This document shows positions 1 through 64,000 of a stretch of DNA of 64,000 bases, one piece after another; position 1 is the stretch's first letter; each line of letters opens with the position of its first letter. Source of the stretch: a virus. A program made the translations under genes and the position numbers. The stretch is from IMG/VR virus record IMGVR_UViG_3300031952_000015, positions 6,146 through 70,145 of that record. One strand, given 5' to 3'. The notes beneath the pieces are model-generated. The model searched no databases and was not told the origin of the DNA. It saw only the letters and a program-made list of their open reading frames with translations.

Positions 1-171
1 CAGCTTAGCGACTAAGATCGCTCTCTGGCGAGCGAATACAATCTTGATCTCCTCGCGCCGCTTGCGGATCCCGATCTTCGCAAGGTCGAATTTGTCCCTC
101 ATCATGAAGATCGGCCTCCAGACTCTTGAAGGTTCAACTGAATCGCTTGTCACACCAGCATCTGTCCCCAT
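1..171 (-). CDS. Partial hypothetical protein (runs off the left edge)
   Basis: ATG at 171 opens MGTDAGVTSDSVEPSRVWRPIF..., which stays open to base 1; it lies just downstream of the late-promoter motif at 194-208. Confidence 0.5.
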   Translation of the reverse strand, partial: MGTDAGVTSDSVEPSRVWRPIFMMRDKFDLAKIGIRKRREEIKIVFARQRAILVAKL

Positions 172-193
172 CAATGGACCTCCGATTCTCCTG

Positions 194-208
194 TATTTAA
201 ATATGATT
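194..208 (-). promoter_or_regulatory. Putative late promoter, AATCATATTTAAATA
   Basis: TATA-like TTTAAATA; the same 15-mer family occurs at 38973, 49215 and 56811. Confidence 0.6.
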
Positions 209-977
209 ACTTTTCAGCGTAAGCCTTGCCCTTAAGGAACGTCTGCTTGACCGTCAAGAACCGCCTCTCAAGTCCCAAGAGGTCTCGCTCCAAGAGCTTC
301 ACCTGGCTCGGCAAGTTGAACCCCATCATGATGACCTTCTGCTCCTCTGTGAACGGCCAGAACTTCTTATAGCTCCTCTGCATGTAGTCTCGCTCCGCGA
401 AGAACCGATTGAAAAGAATATTGCGCCGCACTCCCTCGATGATGTCGAGATAGCTCATCACCTTATCAGCGTTCCCGCCGAACCCATTCGCGCTGAACAG
501 CAAGTCGCGCTCTGACTCAGTTGCCACCTCAGTCCAATGGATCATCTTCGGCCAGACTTCGACTGTCATTGACCCATCATCAAAAACCCTGAGGACTCCG
601 ATCCCTCGCGGAAGATACTCAGGAGACTTCTTCTTGTGGACAACCAGAAAAGTGTAGTCGCAGCCGAACATGTAAGAATCAATCTGAGACGGAAGGAGAG
701 TGTACGCATCGCCATCGCCCTTAATCTCAAATCCAATAAGAGTAAGCGTTTCCTGGTCTCCAGCGATTAAGTCGAACGGGTGCCCATCGATCCCAGAGAT
801 CGAGCGCTCCTCCCTCAGCAAGAAATTCTTCGGCTCTAAGCAGTCCCTTAAGATCTTGCGGATCTCGAGCTCATTGAGGACCTTCTCTACCGAGACATTC
901 GCCAGCTTCTTTTTGTACTCGTCTCGTTCATCAAAAGCTGGCGGACTATGGAATGGCAGCTCGAAGAACTTCATCAT
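207..977 (-). CDS. PD-(D/E)XK nuclease-fold protein, sce7726-family-like
   Basis: FDLIA...GFEIKGDGDAYTLLPSQIDSYMFGCDYTFLVV resembles the D...EIKxxxD...L..Q...Y...D pattern of this family. Confidence 0.6.
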   Translation of the reverse strand: MMKFFELPFHSPPAFDERDEYKKKLANVSVEKVLNELEIRKILRDCLEPKNFLLREERSISGIDGHPFDLIAGDQETLTLIGFEIKGDGDAYTLLPSQIDSYMFGCDYTFLVVHKKKSPEYLPRGIGVLRVFDDGSMTVEVWPKMIHWTEVATESERDLLFSANGFGGNADKVMSYLDIIEGVRRNILFNRFFAERDYMQRSYKKFWPFTEEQKVIMMGFNLPSQVKLLERDLLGLERRFLTVKQTFLKGKAYAEK

Positions 978-1381
978 TGGATGATGAGATAGTGCGCAGT
1001 CGTCTCTCCCTTCACGATCGGGCAGATAGTGTAGTCTCCCAAGATGGTGCGCGGCTTGTGCGCTGGCATGAAGATTTCAGCATCCTTCACGACCTCGCGC
1101 TTGAGCTTTGATGGATCCATATCTAAGATGAGATCATTCTCATCCCAGCGGGAGATCGTCGCGTGCGGCAGCATTTGACGGATCATTCGCTCGATCTCTG
1201 GCTTCGACAATCTTGTTTCCACTTTGACTGACCTCCTTGACAGGAACCTGAACAGTTCAGACTCGTTTGACTTGAACCACCCTTGACCATTGATGTATGC
1301 GATAAGCTCCTTCATGAAGTTCTCCTCGCGGTGAGTCTTCACCTGCCAGAAGGCTTCAAGATGAGCTTGGTCGAATATCAT
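974..1381 (-). CDS. Hypothetical protein
   Basis: 135-aa ORF with ATGA overlaps to its neighbours. Confidence 0.6.
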   Translation of the reverse strand: MIFDQAHLEAFWQVKTHREENFMKELIAYINGQGWFKSNESELFRFLSRRSVKVETRLSKPEIERMIRQMLPHATISRWDENDLILDMDPSKLKREVVKDAEIFMPAHKPRTILGDYTICPIVKGETTAHYLIIQ

Positions 1382-1542
1382 GATTTCAGCGCCAGTTCAG
1401 GTTGTGCGGGCTCTGCAGTCTTCTTCTTGAAGCCGAGATAAGTCGCGCCGCACTTATTGCAGCTGACCTTTAGATCTTCATCCGTATCGACTATCCTGAA
1501 GACCTTACTTTGGCACTGCGGGCACTTGATTCTCTTGTCCAT
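1378..1542 (-). CDS. Small zinc-ribbon protein (54 aa; not in the ORF track)
   Basis: MDKRIKCPQCQSKVFRIVDTDEDLKVSCNKCGATYLGFKK..., two CxxC pairs; its stop overlaps the next start. Confidence 0.65.
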   Translation of the reverse strand: MDKRIKCPQCQSKVFRIVDTDEDLKVSCNKCGATYLGFKKKTAEPAQPELALKS

Positions 1543-1545
1543 CTC

Positions 1546-1809
1546 TTACTTTGCCTCCGTCTTGACAGGCGCTTCCTTCGGATACGGCTGAGGTTCTTTC
1601 GGCTTGCTCGTGAAGTTGAGTGCGAAGTCCTCTGCACTCATCCCAGGAAACCCAAGTTTTGCCCTCTGTGCGTTGAACATCTTGAAACATTCGCCCTGCG
1701 TTATGGCTTTGCTGCTCGCCAGCTGGAACACAGATTGGATGTCCATCCAGATCTTAGCGATGTCTCCGTTCTCTATCTTCTTCATGGTCTCTTTTGCTTG
1801 CATATTCAT
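1546..1809 (-). CDS. Hypothetical protein
   Basis: 87-aa ORF with upstream GAGGAGG. Confidence 0.55.
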   Translation of the reverse strand: MNMQAKETMKKIENGDIAKIWMDIQSVFQLASSKAITQGECFKMFNAQRAKLGFPGMSAEDFALNFTSKPKEPQPYPKEAPVKTEAK

Positions 1810-2128
1810 TTCCCTCCTCGCTTATTCTTCTTCTCCTGAATCATCAAAATCCTCGGCATCGTCCCATCCGTCGTCTTCCACTCTCATCTCTCCGAAAAGT
1901 AGTCGCCATAATCGTTCTCTGGCGAGCTCTCTGGTATGTCGATGATTGGCGCTCCGAGTTGATTAAGCGACTCGCGATGCCATGTGATGAGAAGCTCTTT
2001 GCTCTCGATCGAAAGACCGCGATGGACCCACTCCATGATCGCTTTAGGGGAATACTTCCGGCACAAAGCTTTCAACGCTGCCTTCTCTACATTTTGCCCT
2101 TCCCATTCCTTGTCAAGTTCTTCGAGAA

Positions 2129-2443
2129 TCATCGCCTCTTTCCTCCGTGTCGTCTTGCCATCTGAGGTCGTGGTCTTATACCTTTCACAAGCCGGACTTC
2201 CTTAACTGCTTTCTTTATCCACGGAAACGGCTGCATCACCGCGTCAGGAACGAATCCGTTCTTCGACTCCGGGTAGATGACTGACCTCGCCTTGAATGTG
2301 CGAAGGAAATCTCTGAACATCCAGAGGAATGCAATGGCCGCGGGAGTGAAGAGTGCGATAGCGAACAGTACTTCCCAATGGTGGGTGTTCCTAATATGCT
2401 GAATGAACTCTGCCCACATCGCATCGGTCACTATGCAAGTCAT
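2129..2443 (-). CDS. Membrane protein, hypothetical
   Basis: Hydrophobic segment WEVLFAIALFTPAAIAFLWMF. Confidence 0.5.
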   Translation of the reverse strand: MTCIVTDAMWAEFIQHIRNTHHWEVLFAIALFTPAAIAFLWMFRDFLRTFKARSVIYPESKNGFVPDAVMQPFPWIKKAVKEVRLVKGIRPRPQMARRHGGKRR

Positions 2444-2768
2444 CCTTTCACCCTCGGAAGATAGTTCTTAAAATGCTTGTCAATCCATTCAGCAATACAT
2501 TTAAAGCAGTAGATCCCAACCGGCTTACCATCCTCAGATACAGTAATTGCCGCAGATTTGCCATGCTTGCTGCAATCCACCCATCTACTAGGTATATCAA
2601 CCATTTTTCTCCGCCTCCGGCTTCTTGATGATAAGCGCACTCATGGTCAATGGCAGATTCCAATCGCTCGCGTCGTTTAGCTTGATTGCGCCGCACTGGA
2701 CGCACCAAACGATCCGCATGACGACCTCGCCATTCTTCGTCTTGATGACGATCTCGCTCGGCGCGTGC

Positions 2769-3614
2769 TCATGCTCCATTGTCAAGCTCCAAGTGAGATT
2801 CGCTCCAATCCATATTTTTCATCGTCCAATCATAGAGCTCATCCACTCCATCTAAAAATTTCTGGCCGTCGCCATGGAGGTTGATCGCCTCAATATTGCT
2901 CAAAACAACTTCCCGATGCTCAACGCTAAGTGAGTTGGCTGCGACTCGCGTCCTCGGTGGAACGTTCACTTGGTACCACTTAGTCAAGACTTTCGGAACC
3001 GACGCAATAGTATTCCGTCGCATATTAATCAATGTCATCGTGAAGTCAAAATTCTTCATCTTCCGATCTGGCCCGAAGAATTGCATGATGTGCGGCCGAA
3101 TGCACTCCTTGTCGAACTTCTTTAAAGACTTAGTTCTCTCCACATTCAAGGAGTGGAACCTGCGCATCGATCTCGGCACAGTATATTGTGTTGCGCCGAT
3201 CAGCGTAAGCTCAATGTTTCGCATCTGGTTCTCCTGCTCCATAAGCCGAAGTACCTTGATCGTTGCTACAGTGTCAAGCAGCTCCTCTTGATTATTTTGC
3301 CACTTATGAGCCTTTGGCTCAATGACCGCGAAATTAGTCAAAACGCGTTCAACCTTGACATCGAATGACGTGTATGTCTTGTAGACAAGGTGATAGCATG
3401 AATTCTTTTGGTCCCAGATCTGGGTGATCATGACGTAGATCACCGGGAAGTTCGAGATCGGGACTAAGCTCTTGCGCTCACTCATCATGCAGGAATTCCT
3501 CCAGCCGCTTCTTCTTCGCACTGATGACCTTGTCGCACTCATCAATCTTTCCCTCAAGCTCAGTGATCTGCTCCTCGAGCTTCTGCTTCTGAAGCTCAAA
3601 GAACTTAATCCCAT
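2769..3614 (-). CDS. Hypothetical protein (real start probably near 3486, MSERKSL)
   Basis: Long ORF; the N-terminal part of the track ORF overlaps the upstream gene. Confidence 0.55.
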   Translation of the reverse strand: MGLSSLSFRSRSSRSRSLSLRERLMSATRSSVRRRSGWRNSCMMSERKSLVPISNFPVIYVMITQIWDQKNSCYHLVYKTYTSFDVKVERVLTNFAVIEPKAHKWQNNQEELLDTVATIKVLRLMEQENQMRNIELTLIGATQYTVPRSMRRFHSLNVERTKSLKKFDKECIRPHIMQFFGPDRKMKNFDFTMTLINMRRNTIASVPKVLTKWYQVNVPPRTRVAANSLSVEHREVVLSNIEAINLHGDGQKFLDGVDELYDWTMKNMDWSESHLELDNGA

Positions 3615-3759
3615 CGCCTAAGTCTCGCACCATGTCTGCTTTGTCGATTGTTGCTTTCTTTGTTGATTCTGCCATAGTATCTACCTCATCGGTCTCCTTG
3701 ACTGGTACTGAGACCATCTTCCCATTTATAATCTTTGCTTCGATCCGATCATAATTCAT
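3478..3759 (-). CDS. Coiled-coil hypothetical protein
   Basis: Heptad pattern LQKQKLEEQITELEGKIDEC. Confidence 0.55.
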   Translation of the reverse strand: MNYDRIEAKIINGKMVSVPVKETDEVDTMAESTKKATIDKADMVRDLGDGIKFFELQKQKLEEQITELEGKIDECDKVISAKKKRLEEFLHDE

Positions 3760-3760
3760 C

Positions 3761-4249
3761 TCACTCTTCGAGCAGTCTCCTCGCCTCCTTGATCAAGTTC
3801 TCGATCTGGCCGCAATTTGTGTCAAATCCCCAGACGCTCCCATCCGGGTCGATGTTGGCCGTGAGCGCGATGACGTCCGAGATTACTATGTCATTGATAG
3901 ATTCTTTTTCCGTGACGAATACCGCGATCAGATTGCTCTTAGCAAGTATCACGACGTCGCCAGGCCTAGTCTTAATGAATTTCATCTTGCCATTCCGTCT
4001 GAAGTTTGGTACAAAGGCTTTCCCATGTCGTATGTGGGAGATCGGCTCATCCGGCTTGAGTTCAAACTCCTGTTCGCCATCAATCATGATGACTCGGATC
4101 CCAAAGACATTCCCATAATCGCTGTAGTCGACCTTAATCGTTTCCCCGATCTTTGCAATCTCCATCAGATGAACCTCTTGCAACTGCACTTCAAGCACTT
4201 CCCCTTCTTGTTGTGCCAGTACTTCGGATGCCCGCAAACGCAGATGCAC
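3761..4249 (-). CDS. Hypothetical protein (probable start MEIAKIG)
   Basis: ORF in a tightly packed minus-strand operon. Confidence 0.5.
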   Translation of the reverse strand: MHLRLRASEVLAQQEGEVLEVQLQEVHLMEIAKIGETIKVDYSDYGNVFGIRVIMIDGEQEFELKPDEPISHIRHGKAFVPNFRRNGKMKFIKTRPGDVVILAKSNLIAVFVTEKESINDIVISDVIALTANIDPDGSVWGFDTNCGQIENLIKEARRLLEE

Positions 4250-4264
4250 ATATCCTTGTTGACT

Positions 4265-4612
4265 TTAGCCGAAATAAGATTTGTCACGCTCCTCACTCTC
4301 CTTCTCCTGTACTTGCGCTCCTAAAGCCATCTGCTTGAGCTTGGTATGGATGAGTATAGCGTCAGTGGCGGCTTCAGACAGCATCGACTCATTCATCTGA
4401 TCTCGGAATTCCTTATCATGAAGGAGCATCGGATCGTCGACGATCTTGATGATCTCATTCAAGACGCTCGCTCGGATCGCGCCGGAGACCCACGCGCACG
4501 TCCAATTGATGAAGTACTTGCTATTTTTGAAGTCATCACAGATCTCCTTCTGTAAGACCTCGATCTCGACGATGCAGTTCCCTGACTTTTCAAATGTGGT
4601 CTTGACCCTCAT
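4265..4612 (-). CDS. Hypothetical protein
   Basis: 115-aa ORF coupled to the upstream gene. Confidence 0.55.
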   Translation of the reverse strand: MRVKTTFEKSGNCIVEIEVLQKEICDDFKNSKYFINWTCAWVSGAIRASVLNEIIKIVDDPMLLHDKEFRDQMNESMLSEAATDAILIHTKLKQMALGAQVQEKESEERDKSYFG

Positions 4613-4887
4613 AATTCGCCTGGTATCGCAATCTTGATCTTGAACCGCTTCTCAAGCTTCTTCCGATCATTGAGCAAATTCTTGTTGAGTGTGATAAATA
4701 TGTCAATTAGTTCAGATGAGATCGCATTCTTGATAGCACAATCAAGGAGCTGGATGAATGAGTCATTTCCATGGGCGCAGACATACCTCCGATGGTACTC
4801 TCGATAGTACTCATTCTCAGTGATGAGTCCGCGCATGATCGCCTCATCGAGAATCTTCTGCTCATCGAACTTCAGGTCATCGGCCAT
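4609..4887 (-). CDS. Hypothetical protein
   Basis: 92-aa ORF directly after terL. Confidence 0.55.
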   Translation of the reverse strand: MADDLKFDEQKILDEAIMRGLITENEYYREYHRRYVCAHGNDSFIQLLDCAIKNAISSELIDIFITLNKNLLNDRKKLEKRFKIKIAIPGEL

Positions 4888-4926
4888 TTTATATCTGCAA
4901 CGTGCTCCGCTTTTTAATCATTGCTA

Positions 4927-7743
4927 TCAAAATCTTCCGCTGCCTCGAGCCTGCCGTTTCATCCAAGCGATCTTCTCAGGCCAAGTGACTTGGGCGAGGG
5001 TTTTCCTCAGCTCCTCAGTGTCCCGCTTCTCGAGGATCGGAAGCTTTTGCGGTCCCGGAACCGGGACAGTCGATGAATAATCTACAGTCGAGCCGATGCC
5101 AGACCTGAATCCCTCCTTAAGCAGCGCGAGAGCGTTTGCCCAGAACAGGTCTGCGTGTCCTTCAAGCCGCTTGTGGTCAGCCTTGAAGTCATAGTTCACT
5201 GCGTTCAAGTGCTTTACCTGCAGATCATCTCCGATGAAGCTCACTGAATCGTCCTGCATCATGTGCTTCATGTTTGTCGCCATCCGGTCGATGATCGGAA
5301 GCCGCTTCCCCCCTTGGCCAGATCTGACTCTCTCCGAGAACTGGATGCCCTCGACCATCGACCCATGCCGGCGTCTGAGGTAGTCGAACAGCCCAGTGCC
5401 GACGCCAGTCATGTCAATCCGGACCTTCACGATGCTCGGGAAGTGCCTGAAGAGGCTTGAAATTAGCGCTTCTTGATCTGGAGTGGAGACGTTCTTCAAG
5501 AGGCCGATGAATCGCTGTGTCATCCGCAGCTTTCCGTCCTCTGGATCGATGGTCTTCTCGAACAATGAGACTGCGGTGAAGTCTCGGCTCCGAGCGACAT
5601 CGATCCCTATGTACATCGGATTGTCAGTCTTGAAGACGAACTCAGAATCCTTTATGATGTCCTCATAGTAATTCTTCAGCTCATTGTCGATGCACTGCAT
5701 GATAAGAGAGTATGGTAAGAAGCTAAGTGAATCATCAAGGAACGAGCAATTATGAACGATCCCGATCTCAGTCAAATAGGTACTGTCGCCATCAACATCA
5801 AGATTCCAAACATCTCCAGAATAATCTTTAAAATCTATAGTTCTTATCTTAAGAAGATCAAATTTATCAAATTGAAAGACCTTGCTATGACGAACGCCCT
5901 GATGCGCTATACCAAAGAATTTAGATAGTCTTTCGAATGATTTACCATATATCTGGATTTGATAGGGGGGATTTCGGTTGACTTTCCTTCCAAGCAACAT
6001 TGCAGTTTTCCGCTTGTCTTTTGAAACATGCACACTCGAATAGACATTGTTCATAAGAAGCACGAGATTGATCTCTTTAGCCAATCTCTCCGAGATGGTC
6101 CCATAAATATATTTTTTCTCGGTCCGACAACCATCGCCATCAAAACACCCATTCAAAAGCCACATCATCTGATCCCTTGAAAGGTCCCAAACAAATTCTG
6201 GAAGGTGTTTATTCTTAGCTCCTATACCGAACAGTATGCGAAAGACGTCATGGAGAAGCTTATTAAAACAGACCACTTCTGTCGATGTCGGCCGAGTATC
6301 ATGATTTGAAATTGATGCTCGTTTCCCAAAGTACATCTCTATCGTCGTCTGGACTTCAGAAATTAATTGGCTCTCGCTCGATGAAAACCCAAACCTCAAT
6401 TGATTGCCAACGGCAGACCCTTCAGCAATATAAAGTCCAAACAGTCTAAGAACATCTCTATTAAGCGGGATCTCATCATATATTGAATTTTTAGGTTCGT
6501 TAAGTGGCAAAGAATTTCCTTTTGTCCATTTGACCTTATGATAAATCCGATCCCCAGATCTAATGAATGTGTCTCCAAGATATGCACTCAATCTGATGCT
6601 CTTAATGCCCCTGCGGCCATTCAATCTTGGAAATAGGATATAATCTCCAGGCTTGAGTTCCCCTGCCAACCTGAACTCTGGCGAGATCTTAAGGTACTCT
6701 CTCCTTGACTTGTTATTCTTGATTGAAAGGATTGGGTGATTTTTCGTGAGAGACATCTCGTTCCCTCCCCATACCTGCATCTTAACGCATTCTTCAGATA
6801 TTTTACGAGAGAGTATTCCCTTAACGATAGAAACCCCGCCATCTCGATTCAGTATCCTATCTCCAATGGAGATATTCTTGATTTGCATTGGTTTTTCTCC
6901 GAGGACGACTGTGTCAGGATGCAAGCACATTTGTTCCTGTTTGAAGATCTCAATATCTCTCTGCCGCTTCGTCTCAAGCTTCTTGACATTGATCCACGGC
7001 GCAATCGGAATAAGATTCTGAGGTTCCAGTGGCTTAAAGATGTCGACCTTGCTCGGATCATAGACTGGGAGGTTGAACACTCGGAATCCGACTGGTTTGT
7101 TGACAAGCCTGAAGAAATTATTGTTCCTGCCGTACGGCGTCGAGCCGATGATCGTCTGCGAGAGGCTTCCGATCATCGCATCCTGGACTGCTGCCAAAAG
7201 CTCATCTGATCTATTCTGGAACGCGTACTCATCGACCAGGCAGCGCATCAAGCGAAGACTTCTGACTGAATCCGCTGCGCTTCCAGACGGATATGACGCG
7301 ATGACTGATCCGGTCTTCTTGTTCCGGAGTTCAGTCTCCTTGAACTCAAACTGATCCTTGAGATTCCCGCAAGAGTTTAAAATGAACCACTTGCAGAGCT
7401 TGACTATGTAATTCGATGCCTTCTGTCGCTGCGCGATGACTGGGATAGTCTGGTTGTCGAAGATGCTCGCGGTCGTGATGATGTCGACACATGATGATGA
7501 CGTGAACGACACTCCCCTTGCTTTGATGTAAAGGATGTCCTTCGCATCAACCCCCTTGATGTTGAGCGACTCCAAGTGGAATTGCGCTTGGTACTTTGTC
7601 GGGACGTACGGGATCGGCTGGCCAGTCTCACTTCGCATCCTGAATGTGTTCGTAAGAAGCAGAAGGTACTCTTGCTGCTGAGCAGTCAACTCGATAGTCG
7701 GATCATACCAGCTCGGCAAGTACTTGATCTCAGGGAGCTCCAT
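4927..7743 (-). CDS. terL: Terminase large subunit with intein
   Basis: Walker A-like KARGVSFT, Walker B CLVDEYAF, coupling motif GSTPYGRNN, nuclease motifs YIGIDVARSRDFT, IDMTGVG and HADLFWANALAL. Confidence 0.92.
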   Translation of the reverse strand: MELPEIKYLPSWYDPTIELTAQQQEYLLLLTNTFRMRSETGQPIPYVPTKYQAQFHLESLNIKGVDAKDILYIKARGVSFTSSSCVDIITTASIFDNQTIPVIAQRQKASNYIVKLCKWFILNSCGNLKDQFEFKETELRNKKTGSVIASYPSGSAADSVRSLRLMRCLVDEYAFQNRSDELLAAVQDAMIGSLSQTIIGSTPYGRNNNFFRLVNKPVGFRVFNLPVYDPSKVDIFKPLEPQNLIPIAPWINVKKLETKRQRDIEIFKQEQMCLHPDTVVLGEKPMQIKNISIGDRILNRDGGVSIVKGILSRKISEECVKMQVWGGNEMSLTKNHPILSIKNNKSRREYLKISPEFRLAGELKPGDYILFPRLNGRRGIKSIRLSAYLGDTFIRSGDRIYHKVKWTKGNSLPLNEPKNSIYDEIPLNRDVLRLFGLYIAEGSAVGNQLRFGFSSSESQLISEVQTTIEMYFGKRASISNHDTRPTSTEVVCFNKLLHDVFRILFGIGAKNKHLPEFVWDLSRDQMMWLLNGCFDGDGCRTEKKYIYGTISERLAKEINLVLLMNNVYSSVHVSKDKRKTAMLLGRKVNRNPPYQIQIYGKSFERLSKFFGIAHQGVRHSKVFQFDKFDLLKIRTIDFKDYSGDVWNLDVDGDSTYLTEIGIVHNCSFLDDSLSFLPYSLIMQCIDNELKNYYEDIIKDSEFVFKTDNPMYIGIDVARSRDFTAVSLFEKTIDPEDGKLRMTQRFIGLLKNVSTPDQEALISSLFRHFPSIVKVRIDMTGVGTGLFDYLRRRHGSMVEGIQFSERVRSGQGGKRLPIIDRMATNMKHMMQDDSVSFIGDDLQVKHLNAVNYDFKADHKRLEGHADLFWANALALLKEGFRSGIGSTVDYSSTVPVPGPQKLPILEKRDTEELRKTLAQVTWPEKIAWMKRQARGSGRF
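5749..6927 (-). mobile_element. Intein (393 aa) with LAGLIDADG homing endonuclease
   Basis: Starts CLHPDTVV; block B LTKNHPI; LAGLIDADG-like LFGLYIAEG and LNGCFDGDG; ends VWNLDVDGDSTYLTEIGIVHN followed by Cys +1; visibly more AT-rich than the flanks. Confidence 0.93.
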
Positions 7744-7745
7744 GA

Positions 7746-7864
7746 TGCGCAGCGATGGATTCGAACCATCGGACGAGGATCAACCTCGCCTCCGTGATCA
7801 AATGGTGCGCAAACCACGAGGTGGATCCTCAAATCACGGAGCAGCTCCCGGCTGCCTGCTGCGC
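7746..7864 (-). ncRNA. tRNA-like structured RNA (non-canonical)
   Basis: Acceptor GCGCAGC/GCTGCGC-A, T-arm GATGG-TTCGAAT-CCATC, D-like arm GCAGC/GCTGC, variable arm GCGAGG/CCTCGT, extended anticodon-position arm TCCGTGAT/ATCACGGA. Confidence 0.65.
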
Positions 7865-8146
7865 AATCTTTTTCTTTCGGCATGCTGGACACAAGTATGG
7901 TCCTTTCCTTCTCATTGTAAAGTATTTCTCAATGCACTCGCTGCACAACTTCAGCCTCGGCTGAGACTTATATTCTCGCCCTCGCGCGGTATAATGCCCC
8001 CACGATTGGTCTTTCTTGTCAATAAGCCTCATCTGATGACCTTCGGTCTTGATGCCTTGCAATTCAAGCAATATCTCAATGGATCTCGGGTCTTCCGATT
8101 CAGCCGGATTGTCGGATTCACTGTGCCGCACTTCTGACAATACCAC
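7829..8146 (-). CDS. Small zinc-finger protein
   Basis: CSEC...CPAC pairs in the C-terminal half; start uncertain. Confidence 0.45.
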   Translation of the reverse strand: MVLSEVRHSESDNPAESEDPRSIEILLELQGIKTEGHQMRLIDKKDQSWGHYTARGREYKSQPRLKLCSECIEKYFTMRRKGPYLCPACRKKKIAQQAAGSCSVI

Positions 8147-8162
8147 TCCTCCGGGTAGCGCG

Positions 8163-8570
8163 TCATTTGGATTTCCTCTTTAAGTCATCACTAATCCCTG
8201 TATCAAAAATCTTAATAAAGCATTTGGCATAAGGATTCTTCTCATTGAGTTGGTAGAAACTTCCAGAATTAATAACATACCCGAGCTTCACCAATCGCGT
8301 GATTGTTGCTGAGATAGATTCTGATGAATACTTGAAATCGCTAGAGATTTCCTTCTCAGTGTAAGCCATGCCTCGCCATGTAATGAAAAATTCTAAGATA
8401 CGCATGAATCGTGTCTTACCTACCTTGTCCGTGAACAATGTCATGCTCTCACCCACCGTGGAGTTGCTACGTGGTTGTATGGGCATCGTGTCGGGAATTT
8501 GAGAGTTCCATCCACAATGAGGATGCATGGCATGTCCTCCAAGATGTGCTGTTCTCGGCAAACGTGGCAC
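8163..8570 (-). CDS. Winged-helix protein (probable start MTLFTD near 8444)
   Basis: RILEFF...YTEKEISSDFKYSSESISATITRLVKLGYV...YQLN wHTH pattern. Confidence 0.6.
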   Translation of the reverse strand: MPRLPRTAHLGGHAMHPHCGWNSQIPDTMPIQPRSNSTVGESMTLFTDKVGKTRFMRILEFFITWRGMAYTEKEISSDFKYSSESISATITRLVKLGYVINSGSFYQLNEKNPYAKCFIKIFDTGISDDLKRKSK

Positions 8571-8595
8571 TCGAACTTGATCCCTTCAGCCATGA

Positions 8596-8799
8596 TTATT
8601 CCTCCAAGTCCTCATCCTTATCGACGCACTCCCACTCGCCGGTCCAGCCGCACTCTCCGCAAGCTGGCCGTCGCACTCGATGCGACTGCTCAGCAGCAAA
8701 CCGCTGCTCGCCGACTGGACCTCCTCCGCCTCCAGACTCGCCCTCCTCCCAGTCACATTGGATCAGGTAGCCACTCTCCTTGCAATTAGGGCAATTCAT
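8596..8799 (-). CDS. Small zinc-binding protein
   Basis: CPNC...CGECG; GAGGTGA RBS upstream. Confidence 0.5.
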   Translation of the reverse strand: MNCPNCKESGYLIQCDWEEGESGGGGGPVGEQRFAAEQSHRVRRPACGECGWTGEWECVDKDEDLEE

Positions 8800-8837
8800 T
8801 GTTTCACCTCGACGCTCTCAAAATGCCGATCACGAAG

Positions 8838-9725
8838 TCAAGACTGTTGATCCTGATCATCTCCCAATTCAACCACCCTGGCTTGAATTCTGCCACTCTG
8901 ATCTTCCGTCCCGGAATGAAGTGGCATCTCCGATCGTACTGGTATCGGTTTTGCGGCATCGTCCCCACCTTGATGAGGATGGTCGGGAATCGCCGGAATG
9001 ATCTTCGAGTCCTTGTTATCTGATATGTGAACTTCTTCTTGAACGTCCAGCTTTCCGCCAGTTCCCTGATCTTTGGCCTCATCTTGTCTTACCTCCGTGA
9101 ACTTCGCGTCCACGACCTTCTCATGGTACTGCGTGATCTTGCGCATGAGCTCAGTGTAGTCCACCTCGCCCTTGACCTCGACCTTCTCGGCGAGGACGTT
9201 GATTGTATTCTTCGGCCCGAGCCCATGGACAGTCTCACCCATCTTGAGAACTAATTCCTGGAACTGATGTCGGTGGAATGGGGTCACAAGCCGCCCCTTC
9301 CGCTCCATCCCGATCTCCCACGCCTTCAAGATCAGCTCGTACTCTGCCATCCCGAGCTTGATCGCCTCGACGTACTCGAGCGCAGTGTTCGCTCCCGCGA
9401 AAGCTGAGATCAACTTCGCCTGATTGATCTTGTCCTTGATCGTGACGCCGACTGCCCTCTCCTCCTTTGAGACCATGACCGCCTTGAGGACTTCTGGAGT
9501 CCTTACATACTTCCCTGACCGAGAAGCATTCAGACTCGCAGCGATCCGCTTCCGAAGACTCATCCCATGCCCGCCCTTCTTACCGATCTCCTTCGCGCGC
9601 TCTGAAGTCAATTTGTACCGATGTGGCTTGGTGTTCCTGATCCAAGTCGCAGCTCGGTCAGTGCCGTCAGTCTTCGCCAAGTCCTCCGGCGTGACAATGT
9701 CGTCCATTTCTTTCACTTCTTCCAA
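8838..9725 (-). CDS. Putative terminase small subunit
   Basis: Upstream of terL; ERAKEIGKKGG motif, helical core and a KVEVKGEV C-terminal strand; the ORF tail overlaps 8804-9082. Confidence 0.4.
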   Translation of the reverse strand: MEEVKEMDDIVTPEDLAKTDGTDRAATWIRNTKPHRYKLTSERAKEIGKKGGHGMSLRKRIAASLNASRSGKYVRTPEVLKAVMVSKEERAVGVTIKDKINQAKLISAFAGANTALEYVEAIKLGMAEYELILKAWEIGMERKGRLVTPFHRHQFQELVLKMGETVHGLGPKNTINVLAEKVEVKGEVDYTELMRKITQYHEKVVDAKFTEVRQDEAKDQGTGGKLDVQEEVHISDNKDSKIIPAIPDHPHQGGDDAAKPIPVRSEMPLHSGTEDQSGRIQARVVELGDDQDQQS

Positions 9726-10030
9726 ATCTTTTGGAATGATCGTTTCAACCGCTTGAAACTTAAGGCATTCCGCTTCTTGTGCACCCGATGAAATAATCTG
9801 CTCACCCTCGCAAAGCTCAAGTCGATGCCCCAGAACCCGAAGTAGAAGCTGAACCAGGTGCCAACATCGAGGAACTCGACGTCAATGCCCACGTGGAAGG
9901 CACCCCTGAGCTCCCAGAATGACACAGAAACCACATAGTTCTTTAGCTTGATGATGTCTATGGTCTTGATCCGGGTCATCTTAGAGGTCACTCTGGTAGT
10001 CCAGTATTAAAATCTTGCCTGCGGCAGCCA

Positions 10031-10381
10031 TTACTTCCTACCCTCGATCGGTTCATCTGGAAGCGGATGGACTGGCCTGACGATGTCAAGATCTTCATAG
10101 AGGTCTAGATCTTGCGGCCTGACGTGCGATGCGATCAAATCCTTCCTGGTTAAAGATCTCTCTTGACAGGACGTCGTGTTCGTAATGTCCATGACAAATT
10201 CATTGATCTTCGCCAGCTCGTCTGGGTAAATCTCAATCTGACCGACTCTCGGGATGAACGCCCACGCCTGATGACCGACATTGAACTTGATCTCGCCGAG
10301 CAGATATTCTCCAATAAACACGTCATACTTTGTCGGCACTTCCTCAAATCTCATCCGCTTTCTTAATTGATCTTCGCTCAT
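10031..10381 (-). CDS. Hypothetical protein
   Basis: 116-aa ORF in the operon. Confidence 0.5.
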   Translation of the reverse strand: MSEDQLRKRMRFEEVPTKYDVFIGEYLLGEIKFNVGHQAWAFIPRVGQIEIYPDELAKINEFVMDITNTTSCQERSLTRKDLIASHVRPQDLDLYEDLDIVRPVHPLPDEPIEGRK

Positions 10382-10692
10382 TTTAGTTTGCCTCCGTCTG
10401 GAGCTTCCGGCTTCTTAATGAGCTTCATTGCCTTGACATGCGAGTGCGCGAGCGTCTCAGTCTCGCCAGCGAATGCCTCAATGTGCGCGATGGTCAAGTC
10501 TTTACTTTCGAGTGAGAATGCGCCATTGCGGTAGAGCAAAAGCGAAAAGCCAGACTCAAGCACGATAAGCCATGAGATGTCGTCAAGCTCAAGGACTGAG
10601 AGGATCTTCTCGCCCTCGAGAGCTTCCAAGACTCTGAAGCTCGTATGCCATGCGTTTGTATTCGGGTACTCCTTGATGAAATTCTCGATCAT
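10378..10692 (-). CDS. Hypothetical protein
   Basis: 104-aa ORF coupled to its neighbours. Confidence 0.5.
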   Translation of the reverse strand: MIENFIKEYPNTNAWHTSFRVLEALEGEKILSVLELDDISWLIVLESGFSLLLYRNGAFSLESKDLTIAHIEAFAGETETLAHSHVKAMKLIKKPEAPDGGKLK

Positions 10693-10955
10693 TGTTTTCC
10701 CTCCGTTCTCTCGATGACCCGCCGCTTGAAGTCATAGTAGTCGACTTTAGAGGCAACGCTGTCCTTCCGCAAGAAGCACTCGCACTGATAGCCGTCCAAT
10801 CCTAAGCAGTGGCATCGCCAGCCGATCTTAGAAAGTGTCGGCAGCTCCTCGAAGTGAGTCAACAACGCGTGGCCGCAGATGCAGCACATCTTCTCTGGAA
10901 GCTTCTCAGGATGCTCAATCATCTTCGCGACCAATGCCATTGGATCAGATTCCAT
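10689..10955 (-). CDS. Cys/His-rich small protein
   Basis: CICGH...H...CHC...CEC. Confidence 0.55.
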   Translation of the reverse strand: MESDPMALVAKMIEHPEKLPEKMCCICGHALLTHFEELPTLSKIGWRCHCLGLDGYQCECFLRKDSVASKVDYYDFKRRVIERTEGKQ

Positions 10956-10956
10956 C

Positions 10957-11664
10957 TCACCCCTCCAAGATCTTATCGCACATGAACATCACTGCAGCCA
11001 AATGATCTCTCATCCCAGTCTCACGAGCCGCGCTCTGGAACTTGTCGAACTCCTCGTCGTTCATCAGTAATTTTACCTCATTGTACTTCGGCCTGTCCCT
11101 GAGAACCTTGACGTCTGCCTCGGCAGCGAGCTGGTCCATCTCCAAGAGCGTCTTGTGGCTCTCAATGATCTCTGGGGCGGTGTTAAGGATCTCTCCCAAC
11201 TGCTTCACCTCGATGACCTTCGTCATCTCAAGGTAAGTAGCGCCGCGCTTCACTGGGTCTGGTTCTCCCTTGATGTCATTCATGAGGACGGTGAGGATCC
11301 GGACGACGACTGAGTAGAAGTCTTCATTGATCTCGTCTGGCAACGGCAGCGGGATCAGTCCTTCCTCATGCATCACCTTAGAGAAGTTGACAATGTCCTT
11401 GTCAGTGATGACGACACAGTCAATCGTCTTCGCTCCGCGATCCTTGTCAGCATTCCAGCGGTGCTCGCCGTCGATGATGATGTTCCTTGTCGCTGGGATG
11501 ATCCCGCGAGTGCGATCGACATGGCTCCAGACTAGGATAGGCTGGAGATTGCCAAACCTCGACATCGTCCGCTTGAGATGGGCGAACATCCCGTCGCTCA
11601 TGAGGTTGTCGTTCCAGCCATTCGGCTCGAGAGAGTCGATGTTAAGAGTCTTGATCTCACTCAT
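10957..11664 (-). CDS. ParB/Srx N-terminal domain protein
   Basis: LEPNGWNDN, FGNLQPILV, IIIDGEHRW. Confidence 0.85.
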   Translation of the reverse strand: MSEIKTLNIDSLEPNGWNDNLMSDGMFAHLKRTMSRFGNLQPILVWSHVDRTRGIIPATRNIIIDGEHRWNADKDRGAKTIDCVVITDKDIVNFSKVMHEEGLIPLPLPDEINEDFYSVVVRILTVLMNDIKGEPDPVKRGATYLEMTKVIEVKQLGEILNTAPEIIESHKTLLEMDQLAAEADVKVLRDRPKYNEVKLLMNDEEFDKFQSAARETGMRDHLAAVMFMCDKILEG

Positions 11665-11842
11665 CTGGCTCCTCCTCGAAGATCTTAGTCCGGCAATTAG
11701 GATTCTTACAAGTCCAATCTCTAGTCAGTGTCCCATCCTTCTTGGTATATCCAGTCTGAGGCGCATCGCTCCGCATCTTGCAAGTCGGGCACTTGTTCAA
11801 GACTTTCTCCTTCTCCTTGATCCCCTTCCCCTTAAATGGCAT
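11657..11842 (-). CDS. Small zinc-ribbon protein
   Basis: CPTC...CKNPNC. Confidence 0.55.
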   Translation of the reverse strand: MPFKGKGIKEKEKVLNKCPTCKMRSDAPQTGYTKKDGTLTRDWTCKNPNCRTKIFEEEPDE

Positions 11843-12067
11843 TTACTCCCTCTTCTTCTCCTTGAGCACATCAATCTTCTCGCGGATCTGCTTGACCTCG
11901 TCCTCAAGGGTCACGATAGATCTCAGGATCGCCTTCTGGCGCTCCCACTCCACCTTGAGCTCGTCAATCTTCGACTCAAGCACTTTTTCCTTTGCAGTGA
12001 TGAGCTCCTCGAGCTCCTCAATCCTCACCTTGTTGTCGTCGATCATTTTGATTTCCTCCCTGAACAA
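11843..12067 (-). CDS. Coiled-coil protein
   Basis: Heptad-rich, charged sequence. Confidence 0.5.
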   Translation of the reverse strand: MFREEIKMIDDNKVRIEELEELITAKEKVLESKIDELKVEWERQKAILRSIVTLEDEVKQIREKIDVLKEKKRE

Positions 12068-12195
12068 TCATGCGTCCTAAACGCTCGTATGATCTCATTC
12101 AACGCGTTCTCAAGACTATCTGTATGGTTCTCGTCTCGAAACCTTGCCAAGAACTCCATGTTCTCGTCATCAAGAGCCGCGTTGATTCGCTTCAT
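12043..12195 (-). CDS. Ribbon-helix-helix-like regulator (50 aa; not in the ORF track)
   Basis: MKRINAALDDENMEFLARFRDENHTDSLENALNEIIRAF..., beta-strand then two helices; TATA box about 25 nt upstream. Confidence 0.55.
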   Translation of the reverse strand: MKRINAALDDENMEFLARFRDENHTDSLENALNEIIRAFRTHDCSGRKSK

Positions 12196-12219
12196 ATTGT
12201 AATAATAATTACAATAGAT

Positions 12220-14451
12220 TTAAATGCTTTGCTCCTTTTTCCGTGACTTAGGAGCTTTCTTGATGTCCAATGTCTCCCACGGGTAGTCCTGGAAGACAGA
12301 CCTCAGGATGCGCTCAGATGGCGGCCAGATGATGTGCGACCAATAATGGTCTTGATCGTATCCTGACGTGTAGCTCTCAGAGTAGATCGGCATCTTTCCC
12401 TTCGGGCCCTTGATGTAGATGTGCGAGATCTTCTGGCCGACCATGACCTCAGCGCCGCACTCGATCATCTGCTTCGCGACCAGCACATGCGGGATCGCGG
12501 TCTTGTACTCGATGATTGGCTTCGTCAGCTCCTTGTAGAGGAGGACATCGTCCTTCGTCAACTGACCAATCTGAACCAACGTCCGCTGAGCTGAGAGGTA
12601 TTCGAAGATCTCTAGCGAGGACTTGCCATTGAAGATCATGTCGATCACTGTCCGCTGCATCCTTAAAGCAAAGGCCGACTGGTCAGTCCTCACGAGCTCG
12701 ATCCCCTTGCAGAAGAATCTCGGTTCGATCTTCTTACCCTCATCCCAAGTCTGGACTCCAGCGTAGCGCTTCTTCGTGCCCTTCTCCTTATCGCCGACGA
12801 AGATCATCTGCTTGACTACCTTCTCGAACTTCATCTCAATCTTTCGGTCCTCTGGCGCGATGTTGAAGTTCCCAAGCAACGTCAAGTAAAAATCATTAAG
12901 CTCCTGCGTGAGCTTCTGTCCCAATGCAATCTGCTCGTCCAAGTTGTCCTTGTTGATCTTCACGAACAGGGAATCAGTGTCGATGTAGATAACTTGATAG
13001 CCCTTCTCCTCAAGGAAATTCTTGCTGATCTTGATGAGCCATCTCCCTGCCCGGGTGACTGAGCCAGCGATGTCGATGTGGTAGTATCTTGAGACTGGGT
13101 TGCCCATGACGCCGTAAAAACTGAGCAGGATGACCTTCGGCACCTTCTCCAAGATGTCATACAAGACCCACTCTGGCGTCCCCTTATCGAACGCATTGCG
13201 CTTCCGCAAGTAATAATTCCGCTCATCCTCAAGTCCAGTAAGAATTTGAGGGATGACTCCCTTGATGTCCTTCGCAAACCAAGCTGAATCATCTTCTGGG
13301 ACGTAGATCTTCTCCTTGCCAGCTCGCAGCGTTTCTGGTGAGATATTCCAACTTTGCATGATGCGATTGTAGAGCGACTTGAAGTCCAATATCAAGATAC
13401 CTCGATGCAATCCGGCCGGCGGCTCCTGCACATATCCTCCAACGAACGAGGTGCGCGTCGCCTTTGACTTCGGCCGGTACGGGAACCTTAACCCGAGCTT
13501 CAGCTCTCTCACCTTCCTAAGAATCATGTTGTCGATGATGATGGTCGGGAATCTTACCTCCTCAAGAAGACAATTCGTCTTTGAGCTCAACGAGTCTAAG
13601 ATCTGAGTGATCTGGAACTTCTCATCTATTTTCTTCATGAGCTTGCAATCCATGACATTGTACTCCATCAGCTTCTGCTTGTCCTCAAGGTAGGTCTCGA
13701 TCACCTTCTTGCCCAGCTTGATCTTCGTTTCTCCGAGCTCTGCGAGCGCGACATCATTCAGCGCGTACGACCGCATCCGCTTCATTTTGATGAACCTAGC
13801 CATGATGTCAAACTTCTGGAAGTATCTCCAGTTCAACTCTATCCCAAGCCAATTGCATCGCTCCTCCAAGTATGGGAAGTCAAACCCGTCGCCGTACCAC
13901 GCGACCAAGACATCGTAATCCTTCACAGCATTGTAGAAATCGCGGATAAGCCTCCGCTCGCAGTCTCGGTCCTTGTGGTTCTCGTTGATGAAGAACTTTA
14001 CCTTATCATTCTGATCGACGCACGCGATGCTCAAGATCGGATACCGACCAACATGAATCTCTGAGATCGTGTCATCTGTCTCGATGTCGATGTAGAGGAT
14101 CTTGAGTTTGTCAGTCCCTACCGGGGTGAGTGTGTCAATCAAGTACCGTCTCCAATATGGGATGTCTGACTCATAGGTCTTGACTCCAGCAACCTCAAGC
14201 GCGTCTCGGATCTTGTAGACCATGCCAGCTCTCTTGAGATACAGCTTAGCATACTTCCCCGTATACTCGACATCTGAGATCTCGCGAATCCGGGTGTACC
14301 GTTCGACTGCAGGATGCCCGCGATCGCCAGCTCCGATGATGATGTAATGCCTGAACACGGGGTAGTCGATCACCTGCTCGAACTTGTTGTCGCCATCCCG
14401 GTAAAGCAAAGTTATGGCATTGAACTTCGTCCAAGCAGAAACAATCCTCAA
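12220..14451 (-). CDS. polB: Family B DNA polymerase with 3'-5' exonuclease
   Basis: ExoI YIDIET, ExoII WYGDGFDFPYL, ExoIII YNVMD, motif A DFKSLYN, motif B KVILLSFYG, motif C YIDTDS, KKRYAG, KGIELVR. Confidence 0.96.
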   Translation of the reverse strand: MRIVSAWTKFNAITLLYRDGDNKFEQVIDYPVFRHYIIIGAGDRGHPAVERYTRIREISDVEYTGKYAKLYLKRAGMVYKIRDALEVAGVKTYESDIPYWRRYLIDTLTPVGTDKLKILYIDIETDDTISEIHVGRYPILSIACVDQNDKVKFFINENHKDRDCERRLIRDFYNAVKDYDVLVAWYGDGFDFPYLEERCNWLGIELNWRYFQKFDIMARFIKMKRMRSYALNDVALAELGETKIKLGKKVIETYLEDKQKLMEYNVMDCKLMKKIDEKFQITQILDSLSSKTNCLLEEVRFPTIIIDNMILRKVRELKLGLRFPYRPKSKATRTSFVGGYVQEPPAGLHRGILILDFKSLYNRIMQSWNISPETLRAGKEKIYVPEDDSAWFAKDIKGVIPQILTGLEDERNYYLRKRNAFDKGTPEWVLYDILEKVPKVILLSFYGVMGNPVSRYYHIDIAGSVTRAGRWLIKISKNFLEEKGYQVIYIDTDSLFVKINKDNLDEQIALGQKLTQELNDFYLTLLGNFNIAPEDRKIEMKFEKVVKQMIFVGDKEKGTKKRYAGVQTWDEGKKIEPRFFCKGIELVRTDQSAFALRMQRTVIDMIFNGKSSLEIFEYLSAQRTLVQIGQLTKDDVLLYKELTKPIIEYKTAIPHVLVAKQMIECGAEVMVGQKISHIYIKGPKGKMPIYSESYTSGYDQDHYWSHIIWPPSERILRSVFQDYPWETLDIKKAPKSRKKEQSI

Positions 14452-14499
14452 CTCGTCCCCCTCTCAACTCGACTTGAGAAGAGAAGCCGTCATCTGTTT

Positions 14500-15066
14500 T
14501 TAATCATTGCTATCTAAGCGATACTTCAAAAGAAGTTTCCGGCCACGGGTGACAACGTCCTTCATCCAAATCTTATCATCGAGCAGTGGAGTCGACATTT
14601 GATCATCATCTGACGAGCGCAAACAGATGCTGTACACGCATCCCGGAAGAGTCTCGAGCGTCACCCACATCGGAGATGCTTTGATCCCGTGCTCTGGGCG
14701 ATCAACGATGCCGAACGTGAGGTCCATGATCGAGTCCTCAAGCAAGAAACATACAAGGTAATGGAAATCGTCTTTGGCCCACCCAAGCCCAATGATCCAT
14801 CCGCCGCGAGCGATGACCTCGTCCTTTGAGAGCATGATCCCGGTCTTATCATATTCTTCGAGGATCTTCCGGCCCTCATCATTCACAATCAGAATTTCTA
14901 CTCGCCTGACTGAGCAGACATACCCAAGCCTTATGAGGATCTCTCTGACGAGAATCGAAGAAGTCAAACAAATTCCGTCCTTGTCAATGTCATGTCCTCG
15001 CTTGCCAAGTTCATCCTTCAAGAAAGAGTAAAGGTCTCGCAGAAGATCTTGATTCACTTCATCCAC
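14500..15066 (-). CDS. Transglutaminase/papain-like fold protein
   Basis: Putative Cys-His-Asp triad in GICLTSS...DFHYLV...IMDLT. Confidence 0.5.
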   Translation of the reverse strand: MDEVNQDLLRDLYSFLKDELGKRGHDIDKDGICLTSSILVREILIRLGYVCSVRRVEILIVNDEGRKILEEYDKTGIMLSKDEVIARGGWIIGLGWAKDDFHYLVCFLLEDSIMDLTFGIVDRPEHGIKASPMWVTLETLPGCVYSICLRSSDDDQMSTPLLDDKIWMKDVVTRGRKLLLKYRLDSND

Positions 15067-15203
15067 CTCTTAACCTTGAAACGTGACTCGCACGAACGGC
15101 AGACCACTATCGCGAGATCGCGCCACGCCGACCACTCTTTGCATGATGGATGAGATAGAGTTTTCTTCCCGCATGTGGGACATTTCTTTCCCTTGAGCTT
15201 CAT
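15054..15203 (-). CDS. Small zinc-ribbon protein (49 aa; not in the ORF track)
   Basis: MKLKGKKCPTCGKKTLSHP...VVCRSCESRF. Confidence 0.55.
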   Translation of the reverse strand: MKLKGKKCPTCGKKTLSHPSCKEWSAWRDLAIVVCRSCESRFKVKRWMK

Positions 15204-15204
15204 C

Positions 15205-15756
15205 TTACTTCCGCTCCGTCATCATTTCTCCCAATGCTTTAGACCGCTCCTGGCGGATTTTTAAGACCTCATTGTTGAGCTGATGGATTTCATCCCGGAT
15301 CTTAGTATGCTCCGCTGGATCGTACGTGTCCGCGTCTTTGATGTGGAGAGCATTGAGCTTTTTATAGATCTCGGTGAGCCGAGGGTCCTCTGCATTCTTG
15401 ACCTCCTTCGCCTTCTCGATCACCTCATCAACCTTCTCAATCGCCTGAGACATGCAAACCTTGCACCGCTTATGCTTGCGGTACTCGCGCTGAGCATTTG
15501 GTTCCTGCGGAAGCGATGACTTGCAGACCTTGCACTTCTGATACCATGCACGGTTCTGCTCGACCTTTGGTTGACCATCCTTCTCATGCGAGCGCGCATG
15601 TGCAGCTTGAGCGAGCCCGCACGATGAGATGATCTTGCCGCACTTGGGGCACGGTCCTCGTCCAAATGATTGTCCCACGTTTATCACCTCAGTCAGTGAA
15701 CTACCCACACCTGCCATCATGAAAGCGCAGGCGGCAGGGCGAGATGAGACAAGCAC
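15205..15756 (-). CDS. Zinc-finger protein (real start probably the GTG near 15680)
   Basis: CPKCG...HARSH C2H2 finger, two CKVC motifs, coiled-coil C-terminus; GAGGTGA precedes VGQSF. Confidence 0.55.
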   Translation of the reverse strand: MLVSSRPAACAFMMAGVGSSLTEVINVGQSFGRGPCPKCGKIISSCGLAQAAHARSHEKDGQPKVEQNRAWYQKCKVCKSSLPQEPNAQREYRKHKRCKVCMSQAIEKVDEVIEKAKEVKNAEDPRLTEIYKKLNALHIKDADTYDPAEHTKIRDEIHQLNNEVLKIRQERSKALGEMMTERK

Positions 15757-15794
15757 CCGATGCCCTGCCTTCCTGCTGCGTGGTCATTGTGTCC

Positions 15795-15887
15795 TCAATG
15801 GGTCGGGAAGTCTGCATGGCAGTGCTTCTCTCGCTCGTCCCTATCCTTGATCGACTTGCCGCACCACTTGCACTTGTGAGTTTTCAT
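15795..15887 (-). CDS. 30-aa C2H2-like zinc-finger microprotein
   Basis: MKTHKCKWCGKSIKDRDEREKHCHADFPTH, preceded by a perfect GGAGGTGA RBS and a promoter. Confidence 0.55.
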   Translation of the reverse strand: MKTHKCKWCGKSIKDRDEREKHCHADFPTH

Positions 15888-15933
15888 TTTGTTTCACCTC
15901 CAGCCATGCTGGTATATATAAAGTATGCACTAC

Positions 15934-15950
15934 TGTTTATAAACCTTTCT
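15934..15950 (-). promoter_or_regulatory. Archaeal BRE-TATA promoter GAAAGGTTTATAAAC
   Basis: Purine-rich BRE plus TTTATAAA; same motif at 31344 and 32164. Confidence 0.7.
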
Positions 15951-15980
15951 ACTCCGCATAGATAGAATATTCCATTCTAG

Positions 15981-16391
15981 CTACAATCCGAGCCGCTTTC
16001 GGAGCGCTCGCTCTATCCCAGCCCAATCGTCTGGCAGCTTTGAGATGTCAATGACGATGACGTCCCGGATGGTATGGTGCGCGGTCAGCGTGACATAGCT
16101 CGCGAGCTTCACTGATTCCTTCTTCGGCCCAGCCGTCGTCTCGAACTCGATTGCAGTCCAAGTCGTGAGGTCGAAGACATCGGCGACTACCTTGTTCTTG
16201 AATTCATACTCAGTGAGGTACTCGTGGTTGGAATCGTATAAGATCTTCGCGCAGACGCACTTGCACAGGTAATGCTTCCATGTCTCTCCCGAGCTACCGC
16301 GGTTGTGATGCCGCACCATATTAAGGGTGTAGAGTCGCGGGATCTGCAGCCCTCGCATCCGCATCATGTAGACAAGATTCTGAAAGTTCAT
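15981..16391 (-). CDS. PD-(D/E)XK nuclease-like protein
   Basis: H...K...TEYEF...VADVFD...AIEFET. Confidence 0.55.
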   Translation of the reverse strand: MNFQNLVYMMRMRGLQIPRLYTLNMVRHHNRGSSGETWKHYLCKCVCAKILYDSNHEYLTEYEFKNKVVADVFDLTTWTAIEFETTAGPKKESVKLASYVTLTAHHTIRDVIVIDISKLPDDWAGIERALRKRLGL

Positions 16392-16403
16392 CGCAAGTCC
16401 TTC

Positions 16404-17258
16404 TTACGCATACCACATTTCAATCGCGCCAAATGCTTCTTTGACTTCTTCATTGTCAATATATTCAAGTAGAAGTTCATCTGCCTCGATGTGGTCGGTT
16501 TCTGGGTCTCCGCTTTTTCTCTCAACGATTGCCTTCAATGCTTTCACAAGTTCCTGTTTGCTCATCTTCGTCCTCAGTGGTTCGCTCCGCGCAGGTCTGA
16601 ACACTTCTTTCCACACCGAGCAGTTCCCGTTGAGGGATTCATCTCCGTGCGCATGGACAACTGCAAGTCCAATCATCTCAGCGTCCTTCATAATCGCGCC
16701 ATCCGCATCCTCTTCAATGCTCTTGCTCAGGAACATCGGAGCGACTGTCAGATTCGTTGGATAGTGTTTCCTGCGACATCTATTGTCCCTATCCAACTCT
16801 ACGTCGCAGACAATCTCATCACCTTCACAATGACAGTTCGTGAATCTCCCGATTGATCTGTTCTCATCAAAGTTGTCAGTGATGACTCCGTCGCTCTTGA
16901 GAGATATAATCGCACTTGTTGGGATAAGGATATGATTCTTCGTCATTTGACCGAGTCGAAACACAACCACACGCTTCATCATCCTCAGTGGTTCGTCTTT
17001 ATTTCTTTGAACTGTTGAGAGATTTACTCTACGATTAAACTCAGCTTCGGATATCTTCTCTTCAAACCAACTAAATTGAAAATTCCGCCTATCCCAACCG
17101 TCTGGGTCAAGAACTTTAAATTGACAATTCTTTGACCACTCCTCGCTTGTTTTCAGTGGTTCATCATGTGTCATTGGCAATCCACATTCGGCACAAGGGT
17201 ATTCTCCGGATTGTCCATTGTCTATCTGTCCGCATTTCTTGCACGGTTCGTCTGCCAT
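16404..17258 (-). CDS. Mosaic hypothetical protein of four modules, each starting (D/S)EP(L/C)
   Basis: MADEPCK (zinc ribbon), DEPLKT, DEPLRM, SEPLRT. Confidence 0.6.
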   Translation of the reverse strand: MADEPCKKCGQIDNGQSGEYPCAECGLPMTHDEPLKTSEEWSKNCQFKVLDPDGWDRRNFQFSWFEEKISEAEFNRRVNLSTVQRNKDEPLRMMKRVVVFRLGQMTKNHILIPTSAIISLKSDGVITDNFDENRSIGRFTNCHCEGDEIVCDVELDRDNRCRRKHYPTNLTVAPMFLSKSIEEDADGAIMKDAEMIGLAVVHAHGDESLNGNCSVWKEVFRPARSEPLRTKMSKQELVKALKAIVERKSGDPETDHIEADELLLEYIDNEEVKEAFGAIEMWYA

Positions 17259-17267
17259 CGTCCTCAG

Positions 17268-17957
17268 TCACCCCCTTGCTTTCTGCTTCCGCAGTTGTGC
17301 CTTGATAAGTGAGATGAGCTTCTTCTCGGTGGCTGCTGCGTAGGCTGCGTAGTAGGCTGCGGAGGCTGCGTAGTAGGCTGCGTTGGCTGCGTAGGCTGCT
17401 GCGTAGGCTGCGTAGGCTGCTGCGTAGGCTGCTGCGGAGGCTGCTGCGTAGGCTGCGTAGTAGGCTGCTGCGGAGGCTGCTACGTCGGCTGCTGCGTAGG
17501 CTGCGTAGTAGGCTGCGGAGGCTGCTATGCGATTTTCTTCGCTCGGCTCTTTCAGCCATGCCTCTGCCGCTTCTATCGCCTGTCGCGGTCTTTTGTCCTG
17601 CGGATATTTCGTCTCGAAATTCTTAAGGCATTTCTTCGCTGCCCAAATCGCGAACTTCACCGATACCTCTTTGAGGTTCTCGACCTCTTGCACGATGCGC
17701 ATCTCCTCTGAACAGAACTTGTCGTCCTTCTCGTGCAGCACCTTGCCCCGTGCCTCAACGATAAACAGCCGAGGGCCATACACGTAAGACTGGAATGCCT
17801 TAAGCGGCGATTCGCAGGCATGGAAGCCCGCATTGCACATCTCCAGTTTGCCCTCGTGCTTCTTCCACGCGCCGAGCTTCCACTTCTCGATAGTGCCGTT
17901 CTTGCTTGTCATGTCCTCCTTGAGGAACTTATAGCCTTTGATTGTCTTTGCTCTCAT
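17268..17957 (-). CDS. Phage protein with CxxGFHAC domain, Imm5-like helical part and Ala/Tyr repeats
   Basis: GYKF...LEMCNAGFHACESP; DKRPRQAIEAAEAWL; AAYYAAYAAA tract. Confidence 0.7.
   Translation of the reverse strand: MRAKTIKGYKFLKEDMTSKNGTIEKWKLGAWKKHEGKLEMCNAGFHACESPLKAFQSYVYGPRLFIVEARGKVLHEKDDKFCSEEMRIVQEVENLKEVSVKFAIWAAKKCLKNFETKYPQDKRPRQAIEAAEAWLKEPSEENRIAASAAYYAAYAAADVAASAAAYYAAYAAASAAAYAAAYAAYAAAYAANAAYYAASAAYYAAYAAATEKKLISLIKAQLRKQKARG
17330..17527. repeat. Low-complexity coding repeat built from GCTGCGTAG-type units
   Basis: Tandem ggctgcgta / ggctgctgcg units encoding the A/Y/S tract. Confidence 0.9.
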
Positions 17958-18002
17958 CGCTCAGTCACCCCCTCGCTGCTTCATCATCGCAAAGAACCAT
18001 CA

Positions 18003-18239
18003 TCATGTCGCCTCTGTCGCCTTGTAGAGGTACTTCATGCCGAACTTGAGCTTCACCTCGCGGCGCTCGACGCCTCGGACTATCTTGTCCCCCATCTTCG
18101 TCTTCCAGCTGTAGAGCTTCAATGTCGCTCGCGCGATGCTTGATGATGATACGTCAAAGTGCTTTGACAAGAAGTCAGTGTCGAATTCTGTTCCTGGATT
18201 CTCACGCAGGAAGTCCCTCAGCTGATATTCCCCCGCCAT
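18003..18239 (-). CDS. Small winged-helix protein
   Basis: FLRENPGTEFDTDFLSKHFDVSSSSIARATLKL. Confidence 0.6.
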   Translation of the reverse strand: MAGEYQLRDFLRENPGTEFDTDFLSKHFDVSSSSIARATLKLYSWKTKMGDKIVRGVERREVKLKFGMKYLYKATEAT

Positions 18240-18816
18240 CTCTCGTCTCCTCCCTCATCTTAGGTATGAACTTCTCAATCGATGTGAGCTCGCCCAACTG
18301 GAGCGAGTAAAGTTTTCGTCCATTGAGCTCAACTACATTGATCCGTCCAGTCTTGATCCTCGTCCTGAGCGTCTGCTTCGTGATGTACCCTACGCCGACG
18401 ACTCTTATTGCTCCGCTATCTGGGATCTCGCTATACCGAGCGCCCAAGTAGATGTCGAAGTCTGGATCCTTGAACGGCAGGTAGAGATTCCCAGTAGTCG
18501 TCGTCTTAACATCAATCGTCTTCTTCTTGACCTTGAAGTCTGGCTTGTCCCACTCTGGCTTGATGAACTCGATCCACTCGTGCGGGATCTTGTTCTCAGT
18601 GAGCCATCGGTCGAAGCAGTGCTCGCCGAGGTAGCCGATGAAGTTAAGCTTCTGATCTGCCTCTGGATAAGCTTTCTGCTGGTCAAACTCTCGAGTCTTC
18701 TCTCGCGCGAGCGCGAGCAATGCCGGCGAAATCTCATACCACAATTTGCCTGACCTCAAACCCGAATCGGTCCTTCCAGACCCAGACCTCTCTCGTCGCC
18801 CAGATTGGCACGACAA
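18202..18816 (-). CDS. Restriction-endonuclease-fold (PD-(D/E)XK) protein
   Basis: GYLGE...PDFKV...IDVKTT; true start probably near 18740. Confidence 0.6.
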   Translation of the reverse strand: MSCQSGRRERSGSGRTDSGLRSGKLWYEISPALLALAREKTREFDQQKAYPEADQKLNFIGYLGEHCFDRWLTENKIPHEWIEFIKPEWDKPDFKVKKKTIDVKTTTTGNLYLPFKDPDFDIYLGARYSEIPDSGAIRVVGVGYITKQTLRTRIKTGRINVVELNGRKLYSLQLGELTSIEKFIPKMREETRDGGGISAEGLPA

Positions 18817-19042
18817 GGGTCTTGATCTCGCGAATCCCGATCTTCAATTGGCTATTGACGCGCGACTTTGTCCGCTTGACTTGGATGAACCGGACTGTCT
18901 CCGCACTGGTCGCGACAAGATCGGCTGGCGATTGAGATCCGGTCGCGCGGATCACTTGGAATCCATTCATGATCAGCTCAGCTTTCGCCTGCAGCTCAAC
19001 TTGATACCCGCGCTGATAGTTTGTGACCATCAGGATGGGCAC
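18734..19042 (-). CDS. hjc: Hjc-like Holliday junction resolvase
   Basis: YQRGYQVE...GFQVIRATGS..PADLVA...FIQVK. Confidence 0.7.
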   Translation of the reverse strand: MPILMVTNYQRGYQVELQAKAELIMNGFQVIRATGSQSPADLVATSAETVRFIQVKRTKSRVNSQLKIGIREIKTLVVPIWATREVWVWKDRFGFEVRQIVV

Positions 19043-19410
19043 CCGTACTCGAATGGAGGGAGATCGTCATCCTCGTCCCAGATCTTAGCTCCGCTTGGGT
19101 AGATGACCCCGCTGTGATAGATCCCAGCATGACCAGCATCATCGTGGATCTGGACGTGCTTTGTCTTAGGATTCCAAGCGATTGAGACGCTCCCGACCCA
19201 ATCATCTGGATACCGATGGTAGTTGACTGCGGTCGCGACTTGCCCGATCAAGCTGTAGAGATTACCGATAGTTGGAGCATCCGCAGTGCAGCTCTCTTGG
19301 AAGAATTCTAAAAGATCTTCATACTCGATGTAGTCCTCCAATCCAGATGGAATCCGCTTGAAGATCCCGGTATCAGAATCCATGATCTCAAGTTGTGGTT
19401 TGTCGCTCAT
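19030..19410 (-). CDS. Hypothetical acidic protein
   Basis: 126-aa ORF coupled to the TS-like gene. Confidence 0.55.
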   Translation of the reverse strand: MSDKPQLEIMDSDTGIFKRIPSGLEDYIEYEDLLEFFQESCTADAPTIGNLYSLIGQVATAVNYHRYPDDWVGSVSIAWNPKTKHVQIHDDAGHAGIYHSGVIYPSGAKIWDEDDDLPPFEYGCPS

Positions 19411-20093
19411 TTGTTCTCCTCCAATAGCTTGTCCATCTTATCCCAATGCTTCTCGTAGATGTGGAGGCTGCCGCAGTGGTGGAAGTACTTTCCGACTCCC
19501 ACGTTGAGCTCTGAGGCCATCCGCTTCTGCATCTGAGTGAAGCAATAGATGTCATTCCGAGTCCCGTAGTAGATGTCTTGCGACCGCATGTAGGTGTGCC
19601 AGTCGAGATTCCCGTCGCGCAAGAAGACGTGGAGGTACATTGTGCAGGGGAGATCCTTCGTCGGCTTCTCCTTATCATACGCTGAGTTGATGTTGATGAC
19701 GCACTGCCGAGAATCTGGATCCTCCCTGAGCTTCTTGACCACCCAATCCCACTGGTTGATTCCGATCTTAGGGTCCTTACCGAAGATCCGATAGCCATAG
19801 GCCGAATTCACAGTGATGCCGTCGTCTGAGAACTTCTCCCACGTCCGCTTGATAGTATCTGAGAAGTCGATCCGATTCGAGCCAGAGTAGTACCACTTGA
19901 GCTCCTCCTCAGCGTACTCAACGTTCGTCTCGAACCCCGGCAGAGTCACCTCATTGTAGCACGGATTAATCTCAAAGGTGAATCCAAAGACCTCTCTGAC
20001 ACTCATCCTGCGCGGAGCGGTGACGAGTCCCGCATCTCTCAACGTCCTGAGAGCTCTCAAGTACTCATGATTCACTGTCTCCACCAGATCCAT
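19407..20093 (-). CDS. Thymidylate synthase family protein, probably dCMP hydroxymethylase or methylase
   Basis: NSAYGYRI, DPDSRQ, catalytic PCT, MRSQDIYYGTRND, GSLHIYEKH; Asp rather than Asn at the base-specificity position. Confidence 0.8.
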   Translation of the reverse strand: MDLVETVNHEYLRALRTLRDAGLVTAPRRMSVREVFGFTFEINPCYNEVTLPGFETNVEYAEEELKWYYSGSNRIDFSDTIKRTWEKFSDDGITVNSAYGYRIFGKDPKIGINQWDWVVKKLREDPDSRQCVININSAYDKEKPTKDLPCTMYLHVFLRDGNLDWHTYMRSQDIYYGTRNDIYCFTQMQKRMASELNVGVGKYFHHCGSLHIYEKHWDKMDKLLEENK

Positions 20094-20415
20094 CGTTCTC
20101 TCCGAGCTTTACTTGAATCTCATCGAACTCCTCCTTGAACTGAGTCTTGATCTGCAGTATATAAATCAAGACTTCATTCAGGTCGTCATCCAATGTCTCA
20201 TTGTATCGCCGCTCTGATAAGACCGCAGACATCTCGGCTGGAGTCTTTGCTGAGAGGAATCTCACGATATACTCTGAAATTTCAACCAACCTCAGCGCGA
20301 TGCTCAGGCTCCCGTGCTTCTCAAGTTCGCAAAATCTAGTCCGATTCTGATCATAGTACGCGAGCGCGTCGCACATGGCCTCGTTGGCATTCCGTTTAAT
20401 CTCATCTTGTCCCAT
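20065..20415 (-). CDS. Hypothetical protein
   Basis: 116-aa ORF with GGAGGAG RBS. Confidence 0.55.
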   Translation of the reverse strand: MGQDEIKRNANEAMCDALAYYDQNRTRFCELEKHGSLSIALRLVEISEYIVRFLSAKTPAEMSAVLSERRYNETLDDDLNEVLIYILQIKTQFKEEFDEIQVKLGENDGSGGDSES

Positions 20416-20463
20416 CTCGTCTCCTCCATCAACTACTGCCTACTGCGGTAATGTATTGAAAGC

Positions 20464-20739
20464 CTAACTTTGTAAAACCGACGGATATGCGTCATTGTAC
20501 CGTGGATCTCGCTTGAGAGCAGACGCATCCGGACGAGGATACATCTCGATGAGCGGAGTGCTCTCCATCTCCTTGATCTTCTTGTCGATTGCGGCGATCT
20601 GCCGAAGCAACCCATCCTTGTCGGTGAGGTGCCGTTCCATGTCAATGACGTAGAGAAGCTTCCGCAATTTCTCTACGTTCTCTGCCGCTATCTTTGTCAA
20701 TTCCTTGTTGTCTTCCATGTCTTGTCCCTCCGGGCTCAA
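20464..20739 (-). CDS. Hypothetical protein
   Basis: 91-aa helical ORF. Confidence 0.5.
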   Translation of the reverse strand: MSPEGQDMEDNKELTKIAAENVEKLRKLLYVIDMERHLTDKDGLLRQIAAIDKKIKEMESTPLIEMYPRPDASALKRDPRYNDAYPSVLQS

Positions 20740-21146
20740 TAGCCCTCATCTTGTCTCTTGTGGTTGATCCCATTTTTCACACAATAAAGCCGGTAGAGTT
20801 CGTCTGCATCCATGTCGACTGCAATGCACCGGTTCATGAAGAAGTGGAATTCATCGACCAGTTCCATCTTAGCTCGCTCAATATTCCGCTCCGTTAAGAT
20901 CTGAGAGACCTTCCAAGGCTTCCATGGGAATTCTCTCAAGTACTCCATAATCTCGTCGATGTTCGCAAGCGTCATCACTCGGATAAATTGGATCCGAGCT
21001 TCATTAGATTTAAATGGGATCGTCTTCAGCCGAAGTTGGAGCTTCTTCTGAAGTTCAAACATCTCTCCGAGCCGATCAAGGACTGGCATTCTCACAGAAC
21101 TTCCCTCATCTCTTGTCTCGTCTTGTCCCATCTGGATCCCCCTCAT
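20736..21146 (-). CDS. All-alpha dNTP pyrophosphatase (T4 gp56-like dCTPase/dUTPase)
   Basis: DEIME...WKPWK...ELVDEFHFFMN...Y..KN..N..RQDEGY. Confidence 0.85.
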   Translation of the reverse strand: MRGIQMGQDETRDEGSSVRMPVLDRLGEMFELQKKLQLRLKTIPFKSNEARIQFIRVMTLANIDEIMEYLREFPWKPWKVSQILTERNIERAKMELVDEFHFFMNRCIAVDMDADELYRLYCVKNGINHKRQDEGY

Positions 21147-21354
21147 CTATGCGTATGAATTCTGACTCGTTTATTAAGTTTTCTATGGCGCATTTTTCCC
21201 TTGCTCAGATTCAACTATTGGTTCCATCGGCTTCTCTGGCTCCCTGAGATTTAAGAGCAGCTCATTGATCTGATCCTTTGTACTCTTGCTTGCCGTCATC
21301 TGAAAGAGCAGATCTAGTGCTCGGATGATGAGCTTCATGTCAGGATCGGCGAAC

Positions 21355-22074
21355 TCAATTAGCTTTGACATCTTGCGCCTCCGTTGCCGGCAGTCCAGAC
21401 TCGCCTGGCTTCGTCCGCTCGCACTCCTCAAAGTACGGACACTTGATGTTCTCCTTCTTCTGATGGCAATGCCAGTCGTTCGGGAATCCCTCCAGTCTCT
21501 CCGGGCTCTTCTTCGTCAACACTGCTGTGTAGATCCGCTTGAAGCCCTCGATCGTCTCATCGTAGATCTTTTCGCTAAACTTGATGGCGTGCTCCACGAT
21601 CTTGAAGGATGCCTTCTCAATGTAAGTTACTTGGCCGTGGCTCCGGTTCAATGCCTTCATGTAGAGCATCAGCTGCCGGACATGGCCGTCATCCGGCTTC
21701 TCCTCGCTGAATGAAAGCCAGGCAGTAGACTTCAGCTCGTCTAGCTCTGACATCTCGACATGGTCTGCATGGCCGACGATGACAAGTCCCTCCTGCTCAA
21801 TCTTCAGCGTCGGCTCATTGGCGATCCCCTCTCCCTTAGGCAAGACATGCTCTTGGAAGAAGTCGTGGATGATGTCTCCGACCAGCATCTTCTTTCGGGT
21901 CACTATGTCGAAGTCTCGCCTGCCGAGGATCTTCTCAAAGTAGACTTTTCGCATGCAACCTCCAGCTTGGCTTGCGTAGAAGACATTGTCAGCCGGTGGA
22001 GTCGGGTGCTCGCGCTCCTTCATCGCCTTGAACTGTTCCAGATATGCGTTCAAATAGTTTTCAACTCGTCCCAT
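21355..22074 (-). CDS. Cas4-like PD-(D/E)XK exonuclease with Fe-S cysteines
   Basis: ASQAGGCMRK, GDIIH, GHAD, ELKS, QLMLY, C-terminal C...CPYFEEC. Confidence 0.8.
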   Translation of the reverse strand: MGRVENYLNAYLEQFKAMKEREHPTPPADNVFYASQAGGCMRKVYFEKILGRRDFDIVTRKKMLVGDIIHDFFQEHVLPKGEGIANEPTLKIEQEGLVIVGHADHVEMSELDELKSTAWLSFSEEKPDDGHVRQLMLYMKALNRSHGQVTYIEKASFKIVEHAIKFSEKIYDETIEGFKRIYTAVLTKKSPERLEGFPNDWHCHQKKENIKCPYFEECERTKPGESGLPATEAQDVKAN

Positions 22075-22299
22075 CTTGATCCTCCATCCCCATCGCCATC
22101 CTCCTGTGGTATTTCTGCTGCTCTTCGCTCGACTCGTGCTCATCCTCGAGTATCATCTCTTGCTCGTCATTCATTTCATTCCCTCCGGTCCCTCGGTATC
22201 CATTTCTTCCCGTCAAAGACGAGTGATTCGTTATTGGGGACAAACGATTCAAAGATGTCTCCCTTCTGCATTCCCTTCAGTTTCCGCGGCCGACTCATC

Positions 22300-22548
22300 T
22301 CAATTCCTCCTTCCATGCTGTTTTTGGAAGTCTTCAAACTTCTGCGGTTTAAGTTTGTACAAGTCATCTCCGAATTTGTTGAATGGACCAGTTGGCGTAT
22401 GGAGAAAAACTCTGCCTTGCTCCCAGTTAATAATGAACTCACAGAGAATGTCATTAACTGCTTCCGTCTTGGTCATCTTGTGTTCGACAGCCCAGTGTCT
22501 AACGAATTTGTCTGTGTTATCTGTCAGGTCAAGTTGTATCAATGTCAT
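22300..22548 (-). CDS. Ribbon-helix-helix-like protein
   Basis: IQLDLTDNTDKFVRHWAVEHKMTKTEAVNDIL. Confidence 0.5.
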   Translation of the reverse strand: MTLIQLDLTDNTDKFVRHWAVEHKMTKTEAVNDILCEFIINWEQGRVFLHTPTGPFNKFGDDLYKLKPQKFEDFQKQHGRRN

Positions 22549-22832
22549 TTCAAGTCCTCCTCCGTCAGATTGAATGTCCCCACTACCCAGTTATATGCTC
22601 CGGCAAGTTGCTCCATCCCCAACGCACCACGATTTCCTATCCTCACAAGATTGTTGAACTCGTGCTTGTCCATCGCTTCTTTCAATCGTCTTGCGTGACG
22701 AATCGCCTCGGCTCTGAGGTCTGCTTTTCTAATCCATAGATTCTTATCAAAAGTAGCACCGTCACTCACTTGCCATACCATCTCCTTGAGAGATTTTAAT
22801 TCCTTCAGCGTCTTCAGTGGTTCGTCTGCCAT
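22545..22832 (-). CDS. MADEPLKTLKE-family small protein
   Basis: Paralogue of 23232-23660, sharing EPLKTLKE, DLRAEAI and FNLTExDLK. Confidence 0.65.
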   Translation of the reverse strand: MADEPLKTLKELKSLKEMVWQVSDGATFDKNLWIRKADLRAEAIRHARRLKEAMDKHEFNNLVRIGNRGALGMEQLAGAYNWVVGTFNLTEEDLK

Positions 22833-23035
22833 TATAGACCTAACTCCGCTTTCACCTGGCGTATTTCTTTCCGTAGTTGTTCTATTGCTTCTCTCTTAGG
22901 ATAAGGAATTGGAAATGCATTTTCTGGCATCCATCTTGCGCCTACCATATTGTGAAGACGTTTCTCCAATAATGTTAAAACTTCAATGTTATACTTTCTT
23001 GATTTCGCTGGAAAACTTAGTGGTTCGTCTGCCAT
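22832..23035 (-). CDS. MADEPL-family small protein
   Basis: Starts MADEPLS with the same DNA leader as its neighbours. Confidence 0.55.
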   Translation of the reverse strand: MADEPLSFPAKSRKYNIEVLTLLEKRLHNMVGARWMPENAFPIPYPKREAIEQLRKEIRQVKAELGL

Positions 23036-23231
23036 CTCAGTCACCATACCACTCGTCATACTCGTCTTTAGACTTGGTGTATTTCCGGTTCTCGCGGTTG
23101 GCTTCTTTGCCTTCCTGTTTCCTGCTTTCGTCCGTGTATGTCATCGCCTCAGTCATCCCCTCGCCTTGTCTCGTCTCTTGAGTTCTGCCGCAGCCACAAC
23201 AAACCGCTTTCTCAGATTCTTCATCCATCTT

Positions 23232-23660
23232 TCAAGTCCTCCTCCACACGCTCTCTTTATCTTTCCAATGTGTTGCTCCACAATCAAGACACTCTTCCAT
23301 CCCAGGAAATGAATAAACGCAAGTTCCAACATCTATTTTTCGCTTATGCTGGCAGGTTTCAAATGAGTCTTTGAGGTCCTTCTCTGTCAGATTGAAGAAT
23401 CTTTTAAGAAGCCAATTCATATACTCCTCAGCAAGTCGTTGTGGCCCCCACGATTCACTATCCATAGCGGCATCAAGAACATCTATGCCTTCGTTGTTCT
23501 CCATCTCATACGCAAACTTCTCAAAGAGATGGTGATTCTTGTTCTTTCCTAAAAGTTGAATCGCCTCGGCTCTGAGGTCAAAAACATACGCAAATTGTTG
23601 TAGCCCATCCTTAGTTGAGACTATCATCTCCTTCAGCGTCTTCAGTGGTTCGCCGGCCAT
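23232..23660 (-). CDS. MAGEPLKTLKE-family protein with Cys-rich extension
   Basis: Paralogue of 22545-22832 plus a CQH...CLDCG tail. Confidence 0.6.
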   Translation of the reverse strand: MAGEPLKTLKEMIVSTKDGLQQFAYVFDLRAEAIQLLGKNKNHHLFEKFAYEMENNEGIDVLDAAMDSESWGPQRLAEEYMNWLLKRFFNLTEKDLKDSFETCQHKRKIDVGTCVYSFPGMEECLDCGATHWKDKESVWRRT

Positions 23661-23810
23661 CATTCCCTCATGATGCTGTCCTGAAGCACTGAACTTGAGA
23701 CAGTGCTTGTTCGGTACAGCTTGACGCAATTCCCCTTGTGGAACCATCTTTCTCGGAATCTCACGGCGCTACTATCCATCGGACTGACTTGCTCTCCGCA
23801 ACCGGGGCAC

Positions 23811-24770
23811 TTAGACATCTTTGATCCCTCCACGGGTGATGATGAATGGTGCCTCGCCGTCCGGGAGGTGCGGAGCGTCGACCAGCTTCGCGACCTTAGT
23901 CCCCCTGGACCCCTTCCGCAAGTAGATGCGGTACATCGCATTGTGGCCGACGATATGGCCGCCAACTGCTCGAGTCGGATCGCCGAACAATTGGCCTGGA
24001 TTCACCATGACTTGGTTTGTGACATAGACGATGACGTTGTAGATGTCGGCGAGCCGTGTGAGGTGCTGGAGATGTTTGTTGAGCTTCTGTTGCCTCTCAG
24101 CGAGCGTCCCTCGCCCGAGGTACTCCCCCCTGAACGCGGCAGTAAGACTGTCGACGACGATGAGCTTCACAGGGAGCTTGTCGTCGGTGATCAGCCTCTC
24201 TGCCTTCTCAGCTAAGAGCATCTGATGGTCGGTCGAGTAGGATCGCGCATATTTTATGTTCTTCAAGACCAACTCTCCATCGATGCCGGCAGCCTCCGCG
24301 ATCTCCCGGATCCGCTGCGGCCTGAAGGACCCCTCGCTGTCAATCCAAATGCACACGCCGCTGTGGGGCTCTTTTTGGACGTTCACTGCGAGCTGATGGG
24401 CGATCTGCGTCTTGCCAGAGCTGAACTCGCCATAGCACTCAGTGATGCTCCCAGACTCGAACCCGCCGTCGATGAGCGCGTCGAGCTTCTCGCTCCCGAT
24501 CTTGACATGGAAGATCTTCTTCCGATATTCTTCCTGCTCGAACCCAGTCTTGAAGTCTAATCCGCAGAGCTCTCGCGCCGCGTTGATCAGCTTCATGGTG
24601 GAGAGCTTGTTCATCTCAGTGAGATCCATCACGTCGGCCACTGAGGCAGTCGCGATCTTCATCAAGGTGGAGTAGCCGGCGTTGATCAGCTTCTCCGCAG
24701 TCGCTGGTCCGACTCCAGGCAGGTCGGTGATCTCAGAAACAGTCTCCTCAGTCTCGGGCTTCTTCTTCAT
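23811..24770 (-). CDS. radA: Archaeal DNA recombinase RadA
   Basis: HhH DLPGVGPATAEKL, Walker A GEFSSGKTQ, IDSEGSFRPQRI, VVDSL, GRGTLAERQQKL, TNQV, GGHIVGH, KLVDAPHLP. Confidence 0.96.
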   Translation of the reverse strand: MKKKPETEETVSEITDLPGVGPATAEKLINAGYSTLMKIATASVADVMDLTEMNKLSTMKLINAARELCGLDFKTGFEQEEYRKKIFHVKIGSEKLDALIDGGFESGSITECYGEFSSGKTQIAHQLAVNVQKEPHSGVCIWIDSEGSFRPQRIREIAEAAGIDGELVLKNIKYARSYSTDHQMLLAEKAERLITDDKLPVKLIVVDSLTAAFRGEYLGRGTLAERQQKLNKHLQHLTRLADIYNVIVYVTNQVMVNPGQLFGDPTRAVGGHIVGHNAMYRIYLRKGSRGTKVAKLVDAPHLPDGEAPFIITRGGIKDV

Positions 24771-24957
24771 CTTGATCCTCGTCCAGCTTCATCTTCTCGA
24801 TGTTGCTCAGGTTGATCGCTTGGACTCCGCTCCGAGCGAGCTCGATCTTCGCGAACTGCCCGCCGTCGATCCCAAGGAACACTCCGTGGAGCGCCTTGAT
24901 CGCATCGCCGTCCTTGATGACCATCTTGACCCGCTTGTTCAGGAACTCTTCAAACAT
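24748..24957 (-). CDS. Sm/LSm-like small beta-barrel protein
   Basis: FLNKRVKMVIKDG...LHGVFLGID...INLSNIEKM. Confidence 0.45.
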   Translation of the reverse strand: MFEEFLNKRVKMVIKDGDAIKALHGVFLGIDGGQFAKIELARSGVQAINLSNIEKMKLDEDQDEEEARD

Positions 24958-25020
24958 GTGCTACCCTCCGAGAATTTGACTCATCTCGCCTCGCCTGCAG
25001 TGATGAATTCATTGCCATTT

Positions 25021-25470
25021 TTAATCTTTGCCCTCCTGACGCCACATTTTGAACTTCTCAAGACTCTGGTCATATCGCTTGCCCTTCCCGTACTTCTCAT
25101 CATCTGAAAGAGCATCCCATTCTTGATGACACTTCGAAGAACAAAAATACGAATATGTTGTGCCTCTAAAGTATCGAATAAGCCCGGGCGTTCCGCAGTT
25201 CGGGCAGTAAGAGACATATTCTCCAACTCCACACTCTTCATCATCAGGCAATTGTCCTCCTGTCAAATCCCACAACGGAAGCTTTGAACTGACAGAGTTA
25301 AACTTTGCACATTGGGCGGTTATCCCGAACTTATCATAGAACCATTGACGGATCGGCTTCCCCTCCATCGACATCGAACTTGAGAGATGAAACGCATACC
25401 TGCTCGTTTCCTTAAGTGCATCGCAATATTGGTCAATCACTTTCTGCACTGCCATCTGTGTATAGTTCAT
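25021..25470 (-). CDS. Zinc-finger (CxxC...FCSxxC) protein
   Basis: CPNCG...YFCSSKC. Confidence 0.55.
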   Translation of the reverse strand: MNYTQMAVQKVIDQYCDALKETSRYAFHLSSSMSMEGKPIRQWFYDKFGITAQCAKFNSVSSKLPLWDLTGGQLPDDEECGVGEYVSYCPNCGTPGLIRYFRGTTYSYFCSSKCHQEWDALSDDEKYGKGKRYDQSLEKFKMWRQEGKD

Positions 25471-25471
25471 T

Positions 25472-25813
25472 TCACTTCGCCTCCTGGATGATCTTCTTCA
25501 TCTCCCTAATCTTATTTGCCTTATCTTCGATCTTCTGCCGGATCTGGTCGATCTCAGCATTGTGCTCGCCGATCTCCTTCTTCAAGATCGCCATCTTGAA
25601 GGAGACGTGAGACTTGGACTTAGAATCTTTGGTGATGTCAAGGTCGCGGTCGAGCGAGATCAGCTTGTTGAGATATTGGTTGAGCGTGATGCGGTCAGCT
25701 CTCGTCTTCTGCTTCATCGTCCTTAGATCAATGAACCCAAGCTCGCCCAGGAATTTTTCATTGTCCTTGTGGACTATGAAGTGGCCCAAAAATCTCACTC
25801 GTCTCTTCTTCAT
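25472..25813 (-). CDS. Hypothetical protein with coiled-coil C-terminus
   Basis: 113-aa basic ORF next to the palindrome cluster. Confidence 0.55.
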   Translation of the reverse strand: MKKRRVRFLGHFIVHKDNEKFLGELGFIDLRTMKQKTRADRITLNQYLNKLISLDRDLDITKDSKSKSHVSFKMAILKKEIGEHNAEIDQIRQKIEDKANKIREMKKIIQEAK

Positions 25814-25847
25814 TCTCTTCCTCGTCTTTCATTACTGAAGAGTTAAG

Positions 25848-26093
25848 GGTGCCACCTGAGGGTGCCACCCGATCTTTTAGGTGCCACCTGACAGGTGGCA
25901 CCTGACTCTTCTTCTTAACTGGCTTCTTATCTTTTCTCATCTTTTGATCACCAAAGACCTATAAACCTGAGGTCCACCAATACGTTGAGACAGTCCTTTT
26001 ATAAACTGTTTCTGGTCCAGGATTTTTTAGTCAAACTTTTTGAAAGCACCTCATCTTCTGGAATTGCAGGTGCCACCTGACAGGTGGCACCTG
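25848..26093. repeat. GGTGCCACC iterons and two perfect palindromes (candidate origin or operator)
   Basis: AGGTGCCACCTG-A-CAGGTGGCACCT at 25879-25903 and within 26067-26093; half sites at 25848 and 25861; T/A-rich spacer. Confidence 0.8.
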
Positions 26094-26145
26094 TTTTTTA
26101 TATCATGAGTTCTCATCGGAAACACCTTTAGACTTCTTGTCGTTT

Positions 26146-27597
26146 TTAATCATTGCTCTCATTCTTCATCCCTAGATAAAATTTCTCCTCCTTGAGCTGG
26201 CAGACCCAGATGCAGTTCCTAGACTGCTTCGGGAACAGCGGCGCGAAGATGACTGAGACCAGATTGCAGTCATAGTACTCGCTGAGCTCATCGAAGAGTT
26301 GTCTCTGAGCAGGAGTCATCAGCTTCTCATAGTCCTTCTGGGATGCGAACGTGCCGTAGACCTTCTTGATCTTGAAGTACTTCGACAGCAGCATCTCCAT
26401 CTCAGCGTACGTCAGCTCGCCGACCTCTCCCTCGATCATGTGGTTGTCTGCGGCGCCGACCTTCGCGTCATAGCATGGCGTCGAGATCATCAGGACAGTA
26501 TTCTGGTTCATGTGTGATTGGATGTTCATCATGAACTGGTTATGGTTCTTCTTCCCGATGTGCTCGAGGACCTCGAAGCAGGTGATGAAGTCCCAACTAT
26601 TCCCATACTTCCCAGCGGGCGCCGCGATGTCTCCAGCCATCGTCGGATCGCACAGGTCTTCAACCTCAAATCTTACCCACTTGGTGACGAGATTCGCATA
26701 CTTCTCCTTGAGCGATTCGATCGTCTTATCTCGGATGTCGATCCCGAGATAGCTCTTAATGCAGCGGCGGTTGTGGTACAGCGTCGCCAGATTGCCACCA
26801 TCACCACAGCCCCAGTCCAAGAGAGTCTTCTCATGGAAGTTCGGCGTGATGAGCTTCAATAGATAGCTCCACCGGAGGTAGTGGGCGAAGATGTCGCGGT
26901 GGAACACATGGTTCTCGAACGAGACCTCAGGGTAGAGTTGGGTTCGGTTATACTTAGTTTTCCTCTTGACTGGACTCTCTGCAGGCTTCGGCGCATTATG
27001 CTCCTCAGCATCGATCTCCTGGTGCATTGCCTTGTCCTTCTCATAGTGCTCGAACATTTCTGCCACATTAACCTCCTCCACCGGCTTTGAGTACCCAGCT
27101 TCCCACTCCATGATGTAGTCGTAGATCATCTCTGGAGTCATGTCGTCAACGAACACAAGCAGCTTGCGCTTGATGTTCGACGCTGCGAACTCTCGCCCGA
27201 ATCGTATCAAGATCTCCGGGATCTGCTCTGGCTTGATGAACTTCCCGTCGAACCTTGACAGCACAAGCTCAGGCGATGCAGTCAAGACAATCAAGATTGT
27301 ATTCTCATTGAGCGTTCTCTCTAATTCTCGCATGTAGTCTGGATAGTAGTTTCTGAAGATCGGCCCATAAATGCACTCGCCGAGAAGAAATCTGTCATAG
27401 ATGATGTCGCAGCCCGCATTGAGATCCTTGATTCCTCGGATGTACTCTTGCCGAGCATACTCCTTCTGATCGCTTTGCGAGAGGTTGATCGGCGGGTTCT
27501 TGCAGTGGCGGACATCAAATGTCCCATGCTTGAGGAACTCGTTGATCAATGTAGTCTTTCCAGTACAGTCACATCCACAAATTAAATAATTTGTCAT
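26146..27597 (-). CDS. dNMP kinase fused to class I SAM-dependent methyltransferase
   Basis: N-terminal P-loop GCDCTGKTT and DRFLLGECIYG; C-terminal LLDWGCGDG, LGIDI and CFEVLEH. Confidence 0.85.
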   Translation of the reverse strand: MTNYLICGCDCTGKTTLINEFLKHGTFDVRHCKNPPINLSQSDQKEYARQEYIRGIKDLNAGCDIIYDRFLLGECIYGPIFRNYYPDYMRELERTLNENTILIVLTASPELVLSRFDGKFIKPEQIPEILIRFGREFAASNIKRKLLVFVDDMTPEMIYDYIMEWEAGYSKPVEEVNVAEMFEHYEKDKAMHQEIDAEEHNAPKPAESPVKRKTKYNRTQLYPEVSFENHVFHRDIFAHYLRWSYLLKLITPNFHEKTLLDWGCGDGGNLATLYHNRRCIKSYLGIDIRDKTIESLKEKYANLVTKWVRFEVEDLCDPTMAGDIAAPAGKYGNSWDFITCFEVLEHIGKKNHNQFMMNIQSHMNQNTVLMISTPCYDAKVGAADNHMIEGEVGELTYAEMEMLLSKYFKIKKVYGTFASQKDYEKLMTPAQRQLFDELSEYYDCNLVSVIFAPLFPKQSRNCIWVCQLKEEKFYLGMKNESND

Positions 27598-27650
27598 TTA
27601 CGTTCCCTCCGTAATTTTTTAATAGATCGCGGCATATCCATAGTCTTCAT

Positions 27651-28364
27651 CTACTTTGACATCGCCTCCTTGCGAATCTTCTCGACATGAGCTTCGACTC
27701 CCTTATTAAACCTTATCACATAGCTCGGGTGCTGGACTGTGACGACCTCAGGCATTGGGTGCTTTAAGTCTGAGAAGGCTTTCTCGGCATGCTTCAGGGC
27801 TCCCTGGACCCCCTTAGATGCGACGCTGCCGAGGCATATAATCTTCTTAGGCTTGAGGTTCTTGATGGCCGCAGTGAGATCCTGGATGCCCTCCTCAATG
27901 ACCTCCTTGAGATCTTTCATCTGAGCTCCTGGGCAGTATGTGTTGAAGACATTCGTCAAGTAGATGTTGTGCAGTCCCTTGATAGCCTTCTCGATCAGAT
28001 CTCCGGTCCGGTTGCCGTGGAAGACCTCAAGATTCTGGTCCTTCTTCCGCTGGCGTCCTGGGCACATGCCGACAATCATCGTGCAATTATTCGTCCGATC
28101 GACGTCTCTCGGCGAGTACTTGATCCGCTTGCTCGTGTCAGGGATCCTCGCCATCGGCTCGACTGCATTGATTGGTTTCTCGACCTTGACCTCATCCTTC
28201 TTCAGCTTCAGTCCTTTCCCACCGCACTTCGGGCACTCGAGATCTCTTTCGAGCCCATAGCATTTCTTCTCATAGTTGCACACAGTGCAGCTCCAAATAT
28301 CATAGCATCCGCTGCGGTCTTCTATTGTCATTAAATTCTTCTTCTCCCATACCACGTCGTTCAC
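27651..28364 (-). CDS. Uracil-DNA glycosylase superfamily protein (family 4/5-like) with N-terminal zinc ribbon
   Basis: MIVGMCPG, FHGNRTG, YLTNV, PKKIICLGSVA, HPSY; CTVC...CPKC. Confidence 0.75.
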   Translation of the reverse strand: MNDVVWEKKNLMTIEDRSGCYDIWSCTVCNYEKKCYGLERDLECPKCGGKGLKLKKDEVKVEKPINAVEPMARIPDTSKRIKYSPRDVDRTNNCTMIVGMCPGRQRKKDQNLEVFHGNRTGDLIEKAIKGLHNIYLTNVFNTYCPGAQMKDLKEVIEEGIQDLTAAIKNLKPKKIICLGSVASKGVQGALKHAEKAFSDLKHPMPEVVTVQHPSYVIRFNKGVEAHVEKIRKEAMSK

Positions 28365-28420
28365 CTCACTTCCTTCTTCAAAGATTCTACTGACTCGATG
28401 TTCTCATTTGTGCCATTCGT

Positions 28421-28714
28421 CTACCGTTTCCATGAGTTCTTGATCGTCTCCTTCTTGTCCCATCCCCGAAGGTAGTGCGCATCCTCTCCATCCTTCCAAC
28501 GATTGCAGAAGATCCAAGCTTGAGTCTCCATCTCCTTCTCTGACTTCGCGATCGTGCCGTCGATCTGGACCCCAGCCTGGTTGAATGCCATGATGTCATA
28601 GATGATCGGAGAGTCTGCGCACGAGAACATCAATGACTTAGTCACCTTCACTGAGATCCCAGACTTCAGATCAATCCTCTTGATGGCCAGTTTCCCGTTT
28701 ACGTGCTCAACCAT
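28421..28714 (-). CDS. Hypothetical protein
   Basis: 97-aa ORF in the operon. Confidence 0.5.
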   Translation of the reverse strand: MVEHVNGKLAIKRIDLKSGISVKVTKSLMFSCADSPIIYDIMAFNQAGVQIDGTIAKSEKEMETQAWIFCNRWKDGEDAHYLRGWDKKETIKNSWKR

Positions 28715-29033
28715 GGCGCTTCCTCAAGAAGTACTTGAACGTCTCGACATAATCACCAAGCCCGATGTAGAGGAATGCGGCCATAACATGAGAGCAGAGC
28801 GTCCCGTTCGAGATGCCTTGGATCCCCATGAAGTCGCAATCGCACTTCCACTTGAAGATTGAGTTGCCTCCGTCCCGGCTCTCATAGAAGACTTCGACAT
28901 TGAACTCTCTCCCGTCCTCGTTTTTTACCACGAAGTATGTCGACTTCGGCGTCTCAGCTGTCTTGCGGATGAGATCCTTCCGGAGCAGGTCTCGTGCTCT
29001 GGCGAAGAGGTAGGGCCTCATGCCCTGCCTCAC
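28707..29033 (-). CDS. SWIM zinc-finger protein
   Basis: WKCDCDF...LCSHVMA. Confidence 0.75.
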   Translation of the reverse strand: MRQGMRPYLFARARDLLRKDLIRKTAETPKSTYFVVKNEDGREFNVEVFYESRDGGNSIFKWKCDCDFMGIQGISNGTLCSHVMAAFLYIGLGDYVETFKYFLRKRHG

Positions 29034-29497
29034 AAGACTCCCTTGTCCTTAAGCTGTCGCGTCACGAAGATGAACATCGAGTTGATGTGCTGGCCGAGCG
29101 AGTCCTTGTACTTTTCCTTGTCCTCAGGCGAGTTGAAGATCTCCTTCTCAGCAGCATTCTTCACCGCGAGCATGACGTTCTTCGCGATGTTAACCGTCTG
29201 GTCGACGATGATCGCCTTCTCCTCAGCAGAGAGCGCGATCTTCCCTTGTTGGCCGAAAGTCTCAGTCTTCTTCGGCGCTGCAGGACCATCATCAGGAACT
29301 GCGTCGAGGATCTTCACAAAGTGGATCTTCCGATCTTGGTCGACGTCAAGCTGCACTCGGTCGCCCTTCTGGAGCTTCACGACGTACTGCTTCGTGCGCT
29401 CAGTTGCGTTGTACCATGTGTCGTCGATGTTGACGCCACCGTCGTACTTAGATGTCGCGGCTTTGACGAAGCCGCTCACTTTCGTCAGGTCTGTCAT
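29030..29497 (-). CDS. Possible OB-fold ssDNA-binding or annealing protein
   Basis: Beta-rich N-terminus (GGVNIDDTWYN...LQKGDRVQL) with a helical C-terminus; located in the recombination cluster. Confidence 0.35.
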   Translation of the reverse strand: MTDLTKVSGFVKAATSKYDGGVNIDDTWYNATERTKQYVVKLQKGDRVQLDVDQDRKIHFVKILDAVPDDGPAAPKKTETFGQQGKIALSAEEKAIIVDQTVNIAKNVMLAVKNAAEKEIFNSPEDKEKYKDSLGQHINSMFIFVTRQLKDKGVL

Positions 29498-29616
29498 GTC
29501 GTTTACCTCCTCATCCTTTGTTCACCGTTGGATGAGAATGATCTCTCGTCTTTACTCGAACCTGCAATGAGGCTCACGCTTAGAGAACTGTTCCCCTTTT
29601 TATTCTTTGCTCTTGT

Positions 29617-30000
29617 CTATTTCTCTAGGATCAGGACTTTTACCTTCCGGTCGATCCACTTCTTCGGGAGATAGATGTATCCAGAGCTCCCAGTCGAGGT
29701 CCCCTTGATGGTGTCATCGTAGATCTCCTCAACGTTGTCGAACTCGACTTGGATGTGTTGGTCCTCATGTTTCTGCATGCCAGAGTCTCCACCATGCTGC
29801 CGCTTGACCATGCCTTGAGCTCTCTCGAAGTCAATTGCAGACACATGAAGAATCCCATTCTTCGCAGTGTACTCGATCCCAGCATTATGTAGGATTTCCT
29901 TCTGTCGTTCGACAGTCAGCGTCGAGAACAGCGCAACGACCATCTTCTTCCGCTTCCTGGCATAATCCTTGATTCCTTCTTTAGTTCGTATGTACCTCAT
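29617..30000 (-). CDS. Protein with C-terminal DUF2080/AbrB-like domain
   Basis: GSSGYIYLPKKWIDRKVKVLI. Confidence 0.65.
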   Translation of the reverse strand: MRYIRTKEGIKDYARKRKKMVVALFSTLTVERQKEILHNAGIEYTAKNGILHVSAIDFERAQGMVKRQHGGDSGMQKHEDQHIQVEFDNVEEIYDDTIKGTSTGSSGYIYLPKKWIDRKVKVLILEK

Positions 30001-30395
30001 TTCGATCCTCCTTGATTGCTTGGTCAAGCCAGTTCTCAAATGTATTCATGAACTGGATTGCTCTGCAGTCCAACACTGAGTCTTTGAAGTTAATGACGCT
30101 CATAAAGTAAATGAACTCATCCTTGAACTCCTGCCTTGCGCTCATTCTGGTTCCTGCCGCGGGATCACGATGAAATTCTCCGCATACTCGATGCAGACTA
30201 TCGCGATGGTCTCTGCCTCGAACGGCCTGAGCGGCTTGTGGTCATCAGGCGAGTCGCCATCTGGCCAATTGTCCATCAGCGGCTTGATCGCTCGAAATAT
30301 CGCGCACGTCTTCATGTGGCCGCACTTGAGGCAGGAGGGCGGGGTGACTACCCCGCCCTTGACGCTCTCTCTTGCCCGCTTGATGTCAGCTTGGT

Positions 30396-31295
30396 TCATC
30401 TTGACATCACCTGCGGCGCGATCTTGACTGCCTTGTGGAGCGAGTCGAACATCGCCTTCTTGCTCGTGTAGCCAGTCTTGTCGTTGTGCCAGATCCCAGC
30501 AGTGAGGTCGTTGTAGACCTCCCACATCGCCGGCGCCCGCGCAAGGGTGACCTTATCCTTCTTCTTGTCGATGGAGATGTAGCTTGGTATGTACTTCTTC
30601 GGGACTGCCTTGATGAGCTCTCTCGCTGTCGCGATGGTCAAGGTCTCCTTCTGGAGCCGCTTGTACTCGCCGATGATTGCTCGTCCCTGTTCGACTACGT
30701 TGAGCATCGTCTGCTTCAGCGTGTCAGTGGTCAAGTTCTTCGTGTGCCGCTTCGTGACATAGTTTAAGACATTGCGGTCGTCGAATGCTTGCCCGCGTCC
30801 CTTCACGCCGATCAAGACCATGTTGGCGCATGCGTGTCTGAATGTAAAGGTCGACATGCTCAGCCCGAGGGAGCTATCTATAGAGTTGTGGACAGCAAAC
30901 CCAAGCTGGATGGTGTCTCCCTTGCCAAGATCATACGGGTCGTCAAATGCGTACAGCGCATGGCCTTGAGCGCGCTTCTCGCCAGTCAAGAATGTGTGCT
31001 TGTCGACCTTCTGGTACCAGCTCCCCTTGAACTCAGAGAACGGCACGGCGCCGACCAGCGTCGCGATCTCATCGGCCGCGCTGAACATCTCCTCATTCGG
31101 CAGGAGCTTGTACTTGTCGCCGACAATCGACGCAAGCTGCCCTTTCTGGATGATCGCCTTGAATGGGACATCCGTGCCCTTGTGCTGCAGAAACTGCTCC
31201 TGCAAGCCATGCGACTTCCACTTGTCGTCTACCTTCCCGACCGTGAATGTGTATATGGTCGGGTCTTTCGTTGCTGTGCTCGTCTTGTCTCTCAT
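30396..31295 (-). CDS. DUF932-like phage/plasmid protein
   Basis: IVGDKYKLLPNEE, NSIDSS, FRHACANM, WEVYNDLT; GGAGGTGA RBS. Confidence 0.75.
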   Translation of the reverse strand: MRDKTSTATKDPTIYTFTVGKVDDKWKSHGLQEQFLQHKGTDVPFKAIIQKGQLASIVGDKYKLLPNEEMFSAADEIATLVGAVPFSEFKGSWYQKVDKHTFLTGEKRAQGHALYAFDDPYDLGKGDTIQLGFAVHNSIDSSLGLSMSTFTFRHACANMVLIGVKGRGQAFDDRNVLNYVTKRHTKNLTTDTLKQTMLNVVEQGRAIIGEYKRLQKETLTIATARELIKAVPKKYIPSYISIDKKKDKVTLARAPAMWEVYNDLTAGIWHNDKTGYTSKKAMFDSLHKAVKIAPQVMSR

Positions 31296-31343
31296 CTCGT
31301 ATCACCTCCGAATATCTCGGATAGTATGTATAAAATGCATACC

Positions 31344-31360
31344 TATTTATAAATCTTTCC
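31344..31360 (-). promoter_or_regulatory. Archaeal BRE-TATA promoter GGAAAGATTTATAAATA
   Basis: Same motif as 15934 and 32164; upstream of the DUF932-like gene. Confidence 0.7.
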
Positions 31361-31374
31361 TTAGGTCGGAAAGC

Positions 31375-31563
31375 TTATCTATGCTGCCGGTCATGCTCAT
31401 CATCTCGTATCAGATGGAGTTTATGAAGCTTAGACCTGACTGACTGGTCGGACCGATTGAGTTTCAGACTGATGGCAGCATTGGTAAGCCGATCAATGTT
31501 GCGCCTGAGATACACGATCTCCCTCTCAGTCCATGATCTCCTGATGTGAATTATCAAGCTCAT
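31375..31563 (-). CDS. Small Myb/GcrA-like HTH protein
   Basis: WTEREIVYLRRN...AISLKLNRSDQSVRSKLHKL. Confidence 0.6.
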   Translation of the reverse strand: MSLIIHIRRSWTEREIVYLRRNIDRLTNAAISLKLNRSDQSVRSKLHKLHLIRDDEHDRQHR

Positions 31564-31573
31564 CTCGTCCGCC

Positions 31574-32137
31574 TCACTTCATCATCGAGAACTTCGTGGC
31601 GATCTTCGTCGTCTCGTCGAGCATCATCGTCTCAGATGTCTTTGAGATGCGCTCGACCGGCTTTGGATCTCCAGCATAATGGATGCAGATTGGATTCCCC
31701 TTCCCAGCTGAGCGATGAGTGAACTTCCGATCAATGATGACGCGAGGCTGTTCTTTGAGCCACTCAAGATCGGTCGATATTGTCGAGTAGTTCACCTTGA
31801 TGACCTTCGCAAGATCTCCGATGTGCCAGACCCGATCATCCTTAGCTACCAATGCAAGGATCGTCTGGCGCCGCTCGTCGATAGAGTACGGCTTCCGGTC
31901 ATACCCGAATACGTCAGTCAATCCGCCTGGCGTCGCAGATTGCGGATACTTGATCGGGATGCACGCCATCTCATTCTCGATCTTCGGCATCTTAGATAGG
32001 ACATTGTACCCAATTGCCCATCTAAGGATCCAGAAGACCTGCTTCGCCGTCAGTAGGACGATCGACCCGTTGTCAAGTTTCACCTGTACCGATTTCTGCT
32101 CATTGTCGCTCATCTTGTCTTGCCTCATCTCATACAT
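31574..32137 (-). CDS. Winged-helix DNA-binding protein
   Basis: ERRQTILALV...HIGDLAKVIKVNYSTISTDLEWL. Confidence 0.6.
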   Translation of the reverse strand: MYEMRQDKMSDNEQKSVQVKLDNGSIVLLTAKQVFWILRWAIGYNVLSKMPKIENEMACIPIKYPQSATPGGLTDVFGYDRKPYSIDERRQTILALVAKDDRVWHIGDLAKVIKVNYSTISTDLEWLKEQPRVIIDRKFTHRSAGKGNPICIHYAGDPKPVERISKTSETMMLDETTKIATKFSMMK

Positions 32138-32163
32138 ATAATATAAGAATGAGAAACCTACAG

Positions 32164-32180
32164 CTATATATAAATCTTTC
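32164..32180 (-). promoter_or_regulatory. Archaeal BRE-TATA promoter GAAAGATTTATATATAG at the start of the early region
   Basis: TATA box about 25-30 nt upstream of the ATG of 31574-32137. Confidence 0.65.
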
Positions 32181-32207
32181 TATAGCCGATCTTCTATCAA
32201 TAAAAGA

Positions 32208-32489
32208 TCAGATGCCGAAGTACTTGCGGATCCGCCTGACGCTGCGCGTCTTCGCCATCCCTGACTTGGCGCCAGTCGCCTTCGGTTTGCTGAGCCGCTC
32301 CAGCTCATCCGCGAGGACTCGTAGGAACCCCAGAGAGCCACCGATGACCGCCCCAGATATGATAGCATCCAAGTCAGTCTGGCCTTGTCTGAGGGCCTCT
32401 GAGATGGCGTAGATGGCCGCTACGACAGCACCTGAGACGGCGTGCCCCAGCACCAGCAAGATCTGCTCTTTCACATGCTCCATGTCCAT
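32208..32489 (-). CDS. Holin-like small membrane protein
   Basis: Two hydrophobic segments and a basic C-terminus; follows the peptidase-like gene at the end of the late operon. Confidence 0.5.
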   Translation of the reverse strand: MDMEHVKEQILLVLGHAVSGAVVAAIYAISEALRQGQTDLDAIISGAVIGGSLGFLRVLADELERLSKPKATGAKSGMAKTRSVRRIRKYFGI

Positions 32490-32505
32490 TCGACTCTACC
32501 TCCCT

Positions 32506-33408
32506 CTACTTGATGATAATGTTCCGGAACCGGTCGCGAGACTTGTATGACTTCTTTGCCGACGCGGTCGCGAATGTGTGTCGTGCGACGTCAGAGTTGA
32601 AGCTCCACCAGACGTCCTTGAGATTGCTCTCATCAATGGGATCCTTGTTCTTCGGGAGCATGTGGAAATTCGACAGCGGAGTCGAGGTTAACGTCGTCTC
32701 AAAGTGCCGGTAGCAGTCGTCTCTGAAGTCGTAGAAGTAGCACGTCGAGTGCCCGAATCCTGAGAATGTCCCGCCGCAGACATTCCAGTAGAACGATCGG
32801 AGGATCCCGTCGAATCCAGCTGCTTCGAGCAATGCCATGAACTCCAATGTAGAGTTCTCGCAGTCCATCTTCCGGATATACCACGTCTCAAGCAATGATG
32901 CCCACTGTTCATCTACTCCGAAAAGGTCGAAATCGAAGATATAGACCTTTGACTTGAGATATTCCTTCCAGATCTTGAACGCAGATTGGTTGAGTGCTTC
33001 TCCGAATTCCATGCTCGGGTTCGCTGCGAGGAATTCCTTTAGGCTGAGCTTGCGCGAGCGAATCCACTCCCGATGCCCGGGCAGGACATGGATGAAGTCC
33101 TGAACCACTATCTCCGGCTTCAGTATCGAGTCCTTGAGTTTGATGGTGTAGCCAGCGTATCTGATGTTCGCAATCGGATAAGACTCTCTCTCCTTGTCCG
33201 CTCTCTTCAGGATTTCCTCTGGAATCTGAATCGAAGACGATTCTTTCAAAGTCTTTATCTGGATGTTCAGTGTCGAGACTTGCTCCTGCAATGCCTTCTT
33301 TTCTGTCAAGACTTGGTCGAGGTCAGCGTCCAGAGAACCTATTACTTTAGACTCTGCCTTGCAGCAAGCCGATTTGAGCATCGCCCGAAGGGATTCAAAC
33401 AAACTCAT
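32506..33408 (-). CDS. Transglutaminase-like cysteine peptidase with N-terminal coiled coil (candidate lysin)
   Basis: MDCENS...FGHSTCY...FETT putative triad; located after the tail fibres. Confidence 0.5.
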   Translation of the reverse strand: MSLFESLRAMLKSACCKAESKVIGSLDADLDQVLTEKKALQEQVSTLNIQIKTLKESSSIQIPEEILKRADKERESYPIANIRYAGYTIKLKDSILKPEIVVQDFIHVLPGHREWIRSRKLSLKEFLAANPSMEFGEALNQSAFKIWKEYLKSKVYIFDFDLFGVDEQWASLLETWYIRKMDCENSTLEFMALLEAAGFDGILRSFYWNVCGGTFSGFGHSTCYFYDFRDDCYRHFETTLTSTPLSNFHMLPKNKDPIDESNLKDVWWSFNSDVARHTFATASAKKSYKSRDRFRNIIIK

Positions 33409-33409
33409 C

Positions 33410-33982
33410 TCAGTAAATCCTCATCACCCAGACCGCGTTGTAATATGGCGGAAGCGTGCCTGCTGAACTTGTCTCAGGCAAGCCAATTGGGCCAAGAATC
33501 AAATCGTTTCCACCTGTCCCGAGTGAGATGCTCTTGCTAAATATATTGCAAGTCTCAGTATGAGTGTGGCTTGTAGTGCCCCCAGTCGCACCGCTTGAAG
33601 TGTTGCCCCGGATAAATCTGTTCTGATTGTTCATCGGTGGAGTGGTCTGTCCGTTCATCGGCGAAAGCCCATTGTTGATGACGCTCCCATCGCACTCTTG
33701 GAAATTCACTGACAGCGCAGGGCAGCCCGGGATGTTCTTCGCCCACGGAATGATTCCGCCTATCGGAACGTACGGCAGATTAGTCAGTTTGCTCCCGTCC
33801 TTCGCGGGCATCTTGCCGTCTGAGTCCAGCGAGATTACTTCCCTGTCCGCAGCAGAGTCTCTCATCTTGAGTTTGTGAATCCCCGAATCGTAGAACACTT
33901 CACCCTCAGTTGCAGTGGGCGATGAACCCTGCGGTGTCAATGCGATGCTCTTCGTGACTTCCTTCTTCCCGACTGTCTTCAT
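33410..33982 (-). CDS. Tail collar domain / short fibre protein
   Basis: PIGGIIPW...QECDG...RFIRG...GATGG...LPPYYNAVWVMRI. Confidence 0.75.
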   Translation of the reverse strand: MKTVGKKEVTKSIALTPQGSSPTATEGEVFYDSGIHKLKMRDSAADREVISLDSDGKMPAKDGSKLTNLPYVPIGGIIPWAKNIPGCPALSVNFQECDGSVINNGLSPMNGQTTPPMNNQNRFIRGNTSSGATGGTTSHTHTETCNIFSKSISLGTGGNDLILGPIGLPETSSAGTLPPYYNAVWVMRIY

Positions 33983-33984
33983 TT

Positions 33985-36609
33985 TTAAGCGCCTCCGTCT
34001 GCTATCTGAACCCAAGAGTAGGCTCCCGCGTCGGACTTCAGGCACATAAAGAGTTTGTCCCTGACTCCTGCTCCGCCCTGTTCAACGAAGAGTTGCGTCC
34101 TCACGCTTGCATCTGCGGCGACCTTTGCTCCAGTGGTGTTGAATCCGAGTCCGTAGGTTGCCTTCGGCTGAATGGTCGTCCCTGCTGTCGCCCCGCTCGT
34201 GTCAAGAAGGCCGTCTGAGAGGTCAAAAATCTTCTGACCTGTTCCTATCTCATATGTTGAAGTCTCGTCCGGAGTGACATCCCAATCAGAATCAATAGTC
34301 AAAGTATCGGAAGTATTACTCTCTACATTCTTCTCTTGTCCTTCACCAGTTCCGCCAGAGATACGGACATTCCCTCCCCCCCATTGATTCTCATCCCAGG
34401 TCTTTGAAGTATCCTGAAGCGTAGTTGGGGTTTGGATTCCAGTTGCCGTTCCAGAGTCTCCACTTACCTTAAAGGCTCGCACTATTCCATTACGTGCCGC
34501 AAAGATATTCCGGTTTCCAATCCTGAACTCAAATGCGCCCCATCCAGAACCAAGAGCACTAGAATTGAGGTTGAAAATCTGTTGCGTCCCAAATTCGGAG
34601 CCATCATTTACGGACTCAATGTTATCTGTCCCGTTGAACCTGATTGTTCTTGCAATTCCGGTCATTCCAGATAGGTCAAGAATGCCGTCTTCAACCTTGA
34701 GGATGCTCGTCTCAGCAGTCCCTATGTCGTATGTTGAAGTTCCATCCGGTGTGACATCCCAATCCGGGCTTATGGTCAAGGTGTCCGAGGTATTGCTATC
34801 AACATTCCTGTCCTGTCCCTCACCGGTTCCGCCGGAAATATGGACATTCCTTCCTGACCACTGGTTCTCGCCCCAGGTCTTCGTGGTGTCCTGAAGTGTC
34901 GTTGAGGACTGAGTTCCTGTTGCAGTTCCGGAATCGCCATCCAGTTTTTTCCGAAGGTCGAGCAGGCCATCCTCGACTGAAAAAATCCAGTTCCCACCAC
35001 CGCCTATTCTAAGAATATCCTCTCCAAGTTCCAAAAAGTCAGCAACAGAATCCCCACCTATGTGCCAAAGTTGGTCTATTCCATTCCACCGGATAACTCC
35101 CCCATTCACAACAGTTGTCGAGTCTGTGAACCCGAGGCGCATCCCATCCGAGGTTGGATGGGCGTTGAGATAAGCGATTGAATCTGTGAACCCTTCATCA
35201 GCAGCATTATTTGAGAACTGCATACACGGGACATCTCCACTTTTTATCCAGATAGTCCGCCCGCCTTTCCCTTTCAGCGTTGTCCCGGCTGTGGCGCACG
35301 AGAAGTCCAGGAGCCCGTCGGACAGGTATGCGAAGTCCACATCGGGGTTGAAAGGCGCTCCTGACGCTCCGAAGAATGTGAACTTGCCGGTGTCACCAAG
35401 ATATGACACGCCGCCGTTGTTTTGGTTCACGGTATCCATAAGACGGAGGAATCCGTTGCCGAGAGGTCCGAGAGCGGCTGCGATAGACAGTTTAGAGCCA
35501 CCTGCACCGTCAGGCACCCAGAGCACGATAGCGCTTCCGGCAAAGTCCGAGCCGATGCCAGCGAAACCGGTGGGTGAGACAATTGTGGTGTCGTCGAACA
35601 GTCTGATGAAACCTGATTGCGTCCCGTCTGCAAGCGGCACGAGGTTAAGCCCGTCGGCTACTGACATTCCGAATATGGGAATATCAGAGGCTAATCCGGC
35701 ATCCCTTCCAGTCAGCATCCATCTGTTCTCTGCGTCATCAAAATAGATGCTCGGCGGGAATCCAGAGGCTGTGTTCGTGACCTGAAACATAAGCCGGACT
35801 CTCGGCGACATACCAGCGAAGGTTGTTTGGTCCTCCCGTCCAAACGTATAAAGCATCGTGCCAGCAGGGCCGAAGACTCCTCCGAGGTCTTTAGTAAATC
35901 CGAACGCCTGCTCCTGGTTCGTTGTCCCTTCCACAAGAAAAGAATACGAATCAGCCCCGAAACCAGCACCTAAATCTTTCGTGTATCGGAGAACACTATC
36001 GCCAACACCTCCGAGAGACGCAACTGCAAGTTTGAAATACTTATCGTTGGTTGATGCTCCTGAGAGGTCAATGAACCCATCTCCAACTTTGAAAGGATTT
36101 CCACCCCAGGGGTCAATGTAGAGTTCAAAATTCATTGTGTTATCAGTATTATCGTAATACCAATTAGCCGCTTTCACTCCGGGGTCGTTGTAGCAGTTAA
36201 TCTGAGCATAGGTTGGTTTCCCGTCTCCGAGGCGGAGTTCGTTCAGGAATACCCCCCCACCGAAGTCCCTGCTTGAGATTGTTGCGACAACCGCATCGCC
36301 TGTCTTTCTGAAGTCATACCGGGAGAGAATTGTTCCAGATACTCCCGGGATGTCAAGAAGTCCAGCCCTAAAAATGTGGTCATTCTTGAACTTGAGGTCA
36401 ATCAAATCAGGTGTCCCGCCCGACAGGTCGAGAAAGCCATCGCTCACGCCGAGCAGGTCGTTCGTGCCGTCGTTCACTTTGAACGCCTTTGTCACTGGTA
36501 TCTTGAGTGTGACATCTCCCGCTGCGTTTGAGTAGTCAAGCACCCCGGGAGTGAATGTGAGAGTGTTCGTCCCGTCAATCTTGAGTTCAACCTGTCCGTA
36601 TAGCTTCAT
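33985..36609 (-). CDS. Tail fibre / receptor-binding protein
   Basis: 874 aa, Gly/Asp/Thr-rich beta sequence with internal repeats, downstream of the baseplate genes. Confidence 0.7.
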   Translation of the reverse strand: MKLYGQVELKIDGTNTLTFTPGVLDYSNAAGDVTLKIPVTKAFKVNDGTNDLLGVSDGFLDLSGGTPDLIDLKFKNDHIFRAGLLDIPGVSGTILSRYDFRKTGDAVVATISSRDFGGGVFLNELRLGDGKPTYAQINCYNDPGVKAANWYYDNTDNTMNFELYIDPWGGNPFKVGDGFIDLSGASTNDKYFKLAVASLGGVGDSVLRYTKDLGAGFGADSYSFLVEGTTNQEQAFGFTKDLGGVFGPAGTMLYTFGREDQTTFAGMSPRVRLMFQVTNTASGFPPSIYFDDAENRWMLTGRDAGLASDIPIFGMSVADGLNLVPLADGTQSGFIRLFDDTTIVSPTGFAGIGSDFAGSAIVLWVPDGAGGSKLSIAAALGPLGNGFLRLMDTVNQNNGGVSYLGDTGKFTFFGASGAPFNPDVDFAYLSDGLLDFSCATAGTTLKGKGGRTIWIKSGDVPCMQFSNNAADEGFTDSIAYLNAHPTSDGMRLGFTDSTTVVNGGVIRWNGIDQLWHIGGDSVADFLELGEDILRIGGGGNWIFSVEDGLLDLRKKLDGDSGTATGTQSSTTLQDTTKTWGENQWSGRNVHISGGTGEGQDRNVDSNTSDTLTISPDWDVTPDGTSTYDIGTAETSILKVEDGILDLSGMTGIARTIRFNGTDNIESVNDGSEFGTQQIFNLNSSALGSGWGAFEFRIGNRNIFAARNGIVRAFKVSGDSGTATGIQTPTTLQDTSKTWDENQWGGGNVRISGGTGEGQEKNVESNTSDTLTIDSDWDVTPDETSTYEIGTGQKIFDLSDGLLDTSGATAGTTIQPKATYGLGFNTTGAKVAADASVRTQLFVEQGGAGVRDKLFMCLKSDAGAYSWVQIADGGA
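34240..34938 (-). repeat. Diverged 74-aa domain duplication (34717-34938 and 34240-34461)
   Basis: GDSGTATGxQxxTTLQDTxKTWxENQW...ISGGTGEGQ...SNTSDTLTIxxDWDVTPDxTSTYxIGT present twice. Confidence 0.9.
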
Positions 36610-36620
36610 CTTTAGTCACC

Positions 36621-37886
36621 TCATATCAACACGACTGCTCTTCCCGCGAGCGGGCTTCCAAATGTGATTGTCAGATTGTTTGCATCGACCAGCACGACTG
36701 TCGCTGGAATCACCATGTTGTCAGTGCCATCATACACCTGCACGATAGCATACTTCTGGTTCAGCGCGTGATTCACATTCCACGTTGAACTCGGTGCAGC
36801 TTGGATGTGACAGTAGTATCCGCCGCCCCCGCCTCCGCCCGCTTGCGGCTCCCATTGGCTCGCGCCATCGTTCCAAGTGAGGACATTCGTGTTCGCAGGC
36901 GCGGCAGCCGAGACATTCCTGCCCTGAAGTTTGTTCGCGTTCCACTGGGCGGTGTCTTTCCCCACCTGAGTAGCGGTGACTGAGTGCGGGTTTGACGTGC
37001 TGGCGATGTGAGAATCTATCGTGCTGTGAGCATTCGTTCCTGCGCCGGAGAGGTTCTGATGGACGATGTTGCCCTCTGCGATGTTTATTCCGACATCATT
37101 CGCATTCGCGGTCAGAGTAATCTTGCTGCTGCTCGCGGTGAGGCTCTTGAACTGCAAATCAACGCCTATCTTCTGCTTGTATACCCCGTAAGTGGTGACT
37201 CCGAGGTTTGAGGCAGTATTGGCTTCACCGCCTCCGCCGCCAGGAGATGCCTGACCGCCCAGTATCTTCGCCTTGCCTGTGATAGCAGAACCGAAGGTGA
37301 CGATGAGATTGTTGCTATCGCTGACTGTGATGCTCTCAGGCTCTATCGGATTCCCGCCCGAATCAAAGCACAGGACACCCGGCTGCAAGTCGCCCAAGTT
37401 GTGTGCAACGCTCCAAGTCGCGCTCGCGCCTGATTGGTTGTGGAGATAGGTCGCGACTCCCGCTGCGCCGTAGCCGAACTCATTGAGAACTCTCAAGTCA
37501 GTGATGTCCGCGTTGACAATCTGCGTCACTGAATCCTGAATATAGACTCTTGCTAAGACGACGTAGATGAGAGGATTGTAGGTTGGAGTGTGCGGTTCTG
37601 TTGATGCGGTTCCAGTTATCGCGCTTGCGGTTCCCGCGCTATTCACGACTATCAGGTCAATCCTGTCAAACGAAGGGTGCGCGGCAGCTATCGAGACAGT
37701 CTGCGGCACGACATTGATGTTTGAGATTCCGAAGAACACCGTTCCTGTGGCAACCTTCACACTCATTCCGAGTGGGGCATCTTCAGTGACTAAACATCCA
37801 CTCCTCACAGCGTTCTTCATCAGAAGAGCTAAGTTGTTTAAATCGCTGACGTATGCTCTTTCACTCGGATTAAAAGTCAATACCAT
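36621..37886 (-). CDS. Tail fibre / baseplate-attached structural protein
   Basis: RIDLIVV...LARVY fibre N-terminal domain; two HxQxxxSxTWxVxHxL domains. Confidence 0.7.
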   Translation of the reverse strand: MVLTFNPSERAYVSDLNNLALLMKNAVRSGCLVTEDAPLGMSVKVATGTVFFGISNINVVPQTVSIAAAHPSFDRIDLIVVNSAGTASAITGTASTEPHTPTYNPLIYVVLARVYIQDSVTQIVNADITDLRVLNEFGYGAAGVATYLHNQSGASATWSVAHNLGDLQPGVLCFDSGGNPIEPESITVSDSNNLIVTFGSAITGKAKILGGQASPGGGGGEANTASNLGVTTYGVYKQKIGVDLQFKSLTASSSKITLTANANDVGINIAEGNIVHQNLSGAGTNAHSTIDSHIASTSNPHSVTATQVGKDTAQWNANKLQGRNVSAAAPANTNVLTWNDGASQWEPQAGGGGGGGYYCHIQAAPSSTWNVNHALNQKYAIVQVYDGTDNMVIPATVVLVDANNLTITFGSPLAGRAVVLI

Positions 37887-37896
37887 TTTTCATCCC

Positions 37897-38337
37897 TCAC
37901 ACATTCGCAAATGCAATCGTGAATTTCACTCTCGCCCCGTCGATCGTTGTCTTGTCAAAGTCAATCACTACTCGGTTGAGCATCGTTCCGCTCGATGCGC
38001 TGTTGAAGATTCCGCACTCGCGCCAGTGGCCTATCGCTTCAGAATCGATAAAGATGGTCTCCGCGGTAAGTATGCCGATGGCTGTGCTGATGTCTGAGCA
38101 GACTTTCCGAGCGAGTTCCGAACCGAGCGTAGTCTGAGTCAGCGCAGCAGCAGTCCCGTCAGTCCCGACGGCGATGTGCGACACAGGATTAGGAGTGCCC
38201 GCTTTCAGCCTGTCCGTAATCATCGAAAGCCCGGAATTGACGATGAGATTCCTCGATACGTACATAAGTTCCCCTGTCCTTAAGTTGTAGATTTCGACCA
38301 TCCCGGTCACTTTGATGCGCTCAGAGCCATTCACCAT
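37897..38337 (-). CDS. Tail fibre attachment protein
   Basis: NLIVNSG...HIAVGTDG...L.SELARK...ECGIFN...GTMLNR. Confidence 0.75.
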   Translation of the reverse strand: MVNGSERIKVTGMVEIYNLRTGELMYVSRNLIVNSGLSMITDRLKAGTPNPVSHIAVGTDGTAAALTQTTLGSELARKVCSDISTAIGILTAETIFIDSEAIGHWRECGIFNSASSGTMLNRVVIDFDKTTIDGARVKFTIAFANV

Positions 38338-38942
38338 AGCAACTTCCCCCCGTCAATCAGACTCGACTCCCAGATGAACCAAGGCAGTTCAGTGAGATGC
38401 TTCGCTTCTGCAACGTCAGACACCGCCATATCTTCAGTCAGGAGTTCTCCGCTTAGCAGCCATTCATAGAACGGAAAGATCCCAGCTGCCTTCACGTCAA
38501 GGACGGTGCTCTTCGTCGCGGGGATCCGCAGCATCTGCTCTGGCGTCAAGATCGGCACTGAGATCCTGAGCTTCATCGGCTCAAACTCATTGATCGCGAT
38601 GTCGCCGACCGGGATCTCCATGATGTCTGAGATCGCCCTCTTGATCGCGTAGAGAGTGCCGCCTCCCTGGAAGCTCGGCACGAATGCCTTGATCCGCTGC
38701 CTGAATGAATCATCTGTCTCGCTCGGCAACCTTGTGAGCTTGAAGATCTTGCCCAAGTCATCAAGATATATTCCAGTCGCAGCGTTGACAAAGACCTCAA
38801 GATGAAGCCGCGCAGTCTCGTCCGAGAGGCCATCGAGCTCGCTCACCAATGACAGGAGGATCTTGTACGTCCTGCTCTCGGGGCTCTTCGCCCACCAGTG
38901 AGGCAGGTTCTCAAGTATCGAGTCGACTCGCTCAGCTCCCAT
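38331..38942 (-). CDS. Baseplate wedge protein (P2 gpI / Mu gp48-like)
   Basis: ATGIYLDDLG...R...ETDDSFRQRIK...GGT; KAAGI. Confidence 0.75.
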   Translation of the reverse strand: MGAERVDSILENLPHWWAKSPESRTYKILLSLVSELDGLSDETARLHLEVFVNAATGIYLDDLGKIFKLTRLPSETDDSFRQRIKAFVPSFQGGGTLYAIKRAISDIMEIPVGDIAINEFEPMKLRISVPILTPEQMLRIPATKSTVLDVKAAGIFPFYEWLLSGELLTEDMAVSDVAEAKHLTELPWFIWESSLIDGGKLLW

Positions 38943-38972
38943 TGTCCTCAAGCCCTATCTCCGCTTTTCCCG

Positions 38973-38987
38973 TATTTAAATGCGATT
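38973..38987 (-). promoter_or_regulatory. Putative late promoter AATCGCATTTAAATA
   Basis: Member of the repeated 15-mer family; intergenic. Confidence 0.6.
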
Positions 38988-38993
38988 CTTTCA

Positions 38994-41081
38994 TCAGAGC
39001 GATCCCACCGTCACCGTCCCGGCACGCGCGACCTCTCCGCTTGAGATCAAGACGTCAGCTGCTGGGACGTTCACGACCACATTGATCACTCCAGGCGTCT
39101 CCATCACCTGGTCAATGATCTCGGCGAGGTAGACATCAGATCCGATGTCCTTCGCGTTCAGGAAGTCCTCGATGACCGACTTAACTGCGGCACTGACGGT
39201 TGTGAATGTGTGCCCTCCAACCACGTCGACCGCGATGTCGACGTCGACATTGACTGGGACGACCGTCGGCTCTGCCCAGGTAGCGTCGATCCCTGCCGAC
39301 CGAGTGTCATCGATCGCGGCAGTGACCAATACCCCGATCGCTGGCGGGAGCGGGATCGTCGACCCGATGACAAAGATCTCGACGTGCCCGAGCCACCGGT
39401 AATTGTAGTCAGTGTAGAAGATTGTGCTGTTGTCTGGGTTTTTCGCGTCATCGACCCAGAACACCTCTGAGTCAGAGATATAATAGTCAGTATTCTTGAC
39501 GAATGTGACTGGGGCGCCTCCACGAGTTCCCGTGATCTCGAAGTCGGGATCGTCCTGCGCGACCTCGAAGTCCAGTGCTTGGCTCGGCGTCGCAGCAAAG
39601 CTGATGTGGGTGTGCGCTTCATTTGATTTCGTCTTGGACGGCATATCATCAACCACGACTGAAATGATGCCCTCGATCGCCAAGATGTTCTGCCTCAATG
39701 CTTCTGCTGTAGCCTTTGATGCCAAGTGGACAGCATTCTTGATTCTCTCCCTGAGGTCATCATCTGCCTCGACATCCGTGCCGCCAGATTGCGAGACATA
39801 GTTCATCACTGAGTCGACATTCACGATGAACGATACCTTGTAGAGGATCTTCATCCGGTTGACGTTGTACTTCGTCCCGACAGCCTCTGAATCGCACAAT
39901 GCCTCCTTGCTCAGCGGGACATAGCTCGTTAAGAAGTTCGTCCCAGTGTCTGGCAGCGTCCCAGTCTGGATGAACTGCACGGCGTCGCCGACGTAGTCTT
40001 GAGACTCAGAGACTATCCAGTAGTCCATCTTCAAGTCACCAGACGCCATTGTGTCGGTTGCTAAATTTGTCGTGATGGTGAACCTGAGATAGTTCATCGC
40101 CTGATGGTTCGGGAATCCCTGCGTGATCGTCTCAGCTGCGTTGAATGGGATCTTCAGCGGATTCCAGCCGATTGCGAGATCTCTCTGGTAGAGCTTGTAG
40201 GAGAATGAGTTCGCGCTGCTCCCGCCAGATCCGAACGCTATCGTCAAGTAATTTATCTTCGCGAGTGTGCCAGCGCCATTGACGTAGATCCACAAGAATC
40301 CGTCCCGGCCGGTCGCATCCTTCACTGAGCCGAGGGTCTTGTCATAGTAGACTGTCGCTGCGCCAGCGGTCGACTTCCCGAGCTTGAGCGATCCAGTGCC
40401 CTGCTTGAAATCAGCGTTGTCGAGCGCGATGGCAGTCGCTCCTGCGCCCGAATTCCAATCCGTCGTCGCATCACACGCGTCGCACTCAACAATTGTGTTG
40501 ACGTCGATGACAACATTTGAAACATTCCGGATGACTTGGAAGTCGACTCCCTCAGTGAACGTGAACCCTCCGCCGCCGGCGGTCCCAGTGAGGCTCGAGA
40601 TGCTCGAGATGAACCGCTCATCGAGAGCGTAGTCATAGATGCCGTTCACGAACTTGTTGGACTCGCCGGCAATCGTTGCTGAGAACGTCGTATTCGCGCT
40701 CACCACGAATCTCAATTGCTCTTCAGCGGTGTTCGGCTGAGTGCTGACGATGGTCCCAGCTGGGATGGTGAAGTCGCCAAGTGCTGGAGTCCGCCGGATG
40801 AAGCTCACGTTCCCCTCAGACTTCGTCCCCTGCTTCCGCACAACCCCGACCAGCTCTCCGAGATTGTCGAGGTCGATGCCGGTCGAATAGTCGATCCGAG
40901 TCCCCTGGTAGACGTTGTCGAGCTGGATGTAGAGGTCGTAGAGCTCGGCGCTGATCGCTTCGACGAACGAGCGGAGCACTGACCCGACATTCACGTCAGT
41001 GACCTCATCTACGTTGACGACGATCTCGATGAGGATCCCGTTGACGATCTCTTCCTGCGTTTTTTCCGTGAACACTCCCAT
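38994..41081 (-). CDS. Baseplate J-like protein with inserted beta-sandwich domain
   Basis: GSVLRSFVEA, TGIDLDNLGELVGVVR, GGTDVEADDDLRER, IGSDVYLAEI. Confidence 0.88.
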   Translation of the reverse strand: MGVFTEKTQEEIVNGILIEIVVNVDEVTDVNVGSVLRSFVEAISAELYDLYIQLDNVYQGTRIDYSTGIDLDNLGELVGVVRKQGTKSEGNVSFIRRTPALGDFTIPAGTIVSTQPNTAEEQLRFVVSANTTFSATIAGESNKFVNGIYDYALDERFISSISSLTGTAGGGGFTFTEGVDFQVIRNVSNVVIDVNTIVECDACDATTDWNSGAGATAIALDNADFKQGTGSLKLGKSTAGAATVYYDKTLGSVKDATGRDGFLWIYVNGAGTLAKINYLTIAFGSGGSSANSFSYKLYQRDLAIGWNPLKIPFNAAETITQGFPNHQAMNYLRFTITTNLATDTMASGDLKMDYWIVSESQDYVGDAVQFIQTGTLPDTGTNFLTSYVPLSKEALCDSEAVGTKYNVNRMKILYKVSFIVNVDSVMNYVSQSGGTDVEADDDLRERIKNAVHLASKATAEALRQNILAIEGIISVVVDDMPSKTKSNEAHTHISFAATPSQALDFEVAQDDPDFEITGTRGGAPVTFVKNTDYYISDSEVFWVDDAKNPDNSTIFYTDYNYRWLGHVEIFVIGSTIPLPPAIGVLVTAAIDDTRSAGIDATWAEPTVVPVNVDVDIAVDVVGGHTFTTVSAAVKSVIEDFLNAKDIGSDVYLAEIIDQVMETPGVINVVVNVPAADVLISSGEVARAGTVTVGSL

Positions 41082-41094
41082 TTTTCTTTTCACC

Positions 41095-41520
41095 TCAGAT
41101 CCATAGCGCATAAATCAAATTCAGCGGCTCCAAACTATTGATCGGCAGCACGATGATGTCGATGTCGATGATCTGCTTGCTGCTCAGCGCCCTGAAGTTC
41201 GGCCGGATCCTCGTGATCTCATTGATCCTCGGCTCCTGGAGCAGCGCCTCTCGGACGTTCATCTCAGCGATCGAGAGCGTGAGGCTGTTCGCATTTGTCC
41301 CGACCAGCTCATTGAGCCGGCAGCCGTAATATGGGTGCAATGACAGCTCACCGATCGCGGTGCGGAGCCGATTGATGATCGCCTGCTTGAGGTCGTCGTA
41401 GTATCTCATCGTCTTGAAGTCTTGGGTCGAACCGATCTCTAAGTCTGAGTCTGAGTTCAAGAATAGGTCTCTGCCGAGATGTTCTTCTGGGAAAAGCTCT
41501 GCTTGCTCCTTTGAAATCAC
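41095..41520 (-). CDS. Baseplate wedge gp25/GPW-like protein
   Basis: LKQAIINRLRTAIGELSLHPYYGCRL...EALLQEPRI. Confidence 0.85.
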   Translation of the reverse strand: MISKEQAELFPEEHLGRDLFLNSDSDLEIGSTQDFKTMRYYDDLKQAIINRLRTAIGELSLHPYYGCRLNELVGTNANSLTLSIAEMNVREALLQEPRINEITRIRPNFRALSSKQIIDIDIIVLPINSLEPLNLIYALWI

Positions 41521-41852
41521 AATGTCACCTCCACGAAGCCGTTCGACCCAGCTGAGTCGACCTCAGTCGGGTCAGCTGAATGTGAGTCGCCAACCAAGCA
41601 CATCTTTAATCCCTGGACAGTGACAAATGACTGCTGGAAAACAGTCGGGCTGAACGAGTGAGAGTGGAACAGCGGCGGCGTGACTTGGTACTGATGGTTC
41701 GGGATCTCCATAGTGCCGTCCTGGACCATGATCTGGGCTCCCAGGATGAAGCAGAAGCCATTCGAGCCAGGCAGGACTGATCCTTCTACAGGGCCGACGA
41801 CTGTGGTCCCAGTGTGGACTGAGGAACCATCTGCGCAAGCTGCTTTGGCCAT
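41517..41852 (-). CDS. PAAR-like spike tip protein
   Basis: Small, directly after the spike; GSNGF repeats, His/Cys residues, VTVQGLKMCLVGD. Confidence 0.55.
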   Translation of the reverse strand: MAKAACADGSSVHTGTTVVGPVEGSVLPGSNGFCFILGAQIMVQDGTMEIPNHQYQVTPPLFHSHSFSPTVFQQSFVTVQGLKMCLVGDSHSADPTEVDSAGSNGFVEVTL

Positions 41853-42448
41853 CAGAACACCCCCGGGACGTTCCGGTGATCGATGGCGACGCCCCGGAGC
41901 ACCAAATTCCCAGCTGAGTCGCACTCGATCCCGAAATTCGCGGCGTTAAAGAGCTTGAAACCCCCGTCTGAGCTGAGCTTGATCCTCGCTCCATTGTTGA
42001 GGTCGCCGCTCGCGTCCGCGATCCAGATGATGACGTCGTTGTTGTCCTTCATGAGGATCAGCGATCCCTTCTCTCTCGCCACGATGATGAGCTCGTCGAG
42101 CTTGATGACTGGGACTGAGTCTGGGCTCGTGGTGAAGTAGTCGAAGAGAGCGCCCAAGATCATCGGCTCCTCGTCGATGAATGCCACCAGGACGAAGTCG
42201 CCGACTGAGGGATACTTGATGATCCCCTTCCCATGGCCTAATCCGATCCCGGCCATCGGGACGTCGTCGTACGTCAGCTTGAAGTTCATGTGCTTGATGT
42301 TGCACTTGAAGTCTGTGATGTAGCCGTCATTCCCGCGCGACTTGACGTCAGTGACTTGCCAGATGGAGACGCCTAATTTCTTCTCCTCGATCTGCTTGCT
42401 GATGAGATCTTTGATCACCTTCACCATATTCTTCGGCTCAGCGAACAT
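41852..42448 (-). CDS. Baseplate central spike (gpV-like)
   Basis: OB-fold YPSVGDFVLVAF...PMILG followed by beta-helix repeats. Confidence 0.8.
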   Translation of the reverse strand: MFAEPKNMVKVIKDLISKQIEEKKLGVSIWQVTDVKSRGNDGYITDFKCNIKHMNFKLTYDDVPMAGIGLGHGKGIIKYPSVGDFVLVAFIDEEPMILGALFDYFTTSPDSVPVIKLDELIIVAREKGSLILMKDNNDVIIWIADASGDLNNGARIKLSSDGGFKLFNAANFGIECDSAGNLVLRGVAIDHRNVPGVF

Positions 42449-43758
42449 CAGAGACCCCTCCACTGGCGGATGTCTAATTCCTTGTCCCTCAGCTGCAGCG
42501 TGTCGACGTCCAAGATCCCAGTGTCGCTCAGCTGGAGATTCGCTGGGACGAATGTGCTCCCCTGAGTGATGCCAGTGATTGCCGCTGAGACATCATTCTT
42601 CGCGATCGTCCAAGTCAATCTCTTGATCAAGAAGACCTCGTTTCCGGTGAACCGGTCGTTGTCGTTCAGCGTGAATGGCTGGCCGACCATGAAGTCAGGA
42701 TGGAATTTCGTCTTGATGGTCAGCGAGTAGTTCTGCGCGAGCTTGAGATACTCCGACCTCGCGATCTTCTGGCACTCCTCATCTCCCTTCGCCTTCCGGT
42801 TCTCAAGGATCTGATAGTTGATGTGCCCTCCGTTGTTCTGCACTGCGATCGGGTCGACCGCGACGCCGTAGCTCGGCGGCGCGCCGAGGACTACGACTGC
42901 ATTGTACTGCGCAGTCAAGTCGCCATACTGGATGATCGTCGTGTTCCCCTCGTTGACGTCGAACCGCCATGAGTTCACTGAGAGGATCCCATCGCTCTGC
43001 GCGTTGAGCAAGTAGAACGGCGTCATGACATTCAAGTAGCCGTCGCCAGACTGGTGGACGATCAGCGCATACTTCTTCCTGAACTTCTCGAGGACGTCCT
43101 TCAGCGCAGTGCCGCCGTCAGTGATCAGGACTCGGTTCTTCGCGTCGAGGTCAATGAACCGCAGCTTCCATGCTGGAATCAGGTCTCGCTCGACTGGCGA
43201 GACGTTGAACTGGCCTTTCTGGAGACCTGCGATCTGCAAGAGAGTCTGGAACAGCTCGTAAGCGTTCCCAGACTTGTGCGCGTACTCGAGATTCCGGTAG
43301 TTCGACAGCCCGATGGTGCCATGCGCGGTGATGGTGTATGGGATGCTCCCCTTCATCCGCTCGAGCGTGATCTTCTCGATGTAGCCGTCGAAGATCAGCG
43401 ACATCTCTTGGCTCCCAGCGAAGTATGTGTTCTCGACGATGTCAGTGAACGTCCCATCTGAGTACTCGACGCTGAAGTTCCGCGTCCCCTGGATCACCTC
43501 GCCTGGGTCGCTCTCAGCCTCGCAGAAGTAGAGCTTCACGGTGTCGAACTTCTTGAGCCGGTTCGTATCTAATCCGATCTCATTCACTGGATGCTGGCGC
43601 TCGACGGAGCCTGGATAGTTGATGTAGTACGGCAACGAGAAGCTCAACGTGCCGCAGAGCGCGTCCATGTCGAACTCGCCAGACATGCTGTCGACTATCT
43701 CCGTCGCGATGGAGTTGTCTCCTGACCCGATCTCCAAAAGCACTTTTATGAATGTCAT
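42448..43758 (-). CDS. Baseplate hub protein (Mu gp44 / P2 gpD-like)
   Basis: IFDGYIEKI, YNAVVVLG, C-terminal FLIKRLTWTI; position between tube initiator and spike. Confidence 0.7.
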   Translation of the reverse strand: MTFIKVLLEIGSGDNSIATEIVDSMSGEFDMDALCGTLSFSLPYYINYPGSVERQHPVNEIGLDTNRLKKFDTVKLYFCEAESDPGEVIQGTRNFSVEYSDGTFTDIVENTYFAGSQEMSLIFDGYIEKITLERMKGSIPYTITAHGTIGLSNYRNLEYAHKSGNAYELFQTLLQIAGLQKGQFNVSPVERDLIPAWKLRFIDLDAKNRVLITDGGTALKDVLEKFRKKYALIVHQSGDGYLNVMTPFYLLNAQSDGILSVNSWRFDVNEGNTTIIQYGDLTAQYNAVVVLGAPPSYGVAVDPIAVQNNGGHINYQILENRKAKGDEECQKIARSEYLKLAQNYSLTIKTKFHPDFMVGQPFTLNDNDRFTGNEVFLIKRLTWTIAKNDVSAAITGITQGSTFVPANLQLSDTGILDVDTLQLRDKELDIRQWRGL

Positions 43759-44315
43759 ATCGTCCTCAACTGCAGTAATTTTTTAAATTCTTCTGCTGGA
43801 GCGAATGAGATCAAATTTACCGCAGTCCGTTTGAGGTTCGCCTGCCGGTACTCCTTCAGCAGCATCACGAAGGTCAAGTACGTCCTGATCCCAGCCTCGA
43901 CTGTCCCGCTAAAGTTCTCGATGATGTACTGCCCGGTGTCATCGTTCCCGACGGGAGTGACAAGCGTGATCGGCCTTCCAGAGTTCTTGAGCTGCGCAAA
44001 AATGTTTTTCTGCTCATTGAGGTTCAAGAGCGGATCTTCTAATGCTGAGACTTCAACGAGCCTGCCGCTCATCTCGATCTGCCGCGTGCGCATTGGCAGG
44101 AGCTTCCCAGTCAGCGTGATAGTATTCGACGACCTACCAGTCACGACGACGACTCCGCCGTTCGTGCCCGGCGCCTCGTACTCGATGATATTCTGCGCCC
44201 CGCCGAAGGTCTGAGTTTCCACCACCCTGAGCGGATACTGCTGGCCATCGGCGATGATGATATAGTTCGAGGCAGTCGACAAGACAGTTTGTTCGTTCGC
44301 CATCTTACCCTCCAA
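43755..44315 (-). CDS. Tail tube initiator (Mu N-like)
   Basis: IIEYEAPGTNGG...GRSSNTITLTG...LVTP...YIIE...F...LKEY. Confidence 0.7.
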   Translation of the reverse strand: MEGKMANEQTVLSTASNYIIIADGQQYPLRVVETQTFGGAQNIIEYEAPGTNGGVVVVTGRSSNTITLTGKLLPMRTRQIEMSGRLVEVSALEDPLLNLNEQKNIFAQLKNSGRPITLVTPVGNDDTGQYIIENFSGTVEAGIRTYLTFVMLLKEYRQANLKRTAVNLISFAPAEEFKKLLQLRTI

Positions 44316-45621
44316 TCGCGCGCGAGTCGCTGATGATCCTGCCAGCGATGATGTTCCCGATCCCGGGCGCGCTGCCCTCAGTGATCGGCCCAGCTGAGTA
44401 GACTGAGACGTTCGCGTTCGTGCTATACGACCTCTGGTTGTTCGCGATCTGAGACATGCTTGTCGGCTCTGACTTGATCCGCTTGACCTCCTTCTCTTCC
44501 TCCTCTGACTTGCCCTTGAAGACTCCTCCTAAGAGCCCGCCAGCTCTTGAGAGCCGGTCGGCAAGCTCGATGATCTTGGCGATGCCGTAGAGTATCGGTT
44601 TCAGGATCTCAGCCAACACCATGAACGCGAGCTTAAGAGGAGCCGACACGATCTTGACAAGAAACACGAGCGCTGGGATGAGCTTCTCGACGGCCTTCAA
44701 GATCATGTCCAACGCATTCGATGCGTCCTTTCCGCCGATGCCGACCGCCTTGAACGGCTCAGTGAGCGCCTTGCCGAACTCCGCGATCATCTCGATCCCA
44801 GGCTTCGCGATCTCCATCACGATGCGGAGCGCCAGCCCGACGCTCTTGACGACGTGGCTGAGGATCAAGAACACTGGAGTCAAGACTGCGCTGATCAGCG
44901 GCCCCATCGTCCGGATAGCCGAGTCGAACTGCGCGACGAACTTGTACCACGTGTCCCGGATGCTCGCCGTGAATTGGAACCACTTGGTCTGCATCCCGCC
45001 GACATTATTGATCCACATCCGCTGTAGGACGAAGACCACCGCGATGATCCCCAAGATGAACGGCAGAAGCGGAAGGAGCGTCGCGAAAAGGCCTGAGAAT
45101 CCCGCAGTCAATGCCTTGATACCTACCCCCATCTGAGAGACCATCCCCTGCATCCCACCACCAAAGATGGTTTGGATCCCCTTGGTCACGCCCTCAACAC
45201 TGTGTGAAAAGCTGCTAATGTAGTCAGTGAATCCTCCCATAAACCCGCCAGGCTCTGCTGCGACCTTCCGCATAGCGACCCCGATGCTTTCAAATCGGTT
45301 GACCATTGGAGTGATCACTCGGTTGAACCCTGGCAGGATGGCGCCCATCATGAGCTCGAACGGCTCTCTGACTTTCTTCGACTTCGCCGCCAGGTCTTCC
45401 ATCTGGTCGCCGATCGCGCCGAGCTGGTCTCGCGAGAGGCTTTGCGCCCCCTCGACGATCTCCCAAGCCCTGCGCTGCTGGAGGATGTCGCCAAGCACTG
45501 AATTCGCAGCGCCCTCATAGTAGACCATTGAGTTGTAGAGCGCTTTCTGCTGCGATAGGATCCCTTCTTGCTCGGCCTTGACCTCCTTCAAGTTCGTGTT
45601 GAAGGTTAGTTTAGTCTCCAC
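44305..45621 (-). CDS. Tape measure protein (short, 438 aa)
   Basis: Amphipathic helical Gly/Ala-rich sequence with a hydrophobic segment, after the chaperone genes; GTG start preceded by GGAGGA. Confidence 0.75.
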   Translation of the reverse strand: METKLTFNTNLKEVKAEQEGILSQQKALYNSMVYYEGAANSVLGDILQQRRAWEIVEGAQSLSRDQLGAIGDQMEDLAAKSKKVREPFELMMGAILPGFNRVITPMVNRFESIGVAMRKVAAEPGGFMGGFTDYISSFSHSVEGVTKGIQTIFGGGMQGMVSQMGVGIKALTAGFSGLFATLLPLLPFILGIIAVVFVLQRMWINNVGGMQTKWFQFTASIRDTWYKFVAQFDSAIRTMGPLISAVLTPVFLILSHVVKSVGLALRIVMEIAKPGIEMIAEFGKALTEPFKAVGIGGKDASNALDMILKAVEKLIPALVFLVKIVSAPLKLAFMVLAEILKPILYGIAKIIELADRLSRAGGLLGGVFKGKSEEEEKEVKRIKSEPTSMSQIANNQRSYSTNANVSVYSAGPITEGSAPGIGNIIAGRIISDSRAIGG

Positions 45622-45832
45622 GCTCTTCCTCCATCTCTTGACGAGCTTTTTCCGTCTCGAACTTTAATGCCTTGAAGTGCCTGAGCACCTCGCTGAACGG
45701 CCACTGAGCGACCTCGTGGATGGGGAGATTCCACCTGAGCGCCACTGCCGCCAAAAGCCACTCTTCGGTGTCATCGAGATACTCGTCGATGAACCGCTCT
45801 TCTCTGATCGCCTCCCCTACATCGACAAAAAA
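45611..45832 (-). CDS. Tail assembly chaperone -1 frameshift extension (gpE'/gpT analogue)
   Basis: The -1 frame after slippery T TTT TTG reads VDVGEAIREERFIDEYLDDTEEWLLAAVALRWNLPIHEVAQWPFSEVLRHFKALK... to TAA at 45611. Confidence 0.75.
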   Translation of the reverse strand, partial: FFVDVGEAIREERFIDEYLDDTEEWLLAAVALRWNLPIHEVAQWPFSEVLRHFKALKFETEKARQEMEEERGD

Positions 45833-46212
45833 CTTTTTATGTCGTACATGTAGTTGACTGTCGCGCTGAGCTTCAACACGGTCGATGTCTTCAACTTCTT
45901 GATCTCGAGCTCGCCAAAGCTCCCTCTCGTCGAACCGTCTGGCATCTTCGCGCTCACCATGCTCTCTGATATGAGCATGAGGCTGAAGGTGTCCAAATCG
46001 AGCCGCTCGCTCTGGCTGTTCCGGCCGTGAGTCGCTCGCCGCTTCGCCGCCAAGACCTTCTCGTACGGGACGTCGGTGAACTCGAAGTCGCCTTGTCCTG
46101 TGTGGCAGACGAGGTTCCCGTTCTCGAGCTTAGTCAAGAACACTGGGATCTCGTCCTTGGGTCCGATGTCGTTGGTCTCCTCTATCTCACTTGTCTCTTG
46201 GTCTGGTTCCAT
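45817..46212 (-). CDS. Tail assembly chaperone
   Basis: Between tube and tape measure; ends IKSFLSM across the slippery site. Confidence 0.75.
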   Translation of the reverse strand: MEPDQETSEIEETNDIGPKDEIPVFLTKLENGNLVCHTGQGDFEFTDVPYEKVLAAKRRATHGRNSQSERLDLDTFSLMLISESMVSAKMPDGSTRGSFGELEIKKLKTSTVLKLSATVNYMYDIKSFLSM

Positions 46213-46405
46213 TCTCTGTTCCCTCCAAGGGCTTCTCGCCCTGCTTCTTGATGAAGCACTCATTGATGGTGAGGTATCCGTTCTTGTATGAGAGCTCGAC
46301 GAGCGCTCCCTCAGTGATCAGCTTGAGCCAGTCGCCCTTCTTGAGCTCTGGCAGCGGCAGGTCGTATGTCCGCTTGTTCCGCTTCACGTCCGTGATCTGG
46401 CGCAC
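46187..46405 (-). CDS. Small hypothetical protein
   Basis: 72-aa ORF, GAGGTGA RBS. Confidence 0.55.
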   Translation of the reverse strand: MRQITDVKRNKRTYDLPLPELKKGDWLKLITEGALVELSYKNGYLTINECFIKKQGEKPLEGTENGTRPRDK

Positions 46406-46447
46406 GTCAAGTCACCTCAATCGAATGAAAAACAAAAACATCTCCGC

Positions 46448-46849
46448 TTACTTTGCGAACTTCCAGTCAAGCGCCTTGAACGGCAGCTTGTTCTTCGCGT
46501 AGTCAGTGAGCCCGAGTCCTTCGATGTCCACCGAGTCGAACACCGCGCCGAAGATCGTGATCTTGCGGCCAGGAGTCTTGCCGGACGTGATCGTCCCAGT
46601 GAGCGTGAAGCTCGGCGGAACTGCCTGCTTCGGCATGATGTCGTTCAGGAGGTCCACGTCGAGGAAAGCTCGGCTGATCTCTCCGCTGATGTCAAATGCT
46701 CCGCCGACGATCTCGACTGGCATGTACGACGCTCCCTCATGAGCTACGACATTCGTGCGCTTTATGCTGACCGATGCGCTCTCGCACCCGCCGACAATCT
46801 TCTCGTTGAGCGCTATCTCAACGTCCCGCAGTGAAATCCTTTGATTCAT
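46448..46849 (-). CDS. Tail tube protein
   Basis: 133-aa beta-rich protein directly after the sheath; GGAGGTGA RBS. Confidence 0.8.
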   Translation of the reverse strand: MNQRISLRDVEIALNEKIVGGCESASVSIKRTNVVAHEGASYMPVEIVGGAFDISGEISRAFLDVDLLNDIMPKQAVPPSFTLTGTITSGKTPGRKITIFGAVFDSVDIEGLGLTDYAKNKLPFKALDWKFAK

Positions 46850-46863
46850 CTTCCATCACCTCC

Positions 46864-48267
46864 TTATATCCTCGTGATCGCAAGCGTCACGTTTATAAAA
46901 TTTATCGCGAACGTGGGCTGGACGCTCATGTTCACGTTGACGGTGTCAGGCGATACTCCAAGGACGACCTCAGTCGGATTGTAGGCTGCCAGGACCTCAT
47001 CTAAGACGTCCTGCTGCAGTACGCCATCAACTACTCTGGCCATTCGGTTCAAGACCCGGTCGAGGTTCGCCTCGCCCAGGAATGGGTCGAGCTTCACGTT
47101 GACTTGGGCTTTGACGTAGTCGACGATCCGCTGGATGTTCAGCTCATAGAACACCGAACTAAGGTCGCTGACGCGCGTGACGCCCCTCGCCACCTTGATC
47201 TCGCCGTTGATGAGGCTCACTGGGATGATCCCTACCCCAAGGAGCTCCTCCATCTCGTCGTTGGTGTAGTACTTCTTCGACACGGTCGAGTCAGCCATAA
47301 TCCCAGCCACGGTCAGGCTCTTGCGGGTGACTGCTGACTCCACATCTCGCCGTGCGATCTGGCCTGCCACCGCGGCAGCAAGGTATGTGCCGTCGAACTG
47401 GATTGCGACCGTCGCATAGCTCGGCTTGTACATGGCGTTCGGCGAGCACAATGCCAATCTTGATCCGACCGACGTCCTCGCCTTCTGTGTCGCGATCGAC
47501 TCGTTCACGGCTGGTCCAGCCATGAAGATGGCGAACTTCTTGTCAGTCGCTGCGCGAGCGTCGAGCTTCGCGACCATCGTCGCATGGTCTGCATCCGACG
47601 TCCACTCTGGCAAGAGCAAGATGTCGAAGTCCTCGAGCTTGAGCACGTTGTCGAACGCTGTCGTCACGTCAGAGAACGCGAGTCCTGAGACGCCGTCATT
47701 CCCGCCAGTCAAGTACGTCAATGTCACTGCGGTCACGAGCGCTGCGTTGTTGACTGCGATCGTCGCTAAGCTTGAGTTCAAGTTCACTGCAGCTGCGATC
47801 TCAGCGTTCGATGCGTAGCCGTTCGCATTGTTGTTGTTCGTGAAGTACTCAGTCGTCTTTCCGTCGGTGACGGTCATCGTCCGGCCAGATCCCTTCGTCA
47901 GGATCGTGACTGCGACGTTGTCGCCGTACGTCCCCTTGTACTTCGCGCTGACAGTGATGACGTCAGGCACGGCTCCAGCGCCAGCGAAGCTCTTGACAGA
48001 CTTGGCTGCGCCAGCTGCGCCGATCCGGACGCACTTCACAGTCGACGCGCCGTTCATGTACGCTAGGTCAGTCGCCTTCGCCAGCGTCAATCCCGACTTG
48101 TCGGCCTTGAAGTACTGCAGGAGCGTCGCGTACGAGCTGAAGCTCTGCACAGTGTTCATGTCGCCCCACTTGGCGGTCCCGACGACCGCCAAGATCGCAG
48201 GCGCTCCCGGCGTGGTGAGCGTTATGTTCTCCTGCGTGGCGATCTCGATCTTTGGTAGGTATCCCAC
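46864..48267 (-). CDS. Contractile tail sheath protein
   Basis: AVVGTAKWG, AKYKGTYGD, LTGGNDG, AAAVAG, QPTFAINFINVT. Confidence 0.92.
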   Translation of the reverse strand: MGYLPKIEIATQENITLTTPGAPAILAVVGTAKWGDMNTVQSFSSYATLLQYFKADKSGLTLAKATDLAYMNGASTVKCVRIGAAGAAKSVKSFAGAGAVPDVITVSAKYKGTYGDNVAVTILTKGSGRTMTVTDGKTTEYFTNNNNANGYASNAEIAAAVNLNSSLATIAVNNAALVTAVTLTYLTGGNDGVSGLAFSDVTTAFDNVLKLEDFDILLLPEWTSDADHATMVAKLDARAATDKKFAIFMAGPAVNESIATQKARTSVGSRLALCSPNAMYKPSYATVAIQFDGTYLAAAVAGQIARRDVESAVTRKSLTVAGIMADSTVSKKYYTNDEMEELLGVGIIPVSLINGEIKVARGVTRVSDLSSVFYELNIQRIVDYVKAQVNVKLDPFLGEANLDRVLNRMARVVDGVLQQDVLDEVLAAYNPTEVVLGVSPDTVNVNMSVQPTFAINFINVTLAITRI

Positions 48268-48268
48268 G

Positions 48269-48448
48269 TTATGCACCTCGTTGTTTCTTGAGCTCTTCGA
48301 ACTCAGATTCATTCATTGTCTCCTTGTCCCACCAGGCAAACAGATCGGGGTCCAATCCCCTCTCTTGTGCCCACTCGGTAGGACGCATCCTCCTCGCTTC
48401 GCGCGTGATCTGAGGATCTTCAATGCTTGTCTTCTTTTTCTTTCCCAT
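48269..48448 (-). CDS. Small hypothetical protein (59 aa; not in the ORF track)
   Basis: MGKKKKTSIEDPQ...LFAWWDKETMNESEFEELKKQRGA exactly fills the gap between tail terminator and sheath. Confidence 0.55.
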   Translation of the reverse strand: MGKKKKTSIEDPQITREARRMRPTEWAQERGLDPDLFAWWDKETMNESEFEELKKQRGA

Positions 48449-49084
48449 CTATGCCACCGTCACATTCAGGTTGATGTTCGCGATGTTCTCGACAGTGCTC
48501 GCCGGGTCAGTGAGGTCCATCTCCCACTCGTCGAACATTGTGATCGTCGCCGAGATCGTCTTCGCATGCAAGAAGTTGTTGTCCTCGTAGGCCTGCGAGA
48601 CTGAATTCACCCTGATGTCCATATTGCTCACGATGAAGTATGCTGAGCGGTAAGTCTCGAGCAGCTTCGCGACCTTGTCGCCCATGAAGTCAGTCTGCTT
48701 CGTGTTCTGCATCGCGACAGTCGATCCGTCGTAGAGCGTGACGACGTGAGACTGGTTCCGCTTTGTGAAGACTGTGACTGTGACTGGAAGCGTGATGACC
48801 CTTCCGTAGATGATGCGGACGACGTTCCCAGCGATCTTCTCGTTCCGGACGAAGTTCCCAGGACCATAATCAGAGTAAGATGCTGCGCCGCAAAGGATCG
48901 CCACCCTCGGATAGCTTTCGTCGTTCGCCTCTGGAGTGCTCGGGTAGATCCACTGCCGCTCGCGGGCGGTCGGCTTAGCAGCGCGGACAGGATTGATGTC
49001 TGCGACCTTCTGAGAGATCAGATTGTACAGCGCCTGCATCGGGGCGAAGCTCGCGTGATTCCGTCCCTTGAATACTTCTGCCAT
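48449..49084 (-). CDS. Tail terminator / completion protein
   Basis: Position before the sheath; WIYP...YPRVAI pattern. Confidence 0.6.
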   Translation of the reverse strand: MAEVFKGRNHASFAPMQALYNLISQKVADINPVRAAKPTARERQWIYPSTPEANDESYPRVAILCGAASYSDYGPGNFVRNEKIAGNVVRIIYGRVITLPVTVTVFTKRNQSHVVTLYDGSTVAMQNTKQTDFMGDKVAKLLETYRSAYFIVSNMDIRVNSVSQAYEDNNFLHAKTISATITMFDEWEMDLTDPASTVENIANINLNVTVA

Positions 49085-49214
49085 TCTCGCTCTCCCGGTC
49101 AGCCGGGTTCGACCTCCGAGTCATTTCGAAGGTGGGTGGCATGCTGGATTCACTGGAGCTGCGTGGCAATCAGACCCGGCATGCCAGATCCCAGACATCC
49201 TACGGCAAGAGGAC

Positions 49215-49229
49215 TATTTAAATATGATT
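49215..49229 (-). promoter_or_regulatory. Putative late promoter AATCATATTTAAATA
   Basis: Identical to 194-208. Confidence 0.62.
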
Positions 49230-49770
49230 ATGCTCTGGCGAGCGCTGACTCGATCGCCGACTTGAACTTCTCCTCGAGTCCCTTGTCCTGGAGGATGTCG
49301 AAGATGAAGTGGATGCCCTTGAAGCCAGGGTGGTTCACCTTCCGGGCGAAGCAGAAGTACCTTGAGCCCTCCTTAGAGTACCCTAAGACCGGCATCCCAA
49401 GCTTATTGTAATACCAGATCTGGCCGTGCTCTCTGAAGATCCGCTGATCTTTCGATGTCCTCAAGGTGGGCGCCACCCAATTCCCCTCGGAGTCCTTCAG
49501 CGGGAACTTGAGCATCTTCTTCGACTTCGGCCTGATGACGTGAGCTTTTGTCCCCTCCTCCAAGAACGCGATGACGTCTCCCTTCGGGTTGGTGATCGCG
49601 TACGAGAAGTCGCCGAGCGAGAACGACTCCCACTGGGACGCAGTGAATCCAGTGAGCTTCGGCGTCCGCTTGATGAGCTCCGCGACGTAGACTTTCTCCA
49701 AGGCCTTGAGGATCTCCTTGTCCAGCTTGTCGAAGTCGATGAACCGCTTCGGGAACAAGACCTCAGGCAT
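49228..49770 (-). CDS. Neck protein (HK97 gp10-like)
   Basis: RTPKLTG...W...FLEEGTKAHVIRPK...KVNHPG. Confidence 0.8.
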   Translation of the reverse strand: MPEVLFPKRFIDFDKLDKEILKALEKVYVAELIKRTPKLTGFTASQWESFSLGDFSYAITNPKGDVIAFLEEGTKAHVIRPKSKKMLKFPLKDSEGNWVAPTLRTSKDQRIFREHGQIWYYNKLGMPVLGYSKEGSRYFCFARKVNHPGFKGIHFIFDILQDKGLEEKFKSAIESALARA

Positions 49771-49771
49771 C

Positions 49772-50182
49772 TCATGCCTCCTGGTCGATCCTCGTCAAGT
49801 CGAAGTTGATGAACGCCACCTCGCCCGCGTAGGCGCTCTTGTTCAACCCAGTGACGCGGTACACATAATTTCCGATCTTGATGATGTCAAGGCCTCGGAT
49901 GTCCTCGCTTGACTTCGCGAATGCGCTGAGCTTCGTGTCAGGCGTGATGATGCCAGCCTCCATGCGCTTGTAGGCGTCAGTGCTCACGCCCTGGACGTTC
50001 AACCATACCTTCCGTCGGATCGTGCTCGACGACTCAGATTCCTTGAAGTAGTTTCCAGCGTCTGGGTTCTCCTGCCGGATCAGCTCTACCTCGATGATGT
50101 TCTTCTTCCAGATGAACTCGAAATCTTCTCTGACCTGAGCGATGTCAAGGTCCGCATCTGAAGCGTAGTACTCATCTGCCAT
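49772..50182 (-). CDS. Head closure (stopper) protein
   Basis: 136 aa, DIIKIGNYVYRV beta-barrel pattern; position in the neck module. Confidence 0.6.
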   Translation of the reverse strand: MADEYYASDADLDIAQVREDFEFIWKKNIIEVELIRQENPDAGNYFKESESSSTIRRKVWLNVQGVSTDAYKRMEAGIITPDTKLSAFAKSSEDIRGLDIIKIGNYVYRVTGLNKSAYAGEVAFINFDLTRIDQEA

Positions 50183-50191
50183 CTCGATGCC

Positions 50192-51337
50192 TCACGGCGT
50201 GTCTGGGACTGTCTGGAGCGTGCTCTTGATGAATGTGTATCGCTTGATCGTCGGCGCTCTTCCAGTCGTCCCGCGCGTGAAGACGCACTGCCAGTTCTGG
50301 ATCAGCGCGTTGATCTCCTTCTTGTTCGCGTCGACGATCCCTTTCAGGCCGGTGAGATCTAATGTGACAGTGACGCTGTTGATGCTCCAATTGCTTATCC
50401 CGCGCTGCATCCGCCTGAACGGGATGTTCTGGAAGATGTAGTTCACGGCATAGAGAGTATTCAACCGCTCAACAATTGCTGCGTAGTCCTCCAGCTGCCG
50501 CTGAGTGCCGAAGTATTCCACGGCTAAGCTCTTGCTCCCAGTCGGGTGCTCTGAGCCGAATGTCAAGATCCTCCGGTCGATGTCAATCCCAGTGATGTCG
50601 CTCGAGACATACGTCCTGGTGCCATCTGGCGCTTGCTCGTAGACCACAAAGTCCTCCTTATTGATCTTGCCGTCGAGGTTCGCGTCGGCGAATTCGAGGT
50701 TCTCAGTGTTGATCTCCTGAGTCAATCCCCTCGCGGTCGTGACGAACTTCCCTGGAGCGTAGAGCTTGATCCGGATCTGCTTCGCGCCGCAATCTAAAGC
50801 TTGCGCGATGAACTCGTCCTCGCCCTCGATCTTCGTCAAGTTCTTGAACTGCTCGACAGTCAAGTAGCCATAGATCGTCGGGACCTTGATCGGCGAGCTG
50901 AACTGGCTCAATGTGCTCGTCGTGTTGTAGTATTCTACTTTGTACCAGTAAGAATCGCTCCCAGTCGGGTCGACAAAGACTGCCTGGTTGTGCATGTCCT
51001 GCCAGTCGACGTCCCTCGTATCGATCAGAGCATAGGTGATGTTGTCCGCTGAGCGGTAAAGCCGAATCTTGTTGAACAAGCTTTTCCGTACCGGTGCGAG
51101 CTTCCCATGGGCAAATGATGTCGCGGCAACTGTCATGGTGGAGATCGTCGGGATAGTCAAAACTTGCCGCATCTCGCATCGCTCATTTCCGACCGACTCG
51201 ATGATGATGTAATCATTCACTGCGAATTCTGTCGTATTGATGACGGTCAAAGTAGTGACTAATGCGGCATGATCAGATGCCAGTTGCGTGACCTCAAGAT
51301 CCGCGAGGTTCGGGTTCGGGTACTTAATGACTTTCAT
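50192..51337 (-). CDS. Head-tail adaptor with N-terminal accessory domains
   Basis: YLTVEQFKNLT...SINSVTVT adaptor-like C-terminal half. Confidence 0.55.
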   Translation of the reverse strand: MKVIKYPNPNLADLEVTQLASDHAALVTTLTVINTTEFAVNDYIIIESVGNERCEMRQVLTIPTISTMTVAATSFAHGKLAPVRKSLFNKIRLYRSADNITYALIDTRDVDWQDMHNQAVFVDPTGSDSYWYKVEYYNTTSTLSQFSSPIKVPTIYGYLTVEQFKNLTKIEGEDEFIAQALDCGAKQIRIKLYAPGKFVTTARGLTQEINTENLEFADANLDGKINKEDFVVYEQAPDGTRTYVSSDITGIDIDRRILTFGSEHPTGSKSLAVEYFGTQRQLEDYAAIVERLNTLYAVNYIFQNIPFRRMQRGISNWSINSVTVTLDLTGLKGIVDANKKEINALIQNWQCVFTRGTTGRAPTIKRYTFIKSTLQTVPDTP

Positions 51338-51492
51338 CGTCTTGACCTCTTCAACTCTTTTAGAATTTCGATGAGGATCTGCTTCTCAGTCAGATTCTCC
51401 AGCCGTAAATCCTCTATCTCCCGGATGCTGTATTTGCTCCTATGCTCTTCTTTAACACTTCCACTTTTTAAATGTTCTGGTTTGATTGCCAT
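51334..51492 (-). CDS. Small hypothetical protein (52 aa; not in the ORF track)
   Basis: MAIKPEHLKSG...ILIEILKELKRSRR, coupled to both neighbours. Confidence 0.45.
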   Translation of the reverse strand: MAIKPEHLKSGSVKEEHRSKYSIREIEDLRLENLTEKQILIEILKELKRSRR

Positions 51493-52862
51493 CAGGGTGT
51501 CACCATGTTGCTCGGATTCGCATAGTACGTCAGGCTGAGGTCGTAGAGCTTCGGCGTTGTTGCCACATCAGTTGTCGTGAGGTCGGCCTTCCACTGGATG
51601 TACCTGCCGTTCAGCGTTATCGCCTCGCCGTTGGCCAGGGCCGCGCTCCAGTCAGACCACGTGATTCCATCCACACTTGTCCGCACCTTGTACGTCGAGG
51701 TCGTGCCAACAGGCAGGCTCTGGTTGAAATAAATTTTGTCCCAGTCGTTGTTCGGATAGGAGCTGTCATAAGAGTTGCTCGTGTACATTCCGGACGTCGG
51801 GTAATCCGCGCCCCACTCGCCCCCCGTGTAGCGCTGCAAGACCTGCGCCTCCGACAATTCCTTGTCGTAGAGGATTGCCTCGTCGATGAGGCCACTGTAG
51901 GGCGCGGTCGCTGCGTTCCGCATCCCTATAAGGCAATTCCCTGCGAAGAGGATGCTGTAACTCAGAACCGTTCCGCTTGTTGTCGTTGAAGCGAGTGCTC
52001 CGTCGATGTAGACTTTCAGCCCTGAAAGCGCACAGTTGCCGTTGTACGTTGCGATGACGTGATGCCAGTTGCTGTCGTTGAACTGCAAGTCTGTCGTCTT
52101 GGCGATGTAGTAGCCATTCGTGACATTCGCGCTGAGAATCATCTGGACTTTACCATTGTTCATATTGAGCTCCCATCCGGCGTATGCGAGCCCGATGTGG
52201 GATCTCCTGGCGATGAGTGCCATCGTCGCAGTCGAATTTGTCTTGAACCAGCATTCGACGGAGAACTTGCTCGTGCGCTCCCAGTTCGCGATGTCGCCGC
52301 AGTTGACGTACATATTGACGCCATCAAACTGCAAGCAGTTGTAGAATCGGCCAGGCACCCATAGCGGCAAGTTGACAGTCGTGCCGTTCCGGTTGTTGCC
52401 AGTCGCGTCTGGGGCGTTCGTGCCGCTTGCTTCGTTGAGGTGCCAGCAGGCATAAGCAGTTGTTGAGCCGCCCTTGAGCGTGACCGCACCGCCGGATTCC
52501 GATATGACCTGCGTGTCTGAGAACGTGCCCTTGTTGAAATCGGTTTCAGTCGTCCACCGGACTTCGATGCGCTCAAGGGGGTATGTCCGCAACGAGTTCA
52601 TCACGACCATCTCAGGCGGGAACGACACGGCTGTAGCCGTTTCGCAGAAGCACGACTCGGACGTGACCTCCTGGTCTTCGATGTCCTTCTCGTCGTCGTG
52701 CGTGAACCCATATATCACCTTCTTGGAACTTCCTGCTGTCCCTGTGCAGATGATGTACTCGTAGATGACGAAGTCGTACTGGTGCTCTATGATGCGCAGC
52801 GACTTGTCGACGTACCCTGTGAGCAGCTTTATCGAGTCCAGCTTGTCTTGCACTTTCACCAT
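51492..52862 (-). CDS. LamG/concanavalin-A-like domain virion protein
   Basis: WHLNEASG...DATGN...LQFDG...FSVECWFK...WHHVIATY...YIDG...GLIDEAILYDKELS. Confidence 0.85.
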   Translation of the reverse strand: MVKVQDKLDSIKLLTGYVDKSLRIIEHQYDFVIYEYIICTGTAGSSKKVIYGFTHDDEKDIEDQEVTSESCFCETATAVSFPPEMVVMNSLRTYPLERIEVRWTTETDFNKGTFSDTQVISESGGAVTLKGGSTTAYACWHLNEASGTNAPDATGNNRNGTTVNLPLWVPGRFYNCLQFDGVNMYVNCGDIANWERTSKFSVECWFKTNSTATMALIARRSHIGLAYAGWELNMNNGKVQMILSANVTNGYYIAKTTDLQFNDSNWHHVIATYNGNCALSGLKVYIDGALASTTTSGTVLSYSILFAGNCLIGMRNAATAPYSGLIDEAILYDKELSEAQVLQRYTGGEWGADYPTSGMYTSNSYDSSYPNNDWDKIYFNQSLPVGTTSTYKVRTSVDGITWSDWSAALANGEAITLNGRYIQWKADLTTTDVATTPKLYDLSLTYYANPSNMVTP

Positions 52863-52864
52863 CG

Positions 52865-53767
52865 TCAGACCTCATCATAAGCTATCGAGACGAACACTGA
52901 CGTCGAGTTGGAAATGCCTGTAGTGTTCAGCACCACGCTCTCGTTGACTCCGCCCAATTTGTTTATAGGCATCCAGTTCGATGGCCCCTTCTGCTTCTCC
53001 ATAAAGCACTGCCAGATGAGCACCCCTGCGCCACTCACGAAGTTGGCCTTCACTGAGATGACCGCCACTGTGTTGGAATCTATCAACACGCCATATGCGT
53101 GTATCCTCTTCCCTGTAGCTGGAGTTATCAGGTTTGTATTGGTCTGCTGACCCGTGTACGTCTGCTGGAACGAGCGCGGCGGCAGCTGGAAGAATCCTCC
53201 GCCTCCGCTCATCGTGGCATTCACATCCAGGCGGTTGTTTGTGACAGTGACGTCGTTCGCGCCGTCAGTCAGCTTCGTGCGCTGCGTGCCGTTGGCCTGA
53301 CGCACAAAGATATTGTCAAGGACAATCTTGATAGTGTCGAGCACTCCCTTAACAAGCGCGAGCGTAGTCTGCGTTGCGAAGTCCTTGAGGTTCAGCGCGT
53401 CAAGCCTCGTGTGCGTGCCAGCGTCGGGGAAGTCAGCGGGCCAGTTGCTGACTCCGACCGTCTCGCCGTCGAGCGTCACCTTGAGATCATTTGCCCCATT
53501 GAACGTGAACTTGTCGATCTGGAGCTTGACGCCGTTGAGAGTTATCTCAGATGCGAGACTCTCAGACTGGACGAAGATCGCATTCTTAGTGGAGTCGAGA
53601 GCAACACTTACCTTGACGTCCAGCACGCCGTCTCGGATCTTGACGACGTCGCCAACACCGCCGCCGCCAAGAGAATCTACGCACAGGCCGACCTTGCCGT
53701 CAAGCCTTAGGGCGGTGTCTACATATTGGGTCCCGTGCTGGTTGGTGAGGACTCCGGCCATCCTCAA
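52865..53767 (-). CDS. Putative head fibre / decoration protein
   Basis: Fibrous segments (DFATQTTL, VTVTNNRLDVNA) plus a C-terminal beta domain. Confidence 0.5.
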   Translation of the reverse strand: MRMAGVLTNQHGTQYVDTALRLDGKVGLCVDSLGGGGVGDVVKIRDGVLDVKVSVALDSTKNAIFVQSESLASEITLNGVKLQIDKFTFNGANDLKVTLDGETVGVSNWPADFPDAGTHTRLDALNLKDFATQTTLALVKGVLDTIKIVLDNIFVRQANGTQRTKLTDGANDVTVTNNRLDVNATMSGGGGFFQLPPRSFQQTYTGQQTNTNLITPATGKRIHAYGVLIDSNTVAVISVKANFVSGAGVLIWQCFMEKQKGPSNWMPINKLGGVNESVVLNTTGISNSTSVFVSIAYDEV

Positions 53768-54057
53768 CCACCCTTGCTCTTTATCAGGTCTTTGAGAAAC
53801 ATCACCACGAGGTTGAACACAATCGTCACCCCGCTCGCGATGGTTGCTACCGCCATCTTGATGTTGTTCCTGAACTGCTCAAGCGAGTGAACCCGCGAAT
53901 CTAAATCTTCAAGTTTCTTGACTGTGGATTGCTGCTGCTCTTTCATTGATATCTTTATCTCGATCTGCTCGTTGTGGATGTCCTCGAGCTTCGCCTTCAC
54001 ATAGCCCTGCCACTTGTCTGTCTTGGACTTCCAGCCATTGTGGTTATTGGCTGCCAT
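53764..54057 (-). CDS. Coiled-coil protein with C-terminal membrane helix (XhlA/holin-like)
   Basis: LEDLDSRVHSLE then MAVATIASGVTIVFNLVVMF. Confidence 0.55.
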   Translation of the reverse strand: MAANNHNGWKSKTDKWQGYVKAKLEDIHNEQIEIKISMKEQQQSTVKKLEDLDSRVHSLEQFRNNIKMAVATIASGVTIVFNLVVMFLKDLIKSKGG

Positions 54058-54058
54058 C

Positions 54059-54373
54059 TTATGCCTCCGGGATCCCTCGGTCGAACAGGTAGTCGGCGTA
54101 GAACTTCAAGAGGATCGGATGGTCGTCCTTATCAGACAAGACAGCATCGCTTAGGTCTGCGTCAGCGTAGAGCTCCTTGATCTCAGCGTACGAGATGCCT
54201 GTGATGATGACTAAGCCGTCCCAGCTGAACGAGATCTCGATCCCGTCGGGCGACTTGCGGTAGAATAGTATGTGGTATGGAGGGTCAGGGCTCCTCAGTG
54301 CTTCCATGAAGTACTTCTTGTAGTCCGCGAACTTGATCCGCTTGACATCAGCCGCCTTGACTGTGATCTCCAT
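54059..54373 (-). CDS. Hypothetical protein
   Basis: 104-aa ORF in the late operon. Confidence 0.55.
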   Translation of the reverse strand: MEITVKAADVKRIKFADYKKYFMEALRSPDPPYHILFYRKSPDGIEISFSWDGLVIITGISYAEIKELYADADLSDAVLSDKDDHPILLKFYADYLFDRGIPEA

Positions 54374-54650
54374 CCTTCACCTTCTCCAGCTGCTTCGTAT
54401 TCTCAGGAGTGACGATCTCCTTGATCGCCTTAGAAGTGTCAGGGACGTCGGTGATGATCTTCGGCTCGCCACTCACCCTCGCGAGCTCCTCGTCAGTGAC
54501 TACCTCGAGGATCCCGCCGTCCAAGGCGAGCTCGACGAGCTTGTTGCCTGGAGATACCTCGACTCCCACGCGGTCGTCCTTCCGCAGGGTGATGCCGTTG
54601 CCAGAATCCCAATACCAGTTGCTGTACTTCTCGCTAAGCCTTACGCGCAT
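54348..54650 (-). CDS. Hypothetical virion-associated protein
   Basis: 100-aa ORF with AAGGTGA RBS. Confidence 0.55.
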   Translation of the reverse strand: MRVRLSEKYSNWYWDSGNGITLRKDDRVGVEVSPGNKLVELALDGGILEVVTDEELARVSGEPKIITDVPDTSKAIKEIVTPENTKQLEKVKDGDHSQGG

Positions 54651-54674
54651 TTGTGTTCACCTTCTCGGTTGAAC

Positions 54675-54710
54675 TAAAAAGTAATCAGGGGGATCGCTCC
54701 CCCTGAAAAA
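54675..54710 (-). terminator. Hairpin plus T-run after the capsid decoration gene
   Basis: TCAGGGGGA-TCGC-TCCCCCTGA inverted repeat flanked by A-runs on the plus strand (T-runs on minus). Confidence 0.6.
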
Positions 54711-54732
54711 CTTGAGACGTTGTCAGCTCTGC

Positions 54733-55086
54733 TCAGATGAAGAGCAAGAGCACTCTCAGTCCGTTGTCCGGCGCAGTTGTCGTCTTGGTCTCGATGGCGA
54801 TCGCGGTGAGCGTGCCAGCGGCGAGCGCGGTCAGCGTCTGGCCGTCTGCCTTCAGCTCAAGCTTGTCGCCGAAGCTGTAGGTCGCATTGTCAGTCAGCGG
54901 CGACTTGACGATGCCGCTCACGATGACGCCGACGAGCTCGCCGGCAACCTTCGTGGCGTTCGCCATGCCGATCGCTGTCGCTGCGCCGTCGTTGCCGACC
55001 ACTCCGCCAGAGCCGTCCTGCTTGACGTACTGGTTCGCGAGGATGCCGCCAGTCCCGACGACAGCCCCGAGTATGTAGCTCTTCAT
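54733..55086 (-). CDS. Capsid cement/decoration protein (DUF2190-like)
   Basis: 117-aa Gly/Ala-rich protein after the MCP; AIGMA...GELVGVIVSGIV...FGDKL...DG. Confidence 0.7.
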   Translation of the reverse strand: MKSYILGAVVGTGGILANQYVKQDGSGGVVGNDGAATAIGMANATKVAGELVGVIVSGIVKSPLTDNATYSFGDKLELKADGQTLTALAAGTLTAIAIETKTTTAPDNGLRVLLLFI

Positions 55087-55183
55087 AGTCGTTTCCTCCT
55101 TCTTGGGTTTACTCCTGCTGGATGACCCCCTCCCTCGCGGGAGGAGTGTTCACCCGATGAGGAGAGCGATGCTCTCAGTCTGC

Positions 55184-56161
55184 TCAGGCTGTGCCCTTGC
55201 AGATGGCGTACGGGTAGATCACGGCCAGCACGTACGACATGAGGCCGACGACCTCACGATCGTATGGGCGACCCGGGATCGCGCCCTCGTAAGTCTGCAG
55301 ATCTGACTCCTTGATCAGCATCGCAGCCTTCTTGTTGTCAAGCACAAGGTACTTGGCAGCTGTGAGGAACGGCGTCTCCACGAGCTTCAAGTTGCCGAAT
55401 ACCAACGCGGGGCGGTTGATGACGAACTCGTCACCAGGCCGTGCGTTGGCATAGTACACGTGAGCTTTCCACTCAGCAGTCTTCTTGAGCGTGCCTGACT
55501 CAGATGTCGCAAGCACCAGGCGGTTCGCCAGGAAGCCGTAGGGCACGCCGTTCGCGTACACAGCAGCGTTGACCTTGGTCTCCGAGTTGATGATGTTGTC
55601 GTAGGTCGTTCCGCCGCCCTGTGAAGATCCGGCGCCGGCTGCGAGCCCGTTCACGATGTCAGTGGCGAGCTTCCTTGTGATGGCGTCAGCTGCGTTCTGC
55701 AGGACGAACTTCACGAAGTCGGTCATGCCCCTCTTCATGATCTGCCATGTGAGCGCAGTGCCCGCGACCACTGGACGGCAGGTGACTGTGATTGAGTCAG
55801 CACCCTCGTCGAAGTAGTTCACGACCTGGCCTTCTGCGATCTCGTAAGCGATCGTGGGCAGCAAGCGCGGGATCTGGTATGCGCCGAATCCGCCCTTGTT
55901 CAGGAGATCGTTGTTCATGAAGACAAGCTCCATGATGTCCTTGATGTTCTCGATGGCCGCGCTGTAGAGCGTGGTCGAGAGCATTGTGGTGTAGGCGCCG
56001 CTACCGGTCGTTGTGGTCACGTCCTCCTTGAACGTGATGCCGAACGATTCGGCGAGCACTCGCGTCTCTGGCTTGGCTGCGAATGACTCAGCGAGCAGCT
56101 TTCCAGCCATCTCTGTCAACTGGTTGCCGTAGTTTGTGAACTGCGGCGCTTTGTATGCCAT
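55184..56161 (-). CDS. Major capsid protein (HK97 fold)
   Basis: 325 aa after protease and scaffold; IAYEIAEGQ, ADAITRKLATDIV, FGNLKLVETP. Confidence 0.85.
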   Translation of the reverse strand: MAYKAPQFTNYGNQLTEMAGKLLAESFAAKPETRVLAESFGITFKEDVTTTTGSGAYTTMLSTTLYSAAIENIKDIMELVFMNNDLLNKGGFGAYQIPRLLPTIAYEIAEGQVVNYFDEGADSITVTCRPVVAGTALTWQIMKRGMTDFVKFVLQNAADAITRKLATDIVNGLAAGAGSSQGGGTTYDNIINSETKVNAAVYANGVPYGFLANRLVLATSESGTLKKTAEWKAHVYYANARPGDEFVINRPALVFGNLKLVETPFLTAAKYLVLDNKKAAMLIKESDLQTYEGAIPGRPYDREVVGLMSYVLAVIYPYAICKGTA

Positions 56162-56178
56162 AGTTGTCCCCCTCCGTT

Positions 56179-56784
56179 CTAACTGTACAGGACCCTGCTA
56201 AGAGCCCTTCCGATGTTCTCCTTGTCCGCTCTCTCGGTCTTCACCGTCTCGGTGAATGCGTTGACGAGCTTCGCCTTCTCTGTGAGAGGCGGTTGCGGCT
56301 CCTCCTCGTCCTTCTCTGGAACTAAAGGAGCGGTACCTTGACCCTTTTCTCCCTCGAGCGCCTCGACTCTCTTCGAGAGCTTCTCGAGGATCTCGACGAC
56401 CTTGCCCATGTCATCCTCATACTGCTCGCAGAAGTGCTCGAGCACAGTCTGCTCGGCTCCCTGCTTCTTCGAGAGGTCGTCCTGAGATGCGGTCTTGGCA
56501 TTCAAGTCAGTCCCGCCAGCGGCGATGTTCGTCGCGGGCTCGGTCTGCTTGTCATTCTCAAGTTCGCCCTCTTGGTACTTCTTCCCGAGGTCATCCTGAG
56601 ATGCTTTCTCGGGATTCGGTGTCGTTGTCCCCTGGGTGATGTTCGCGCCAGGCTCTGCCTGGACATCTTTCTCACGTACGTTTTCCCTTTGACTTTTGGC
56701 CATCGCCAGATCCTCCCTCAACTTTCGATTCTCTTCCATGACATTCTTGAGCATTTCCCTTGGTTCCATGGTCACACCCGCCAT
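56179..56784 (-). CDS. Scaffolding protein
   Basis: Acidic coiled-coil protein between protease and MCP; internal repeat QxEPxxNIxxGxTxxNxxxASQDDLxKK twice. Confidence 0.7.
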   Translation of the reverse strand: MAGVTMEPREMLKNVMEENRKLREDLAMAKSQRENVREKDVQAEPGANITQGTTTPNPEKASQDDLGKKYQEGELENDKQTEPATNIAAGGTDLNAKTASQDDLSKKQGAEQTVLEHFCEQYEDDMGKVVEILEKLSKRVEALEGEKGQGTAPLVPEKDEEEPQPPLTEKAKLVNAFTETVKTERADKENIGRALSRVLYS

Positions 56785-56810
56785 CCGATAGCCTGTCCTA
56801 GGCTTCTTAG

Positions 56811-56825
56811 TATTTAAAAATGATT
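56811..56825 (-). promoter_or_regulatory. Putative late promoter AATCATTTTTAAATA
   Basis: Member of the repeated 15-mer family; upstream of scaffold and MCP. Confidence 0.62.
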
Positions 56826-56826
56826 C

Positions 56827-58089
56827 TTAATGGTAGGAAAAGGGCGACCTCACGGTGCCCCGCTTGGCGTCCTCGAGTATCTTCGAGTAGACCGTCTCGG
56901 CATCAGTGGCGGTCGGGTAGGCGAACGTCCAGAAAGCAGAGCCTAGCTTGACGATGTACCCGAAGCCCTCATACTCCTCGATGCTCAAGACCCCGAGCTT
57001 AGTCTCAGCCTTCTTGACTGTCTTCTGCTCTCTGAATCTCATCATCTCGGCGAGCGCCTCTGCCGGCGGGATCTCGCTCGTGATCTTCGATGCCTTGAGC
57101 TCATCCTCCATCTTCGCAAGGTGAGTGTAGTAGTCAGGGAATTCTGCGAGATGCGCCTTTGCGATCTGCTTCGCTAAGTCCTTGTCATCTGTGTGCTCAG
57201 TCTCAACCTCGGCTCCCGCAGCAAGCTGAGATGGATCGAATTTGTCGTCCGGGTCATCTCCATGCTTGAGCGTCGAGAGCGCCTCCTTGAATGACTCAGT
57301 GTCCTTCTTGCCGACGATCTTCGTTGGCGCCATCGCGCCTCCCCCAGTCGTGGTTGTGACGTCCTCCTTGCACTCGGCGACTGCAGCTACTGGCCGAAGC
57401 TCCCCATACGGAGCCTCGGACTCAGAGCCGTCCTCCCACTTGACCTTCGCGGCATTGGCCGAGAAGCCTGTCACGTCTCCCCTCCTTCCCTGGGCGTCGA
57501 TGATCTTGTCGCCAATCTTGAACGGCACATCCATCTGCTCGAGATTGATATTTGTCCCTGGCGGGGATCCGAGGGCCTCCGCGAACTTCGCAGTAGTATC
57601 GAGGAATCCAGGCGCTGGGACAATGGATCCCTCGATGATGTCCGAGACCCATGCCTCAGTGAACGTCCTGCCAGTAGACTCCTCGAGCCGCTCGATGACC
57701 TTGCCGCCGAGGAGCTGGATCGAGACGTGCCGCAGGTCCTCGCGCTTGAGCTTGCCGATCAGTTCTTCCTCTCTTGGGTCGATGTCGGCCTTGTAGTGCC
57801 AGCCGTCGTCCTCAAGCCACGACTCGATGAAGTGGCCCTTCGGCATCATGTCAGTATCTACCTTGTGGTTGTACATCACTGGCCGTCCGATGAGCTGCTT
57901 GTGCTTCTCCCTGATCGACTCAACATTGTACAGCACGTTGTTCCGCGAGATCTTCCCGAACGGGAGCAGCAGTCCCTCCATGATAAACTTTTTCGAGCCG
58001 GTCTGCGGGTTAATTGCTTCTGCGAACCGGAACGGGCTCTCTGACGGGATCCAGATCTTCTCAGTGAAGATCCTCATGTTCTCTGCCAT
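56827..58089 (-). CDS. Prohead protease (clan SH) with appended C-terminal mini-domains
   Basis: SRNNVLY, RPVMYNH (His), RHVSI (Ser), EGSIVPAPG; then an SH3-like module, a DUF5661-like GAEVETEHTDD...AKAHLAEFPDYYTHL module and a beta-beta-alpha module. Confidence 0.85.
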   Translation of the reverse strand: MAENMRIFTEKIWIPSESPFRFAEAINPQTGSKKFIMEGLLLPFGKISRNNVLYNVESIREKHKQLIGRPVMYNHKVDTDMMPKGHFIESWLEDDGWHYKADIDPREEELIGKLKREDLRHVSIQLLGGKVIERLEESTGRTFTEAWVSDIIEGSIVPAPGFLDTTAKFAEALGSPPGTNINLEQMDVPFKIGDKIIDAQGRRGDVTGFSANAAKVKWEDGSESEAPYGELRPVAAVAECKEDVTTTTGGGAMAPTKIVGKKDTESFKEALSTLKHGDDPDDKFDPSQLAAGAEVETEHTDDKDLAKQIAKAHLAEFPDYYTHLAKMEDELKASKITSEIPPAEALAEMMRFREQKTVKKAETKLGVLSIEEYEGFGYIVKLGSAFWTFAYPTATDAETVYSKILEDAKRGTVRSPFSYH

Positions 58090-58093
58090 GATT

Positions 58094-60028
58094 TCACCTC
58101 TTGCTCTCGCCGTAGGCGAGCGCTCTCCACATCCGATTGAGGACGCTTGAGACGCCCTCCTTCTTCTCTGTGATCACTTGAGTGCTGTAGTCCACTAATT
58201 GCTTCTGAGTGTCACTCGGGACCTCTGACCATGATCTGGCGGCTAAGCTCTTGTCAGCGTGGACTGACTGGAGCATCTCTTCTTTTTCCTCCATCGACAG
58301 GATGTTTGTCCACCAGAACTCATTGCTCTCTGATCTTTCCGTGAACTTCTGAGACATCGCTCGCGCGTAGGACTTCTCGAACTCCTCATCTACTTTTTTC
58401 GTCTCCTCTGGAGTGAGGTCCTTCGGGCTCTTCTTGAAGAGCTGCTGAGCGATCGCCTGATAGTCTTCGACTGGGCTCTGCTCTCTGAGATTCTCGATCC
58501 CGAACAGCCCCTTGATGAACTTGCTCGCGATCTTGTAGATGGCTGCCTCGATGTCAGGCACTGGGATCCCGATCTGATCAGCGAGCTCGTGGACCATCTC
58601 GTCAGTCGGGTCTGGGTTCATGGCAAGGAACTTCACGACCTTCACGACCAAATCGTCTGGGACTGCTGACTCGCACTTAGTCACAATGCTCTCGATGAGC
58701 GTCACATTCGCTGGGTCGAAAGCACCATGCTTCAGATAGCCGTCGAGGTCCTTCTGGATGTCCGCTGGAAGAGACTCCCAACTTAATTTCGCCCAGGCTT
58801 TCGTCTTCTCGCTCGGGAAGTAGCCGATCACTTGGAGGAACTTGACTTTCCCAGACTCGTCAAGCGATTGCCATTTGTTCCGTCCACGATAGAGTCGTGG
58901 ATCGCCTTCCTTGAGCGATTCGTCCTTAAACAAACCCCAATTCGGGTCATAGTCGGGTTCCCACCAACCGAGTTGCATAGAAGGAGGATTCTTCTGCCTA
59001 CGCAACTTGTCAGCACACGACTCACAAACTTCACCAATGCCCTTAACGTCATAGTAGATGGCTTTCTTTGGCTCCGCTGGTAGTTGGCGTACTGGTATTT
59101 TCTTTTTGCAGATGGAACATACCGGAGGTTTGTCATTTTCCGTAAAAGATTCCCGTTTATTTCCATACTTCTCCTTGAGCGACTCCCCAAAATCAACAAA
59201 TCCACATTCAGGACATTTATACTTTCGGTCAGCAGTTCCGAGAAGCGCACCACACTTCTTGCAGTGAAAGTCGTAGGGATTTTCTTTTCGTTCTTTAGGC
59301 GATGGAACGTCTCGTTTTTCTTTGAACGACTCCATCCGGCTCTTCGCCTCGGAAATCAGAGCTCGCGCCGCGTTGATCGGGAACCCTCGCTCGTTGACGA
59401 GCCAAGAGAAGATTGTCTTCTCAGTCTCGCCTTGCTTGAGCTTGTCTTGGATCTGCTTGAATGCTCCATCGCTCTCTGCGAGCGACTCTCCTCTGCGCTT
59501 CTGTGACATCATGATGGCGACGTGCTGCGCTATCGCGTCCTTCTTAGAATCGTGGCAGGCGATGACGCTCCCTGCGGGCTTGTCAGTCTTAGATCCAGGC
59601 TTCTGAGGATGCCCGTGCAGGACGCACCACTTGTCGCCGCGCTTCGCGATTGTCTCCTTGCAAGCTCCTTTTTCGAACAATGGCATCCCCTTCTCGCGCT
59701 TGTATTGAGAGTAAAGCTGCATCATGTCCCCATCTGTCTCGGCTTCAAGGTTATGCCCTGCCTTGAGGACCCAATCTAAAAAATCCTTGCTGAAGTTCTG
59801 CTCGACCCACTCAGGGCTGACCTCTGAGAAGGATTCTTCCTTCTGCTCCGCAGCTGCGATGACGACGTTCGCGACGTCGGGATCGACACTGAACCGGTCG
59901 ACGATAAGCTCCTTGATCTGGGATTTCGGCTTTCCGAGCTGGAGCTGCACCCGCGCGTAGCGAACCATCTGCTCCTGCCAGCGCGGAACTCTCTCACTGA
60001 GCCTCTCTAATCGTTCTCTGAATCCCAT
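58094..60028 (-). CDS. Modular polyprotein B (about 10 mini-domains separated by ES(F/L)xE-type motifs); putative internal head protein
   Basis: N-terminal MGFRERLERLSE; linkers ESFSE, GACKE, ESLAE, ESFKE, ESLKE, ESFTE, ESLKE, ENLRE, KFTE. Confidence 0.75.
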   Translation of the reverse strand: MGFRERLERLSERVPRWQEQMVRYARVQLQLGKPKSQIKELIVDRFSVDPDVANVVIAAAEQKEESFSEVSPEWVEQNFSKDFLDWVLKAGHNLEAETDGDMMQLYSQYKREKGMPLFEKGACKETIAKRGDKWCVLHGHPQKPGSKTDKPAGSVIACHDSKKDAIAQHVAIMMSQKRRGESLAESDGAFKQIQDKLKQGETEKTIFSWLVNERGFPINAARALISEAKSRMESFKEKRDVPSPKERKENPYDFHCKKCGALLGTADRKYKCPECGFVDFGESLKEKYGNKRESFTENDKPPVCSICKKKIPVRQLPAEPKKAIYYDVKGIGEVCESCADKLRRQKNPPSMQLGWWEPDYDPNWGLFKDESLKEGDPRLYRGRNKWQSLDESGKVKFLQVIGYFPSEKTKAWAKLSWESLPADIQKDLDGYLKHGAFDPANVTLIESIVTKCESAVPDDLVVKVVKFLAMNPDPTDEMVHELADQIGIPVPDIEAAIYKIASKFIKGLFGIENLREQSPVEDYQAIAQQLFKKSPKDLTPEETKKVDEEFEKSYARAMSQKFTERSESNEFWWTNILSMEEKEEMLQSVHADKSLAARSWSEVPSDTQKQLVDYSTQVITEKKEGVSSVLNRMWRALAYGESKR

Positions 60029-60030
60029 GA

Positions 60031-63000
60031 TCATCCCCAGAACTGCTTTTTCATCGTGTCTCCACGACCGTGAGGCCAGGTAGCTGGATTCGCGTAGAGG
60101 CTGCCGCAGACCGCAGCTGGGTCTTTTGCGAACCCTGCAGACTTCGCCCAGTCCATGCACTTGTCCCAGCCGGCCTTCGGCGGGCGGTCATCCTGTTCCT
60201 TGAAGGACTCGCGGAGACTCTCGATGCGGCTGCGGAAGGACTCCTTCACGAGATACTCGGTTGGAACCTCTTCAACACTTCCGTCGGGATGCTGCACCTT
60301 TGCCGTGCGATGCTCAACGTCATCAAAATTAAGAATCGTCATCACTGGCGATTCCGGTGCTCCTGCGAACTTTACTTTATCTCCTTTCTTGAGTGCTTCC
60401 TTGAAGGACTCCCTCAGTTTTCTCCAATCGGCGGGATGGCTCGACATGTATCTATTTGCTCCGGCCACTGCGTCTTGTTTAGATTTGAAAAAATTAATTT
60501 CAATATTCTTGCCGGTCGCTGGCCTGTATACATTGTACGCCCACTCATCCTTGCCAGTTGCTGGATTCTGATATTGACCGATCTCCACGACAGTTTCCTG
60601 GGGTTTCCAATCGGACCATAACCCTTCCTTGAAGGACTCTCCGCCCCATTTGGGCTCTTTCGCTTGCTTGTATCTCTGGTCGAGATCATCCTTGAGTTGC
60701 CCTTTCTGGCTGCTCGTCAAGTCTGACTTGTCGATGAGAGATCTCGTCGACTTCACTTGGAATGCGACATCTCGAATATCATCAGCCGTCTCGAACGTGA
60801 GGTCGATGAGCTTCTTGAACCCATCCAATGTAGTCGGGTGGAAATCATCAGCTTCCTTGAAGGACTCCTTCATCATTCTTACAGTCTCATCAACGAAGGT
60901 CTTCTGTTGTTGGGTGAGTTCATCATACCTCTTCTTGAACAGTTTGAGAGCCCAATCATTTTTTTTAAAATTCGCCTCCTTGAAGGACTCAGGGAACTTC
61001 CATCCCTTCGCAAGAAGTTCATCTGCCTCAGTCCGGGTCTCAACAGTCGTAACCCCGCCGGTTCGCGGATTCACTAGATGATACACTTCCTTGAAGGACT
61101 CCTTAGTTTTTTTATCAATTTTACGCTTCGCGTCTGTGACTGCGGCAGATTCAGATGGGAAAGGACCATAGTCCTCCGAACCCCATTCTTCATCCTCTTC
61201 ATCCCAAAAGATACGACTTCCCCAATCCTTATCCTCAACATCATAAATAACATTCACGTCATATCCTTTATATTTAAACACGGTCACTTTTTGCTTATCT
61301 ACTTTCTCACTCATTTTTTCCTTGAAGGACTCCTTCGCTTTCGCCCTTCGCTGGAGGAGCAGTGACCACAGCTGAGACTCAGCCCAATCACTCGCTTCAT
61401 CTTCAGTCTTGAATCCGCCCTTGCTGTTGAGATGGGTGCTTCCCTCGAAGGTGACATTCCACGTGCCGTGGCGCTCTTGCTCTACCTCGTAGAGCTTCTC
61501 CTTCGGCTCGCCTTTCTCCTTAAAGGACTCCTGAGCCATTGCATCCTTTATCTTCTTGGCTGCCTTGTTGATTTTCTCAGCCGCATCTTTGTCGCCAGCA
61601 GCAGCAGCAAAAAACAACGCATCTGCCTGCTCATTCGTCAGATTGTACTTAGACATCAATTCGGCCTTGACCTCTCCCACCGATGCCTCCTTAAACTTGC
61701 AGGCTTCCCTCTTGCCGTACCTCTCCCTGAGCTGCCTGAGCGGCTCTGCGGTATCCTCGATGTGCTCCATAGAATTTCCCCCCGTCCACGTTGCGACCAT
61801 ATCCTCGAGTTCGCTTTTGTTGATGACTATGGTTTTTGTAGCTCCATCCATGAGGACTGTGATCTCGTTCCCGGCGACGTCCTTGACGATCCCAGTCGCG
61901 CTCTTTAGCTTCGGCTTGAACGTAAACCGCATCCCAGGATGGATGCTCTCCTTGAGAGACTCTTCCTGCTCTCCTGCCTCGGGAGGATTCAACAGCATTC
62001 CATTCCTCGCTCGCGCGCCGGGGGTCCTCAACTCGCACGCCTGATAGTGTCCCTCTGAGCCGATGCCGAATCCGCATCGCGAACAATACCCATAGGTCTC
62101 TCCTTCCTGTTCCTTGAAAGACTCCAACCGGCTACGGAATGATTCCCGATGTGTTGCTATGTAATCATTCGCCCACCGTTCAGCTTCAGATTTATCCTTG
62201 AATTCATGAGTGACAATGGCTGGATGGATAGCATTCCCGAGCCGGTCCGTGTTCCACAGCGACGCCCACCATTTGCCAGATGAGTCAGTCGTGAGATTCA
62301 AGGCCTTCATGGTCTTCTTGTTCATCCAGACGTCCTTTCGCTGCTCTTCCCAGGATTCTTTAAGAGACTCCTTGTTCGGGTAGTTCTGGAGCTTGGCCTT
62401 GACATTCGGAAGCTCGATCTGGTACGCCTCCCCTCCTTGGACGACCCGCTTGATCTTGCCCTTCTGTTCGCTGCCCCCCATGTCATGGAAGCTGACCTGC
62501 TCGCCAGGCTTGAACTCGACCTGCTCTTTGAGAGATTCTCCCATCTTCGCTCCATCGCGGATCATCCGCGCTCTCTGCTGTTCTTCTCTTGACAATTCTC
62601 CGTATTCCTTCTTGAAGAATGCTCTTGCGATCGCGTCAAGATCGTCTGTCCCAGTCGCTTCCTTGAGCGACTCCAGCCGGCAGCGGAAGGATTCTGGCCC
62701 ACCAAACGAAACGCTAACATCCTTTCCTCCAGCCTTAGAAATCTTATCCGCCTCTTCGTCCGCTTGTGGTCCCGGAACTTTTTTAGTATGGAATTTCCCA
62801 TTCTTATCTGTCCAGTCAATGCTGGCCATTCCTCGTTGCTTTTTTTGAATTAAGTCTGGCACATCGACTTTTATCTCTTTGAAGGATTCTGCCTTCGGCA
62901 TCCGCTGAGCCTTGAGCGCTTCGTCTGCGACTTTCTTTCCTAATTCGGTAAGCTCTCCGCCCTTGACCCAGCCCAAGGCCTTTGAGAACTGTGAGTTGAC

Positions 63001-64000
63001 CATCTGAGTCTCGATGTCTTCTCGCGAGAGCGATTCCTTGAGTGACTCATTCATCGGGAACTCTCCCATCAACCGAACTACGTTATCCTTCGCTCCCGCG
63101 TAGTCCTTCTGTAGAATCGCGCTCTTCAAGTCATCCATCAACAATTGGACGTCTGAATCATCCAACGGCGCGAGTCCGTCAAGTCGCTTCCATGCCTGCA
63201 TAGCATCATCCCATCGCTGAGCGAGAATAAATCCCTTGAGGTCGTCAAGGGTGTCATATCCTTCGCCTTCCTTGAAGGACTCCTTCTTCGAGTCAAGTGC
63301 CTGGTACTTAGATTTCATCTTATTGAAGAAATCCTGAGCTGACGACCTGGTTTTGAAATCCCTGTCGAGCTCTTTGATTACTTCTCTGGTCCTCAGGTCT
63401 TCTCCCCAGGTCGACCAATAGGTCCCCTCTTCGGTGTCGTTCGTCTCATCAAGACCGAGTGCGTACTTTTTCCCATACCAACTATCGATCACGTCCGTCC
63501 CGGAGGACTCCTTGAAGGACTCAGAGAGCGATTCAAGCCGATTGCGAAATGACTCACCATAAAACTTGTCATCGAATGCCGTGTTGACCTTAGTCTTCTG
63601 GTCATCTGAAAGATCGACGTACTTCTTGCCAAACATCTTCTGAGAGAGATCATCTTTCTCTCCAGAAAGCTTTTCCCTGAAGGACTCCTTGATTTTGACT
63701 CCTTGCGCCTTCAAATCTCTGATAACGTCTTTGACATATTCAGCAACCCTTGAAAAATCTGCCGGTGGCACTTCACGCTTAAATGCAGCAAGAACCATAG
63801 CAACAGTTTCGCCGCGCGTCAATCGCTCTTCTGCATCATCGATGAATCCTTGCATCTCATCATCACTCATTTTTTCCTTGAAGGACTCCTTCATCATTCT
63901 TACAGTCTCATCAACGAAGGTCTTCTGTTGTTGGGTGAGTTCATCATACCTCTTCTTGAACAGTTTGAGAGCCCAATCATTTTTTTTAAAATTCGCCTCC
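60031..64000 (-). CDS. Modular polyprotein A (over 1320 aa, 5' end outside the window; at least 21 mini-domains separated by ESFKE/ESLKE); putative internal head protein
   Basis: The frame stays open to base 64000; more than 20 ES(F/L)(K/R)E linkers at roughly 30-80 aa spacing. Confidence 0.8.
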   Translation of the reverse strand, partial: EANFKKNDWALKLFKKRYDELTQQQKTFVDETVRMMKESFKEKMSDDEMQGFIDDAEERLTRGETVAMVLAAFKREVPPADFSRVAEYVKDVIRDLKAQGVKIKESFREKLSGEKDDLSQKMFGKKYVDLSDDQKTKVNTAFDDKFYGESFRNRLESLSESFKESSGTDVIDSWYGKKYALGLDETNDTEEGTYWSTWGEDLRTREVIKELDRDFKTRSSAQDFFNKMKSKYQALDSKKESFKEGEGYDTLDDLKGFILAQRWDDAMQAWKRLDGLAPLDDSDVQLLMDDLKSAILQKDYAGAKDNVVRLMGEFPMNESLKESLSREDIETQMVNSQFSKALGWVKGGELTELGKKVADEALKAQRMPKAESFKEIKVDVPDLIQKKQRGMASIDWTDKNGKFHTKKVPGPQADEEADKISKAGGKDVSVSFGGPESFRCRLESLKEATGTDDLDAIARAFFKKEYGELSREEQQRARMIRDGAKMGESLKEQVEFKPGEQVSFHDMGGSEQKGKIKRVVQGGEAYQIELPNVKAKLQNYPNKESLKESWEEQRKDVWMNKKTMKALNLTTDSSGKWWASLWNTDRLGNAIHPAIVTHEFKDKSEAERWANDYIATHRESFRSRLESFKEQEGETYGYCSRCGFGIGSEGHYQACELRTPGARARNGMLLNPPEAGEQEESLKESIHPGMRFTFKPKLKSATGIVKDVAGNEITVLMDGATKTIVINKSELEDMVATWTGGNSMEHIEDTAEPLRQLRERYGKREACKFKEASVGEVKAELMSKYNLTNEQADALFFAAAAGDKDAAEKINKAAKKIKDAMAQESFKEKGEPKEKLYEVEQERHGTWNVTFEGSTHLNSKGGFKTEDEASDWAESQLWSLLLQRRAKAKESFKEKMSEKVDKQKVTVFKYKGYDVNVIYDVEDKDWGSRIFWDEEDEEWGSEDYGPFPSESAAVTDAKRKIDKKTKESFKEVYHLVNPRTGGVTTVETRTEADELLAKGWKFPESFKEANFKKNDWALKLFKKRYDELTQQQKTFVDETVRMMKESFKEADDFHPTTLDGFKKLIDLTFETADDIRDVAFQVKSTRSLIDKSDLTSSQKGQLKDDLDQRYKQAKEPKWGGESFKEGLWSDWKPQETVVEIGQYQNPATGKDEWAYNVYRPATGKNIEINFFKSKQDAVAGANRYMSSHPADWRKLRESFKEALKKGDKVKFAGAPESPVMTILNFDDVEHRTAKVQHPDGSVEEVPTEYLVKESFRSRIESLRESFKEQDDRPPKAGWDKCMDWAKSAGFAKDPAAVCGSLYANPATWPHGRGDTMKKQFWG
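60198..63888 (-). repeat. Dispersed 13-bp repeat GAGTCCTTCAAGG (encodes ESFKE)
   Basis: Exact copies (plus strand ccttgaaggactc) start at 60198, 60399, 60627, 60855, 60978, 61089, 61320, 63270, 63510 and 63876, with further variants. Confidence 0.9.
63874..64000. repeat. Exact duplicate (at least 127 bp) of module 60853-60979
   Basis: Base-for-base identical, offset 3021 bp (in frame), bounded by the ESFKE repeat. Confidence 0.92.

Follow-up and report, generated by a model that had tools for sequence, protein, structure and literature searches.

The head-gene region described here raises the question of whether a short, repeated peptide directs proteins into the capsid of a tailed virus and, if so, why copies of it also lie inside one of the proteins. 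To our knowledge, cargo selection for the capsid interior of tailed viruses is understood in very few systems, and we know of a short portable capsid leader established essentially for T4 only. Head-delivered proteins are often counter-defence factors. The window that we analyzed comprises 64,000 nt; its source is an uncultivated tailed virus from sediment with a genome of ~70 kb. At the window end, the genes run in the order portal, small genes, polyprotein A, polyprotein B, prohead protease, scaffold, and capsid protein. An earlier note, made from the sequence alone, had reported a FRxRLExLxE motif at the head of polyprotein B and four look-alikes at module junctions within polyprotein A. 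Minus-strand translation recovered all five 12-mers where that note had placed them (its interval, 59993-63555, marks the outer limits of the five copies), and all four of the internal copies do lie at module junctions (Table 1).

Table 1. Features of the head-gene region in window coordinates
Feature	Position	Strand	Basis or remark
HK97-fold major capsid protein (as modeled)	55184..56161	-	46-residue N-terminal extension
Capsid extension end, ...LAESFGITFKE/DVTTTTGSGA	55994-56050; FKE 56024-56032	-	
Scaffold-like protein	56179..56784	-	Alignment with 14 relatives, start context
Scaffold N-terminus MEPREMLKNVMEE, resembles leader	56731-56769	-	Probable start M6; PSSM ranks
Protease C-terminal extension	56827..57534	-	Small beta-rich stretch first, last module at end
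MRFREQ in protease extension	57025-57042	-	
DUF5661 in protease extension, between ESFKE and MRFREQ		-	Pfam E 6.6e-12
ESFKE in protease extension	57283-57297	-	
ECKE/DVTTTTGGGA in protease extension, copy of capsid protein cut-site region	57334-57375	-	
Prohead protease catalytic domain, residues 1-185 of 420-aa protein	57535..58089	-	AF2 pLDDT 83.7
Polyprotein B, 644-646 aa, 5 pieces	58094..60034	-	ORF, junctions
B split sites ESFSE, ESFKE, 2x ESLKE	59822-59836, 59318-59332, 59171-59185, 58907-58921	-	
N-terminal 12-mer of B, MGFRERLERLSE, ends L-S-E	59993-60028	-	Translation, start/stop overlap, database gene call
Polyprotein A, residues 472-1793 of 1793	60031..63999	-	ORF and wrap-around; residues 1-471 at contig start, outside window
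Internal long motif copy 4 in A, ESFRSRIESLRE, then SFKE	60208-60243	-	Translation
41-aa module ANFKKNDW...MMKESFKE, internal copy in A	60853..60975	-	Also in P0271
Internal long motif copy 3 in A, ESFRSRLESFKE	62110-62145	-	Translation
Internal long motif copy 2 in A, ESFRCRLESLKE	62659-62694	-	Translation
Internal long motif copy 1 in A, ESFRNRLESLSE, then SFKE	63520-63555	-	Translation

Polyprotein A as a whole comprises 24 modules in series, each 36-199 aa long, and the part of it within the window contains 21 ES[FL][KRS]E junctions; the pentapeptide marks the module boundaries. In A, the pattern E[ST][FL][KR]E is present 24 times (mean after shuffling, 0.048), and in B three times. Elsewhere, the protease and a methyltransferase-like protein have one match each, and there is none in any other ATG ORF on the minus strand of the genome that is 60 aa or longer. 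An S-x-x-E sequence is also a helix N-cap. No Pfam family exceeded threshold for A, B, or 10 single modules, and the same Pfam search revealed none of the signature domains of polyvalent proteins (zincin-like peptidase, ART, ParB-like, and others). A and B do resemble polyvalent proteins in carrying many domains per polypeptide, and they lie between the portal and the protease.

The 12-mer is an extended form of this far commoner junction pentapeptide, ES[FL][KR]E, a relationship that the earlier note did not recognize. Each internal copy terminates in the general junction pentapeptide, and in two of the four an additional SFKE comes next. The 12-mers end in L-S-E, L-N-E, L-K-E, F-K-E, or L-R-E, tripeptides that match the conserved F-K-E at the fold boundary of the capsid protein. 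The long pattern F[KR]x[KRD][LI]xx[LFIVM]xE was found six times in full-length A, where 2000 shuffles gave a mean of 0.006 and a maximum of 1, and once in B, where shuffling predicted 0.004.

The claim that the motif heads polyprotein B stands, because the start of the gene is sound. It reads ATG-ATC-ATG, with the first ATG overlapping the TGA of A as ATGA, and the protein database calls a product of 644 aa, which places the start at MGFRE. The ORF of A leaves the window at the contig end and continues in frame across a 112-nt overlap between the contig ends. Its true ATG, which lies beyond the window end, is preceded by GGAGGGAGGAGA, and the full-length product begins MAFREDLKRLNES; this peptide is repeated at residue 67, and the duplicated leader copies differ by two synonymous and no nonsynonymous changes. 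The third leader-bearing product is encoded by a 142-aa gene upstream of A, which starts MRSFRERLNVV with GGAGGT ahead. In B, A, and the 142-aa gene, the leader begins within 2-4 residues of the Met. The continuity of A over the contig ends rests on the in-frame overlap, which is itself a repeat: the DNA of the 41-aa module (window 60860-60979) is identical to the final 120 nt of the contig (63881-64000), and a 139-nt Logan unitig at this repeat has a depth of 16, against 9.2-11.8 in its flanks. Because the overlapping end sequence recurs inside gene A as a 120-nt repeat, A may hold further modules at the contig junction.

We then considered what might cut at these sites. The 420-aa protein encoded next to B is modeled with a T4 gp21-like prohead protease fold. 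The top Foldseek match of its catalytic domain was T4 gp21 (5jbl chains A-C, E 5.7e-7 to 3.1e-6, prob 1.00, TM 0.56-0.63), herpesvirus proteases ranked next (prob 0.95-1.00), and H75 and S123 are invariant in a 62-sequence alignment. In Pfam (E <= 0.01), the protein matched nothing but DUF5661, with no match to Peptidase_S77 or Peptidase_S78, and searches of PHROG and of PDB sequences gave no match. The protease thus shares its fold with the Peptidase_S77/S78 families but is not a sequence member of either. Its Atlas neighbours are Peptidase_S78/S77 clusters (0.81-0.84), which we count as a lead only. Homologous proteases show the same features in their extensions: among the 150 homologues listed, at least seven have a capsid-type cut-site region like ECKE/DVTTTTGGGA, and E[SA][FLM]xE occurs 64 times (10.9 expected), with only 5 of the 64 matches before residue 150.

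The capsid protein carries a related site. Its model, which has the HK97 fold, is of middling confidence (pLDDT 65.7), and F-K-E (residues 44-46) falls in a low-confidence linker of residues 44-60; encapsulin and HK97 chains align to the model from residues 46-72 onward. VIA-align gave Z 17.4 for encapsulin EncA (rmsd 3.4, 229 aligned) and Z 16.7 for HK97 Prohead II gp5 (rmsd 3.0, 220 aligned), scores too close to separate, so that the two are tied. The Pfam Phage_capsid score was below the cut-off (20.6 against 24.2 bits). Across 25 homologues, E46 is invariant, K45 is present in at least 90%, and P3 is F, L, or Y. Given the gp21-like fold next door and the capsid F-K-E at the start of the HK97 fold, we infer that [F/L]-x-E is a maturation cleavage site. 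What the capsid and protease sites have in common with the junctions is [F/C]-K-E only; neither has E-S at P5-P4, and the pentapeptide may therefore encode more than a cut site.

The motif proved to be conserved in related metagenomic viruses, as the reading in the earlier note requires, and it heads small genes between portal and protease (in L002, L008, L029, and L040, and three in L004), again starting within 2-4 residues of the Met. Over 59 loci, the strict leader pattern gave 28 matches on the gene strand and none on the opposite strand. A looser N-terminal pattern matched 17 of 164 head-module genes (11 scaffolds and 6 small cargo-like genes) and 0 of 191 downstream genes. A PSSM built from the cargo leaders scored above 8 at 13 of 164 head-module N-termini, 7 of which are training instances and 6 not, and at 0 of 254 others. 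The scaffold N-termini of relatives resemble the leader too, with PSSM scores of 1.4-13, well under the 19-25 of the cargo leaders, and the likeness between scaffold and leader sequences may be partly compositional. Several cargo-like small genes of relatives have no leader. The long motif also stands at C-termini in relatives (a 62-aa protein in L001 and a 240-aa protein in L048), and these copies, like the internal ones, are unexpected for a strictly N-terminal signal. A leader-bearing gene of L048 contains HEIGH in its predicted sequence.

The earlier suggestion that the internal copies are relics of fused genes fits the finding that the same modules occur as stand-alone leader-bearing genes, as protease fusions, and as parts of polyproteins. 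Protease extensions are module arrays in several relatives (P0157, with seven sites, P0257, and P0271). In P0271, modules identical to those of A are fused directly to the prohead protease: the two proteins share four exact blocks of 46-72 aa, each starting and ending with ESFKE, and the module carrying internal copy 4 recurs there, motif included. Residues 460-507 of B recur in C-terminal protease extensions of relatives, and B modules and the DUF5661 module are found both in such extensions and as small genes of their own. In a contig of a different sample and study, two of the ESFKE-bounded modules are joined, with window position 60396 linked to 61318; 16 nt at the joint match either side, and the pieces, 148-215 nt long, contain 0-1 other letters.

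Taking as observed where the motifs lie, how enriched they are, and that relatives conserve them, together with the protease fold and the cassette boundaries, we lean toward the reading that A and B are capsid-cargo polyproteins, cut by the protease at the pentapeptide and headed by a leader propeptide; the functions in this reading (cleavage, encapsidation of modules, and targeting) are drawn from sequence, fold, and context. A and B would be chains of about 30 mini-domains, each closing with E-S-[F/L]-[K/R]-E. The gp21-like protease would most likely cut after the final Glu (P3 = F/L, P1 = E), and cleavage would free the mini-domains within the procapsid. The FRxRLExLxE 12-mer would be a long, helical form of the signal: a junction pentapeptide comes first, [KR]-L follows, and another cut site closes it, so that F, L, and L share one helix face. 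It heads each cargo product that is translated on its own (A, B, the product of the 142-aa gene, and those of small genes in relatives), where it would act as a propeptide, later removed, that draws the product into the core during assembly. In function, it would resemble the capsid-targeting sequence (CTS) of T4, and a T4-CTS-like leader is plausible. The internal 12-mers would be leaders carried along in module fusion or swapping, and the ESFKE codons would double as microhomology for module exchange between viruses.

A different account, which we think rather unlikely, is that the 12-mer represents two adjacent protease sites only and is N-terminal because modules bring their upstream junction with them; packaging of A and B would then depend on another element, for example a folded module, the conserved C-terminal module, or the portal/MuF-like protein. 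The long motif does split into a junction-like pentapeptide, two residues, and another pentapeptide, and it is found internally and at C-termini too; in addition, portal N-termini carry the short form, M-x-[FL]-[KRT]-E, alone, and L001 keeps the C-terminal module of A at the end of a separate gene (59% identity over 74 aa). However, 12-13 residues are conserved with a fixed hydrophobic spacing, beyond what [FL]-x-E needs, the leader duplicates of A have diverged only synonymously, and one copy per separate cargo product together with at least seven small genes in relatives is unlikely to have arisen by chance.

It is quite improbable, in our estimation, that the amphipathic 12-mers bind the inner capsid face as encapsulin cargo-loading peptides do, with the several copies tethering A multivalently. 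Encapsulin shells are the best structural matches of the capsid model, tied with HK97 gp5, and copies at N-termini, C-termini, and internal sites would suit such anchors, but the Glu positions suit protease sites, and scaffold and protease are encoded separately in this virus. Encapsulin cargo-loading peptides are, moreover, C-terminal and of a different sequence type from the 12-mer. We give still less credence to the idea that the ESFKE codons serve mainly as microhomology for module shuffling and that the polyproteins act uncut. About half of the pentapeptide sites are encoded by GAG TCC TTC AAG GAA/G, even though TCC is otherwise a minority Ser codon, the blocks shared with P0271 stop exactly at the motif, and the 60396/61318 joint lies in a stretch fitting both sides. 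Yet the remaining sites keep the amino acids through different codons (Ser TCG/TCT/TCA/AGT; Lys AAA; Leu CTC/CTT), the motif is retained in relatives with capsid proteins of only ~54% identity, and both the capsid protein and the stretch right after the protease fold conserve the tripeptide, at places where shuffling is not involved.

The reading of A and B as leader-headed, protease-cut cargo polyproteins can be extended to a two-level grammar, which we put forward tentatively, as a possibility short of a probability, for a lineage that may consist of archaeal viruses. A 12-residue leader, common to the scaffold N-terminus, would admit any polypeptide to the procapsid core, and the ES[FL][KR]E cut site would free each mini-protein. 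The 15-16 nt encoding the cut site would be recombination points as well, and cassettes would be traded between viruses behind the leader or behind the protease itself. The candidate leader and cut site are defined by sequence and widely conserved in an uncultured lineage, and the exchange of whole modules at protease-site codons offers a concrete route for shuffling head-delivered proteins. If the proposal is true, a tailed dsDNA virus employs a structural polyprotein strategy, and capsid-targeting signals exist outside the relatives of T4; should they be confirmed, the leader and cut site could serve to load proteins of choice into shells of the HK97 type, and the ~30 unknown mini-domains would be a catalogue of candidate early-acting viral effectors.

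In T4, internal proteins have core-targeting N-terminal propeptides of 10-19 residues, and processing of the 10-residue propeptide of IPIII is governed by residues 8 and 10 (PMC9026906; PMC8442874). The resemblance to the CTS of IPI-IPIII lies in a short N-terminal peptide on otherwise unrelated, diverse head cargo (PMC9026906; PMC3012670). As in T4, the 12-mer ends in hydrophobic-x-E, and the neighbouring protease is modeled with the T4 gp21 fold. By eye, the 12-mer and the T4 peptide given in PMC8442874 both have Met, a basic or small residue, an aromatic residue, Glu, and a hydrophobic residue, followed by L/I-x-E; there is no detectable sequence homology, a 10-12-mer being too short for a homology test. 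Unlike the T4 CTS, the motif here is internal and C-terminal as well, and whereas T4 internal proteins are single and cut once, the pentapeptide is predicted to split polyproteins into 24 and 5 pieces. A further difference from T4 is that the GenBank phage set contains no relative of this virus, whose RadA is of the archaeal/eukaryotic type.

In the giant phages phiKZ, 201phi2-1, and SPN3US, ejection proteins mature through several cuts: the protease gp245 cleaves many head proteins after Glu at an A-X-E motif, long propeptides are cut at several sites, and the protease removes its own C-terminal part (PMC10052503). The x-x-E sites, many per protein, are similar here, where cutting is predicted, but the giant phages trim propeptides from large proteins, whereas these sites part many small modules of similar rank; P3 is A in those genomes of 240 kb and F/L in this one of ~70 kb. 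Polyvalent proteins, according to Iyer et al. (2017) (PMC5512222), are large, multidomain products of late or virion genes in phages and conjugative elements, for which packaging, delivery alongside the DNA, and processing into individual units have been proposed. They have recognizable enzymatic domains and their own zincin-like peptidase, thought to process them; A and B have neither, and their predicted processing signal is a repeated pentapeptide fitting the capsid protease. HK97 gp4, protease-scaffold fusions (seen among the relatives in L032, L040, L042, L046, L050, and L055), and the herpesvirus assemblin precursor likewise join a catalytic domain to a part that ties it to the procapsid and is cut off. 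In this lineage, by contrast, the extension strings together cargo modules that can be swapped, in open-ended number, and also contains a copy of the cut-site region of the capsid protein.

The FRxRLExLxE peptide (the 12-mer) occurs in both of the polyproteins, A and B, that precede the 420-residue prohead protease protein of this virus. All five copies that the earlier note had located were found where it placed them, and the start it had proposed for B is borne out by the sequence ATG-ATC-ATG, the first ATG of which overlaps the stop of A as ATGA, and by the database's own gene call, which at 644 aa sets the start at MGFRE. The pattern occurs six times in A and once in B, against shuffle expectations of 0.006 (2000 shuffles) and 0.004, respectively. 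Chance or an assembly artefact as the origin of the motif is ruled out by the shuffle counts together with the Logan contigs. The N terminus of A, which lies beyond the window, is MAFREDLKRLNES, preceded by GGAGGGAGGAGA. This leader peptide recurs at residue 67, and the two copies are two synonymous changes apart, with no others; it is conceivable that translation also starts internally and gives a shorter, leader-bearing product. Upstream of A, a 142-aa gene has the N terminus MRSFRERLNVV behind GGAGGT, and because A, B, and this gene all start in this way, the motif heads each of the three sizeable products that lie between portal region and protease.

The N-terminal leaders follow the form M-x-FRE-[RD]L-xRLxE. 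Each internal 12-mer reads ESFRx-RL-ES[LF]xE, in which a junction-like pentapeptide at the front is separated by two residues from a true junction pentapeptide; the 12-mer is the long form of a commoner junction signal, the ES[FL][KR]E that lies between the mini-domains (modules) of A and B. The pattern E[ST][FL][KR]E was found 24 times in A (shuffle mean 0.048, maximum 2), three times in B (shuffle mean 0.017), and once each in the protease protein and in a methyltransferase-like protein, and it was absent from all other minus-strand ATG ORFs of at least 60 aa. When the proteins are cut after the last Glu of the pentapeptide, with Ser allowed at P2, A is divided into 24 modules of 36–199 residues plus two stray SFKE, and B into five pieces. 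No module exceeded the Pfam threshold (A, B, and 10 single modules), and sequence searches of Pfam, PHROG, and the PDB with the protease, the scaffold, A, B, and the 10 modules gave only sub-threshold matches (KOW-like, DUF2188, DUF3622, Arm-DNA-bind_4, FYVE), with one exception, DUF5661 in the protease. Several modules resemble small SH3/KOW-type beta domains (KOW5_SPT5 0.002 and DUF3622 0.00068, both sub-threshold in Pfam), others resemble zinc ribbons (CxxC...CxxC), and the helix pattern [ML]F-x-K-x-Y-x-x-L-S/T is common to four modules.

Locations of the features discussed, in window coordinates unless a locus is named
Feature	Location	Strand	Remarks
Modules of interest	61516-61947, 62356-62523, 60208-60396	-	
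Second MAFREDLKRLNES in A (residue 67)	L060:1288-1326	-	Outside the window; GAGGCTGGA directly before it
120-nt repeat in gene A	63881-64000 and 60860-60979; contig start		Same sequence as the "direct terminal repeat" of 112 nt used to class the record
ECKE/DVTTTTGGGA in protease protein	57334-57375	-	Near copy of capsid FKE/DVTTTTGSGA
888-aa portal protein fused to MuF/SPP1 gp7-like "head morphogenesis" part	L060:3271-5934	-	Outside the window; Hint/mini-intein-like domain (residues ~775-885) directly ahead of the conserved C-terminal CRCTY motif; this domain is missing in relatives
938-aa large terminase (Terminase_6C)	4927-7743	-	Split by an intein that carries a homing-endonuclease domain (LAGLIDADG)
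RadA/Rad51-type recombinase	23811-24770	-	Pfam Rad51 264.5 bits; N-terminal HHH_5
Family B DNA polymerase	12220-14451	-	
Leader-bearing 240-aa protein of a relative	L048:1918-2637	+	HEIGH, a zincin-like metal-binding motif; second long-motif copy (ESIKEKLTRLKENL) at its end

Metagenomes contain 145 homologues of the capsid protein, on contigs of at most 78 kb, and we retrieved 59 loci, 7 of them viral and 52 metagenomic. No relative of the capsid protein was present in the GTDB species-representative genome contigs, which therefore yielded neither a provirus nor a host. Neither the capsid protein nor the protease had a tblastn match among GenBank phages, a pattern scan of viral contigs for the protease as a single protein gave no relative, and searching the PDB with a profile of the capsid alignment returned nothing relevant. 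In the 59 loci, the strict 12-mer pattern matched 28 times on the gene strand and never on the opposite strand. These matches fall in 12 distinct contexts: five follow [EQ]-S and are internal or C-terminal, one is apparently spurious, and six stand right after Met (in L002, three genes of L004, L029, and L040). The motif is thus conserved at the start of small head-region genes in these four relatives, where the earlier note had proposed to look for it. It also forms the end of two proteins in relatives (L001 and L048), and L008, a close relative whose capsid protein is 80% identical, encodes a polyprotein of its own built on this grammar.

A looser N-terminal pattern, counted over the non-redundant genes of 50 loci, matched 17 of 164 genes in the 7 kb that precede the capsid gene versus 0 of 191 downstream; the 17 are 11 scaffold proteins (M-x-x-KEKLxxILxE) and six small cargo-like genes. 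The density of the junction pentapeptide was 12-fold higher upstream (54 per 34,241 residues) than downstream (4 per 31,235). A PSSM derived from the cargo leaders scored above 8 at 13 of 164 head-module N termini versus 0 of 254 others, seven of the 13 being training instances and the other six including two scaffolds. Scaffold N termini in general scored 1.4–13, over background and under the cargo leaders, and their relation to the leader appears to be one of resemblance, not identity. Portal N termini carry a short form (MNFKE, MKFTE, and MNLKE in relatives; MVSLRE in this virus).

Residues 1–185 of the protease protein gave a confident fold (pLDDT 83.7), for which the closest PDB match was T4 gp21 (E 5.7e-7, prob 1.00, TM 0.56–0.63), with herpesvirus maturation proteases next. 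H75 and S123 are invariant across 62 homologues. None of the Pfam, PHROG, or PDB sequence models recognizes the protease, which shares the S77/S78 fold without belonging to either family by sequence. Proteases of gp21-like fold cleave after Glu at x-x-E, and the T4 gp21 consensus is L/I-x-E. The corresponding stretch of the capsid protein, LAESFGITFKE/DVTTTT, lies in a low-confidence part of the model past two short helices; across 25 homologues E46 is invariant, K45 is nearly so, and P3 is F, L, or Y, and encapsulin and HK97 chains align with the capsid model starting at residues 46–72. The near copy in the protease protein, which has counterparts in at least 7 of the 150 protease homologues listed, may be a self-cleavage site or a means of sitting among the capsid N-arms. 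In the same 150 homologues E[SA][FLM]xE occurs 64 times (10.9 expected), clustered right behind the catalytic fold and in C-terminal extensions, with only five occurrences ahead of residue 150. Because of the gp21-like fold, its known specificity, the capsid site, and the site in the protease extension, we read [F/L]-x-E as the predicted protease site, although the capsid and protease sites do not have E-S at P5-P4, which counts against this reading. In more distant relatives (L032, L040, L042, L046, L050, and L055) the gene immediately before that of the capsid protein encodes a protease-scaffold fusion, and these fusions keep AESFK after the fold and a capsid-like E/INTSTAGGA stretch.

P0271, a protease homologue, is another virus's prohead protease followed by an array of modules. 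It has four blocks identical to blocks of A (46, 71, 48, and 72 residues) in a different order, each bounded at both ends by exactly ESFKE, with unrelated sequence outside. P0214 has one further 46-residue block in common with A, a segment of B also occurs, as does the protease's DUF5661 module, either within protease extensions or as small genes of their own in relatives, and other protease homologues (P0157, with 7 sites, and P0257) contain long arrays split by ES[FL]xE. As fusion to the protease puts a module within the procapsid, we infer that the modules are capsid cargo. At similar lengths, a homologue search for A and B returned P0271 and, partially and with unrelated architecture, P0273; because only the 7998 candidates with most words in common were scored, the small number of homologues is no proof of rarity. 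Exchange is also visible in a contig that comes from another study and another sample, in which window position 60396 is joined straight to 61318; the 16 letters that match either side of the joint are the ESFKE codons, and the pieces (148–215 nt) show 0–1 differences from the window. In a second contig of that run only 62522–62658, one module, matches, with unlike flanks on both sides. The codons GAG TCC TTC AAG GAA/G are used at about half of the sites in A, and as the peptide is kept with different codons at the remaining sites, it is selected as such; the ESFKE codons appear to double as recombination points.

The best reading of these results combines a predicted cut site, an admission leader, and inherited internal copies. 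The pentapeptide would be cut by the gp21-like protease, and the 12-mer would be a helical propeptide whose F, L, and L share one face; it would admit the product into the assembling core and then be removed. The internal 12-mers would be leaders carried along through fusion and cassette exchange. The observation in the earlier note is therefore confirmed and extended, and its interpretation of the peptide as a packaging signal, with internal copies that are relics of fused genes or anchors to the scaffold core, is supported in part only. The likeness to the capsid-targeting sequence of T4 internal proteins lies in placement, length, ending, and protease fold. In T4, processing is governed by residues 8 and 10 of a 10-residue propeptide (PMC9026906), and the giant-phage protease motif is A-X-E (PMC10052503). 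Two findings count against the leader: C-terminal and internal copies of the long motif exist, and some cargo-like genes begin without it. A complex prediction for the scaffold (15-row alignment) with B residues 1–71, run without controls, scored 0.00 and speaks neither for nor against.

Propeptide-guided, protease-processed head proteins are an already known category, of which this system is a variant. In the literature searched, which did not extend to supplementary files, we found no description of some two dozen mini-domains strung into one cargo polyprotein or of module exchange at cut-site codons, and no paper on DUF5661 or on prohead protease, polyprotein, ejection proteins, and cargo together. 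Among the matches listed, papers containing ESFKE or ESLKE were unrelated by title and abstract, and the titles and abstract openings of those on archaeal tailed viruses, prohead protease, and polyprotein mentioned no such motif.

The window makes up the final 64,000 bases of a virus contig 70,145 bases long (CheckV completeness 74), with every gene on the minus strand. The first 112 bases of the contig are identical to the last 112, and this end-overlap sequence (112–120 bases) is present once more within ORF A; the repeat may be the reason for the contig ending there. When the contig is read as circular, the ORF left open where the window ends continues in frame into the ORF at the contig start, which gives the 1793-residue polyprotein A. 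In the Logan contigs of the probable source run, the repeat is a 139-nt unitig of depth 16 (flanks 9.2–11.8) with two exits, a 2,942-nt piece within the window and a 17,650-nt contig leading outward. The sequencing runs listed as holding the virus included no RNA run. None of these contigs spans the repeat, and Logan thus gives no independent support for the order of the two loops round it; the module order at the repeat is that of the original assembly, and additional modules could be hidden there. The genes run from the portal fused to its MuF-like part (assigned from PHROG portal families) through two small genes, polyprotein A, polyprotein B, the protease protein, a scaffold-like protein, the HK97-fold capsid protein, and a cement protein to the tail genes. 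The RadA type of the recombinase hints at an archaeal host.

Follow-up and report, generated by a model that had tools for sequence, protein, structure and literature searches.

The internal proteins of phage T4 (IPI, IPII, IPIII and Alt) are described together with a capsid targeting sequence and the prohead protease gp21, and their loci are reported to be hyperplastic: over 30 variants are shuffled between phage relatives, and conserved flanks have been implicated (PMC3012670, PMC5694885, PMC2839356). In the locus described here, from an uncultured sediment virus, a single huge gene encodes some two dozen mini-proteins, unrelated to one another and strung together by a constant five-residue linker. 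As in T4, these would be diverse small proteins delivered in the capsid and recognised by a short conserved peptide, a likeness that we propose from sequence. A leader of the form M-x-F-R-E-x-L-x-R-L and the peptide ES[FL]KE stand in the corresponding places, with a prohead protease gene adjoining, and the protease, as in a T4-type cargo system, has an assemblin-like fold and is encoded with the head genes. The leader has no sequence similarity to the T4 targeting sequence. Whereas every T4 internal protein has a gene to itself, complete with start and regulatory element, here approximately 24 modules make up one chain of 1793 aa in which the signal is repeated internally. This virus also differs from T4 in its archaeal-type RadA and Hjc and in an S78/S77-fold protease that lacks a Pfam match.

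In T4-type phages, PeSLs are conserved short flanks described as preferred recombination sites; the authors also make the integron analogy, and mini-circles have been demonstrated for PeSLs (Arbiol et al. 2010; PMC2839356). The resemblance lies in a short sequence on both sides of variable units, here 11 identical 13-mers (16-mers at the joint described below), and in relatives that differ by insertion, deletion or replacement bounded by conserved sequence. However, PeSLs are intergenic elements of about 100 bp with a promoter and stem-loop, and their cassettes are whole genes, whereas the linker here is 15-16 nt of coding sequence and the cassettes are in-frame protein domains.

Polyvalent proteins have been proposed to accompany the DNA and to undergo peptidase processing (Iyer et al. 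2017; PMC5512222). They too are very large and contain several domains, have genes that neighbour those for packaging and the head (MuF, portal), and show extensive domain mosaicism, and the array places 24 modules in one polypeptide between portal/minor-head and protease-scaffold-MCP genes. In contrast to the single constant linker here, polyvalent proteins lack a uniform linker and carry 2-15 domains that can be recognised as enzymatic or anti-restriction; searches of genes A and B (below) with Pfam and PHROGs found no effector or anti-restriction domain (MPTase, ArdC, methylase, PBECR and others). A further parallel comes from CdiA-CT and orphan toxin modules, which are thought to be swapped by homologous recombination at the VENN-motif border (PMC7662968). 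There, too, the border of a variable module is marked by a conserved motif in the peptide and by the DNA that encodes it, but only a terminal module is involved, with an immunity gene and a bacterial secretion system, rather than many internal modules of a virion gene.

Integrons carry an IntI tyrosine recombinase beside the array, and their cassettes are promoterless ORFs expressed from Pc. Each cassette ends in an attC site, an imperfect inverted repeat that folds into a bulged hairpin. The viral array shares with integron arrays units of independent origin, a repeated site at the borders, and gain, loss and re-ordering of units. It differs in that its cassettes are translated in one frame and no IntI-type recombinase (PF00589) was found. 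The repeated unit is 15-16 nt long with an 11-nt dyad (5+1+5), which seems too short for an attC-like hairpin. The first-pass annotation had called the array integron-like; with no tyrosine or serine recombinase and nothing attC-like seen, the term is valid as an analogy only.

Anatomy of the array

The window, by which we mean the whole 64,000-nt stretch analysed, covers positions 6,146 to 70,145 of IMG/VR record IMGVR_UViG_3300031952_000015, and the genes, modules, linkers and repeats located in it below all lie on the minus strand. Gene A enters it as an open frame at 60031-64000 (the C-terminal 1322 codons plus stop) and reads across the contig junction into L001 1-1524, so that the whole gene is a single open frame of 1793 codons with 24 modules of 36-199 aa. 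The start of gene B (58094-60034, 646 aa) overlaps the stop of gene A (ATGA), and its product has a leader-like N-terminus as in gene A and three ES[FL]KE linkers. Genes A and B together make up an array of in-frame protein cassettes, small and for the most part unrelated, every one of which finishes with the peptide ES[FL]KE. Pfam and PHROGs returned no match above their cut-offs for gene A or gene B, and no significant domain in 1322 + 508 residues. Linkers of the form ES[FL][KR]E number 27 in the two genes versus one in approximately 15,000 codons of 52 other genes, and the protease has one more. The N-termini of gene A, gene B and an ORF at L001 2211-2639 all read M-x-(x)-F-R-E-x-L, the leader recurs once within gene A (98% DNA identity over 40 nt), and extended linkers have the form ESFRxRLESLxE.

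Genes A and B are placed between a portal/MuF gene and the protease-scaffold-capsid genes; the portal/minor-head gene matches phrog_2662 (E 1e-10). The C-terminal anchor module of gene A (RPPKxGWDKC..., 60034-60207) is the sole part of the gene retained in the nearest kin; in other viruses it forms fusions with prohead proteases, namely with Peptidase_S78 in 8 of 31 IMG/VR ORFs and with S78_2 in 2 of 31. The neighbouring ORF at 56827-58089 encodes a prohead serine protease of S78/S77 fold (residues 1-185), then one ESFKE (57283-57297) and a DUF5661 domain. The S78/S77-fold part has no direct Pfam match, and compared with Peptidase_S78/S77 clusters in the ESM Atlas it gave feature scores of 0.94-0.95 and a TM by query of 0.69-0.75.

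Linker DNA and module composition

The first-pass annotation had reported ten linkers with the same exact 13-mer, identical even at synonymous positions, and both observations stand. The 13-mer GAGTCCTTCAAGG has 10 exact matches in the window, all on the minus strand, where dinucleotide shuffles give an expectation of 0.00 and none of 100 shuffles reached 10; gene A read round the contig junction has 11. The copies are at 60198-60210, 60399-60411, 60627-60639, 60855-60867, 60978-60990, 61089-61101, 61320-61332, 63270-63282, 63510-63522 and 63876-63888. Those at 60855 and 60978 form the downstream and upstream edges of the first copy of a repeat and that at 63876 the downstream edge of the second, while those at 60399 and 61320 lie on the two sides of a joint found in another virus, the former within the 16-nt stretch common to both sides.

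When set against genome codon usage, the linker DNA is more uniform than codon bias alone allows. The Ser codon is TCC in 14 of the 27 linkers of genes A and B, compared with 72 of 959 Ser codons (7.5%) in 52 other genes, 13 of 142 (9.2%) in genes A and B outside the linkers, and 3 of 47 before Phe elsewhere (binomial p 1.4e-9 and 1.8e-8). It is because of this codon that the same four codons, GAG TCC TTC AAG, recur in 11 of 17 ESFKE linkers, versus 0.89 expected (p 8e-11). The canonical linkers are grouped in two zones (9 runs vs 14 expected, p 0.02), and the ESLKE linkers have mixed codons. In evolutionarily young cassettes, the linker peptide is encoded by one identical string of 15-16 nt. 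A longer identity of 30 nt, comprising the linker and the first four codons (KMS.), is shared by 61307-61336 and 63863-63892, and the two modules that bear it otherwise differ.

Differences in base composition between neighbouring modules had also been noted, and the module singled out, at 61087-61317, is indeed the most AT-rich (GC 0.394, GC3 0.377), with the lowest GC of 28 modules. However, 2.0% of same-length windows in other genes are equally low, and the GC3 standard deviation among modules (0.100) matches that of controls (0.101; 48% of controls at least as large). GC differences between modules are not significant and lie within the genome background, so base composition does not flag modules as foreign.

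Duplication and exchange of cassettes

The segments 60853-60979 and 63874-64000 are 100% identical over 127 nt, as the first-pass annotation had stated for a module bounded by the linker, although the full repeat is longer. It spans 139 nt in copy 1 (60853-60991), consisting of a linker, a 108-nt ANFKK module, a second linker and 1 nt. Copy 2 (63874-64000) is cut by the contig end at position 64000; the first 112 nt of the contig equal its last 112 nt, and the last 12 nt of the repeat are contig bases 113-124. That the window stops at the contig end, inside the repeat, had escaped the earlier reader. We compared, as assembled contigs, the source run (X1) and a run from another study (X2). In an independent Logan assembly of X1, the 139-nt repeat is its own unitig at depth 16, with the same figure-eight graph and the same circular closure as the contig, which answers the earlier concern that the duplication might be an assembly artefact. 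The 2.9-kb segment between the repeats has a depth of 9.2 versus 10.6-11.8 in its flanks (X1 contigs), within noise. The duplicated module is real, and its second copy is split between the two ends of a contig that closes into a circle.

Four modules recur in X2 at an identity of 698/701 nt, in another order and context. Record 10 of X2 contains the ANFKK module with both linkers (60851-60998, 147/148 nt identical), then 329 nt of other sequence, the KGEPKEK... module with both linkers (61318-61532, 214/215 nt) and, directly after it without a gap, the ALKKGDKVKF... module with its extended linker (60196-60396, 201/201 nt). At the last joint 921 nt of the window are missing, and 16 letters there match both sides. 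The fourth module, ATGTDD... (62522-62658, 136/137 nt), occurs in X2 record 12, where the surrounding protein resembles P0002. Each of the eight ends of the shared segments is no more than 8 nt from a linker, whereas only 15% of positions are that close (p ~3e-7). A protein from a separate collection, P0001, has the same module order as X2 record 10, and in it the array is fused to a protease. At an 85% identity threshold, X2 contigs cover only 11 of 30 bins of 55000-64000, in short pieces, and the proteases adjoining the arrays have only 35% protein identity. Viruses thus exchange cassettes, with breakpoints at the linkers.

Of the exchanged modules, ANFKK lies between two canonical linkers, and two more are bordered by a canonical linker on one side or both. 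The module at 62522-62658 is flanked by non-canonical ESLKE linkers, and in P0002 the upstream neighbour of a module of this type reads EALKS, not ES[FL]KE. Identical linker DNA is therefore not required at every junction. A K/N/I-rich protein, P0011, has an ESFKE/ESYKE array, begins with a leader-like N-terminus of the same kind, and includes a dispersed duplicate module of its own. In the nearest IMG/VR kin (L041; identities of 79% for the MCP, 51% for the protease and 56% for the portal), gene A is matched over its last 74 residues only, the C-terminal anchor; there is no array, and nothing of gene B is matched. The whole array has hence been lost or gained between kin. The earlier suggestion to compare relatives is answered by these data, as module order and content are not fixed, and together with the linker-bounded repeat they indicate that cassettes are gained, lost, duplicated and re-ordered at linkers.

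Probable mechanism of cassette movement and proposed roles of the linker

RadA, Hjc and a Cas4-like exonuclease had been named as possible drivers. The first two are encoded as candidates, a RadA/Rad51 recombinase at 23811-24770 (Rad51 PF08423, E 1e-78) and a Hjc-type Holliday-junction resolvase match at 18812-18982 (PF01870, 25.8 bits, over the cut-off; G000 24957-25127), but neither of the two families tried for a Cas4-like nuclease (PF01930, PF12705) gave a match. The 70-kb record has no match to tyrosine recombinase PF00589, found in 14 of 14 control genomes, or to serine recombinase PF00239. We regard homology-guided recombination as the best, if unproven, mechanism for the cassette moves. 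Short-homology recombination at the linkers had been proposed to move in-frame modules; this outcome is borne out by the comparison with X2 and kin, whereas for the process itself we infer that linker homology steers the crossover.

The shared 16 nt of the X2 joint fit short-homology recombination and, equally, illegitimate recombination combined with selection for intact domains. In the latter case, which we consider possible but doubtful, crossovers would be illegitimate and occur anywhere, the survivors would be whole domains in frame, and breakpoints would merely seem linker-bound; the linker would be kept as a peptide, its identical DNA being a trace of the recent common descent of young cassettes. 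Retention of ESFKE in the distant K/N/I-rich array of P0011 indicates that the peptide itself is under selection, and the mixed codons of ESLKE linkers, the non-canonical linkers of the shared module at 62522-62658 and its P0002 upstream context are in line with this account. Moreover, 16 nt is little homology, and for RecA/RadA-type strand exchange 15-16 nt is short. Selection alone, however, would permit breakpoints a few codons into flexible module ends, whereas the intragenomic repeat ends at most 1 nt from the outer edges of both linkers, the X2 joint falls inside the shared 16-mer, and 11 linkers hold every synonymous site despite flanking unrelated modules. T4-type recombination, in addition, reportedly needs only small (<50 bp) homology patches (PMC2839356).

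It appears quite improbable that a site-specific process operates, in which a nuclease or DNA-binding protein, e.g. an HNH enzyme, would cut or mark the linker and repair would move the cassettes. The canonical linker does contain a GAGTC word and an 11-nt palindrome, TCCTT-C-AAGGA (5+1+5), which is completed by the rare TCC codon and has all of its 11 copies in the array and none outside it, but the chance expectation for an 11-mer is ~0.07 in 70 kb, so this absence elsewhere is uninformative. The palindrome is missing from 16 of 27 linkers, and at least one module flanked by such linkers was also exchanged. An HNH_3 endonuclease gene lies between the portal gene and gene A (L001 2784-3386), but HNH genes adjoining terminase and portal genes usually have a role in DNA packaging, which counts against this reading, as does the lack of PF00589 and PF00239 matches. 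We give hardly any credence to assembly at the repeat as the source of both duplicate and closure, with chimeric contigs explaining the X2 modules. The second copy does coincide exactly with the contig end, what the record lists as a 'direct terminal repeat' duplicates an internal module, and CheckV completeness is only 74%. Yet in the X1 k-mer assembly, the 139-nt unitig is entered from records of 558 and 2942 nt and left to records of 2942 and 17650 nt, the last of which runs into the first unique letters of the contig. The 2.9-kb segment is bordered by the repeat on either side, so two copies must be present wherever a genome contains it, and closure restores both the order terL-portal-array-protease-scaffold-capsid and one frame of 1793 codons. 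Linkers have only 16 nt in common, too short to fuse Logan contigs if, as we assume in agreement with the observed 30-nt overlaps, the word length is 31. P0001, from another assembly, has the order of X2 record 10.

We therefore favour, as reasonably probable, a model in which the linker has two jobs, as a recombination homology patch in DNA and as a putative protease site in the peptide. The DNA would provide a short patch of homology at every cassette border, where co-infecting relatives, or two linkers within a single genome, would recombine or undergo template switching and thereby join cassettes in frame, yielding insertions, deletions, dispersed duplications and re-orderings. The peptide, ending in Glu, is most likely recognised or cut by the prohead protease that the virus itself encodes; the chain would enter the procapsid via its conserved C-terminal anchor and, once loaded, be divided into many small cargo proteins. 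This probable second use of the linker, as a protease site, is predicted from the residues at its end. Against it counts a single-sequence AlphaFold model, itself poor (mean pLDDT 49), in which the linkers tended to fall inside helices. The prohead proteases of T4, phiKZ, 201phi2-1 and SPN3US are all reported to cleave C-terminal to Glu (PMC5694885). In the virus studied here, DVTTTTG follows FKE in the capsid protein and CKE in the protease.

The head-gene region and its module array

An open frame on the minus strand runs from the last base of the window to 60031 and, round the contig junction, continues into the first 1524 nt of the 70,145-nt virus record, of which the window covers bases 6146-70145; read across the junction, it is a single gene of 1793 codons (gene A). 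Its stop codon and the start codon of gene B (58094-60034, minus strand, 646 aa) overlap as ATGA, and a frameshift joining the two genes is therefore not needed. The first 112 nt of the record are the same as its last 112 nt, and IMG/VR classes it under direct terminal repeats (CheckV completeness 74%). This "direct terminal repeat", at window 63889-64000 and in the first 112 nt of the contig, proves to be a copy of a repeated module that lies internally. The circular closure of the record looks real, judging by the assembly graph and the gene order.

The two genes stand among head genes. Upstream of them are a portal/minor-head fusion (record 3268-5934, minus strand; phrog_2662, E 1e-10, plus head-morphogenesis families) with a Hint domain at residues 775-885, an HNH endonuclease and two small ORFs. 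Downstream are a prohead protease (56827-58089), a scaffold-like protein and an HK97-type capsid protein. Residues 1-185 of the protease group with Peptidase_S78/S77 clusters (ESM Atlas feature score 0.94-0.95, TM by query 0.69-0.75); the protein has no Pfam match, and a search of solved structures gave no meaningful match (E 0.96). The virus is tailed, with a baseplate J protein and a large terminase (4927-7743, minus strand), the latter harboring an intein with a LAGLIDADG domain. It also encodes PolB, an archaeal-type RadA with a HhH domain, and a match to Hjc.

Genes A and B together contain 27 copies of the linker peptide ES[FL][KR]E, which divide them into 28 modules of 36-270 residues each. 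With the looser pattern ES[FLIMV][KR][ED], a six-frame search of the record adds four matches. Two of these fall in the protease ORF, and the others are in a kinase-methyltransferase gene and in a frame of 47 codons. The single ESLKE in the nucleotide kinase-methyltransferase fusion (26146-27597, minus strand) is the sole instance in a long ORF outside the head region, and is probably due to chance. Some linkers have the extended form ESFRxRLESLxE, which resembles an N-terminal leader (M-x-F-R-E-x-L-x-R-L) common to gene A, gene B and one small upstream ORF. Gene A has two copies of the 13-residue leader (record 1289-1328 and 1487-1526), spaced 198 nt apart and 98% identical in DNA over 40 nt, as though a leader-plus-module unit had been joined to the 5' end of the gene.

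The modules are mostly unrelated to one another, a few being weak paralogues, and searches of Pfam and PHROGs gave nothing above threshold in either gene. An AlphaFold single-sequence model of 499 residues had a mean pLDDT of 49 and for this reason is not taken as evidence. Thirty nucleotides are identical at 61307-61336 and 63863-63892, covering the linker and K-M-S codons of modules that otherwise differ. The AAGGA of the linker and the ATG after it look like a ribosome-binding site and start codon, and translation of some modules might therefore also begin internally.

Linker-bounded cassettes move between viruses

Two word-index searches returned P0001 (852 aa) and P0002 (639 aa) as the sole proteins matching the window part of gene A. 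P0001 starts with a protease domain only 35% identical to that of the window virus. The rest is an ESFKE-linked chain containing three modules with exactly the residues of gene A modules, in another order and beside other neighbors. The corresponding DNA is found in X2, a sequencing run belonging to a different study from the source run of the window. Record 10 of its Logan assembly (2391 nt) carries, in order, 60851-60998 (one mismatch), 329 nt of other sequence, 61318-61532 (one mismatch) and 60196-60396 (no mismatches). The last two segments are joined directly, so that five modules (921 nt) of the window are left out, and a 16-letter stretch at the joint fits either side. X2 record 12 holds 62522-62658 with one mismatch, in a P0002-like context. 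In total, 698 of 701 shared nucleotides are identical. Of the 30 bins of 55000-64000, X2 contigs cover only 11 at an 85% identity threshold, and these in short pieces.

Each of the eight segment ends is no more than 8 nt from a linker, a zone that takes in only 15% of positions (p about 3e-7, or about 1e-5 with only six ends counted as independent). The Logan word length, taken to be 31, fits the 30-nt overlaps in the assembly; because the 16-nt shared stretch is shorter than this assumed word length, linkers cannot have fused the X2 contigs. Cassettes of 123-215 nt, bounded by linkers, move between otherwise distant viruses. The cassette shuffling proposed in the first-pass annotation is supported by cross-sample DNA in a new order, its recombination mechanism being a matter of inference, and module order and content, compared with relatives, are not fixed.

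Cassettes are also copied to non-adjacent sites. One module had been reported to occur twice with identical DNA over 127 nt; the duplicate is real and the length is not, since the contig end cuts the second copy. The full repeat (60853-60991) is 139 nt and comprises a linker, a 108-nt module, a linker and one extra base. An independent assembly by Logan of X1, the source run, sets this 139-nt stretch apart as its own unitig (depth 16). Paths enter it from a 558-nt record (60325-60882) and a 2942-nt record, and leave it to the 2942-nt record and to a 17,650-nt record whose sequence goes on into the first unique letters of the contig. The graph is a figure-eight, and any genome holding the 2.9-kb segment therefore has two copies of the repeat. 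Closure, moreover, gives back the canonical terL-portal-...-protease-scaffold-capsid order, and on these two grounds we reject an assembly artefact. The 2.9-kb segment between the repeats (60962-63903) has a contig depth of 9.2 versus 10.6-11.8 in its flanks in X1, which may hint at genomes without the segment, is within noise for contig depths and is too noisy for a claim of deletion variants. A third array, the protein P0011 (802 aa, rich in K, N and I, with ESFKE/ESYKE linkers and a similar leader), has a nearly identical module of its own at two non-adjacent places.

Cassettes are likewise present or absent between kin. The nearest IMG/VR kin found, L041, shares 79% (major capsid protein), 51% (protease) and 56% (portal) identity with the window virus. 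Between its portal and protease genes there are only separate small genes and a 191-aa protein, the last 74 residues of which match the end of gene A at 59%; in this locus there is no counterpart of gene A residues 1-1720 or of any part of gene B. The GC content of L041 (20,966 nt) is 34% versus 52% in the window, a very large compositional shift for viruses whose capsid proteins are 79% identical. Its portal (781 aa) ends without a Hint domain, unlike the portal/minor-head fusion of the window virus.

Linker DNA and the joining of cassettes

The exact 13-mer that ten linkers were said to share was recovered at all ten places, against 0.00 expected, and the full circular gene holds 11 copies. 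The identity at synonymous positions, likewise noted at first pass, goes beyond codon bias. The linker serine codon is TCC in 14 of 27 cases, compared with 72 of 959 serine codons in 52 other genes (p 1.4e-9) and 13 of 142 in genes A and B outside linkers (p 1.8e-8); before phenylalanine elsewhere, TCC is used for 3 of 47 serines. The string GAG TCC TTC AAG is found in 11 of the 17 ESFKE linkers versus 0.89 expected. Codon bias as the source of linker identity is rejected by these excesses of TCC and of the four-codon string. TCC is confined to one linker type (14/18 ESF[KR]E versus 0/9 ESL[KR]E), and linkers with the canonical string are grouped in two zones of gene A (9 runs versus 14 expected, p 0.02). 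The pattern looks like a mixture of young cassettes with fresh linkers and older ones in which synonymous sites of the linker have drifted.

The argument from base composition is weak. The module at 61087-61317 is indeed the most AT-rich (GC 0.394, GC3 0.377), in keeping with the AT-rich stretch singled out at first pass; it is the lowest of 28 modules tested, and other genes reach values this low in 2% of windows of equal length. The wider contrast among modules did not hold, since the standard deviation of GC3 among them is 0.100 versus 0.101 +/- 0.030 in length-matched chunks of other genes (48% of controls as large or larger), and the spread of total GC is borderline (5.2%). Compositional foreignness of the modules is therefore unsupported.

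We infer that linker DNA guides joining, and that the linker peptide is a prohead-protease site. Joining could be guided by the 15-16 nt of linker DNA through strand exchange, annealing, or template switching in recombination-dependent replication, with RadA and Hjc on hand as candidate enzymes. Of the enzymes first proposed, RadA and the Hjc match are present, and the Cas4-like exonuclease is not borne out: Cas4 (PF01930) and PDDEXK_1 (PF12705) had no match, a result still compatible with a divergent nuclease. In the main rival reading, crossovers occur unguided, and breakpoints survive at linkers through selection for intact domains. This would fit the shared module at 62522-62658, which is flanked by ESLKE, and its context in P0002, which is not of the ES[FL]KE type; the rival is disfavored by how exactly the repeat ends and the X2 joint are placed. 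A site-specific process at the linker is a minor possibility, suggested by an 11-nt dyad in the canonical linker that is completed by the rare TCC codon, and countered by the search for a recombinase, in which none was found.

As to the peptide, ES[FL]KE would be kept because it is a site for the prohead protease. This is suggested by the position of the array genes among head genes, by the fusion of arrays or anchors to prohead proteases in other viruses, by one ESFKE that sits between two domains of the window's own protease, and by FKE in the capsid protein and CKE in the protease, both of which precede the same DVTTTTG peptide. It is also consistent with the prohead proteases of T4, phiKZ, 201phi2-1 and SPN3US, which cut C-terminal to Glu according to PMC5694885. 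Combining the two readings, we tentatively hypothesize, giving it a little less than even weight, that the linker is dual-coded as protease site and recombination handle (a "protein integron"), and that divergent viruses (35% protease identity, 34-52% GC) share a pool of capsid-delivered mini-proteins, plugged in frame before a conserved capsid anchor.

Known analogues and distribution of the array

Small proteins injected with viral DNA are a virus's first weapons against host defences, and to our knowledge little is known, beyond T4, of how they are renewed. Homology-bounded cassette shuffling and capsid cargo are both kinds of system already known. In function the array comes nearest to the internal proteins of T4, a varied set of injected proteins with nothing in common except a capsid targeting sequence; they are processed by gp21, and T-even phages shuffle them (PMC3012670, PMC2839356). 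In mechanism it comes nearest to PeSL-mediated cassette shuffling, for which the analogy with integrons had been drawn by the authors themselves (PMC2839356). The array itself, called integron-like at first pass, is not an integron: of the three defining features considered, no IntI-type recombinase was found, the modules are not separate ORFs, and the 15-16-nt repeat looks too short to be attC-like. Polyvalent proteins, as portrayed in PMC5512222, are similar in size, context and mosaicism, but have no uniform linker and no tiny unannotated modules. In CdiA-CT replacement at VENN, too, the border is conserved in peptide and DNA (PMC7662968). The locus offers a clean natural example of domain-sized units of 123-215 nt that pass between distant viruses at 99.6% nucleotide identity and are bordered by one constant 15-nt linker. 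If this linker does serve as both protease site and recombination handle, this would explain how dozens of unrelated mini-proteins are loaded, released and exchanged via a single gene. Anchor, linker and cargo would also make a ready-made design rule for packing foreign proteins into capsids, and the approximately 28 modules are candidate new anti-defence proteins of an archaeal-type virus.

Arrays of this kind were rare in our searches. No description of an ESFKE-type array was found in the titles, abstracts and passages of the literature returned: DUF5661 had no match, the ESFKE matches listed included none on viruses by title, and those listed for archaeal virus, polyprotein or prohead protease had no such array by title or abstract. 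Protein searches turned up shared modules or architecture in P0001, P0002 and P0011 only, and tblastn against GenBank phages gave no close relative of gene A or the major capsid protein. IMG/VR scans with the protease, gene A and P0011 as queries had no match, and a JGI metagenome scan based on an alignment of gene A and P0001 yielded 596 pattern matches, none confirmed. Degenerate double-linker DNA patterns gave 1, 0 and 3 loci in IMG/VR (four listings, three distinct, L002 occurring twice), none with an in-frame module array, and four loci without an array in GTDB genomes. The same type of pattern found at least 31 loci in JGI metagenomes, with no array among the matches listed; nearly all were an unrelated repeat of ~200 nt, which swamped the scan and made it uninformative. 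The repeat (L003-L033) is non-coding, includes a GAGTC..CTCAAAGAA-like word and takes up many contigs in a few of the metagenomes.

An exhaustive search of 1.84 billion representatives gave nine matches, three to single internal modules (including P0002) and six to the C-terminal module of gene A. This last module, the anchor (60034-60207; RPPKxWWDKC...), is found in 32 IMG/VR loci, and none of the 32 anchor ORFs has ES[FL]KE-type repeats. Peptidase_S78 occurs in the same ORF in 8 of 31 IMG/VR ORFs scanned and S78_2 in 2 of 31, and the proteins P0005 and P0006 show a similar arrangement. Six of the 31 anchor ORFs also match Peritrophin-A (CBM_14, chitin-binding; best E 1e-11), which is unexpected for a head-interior protein.
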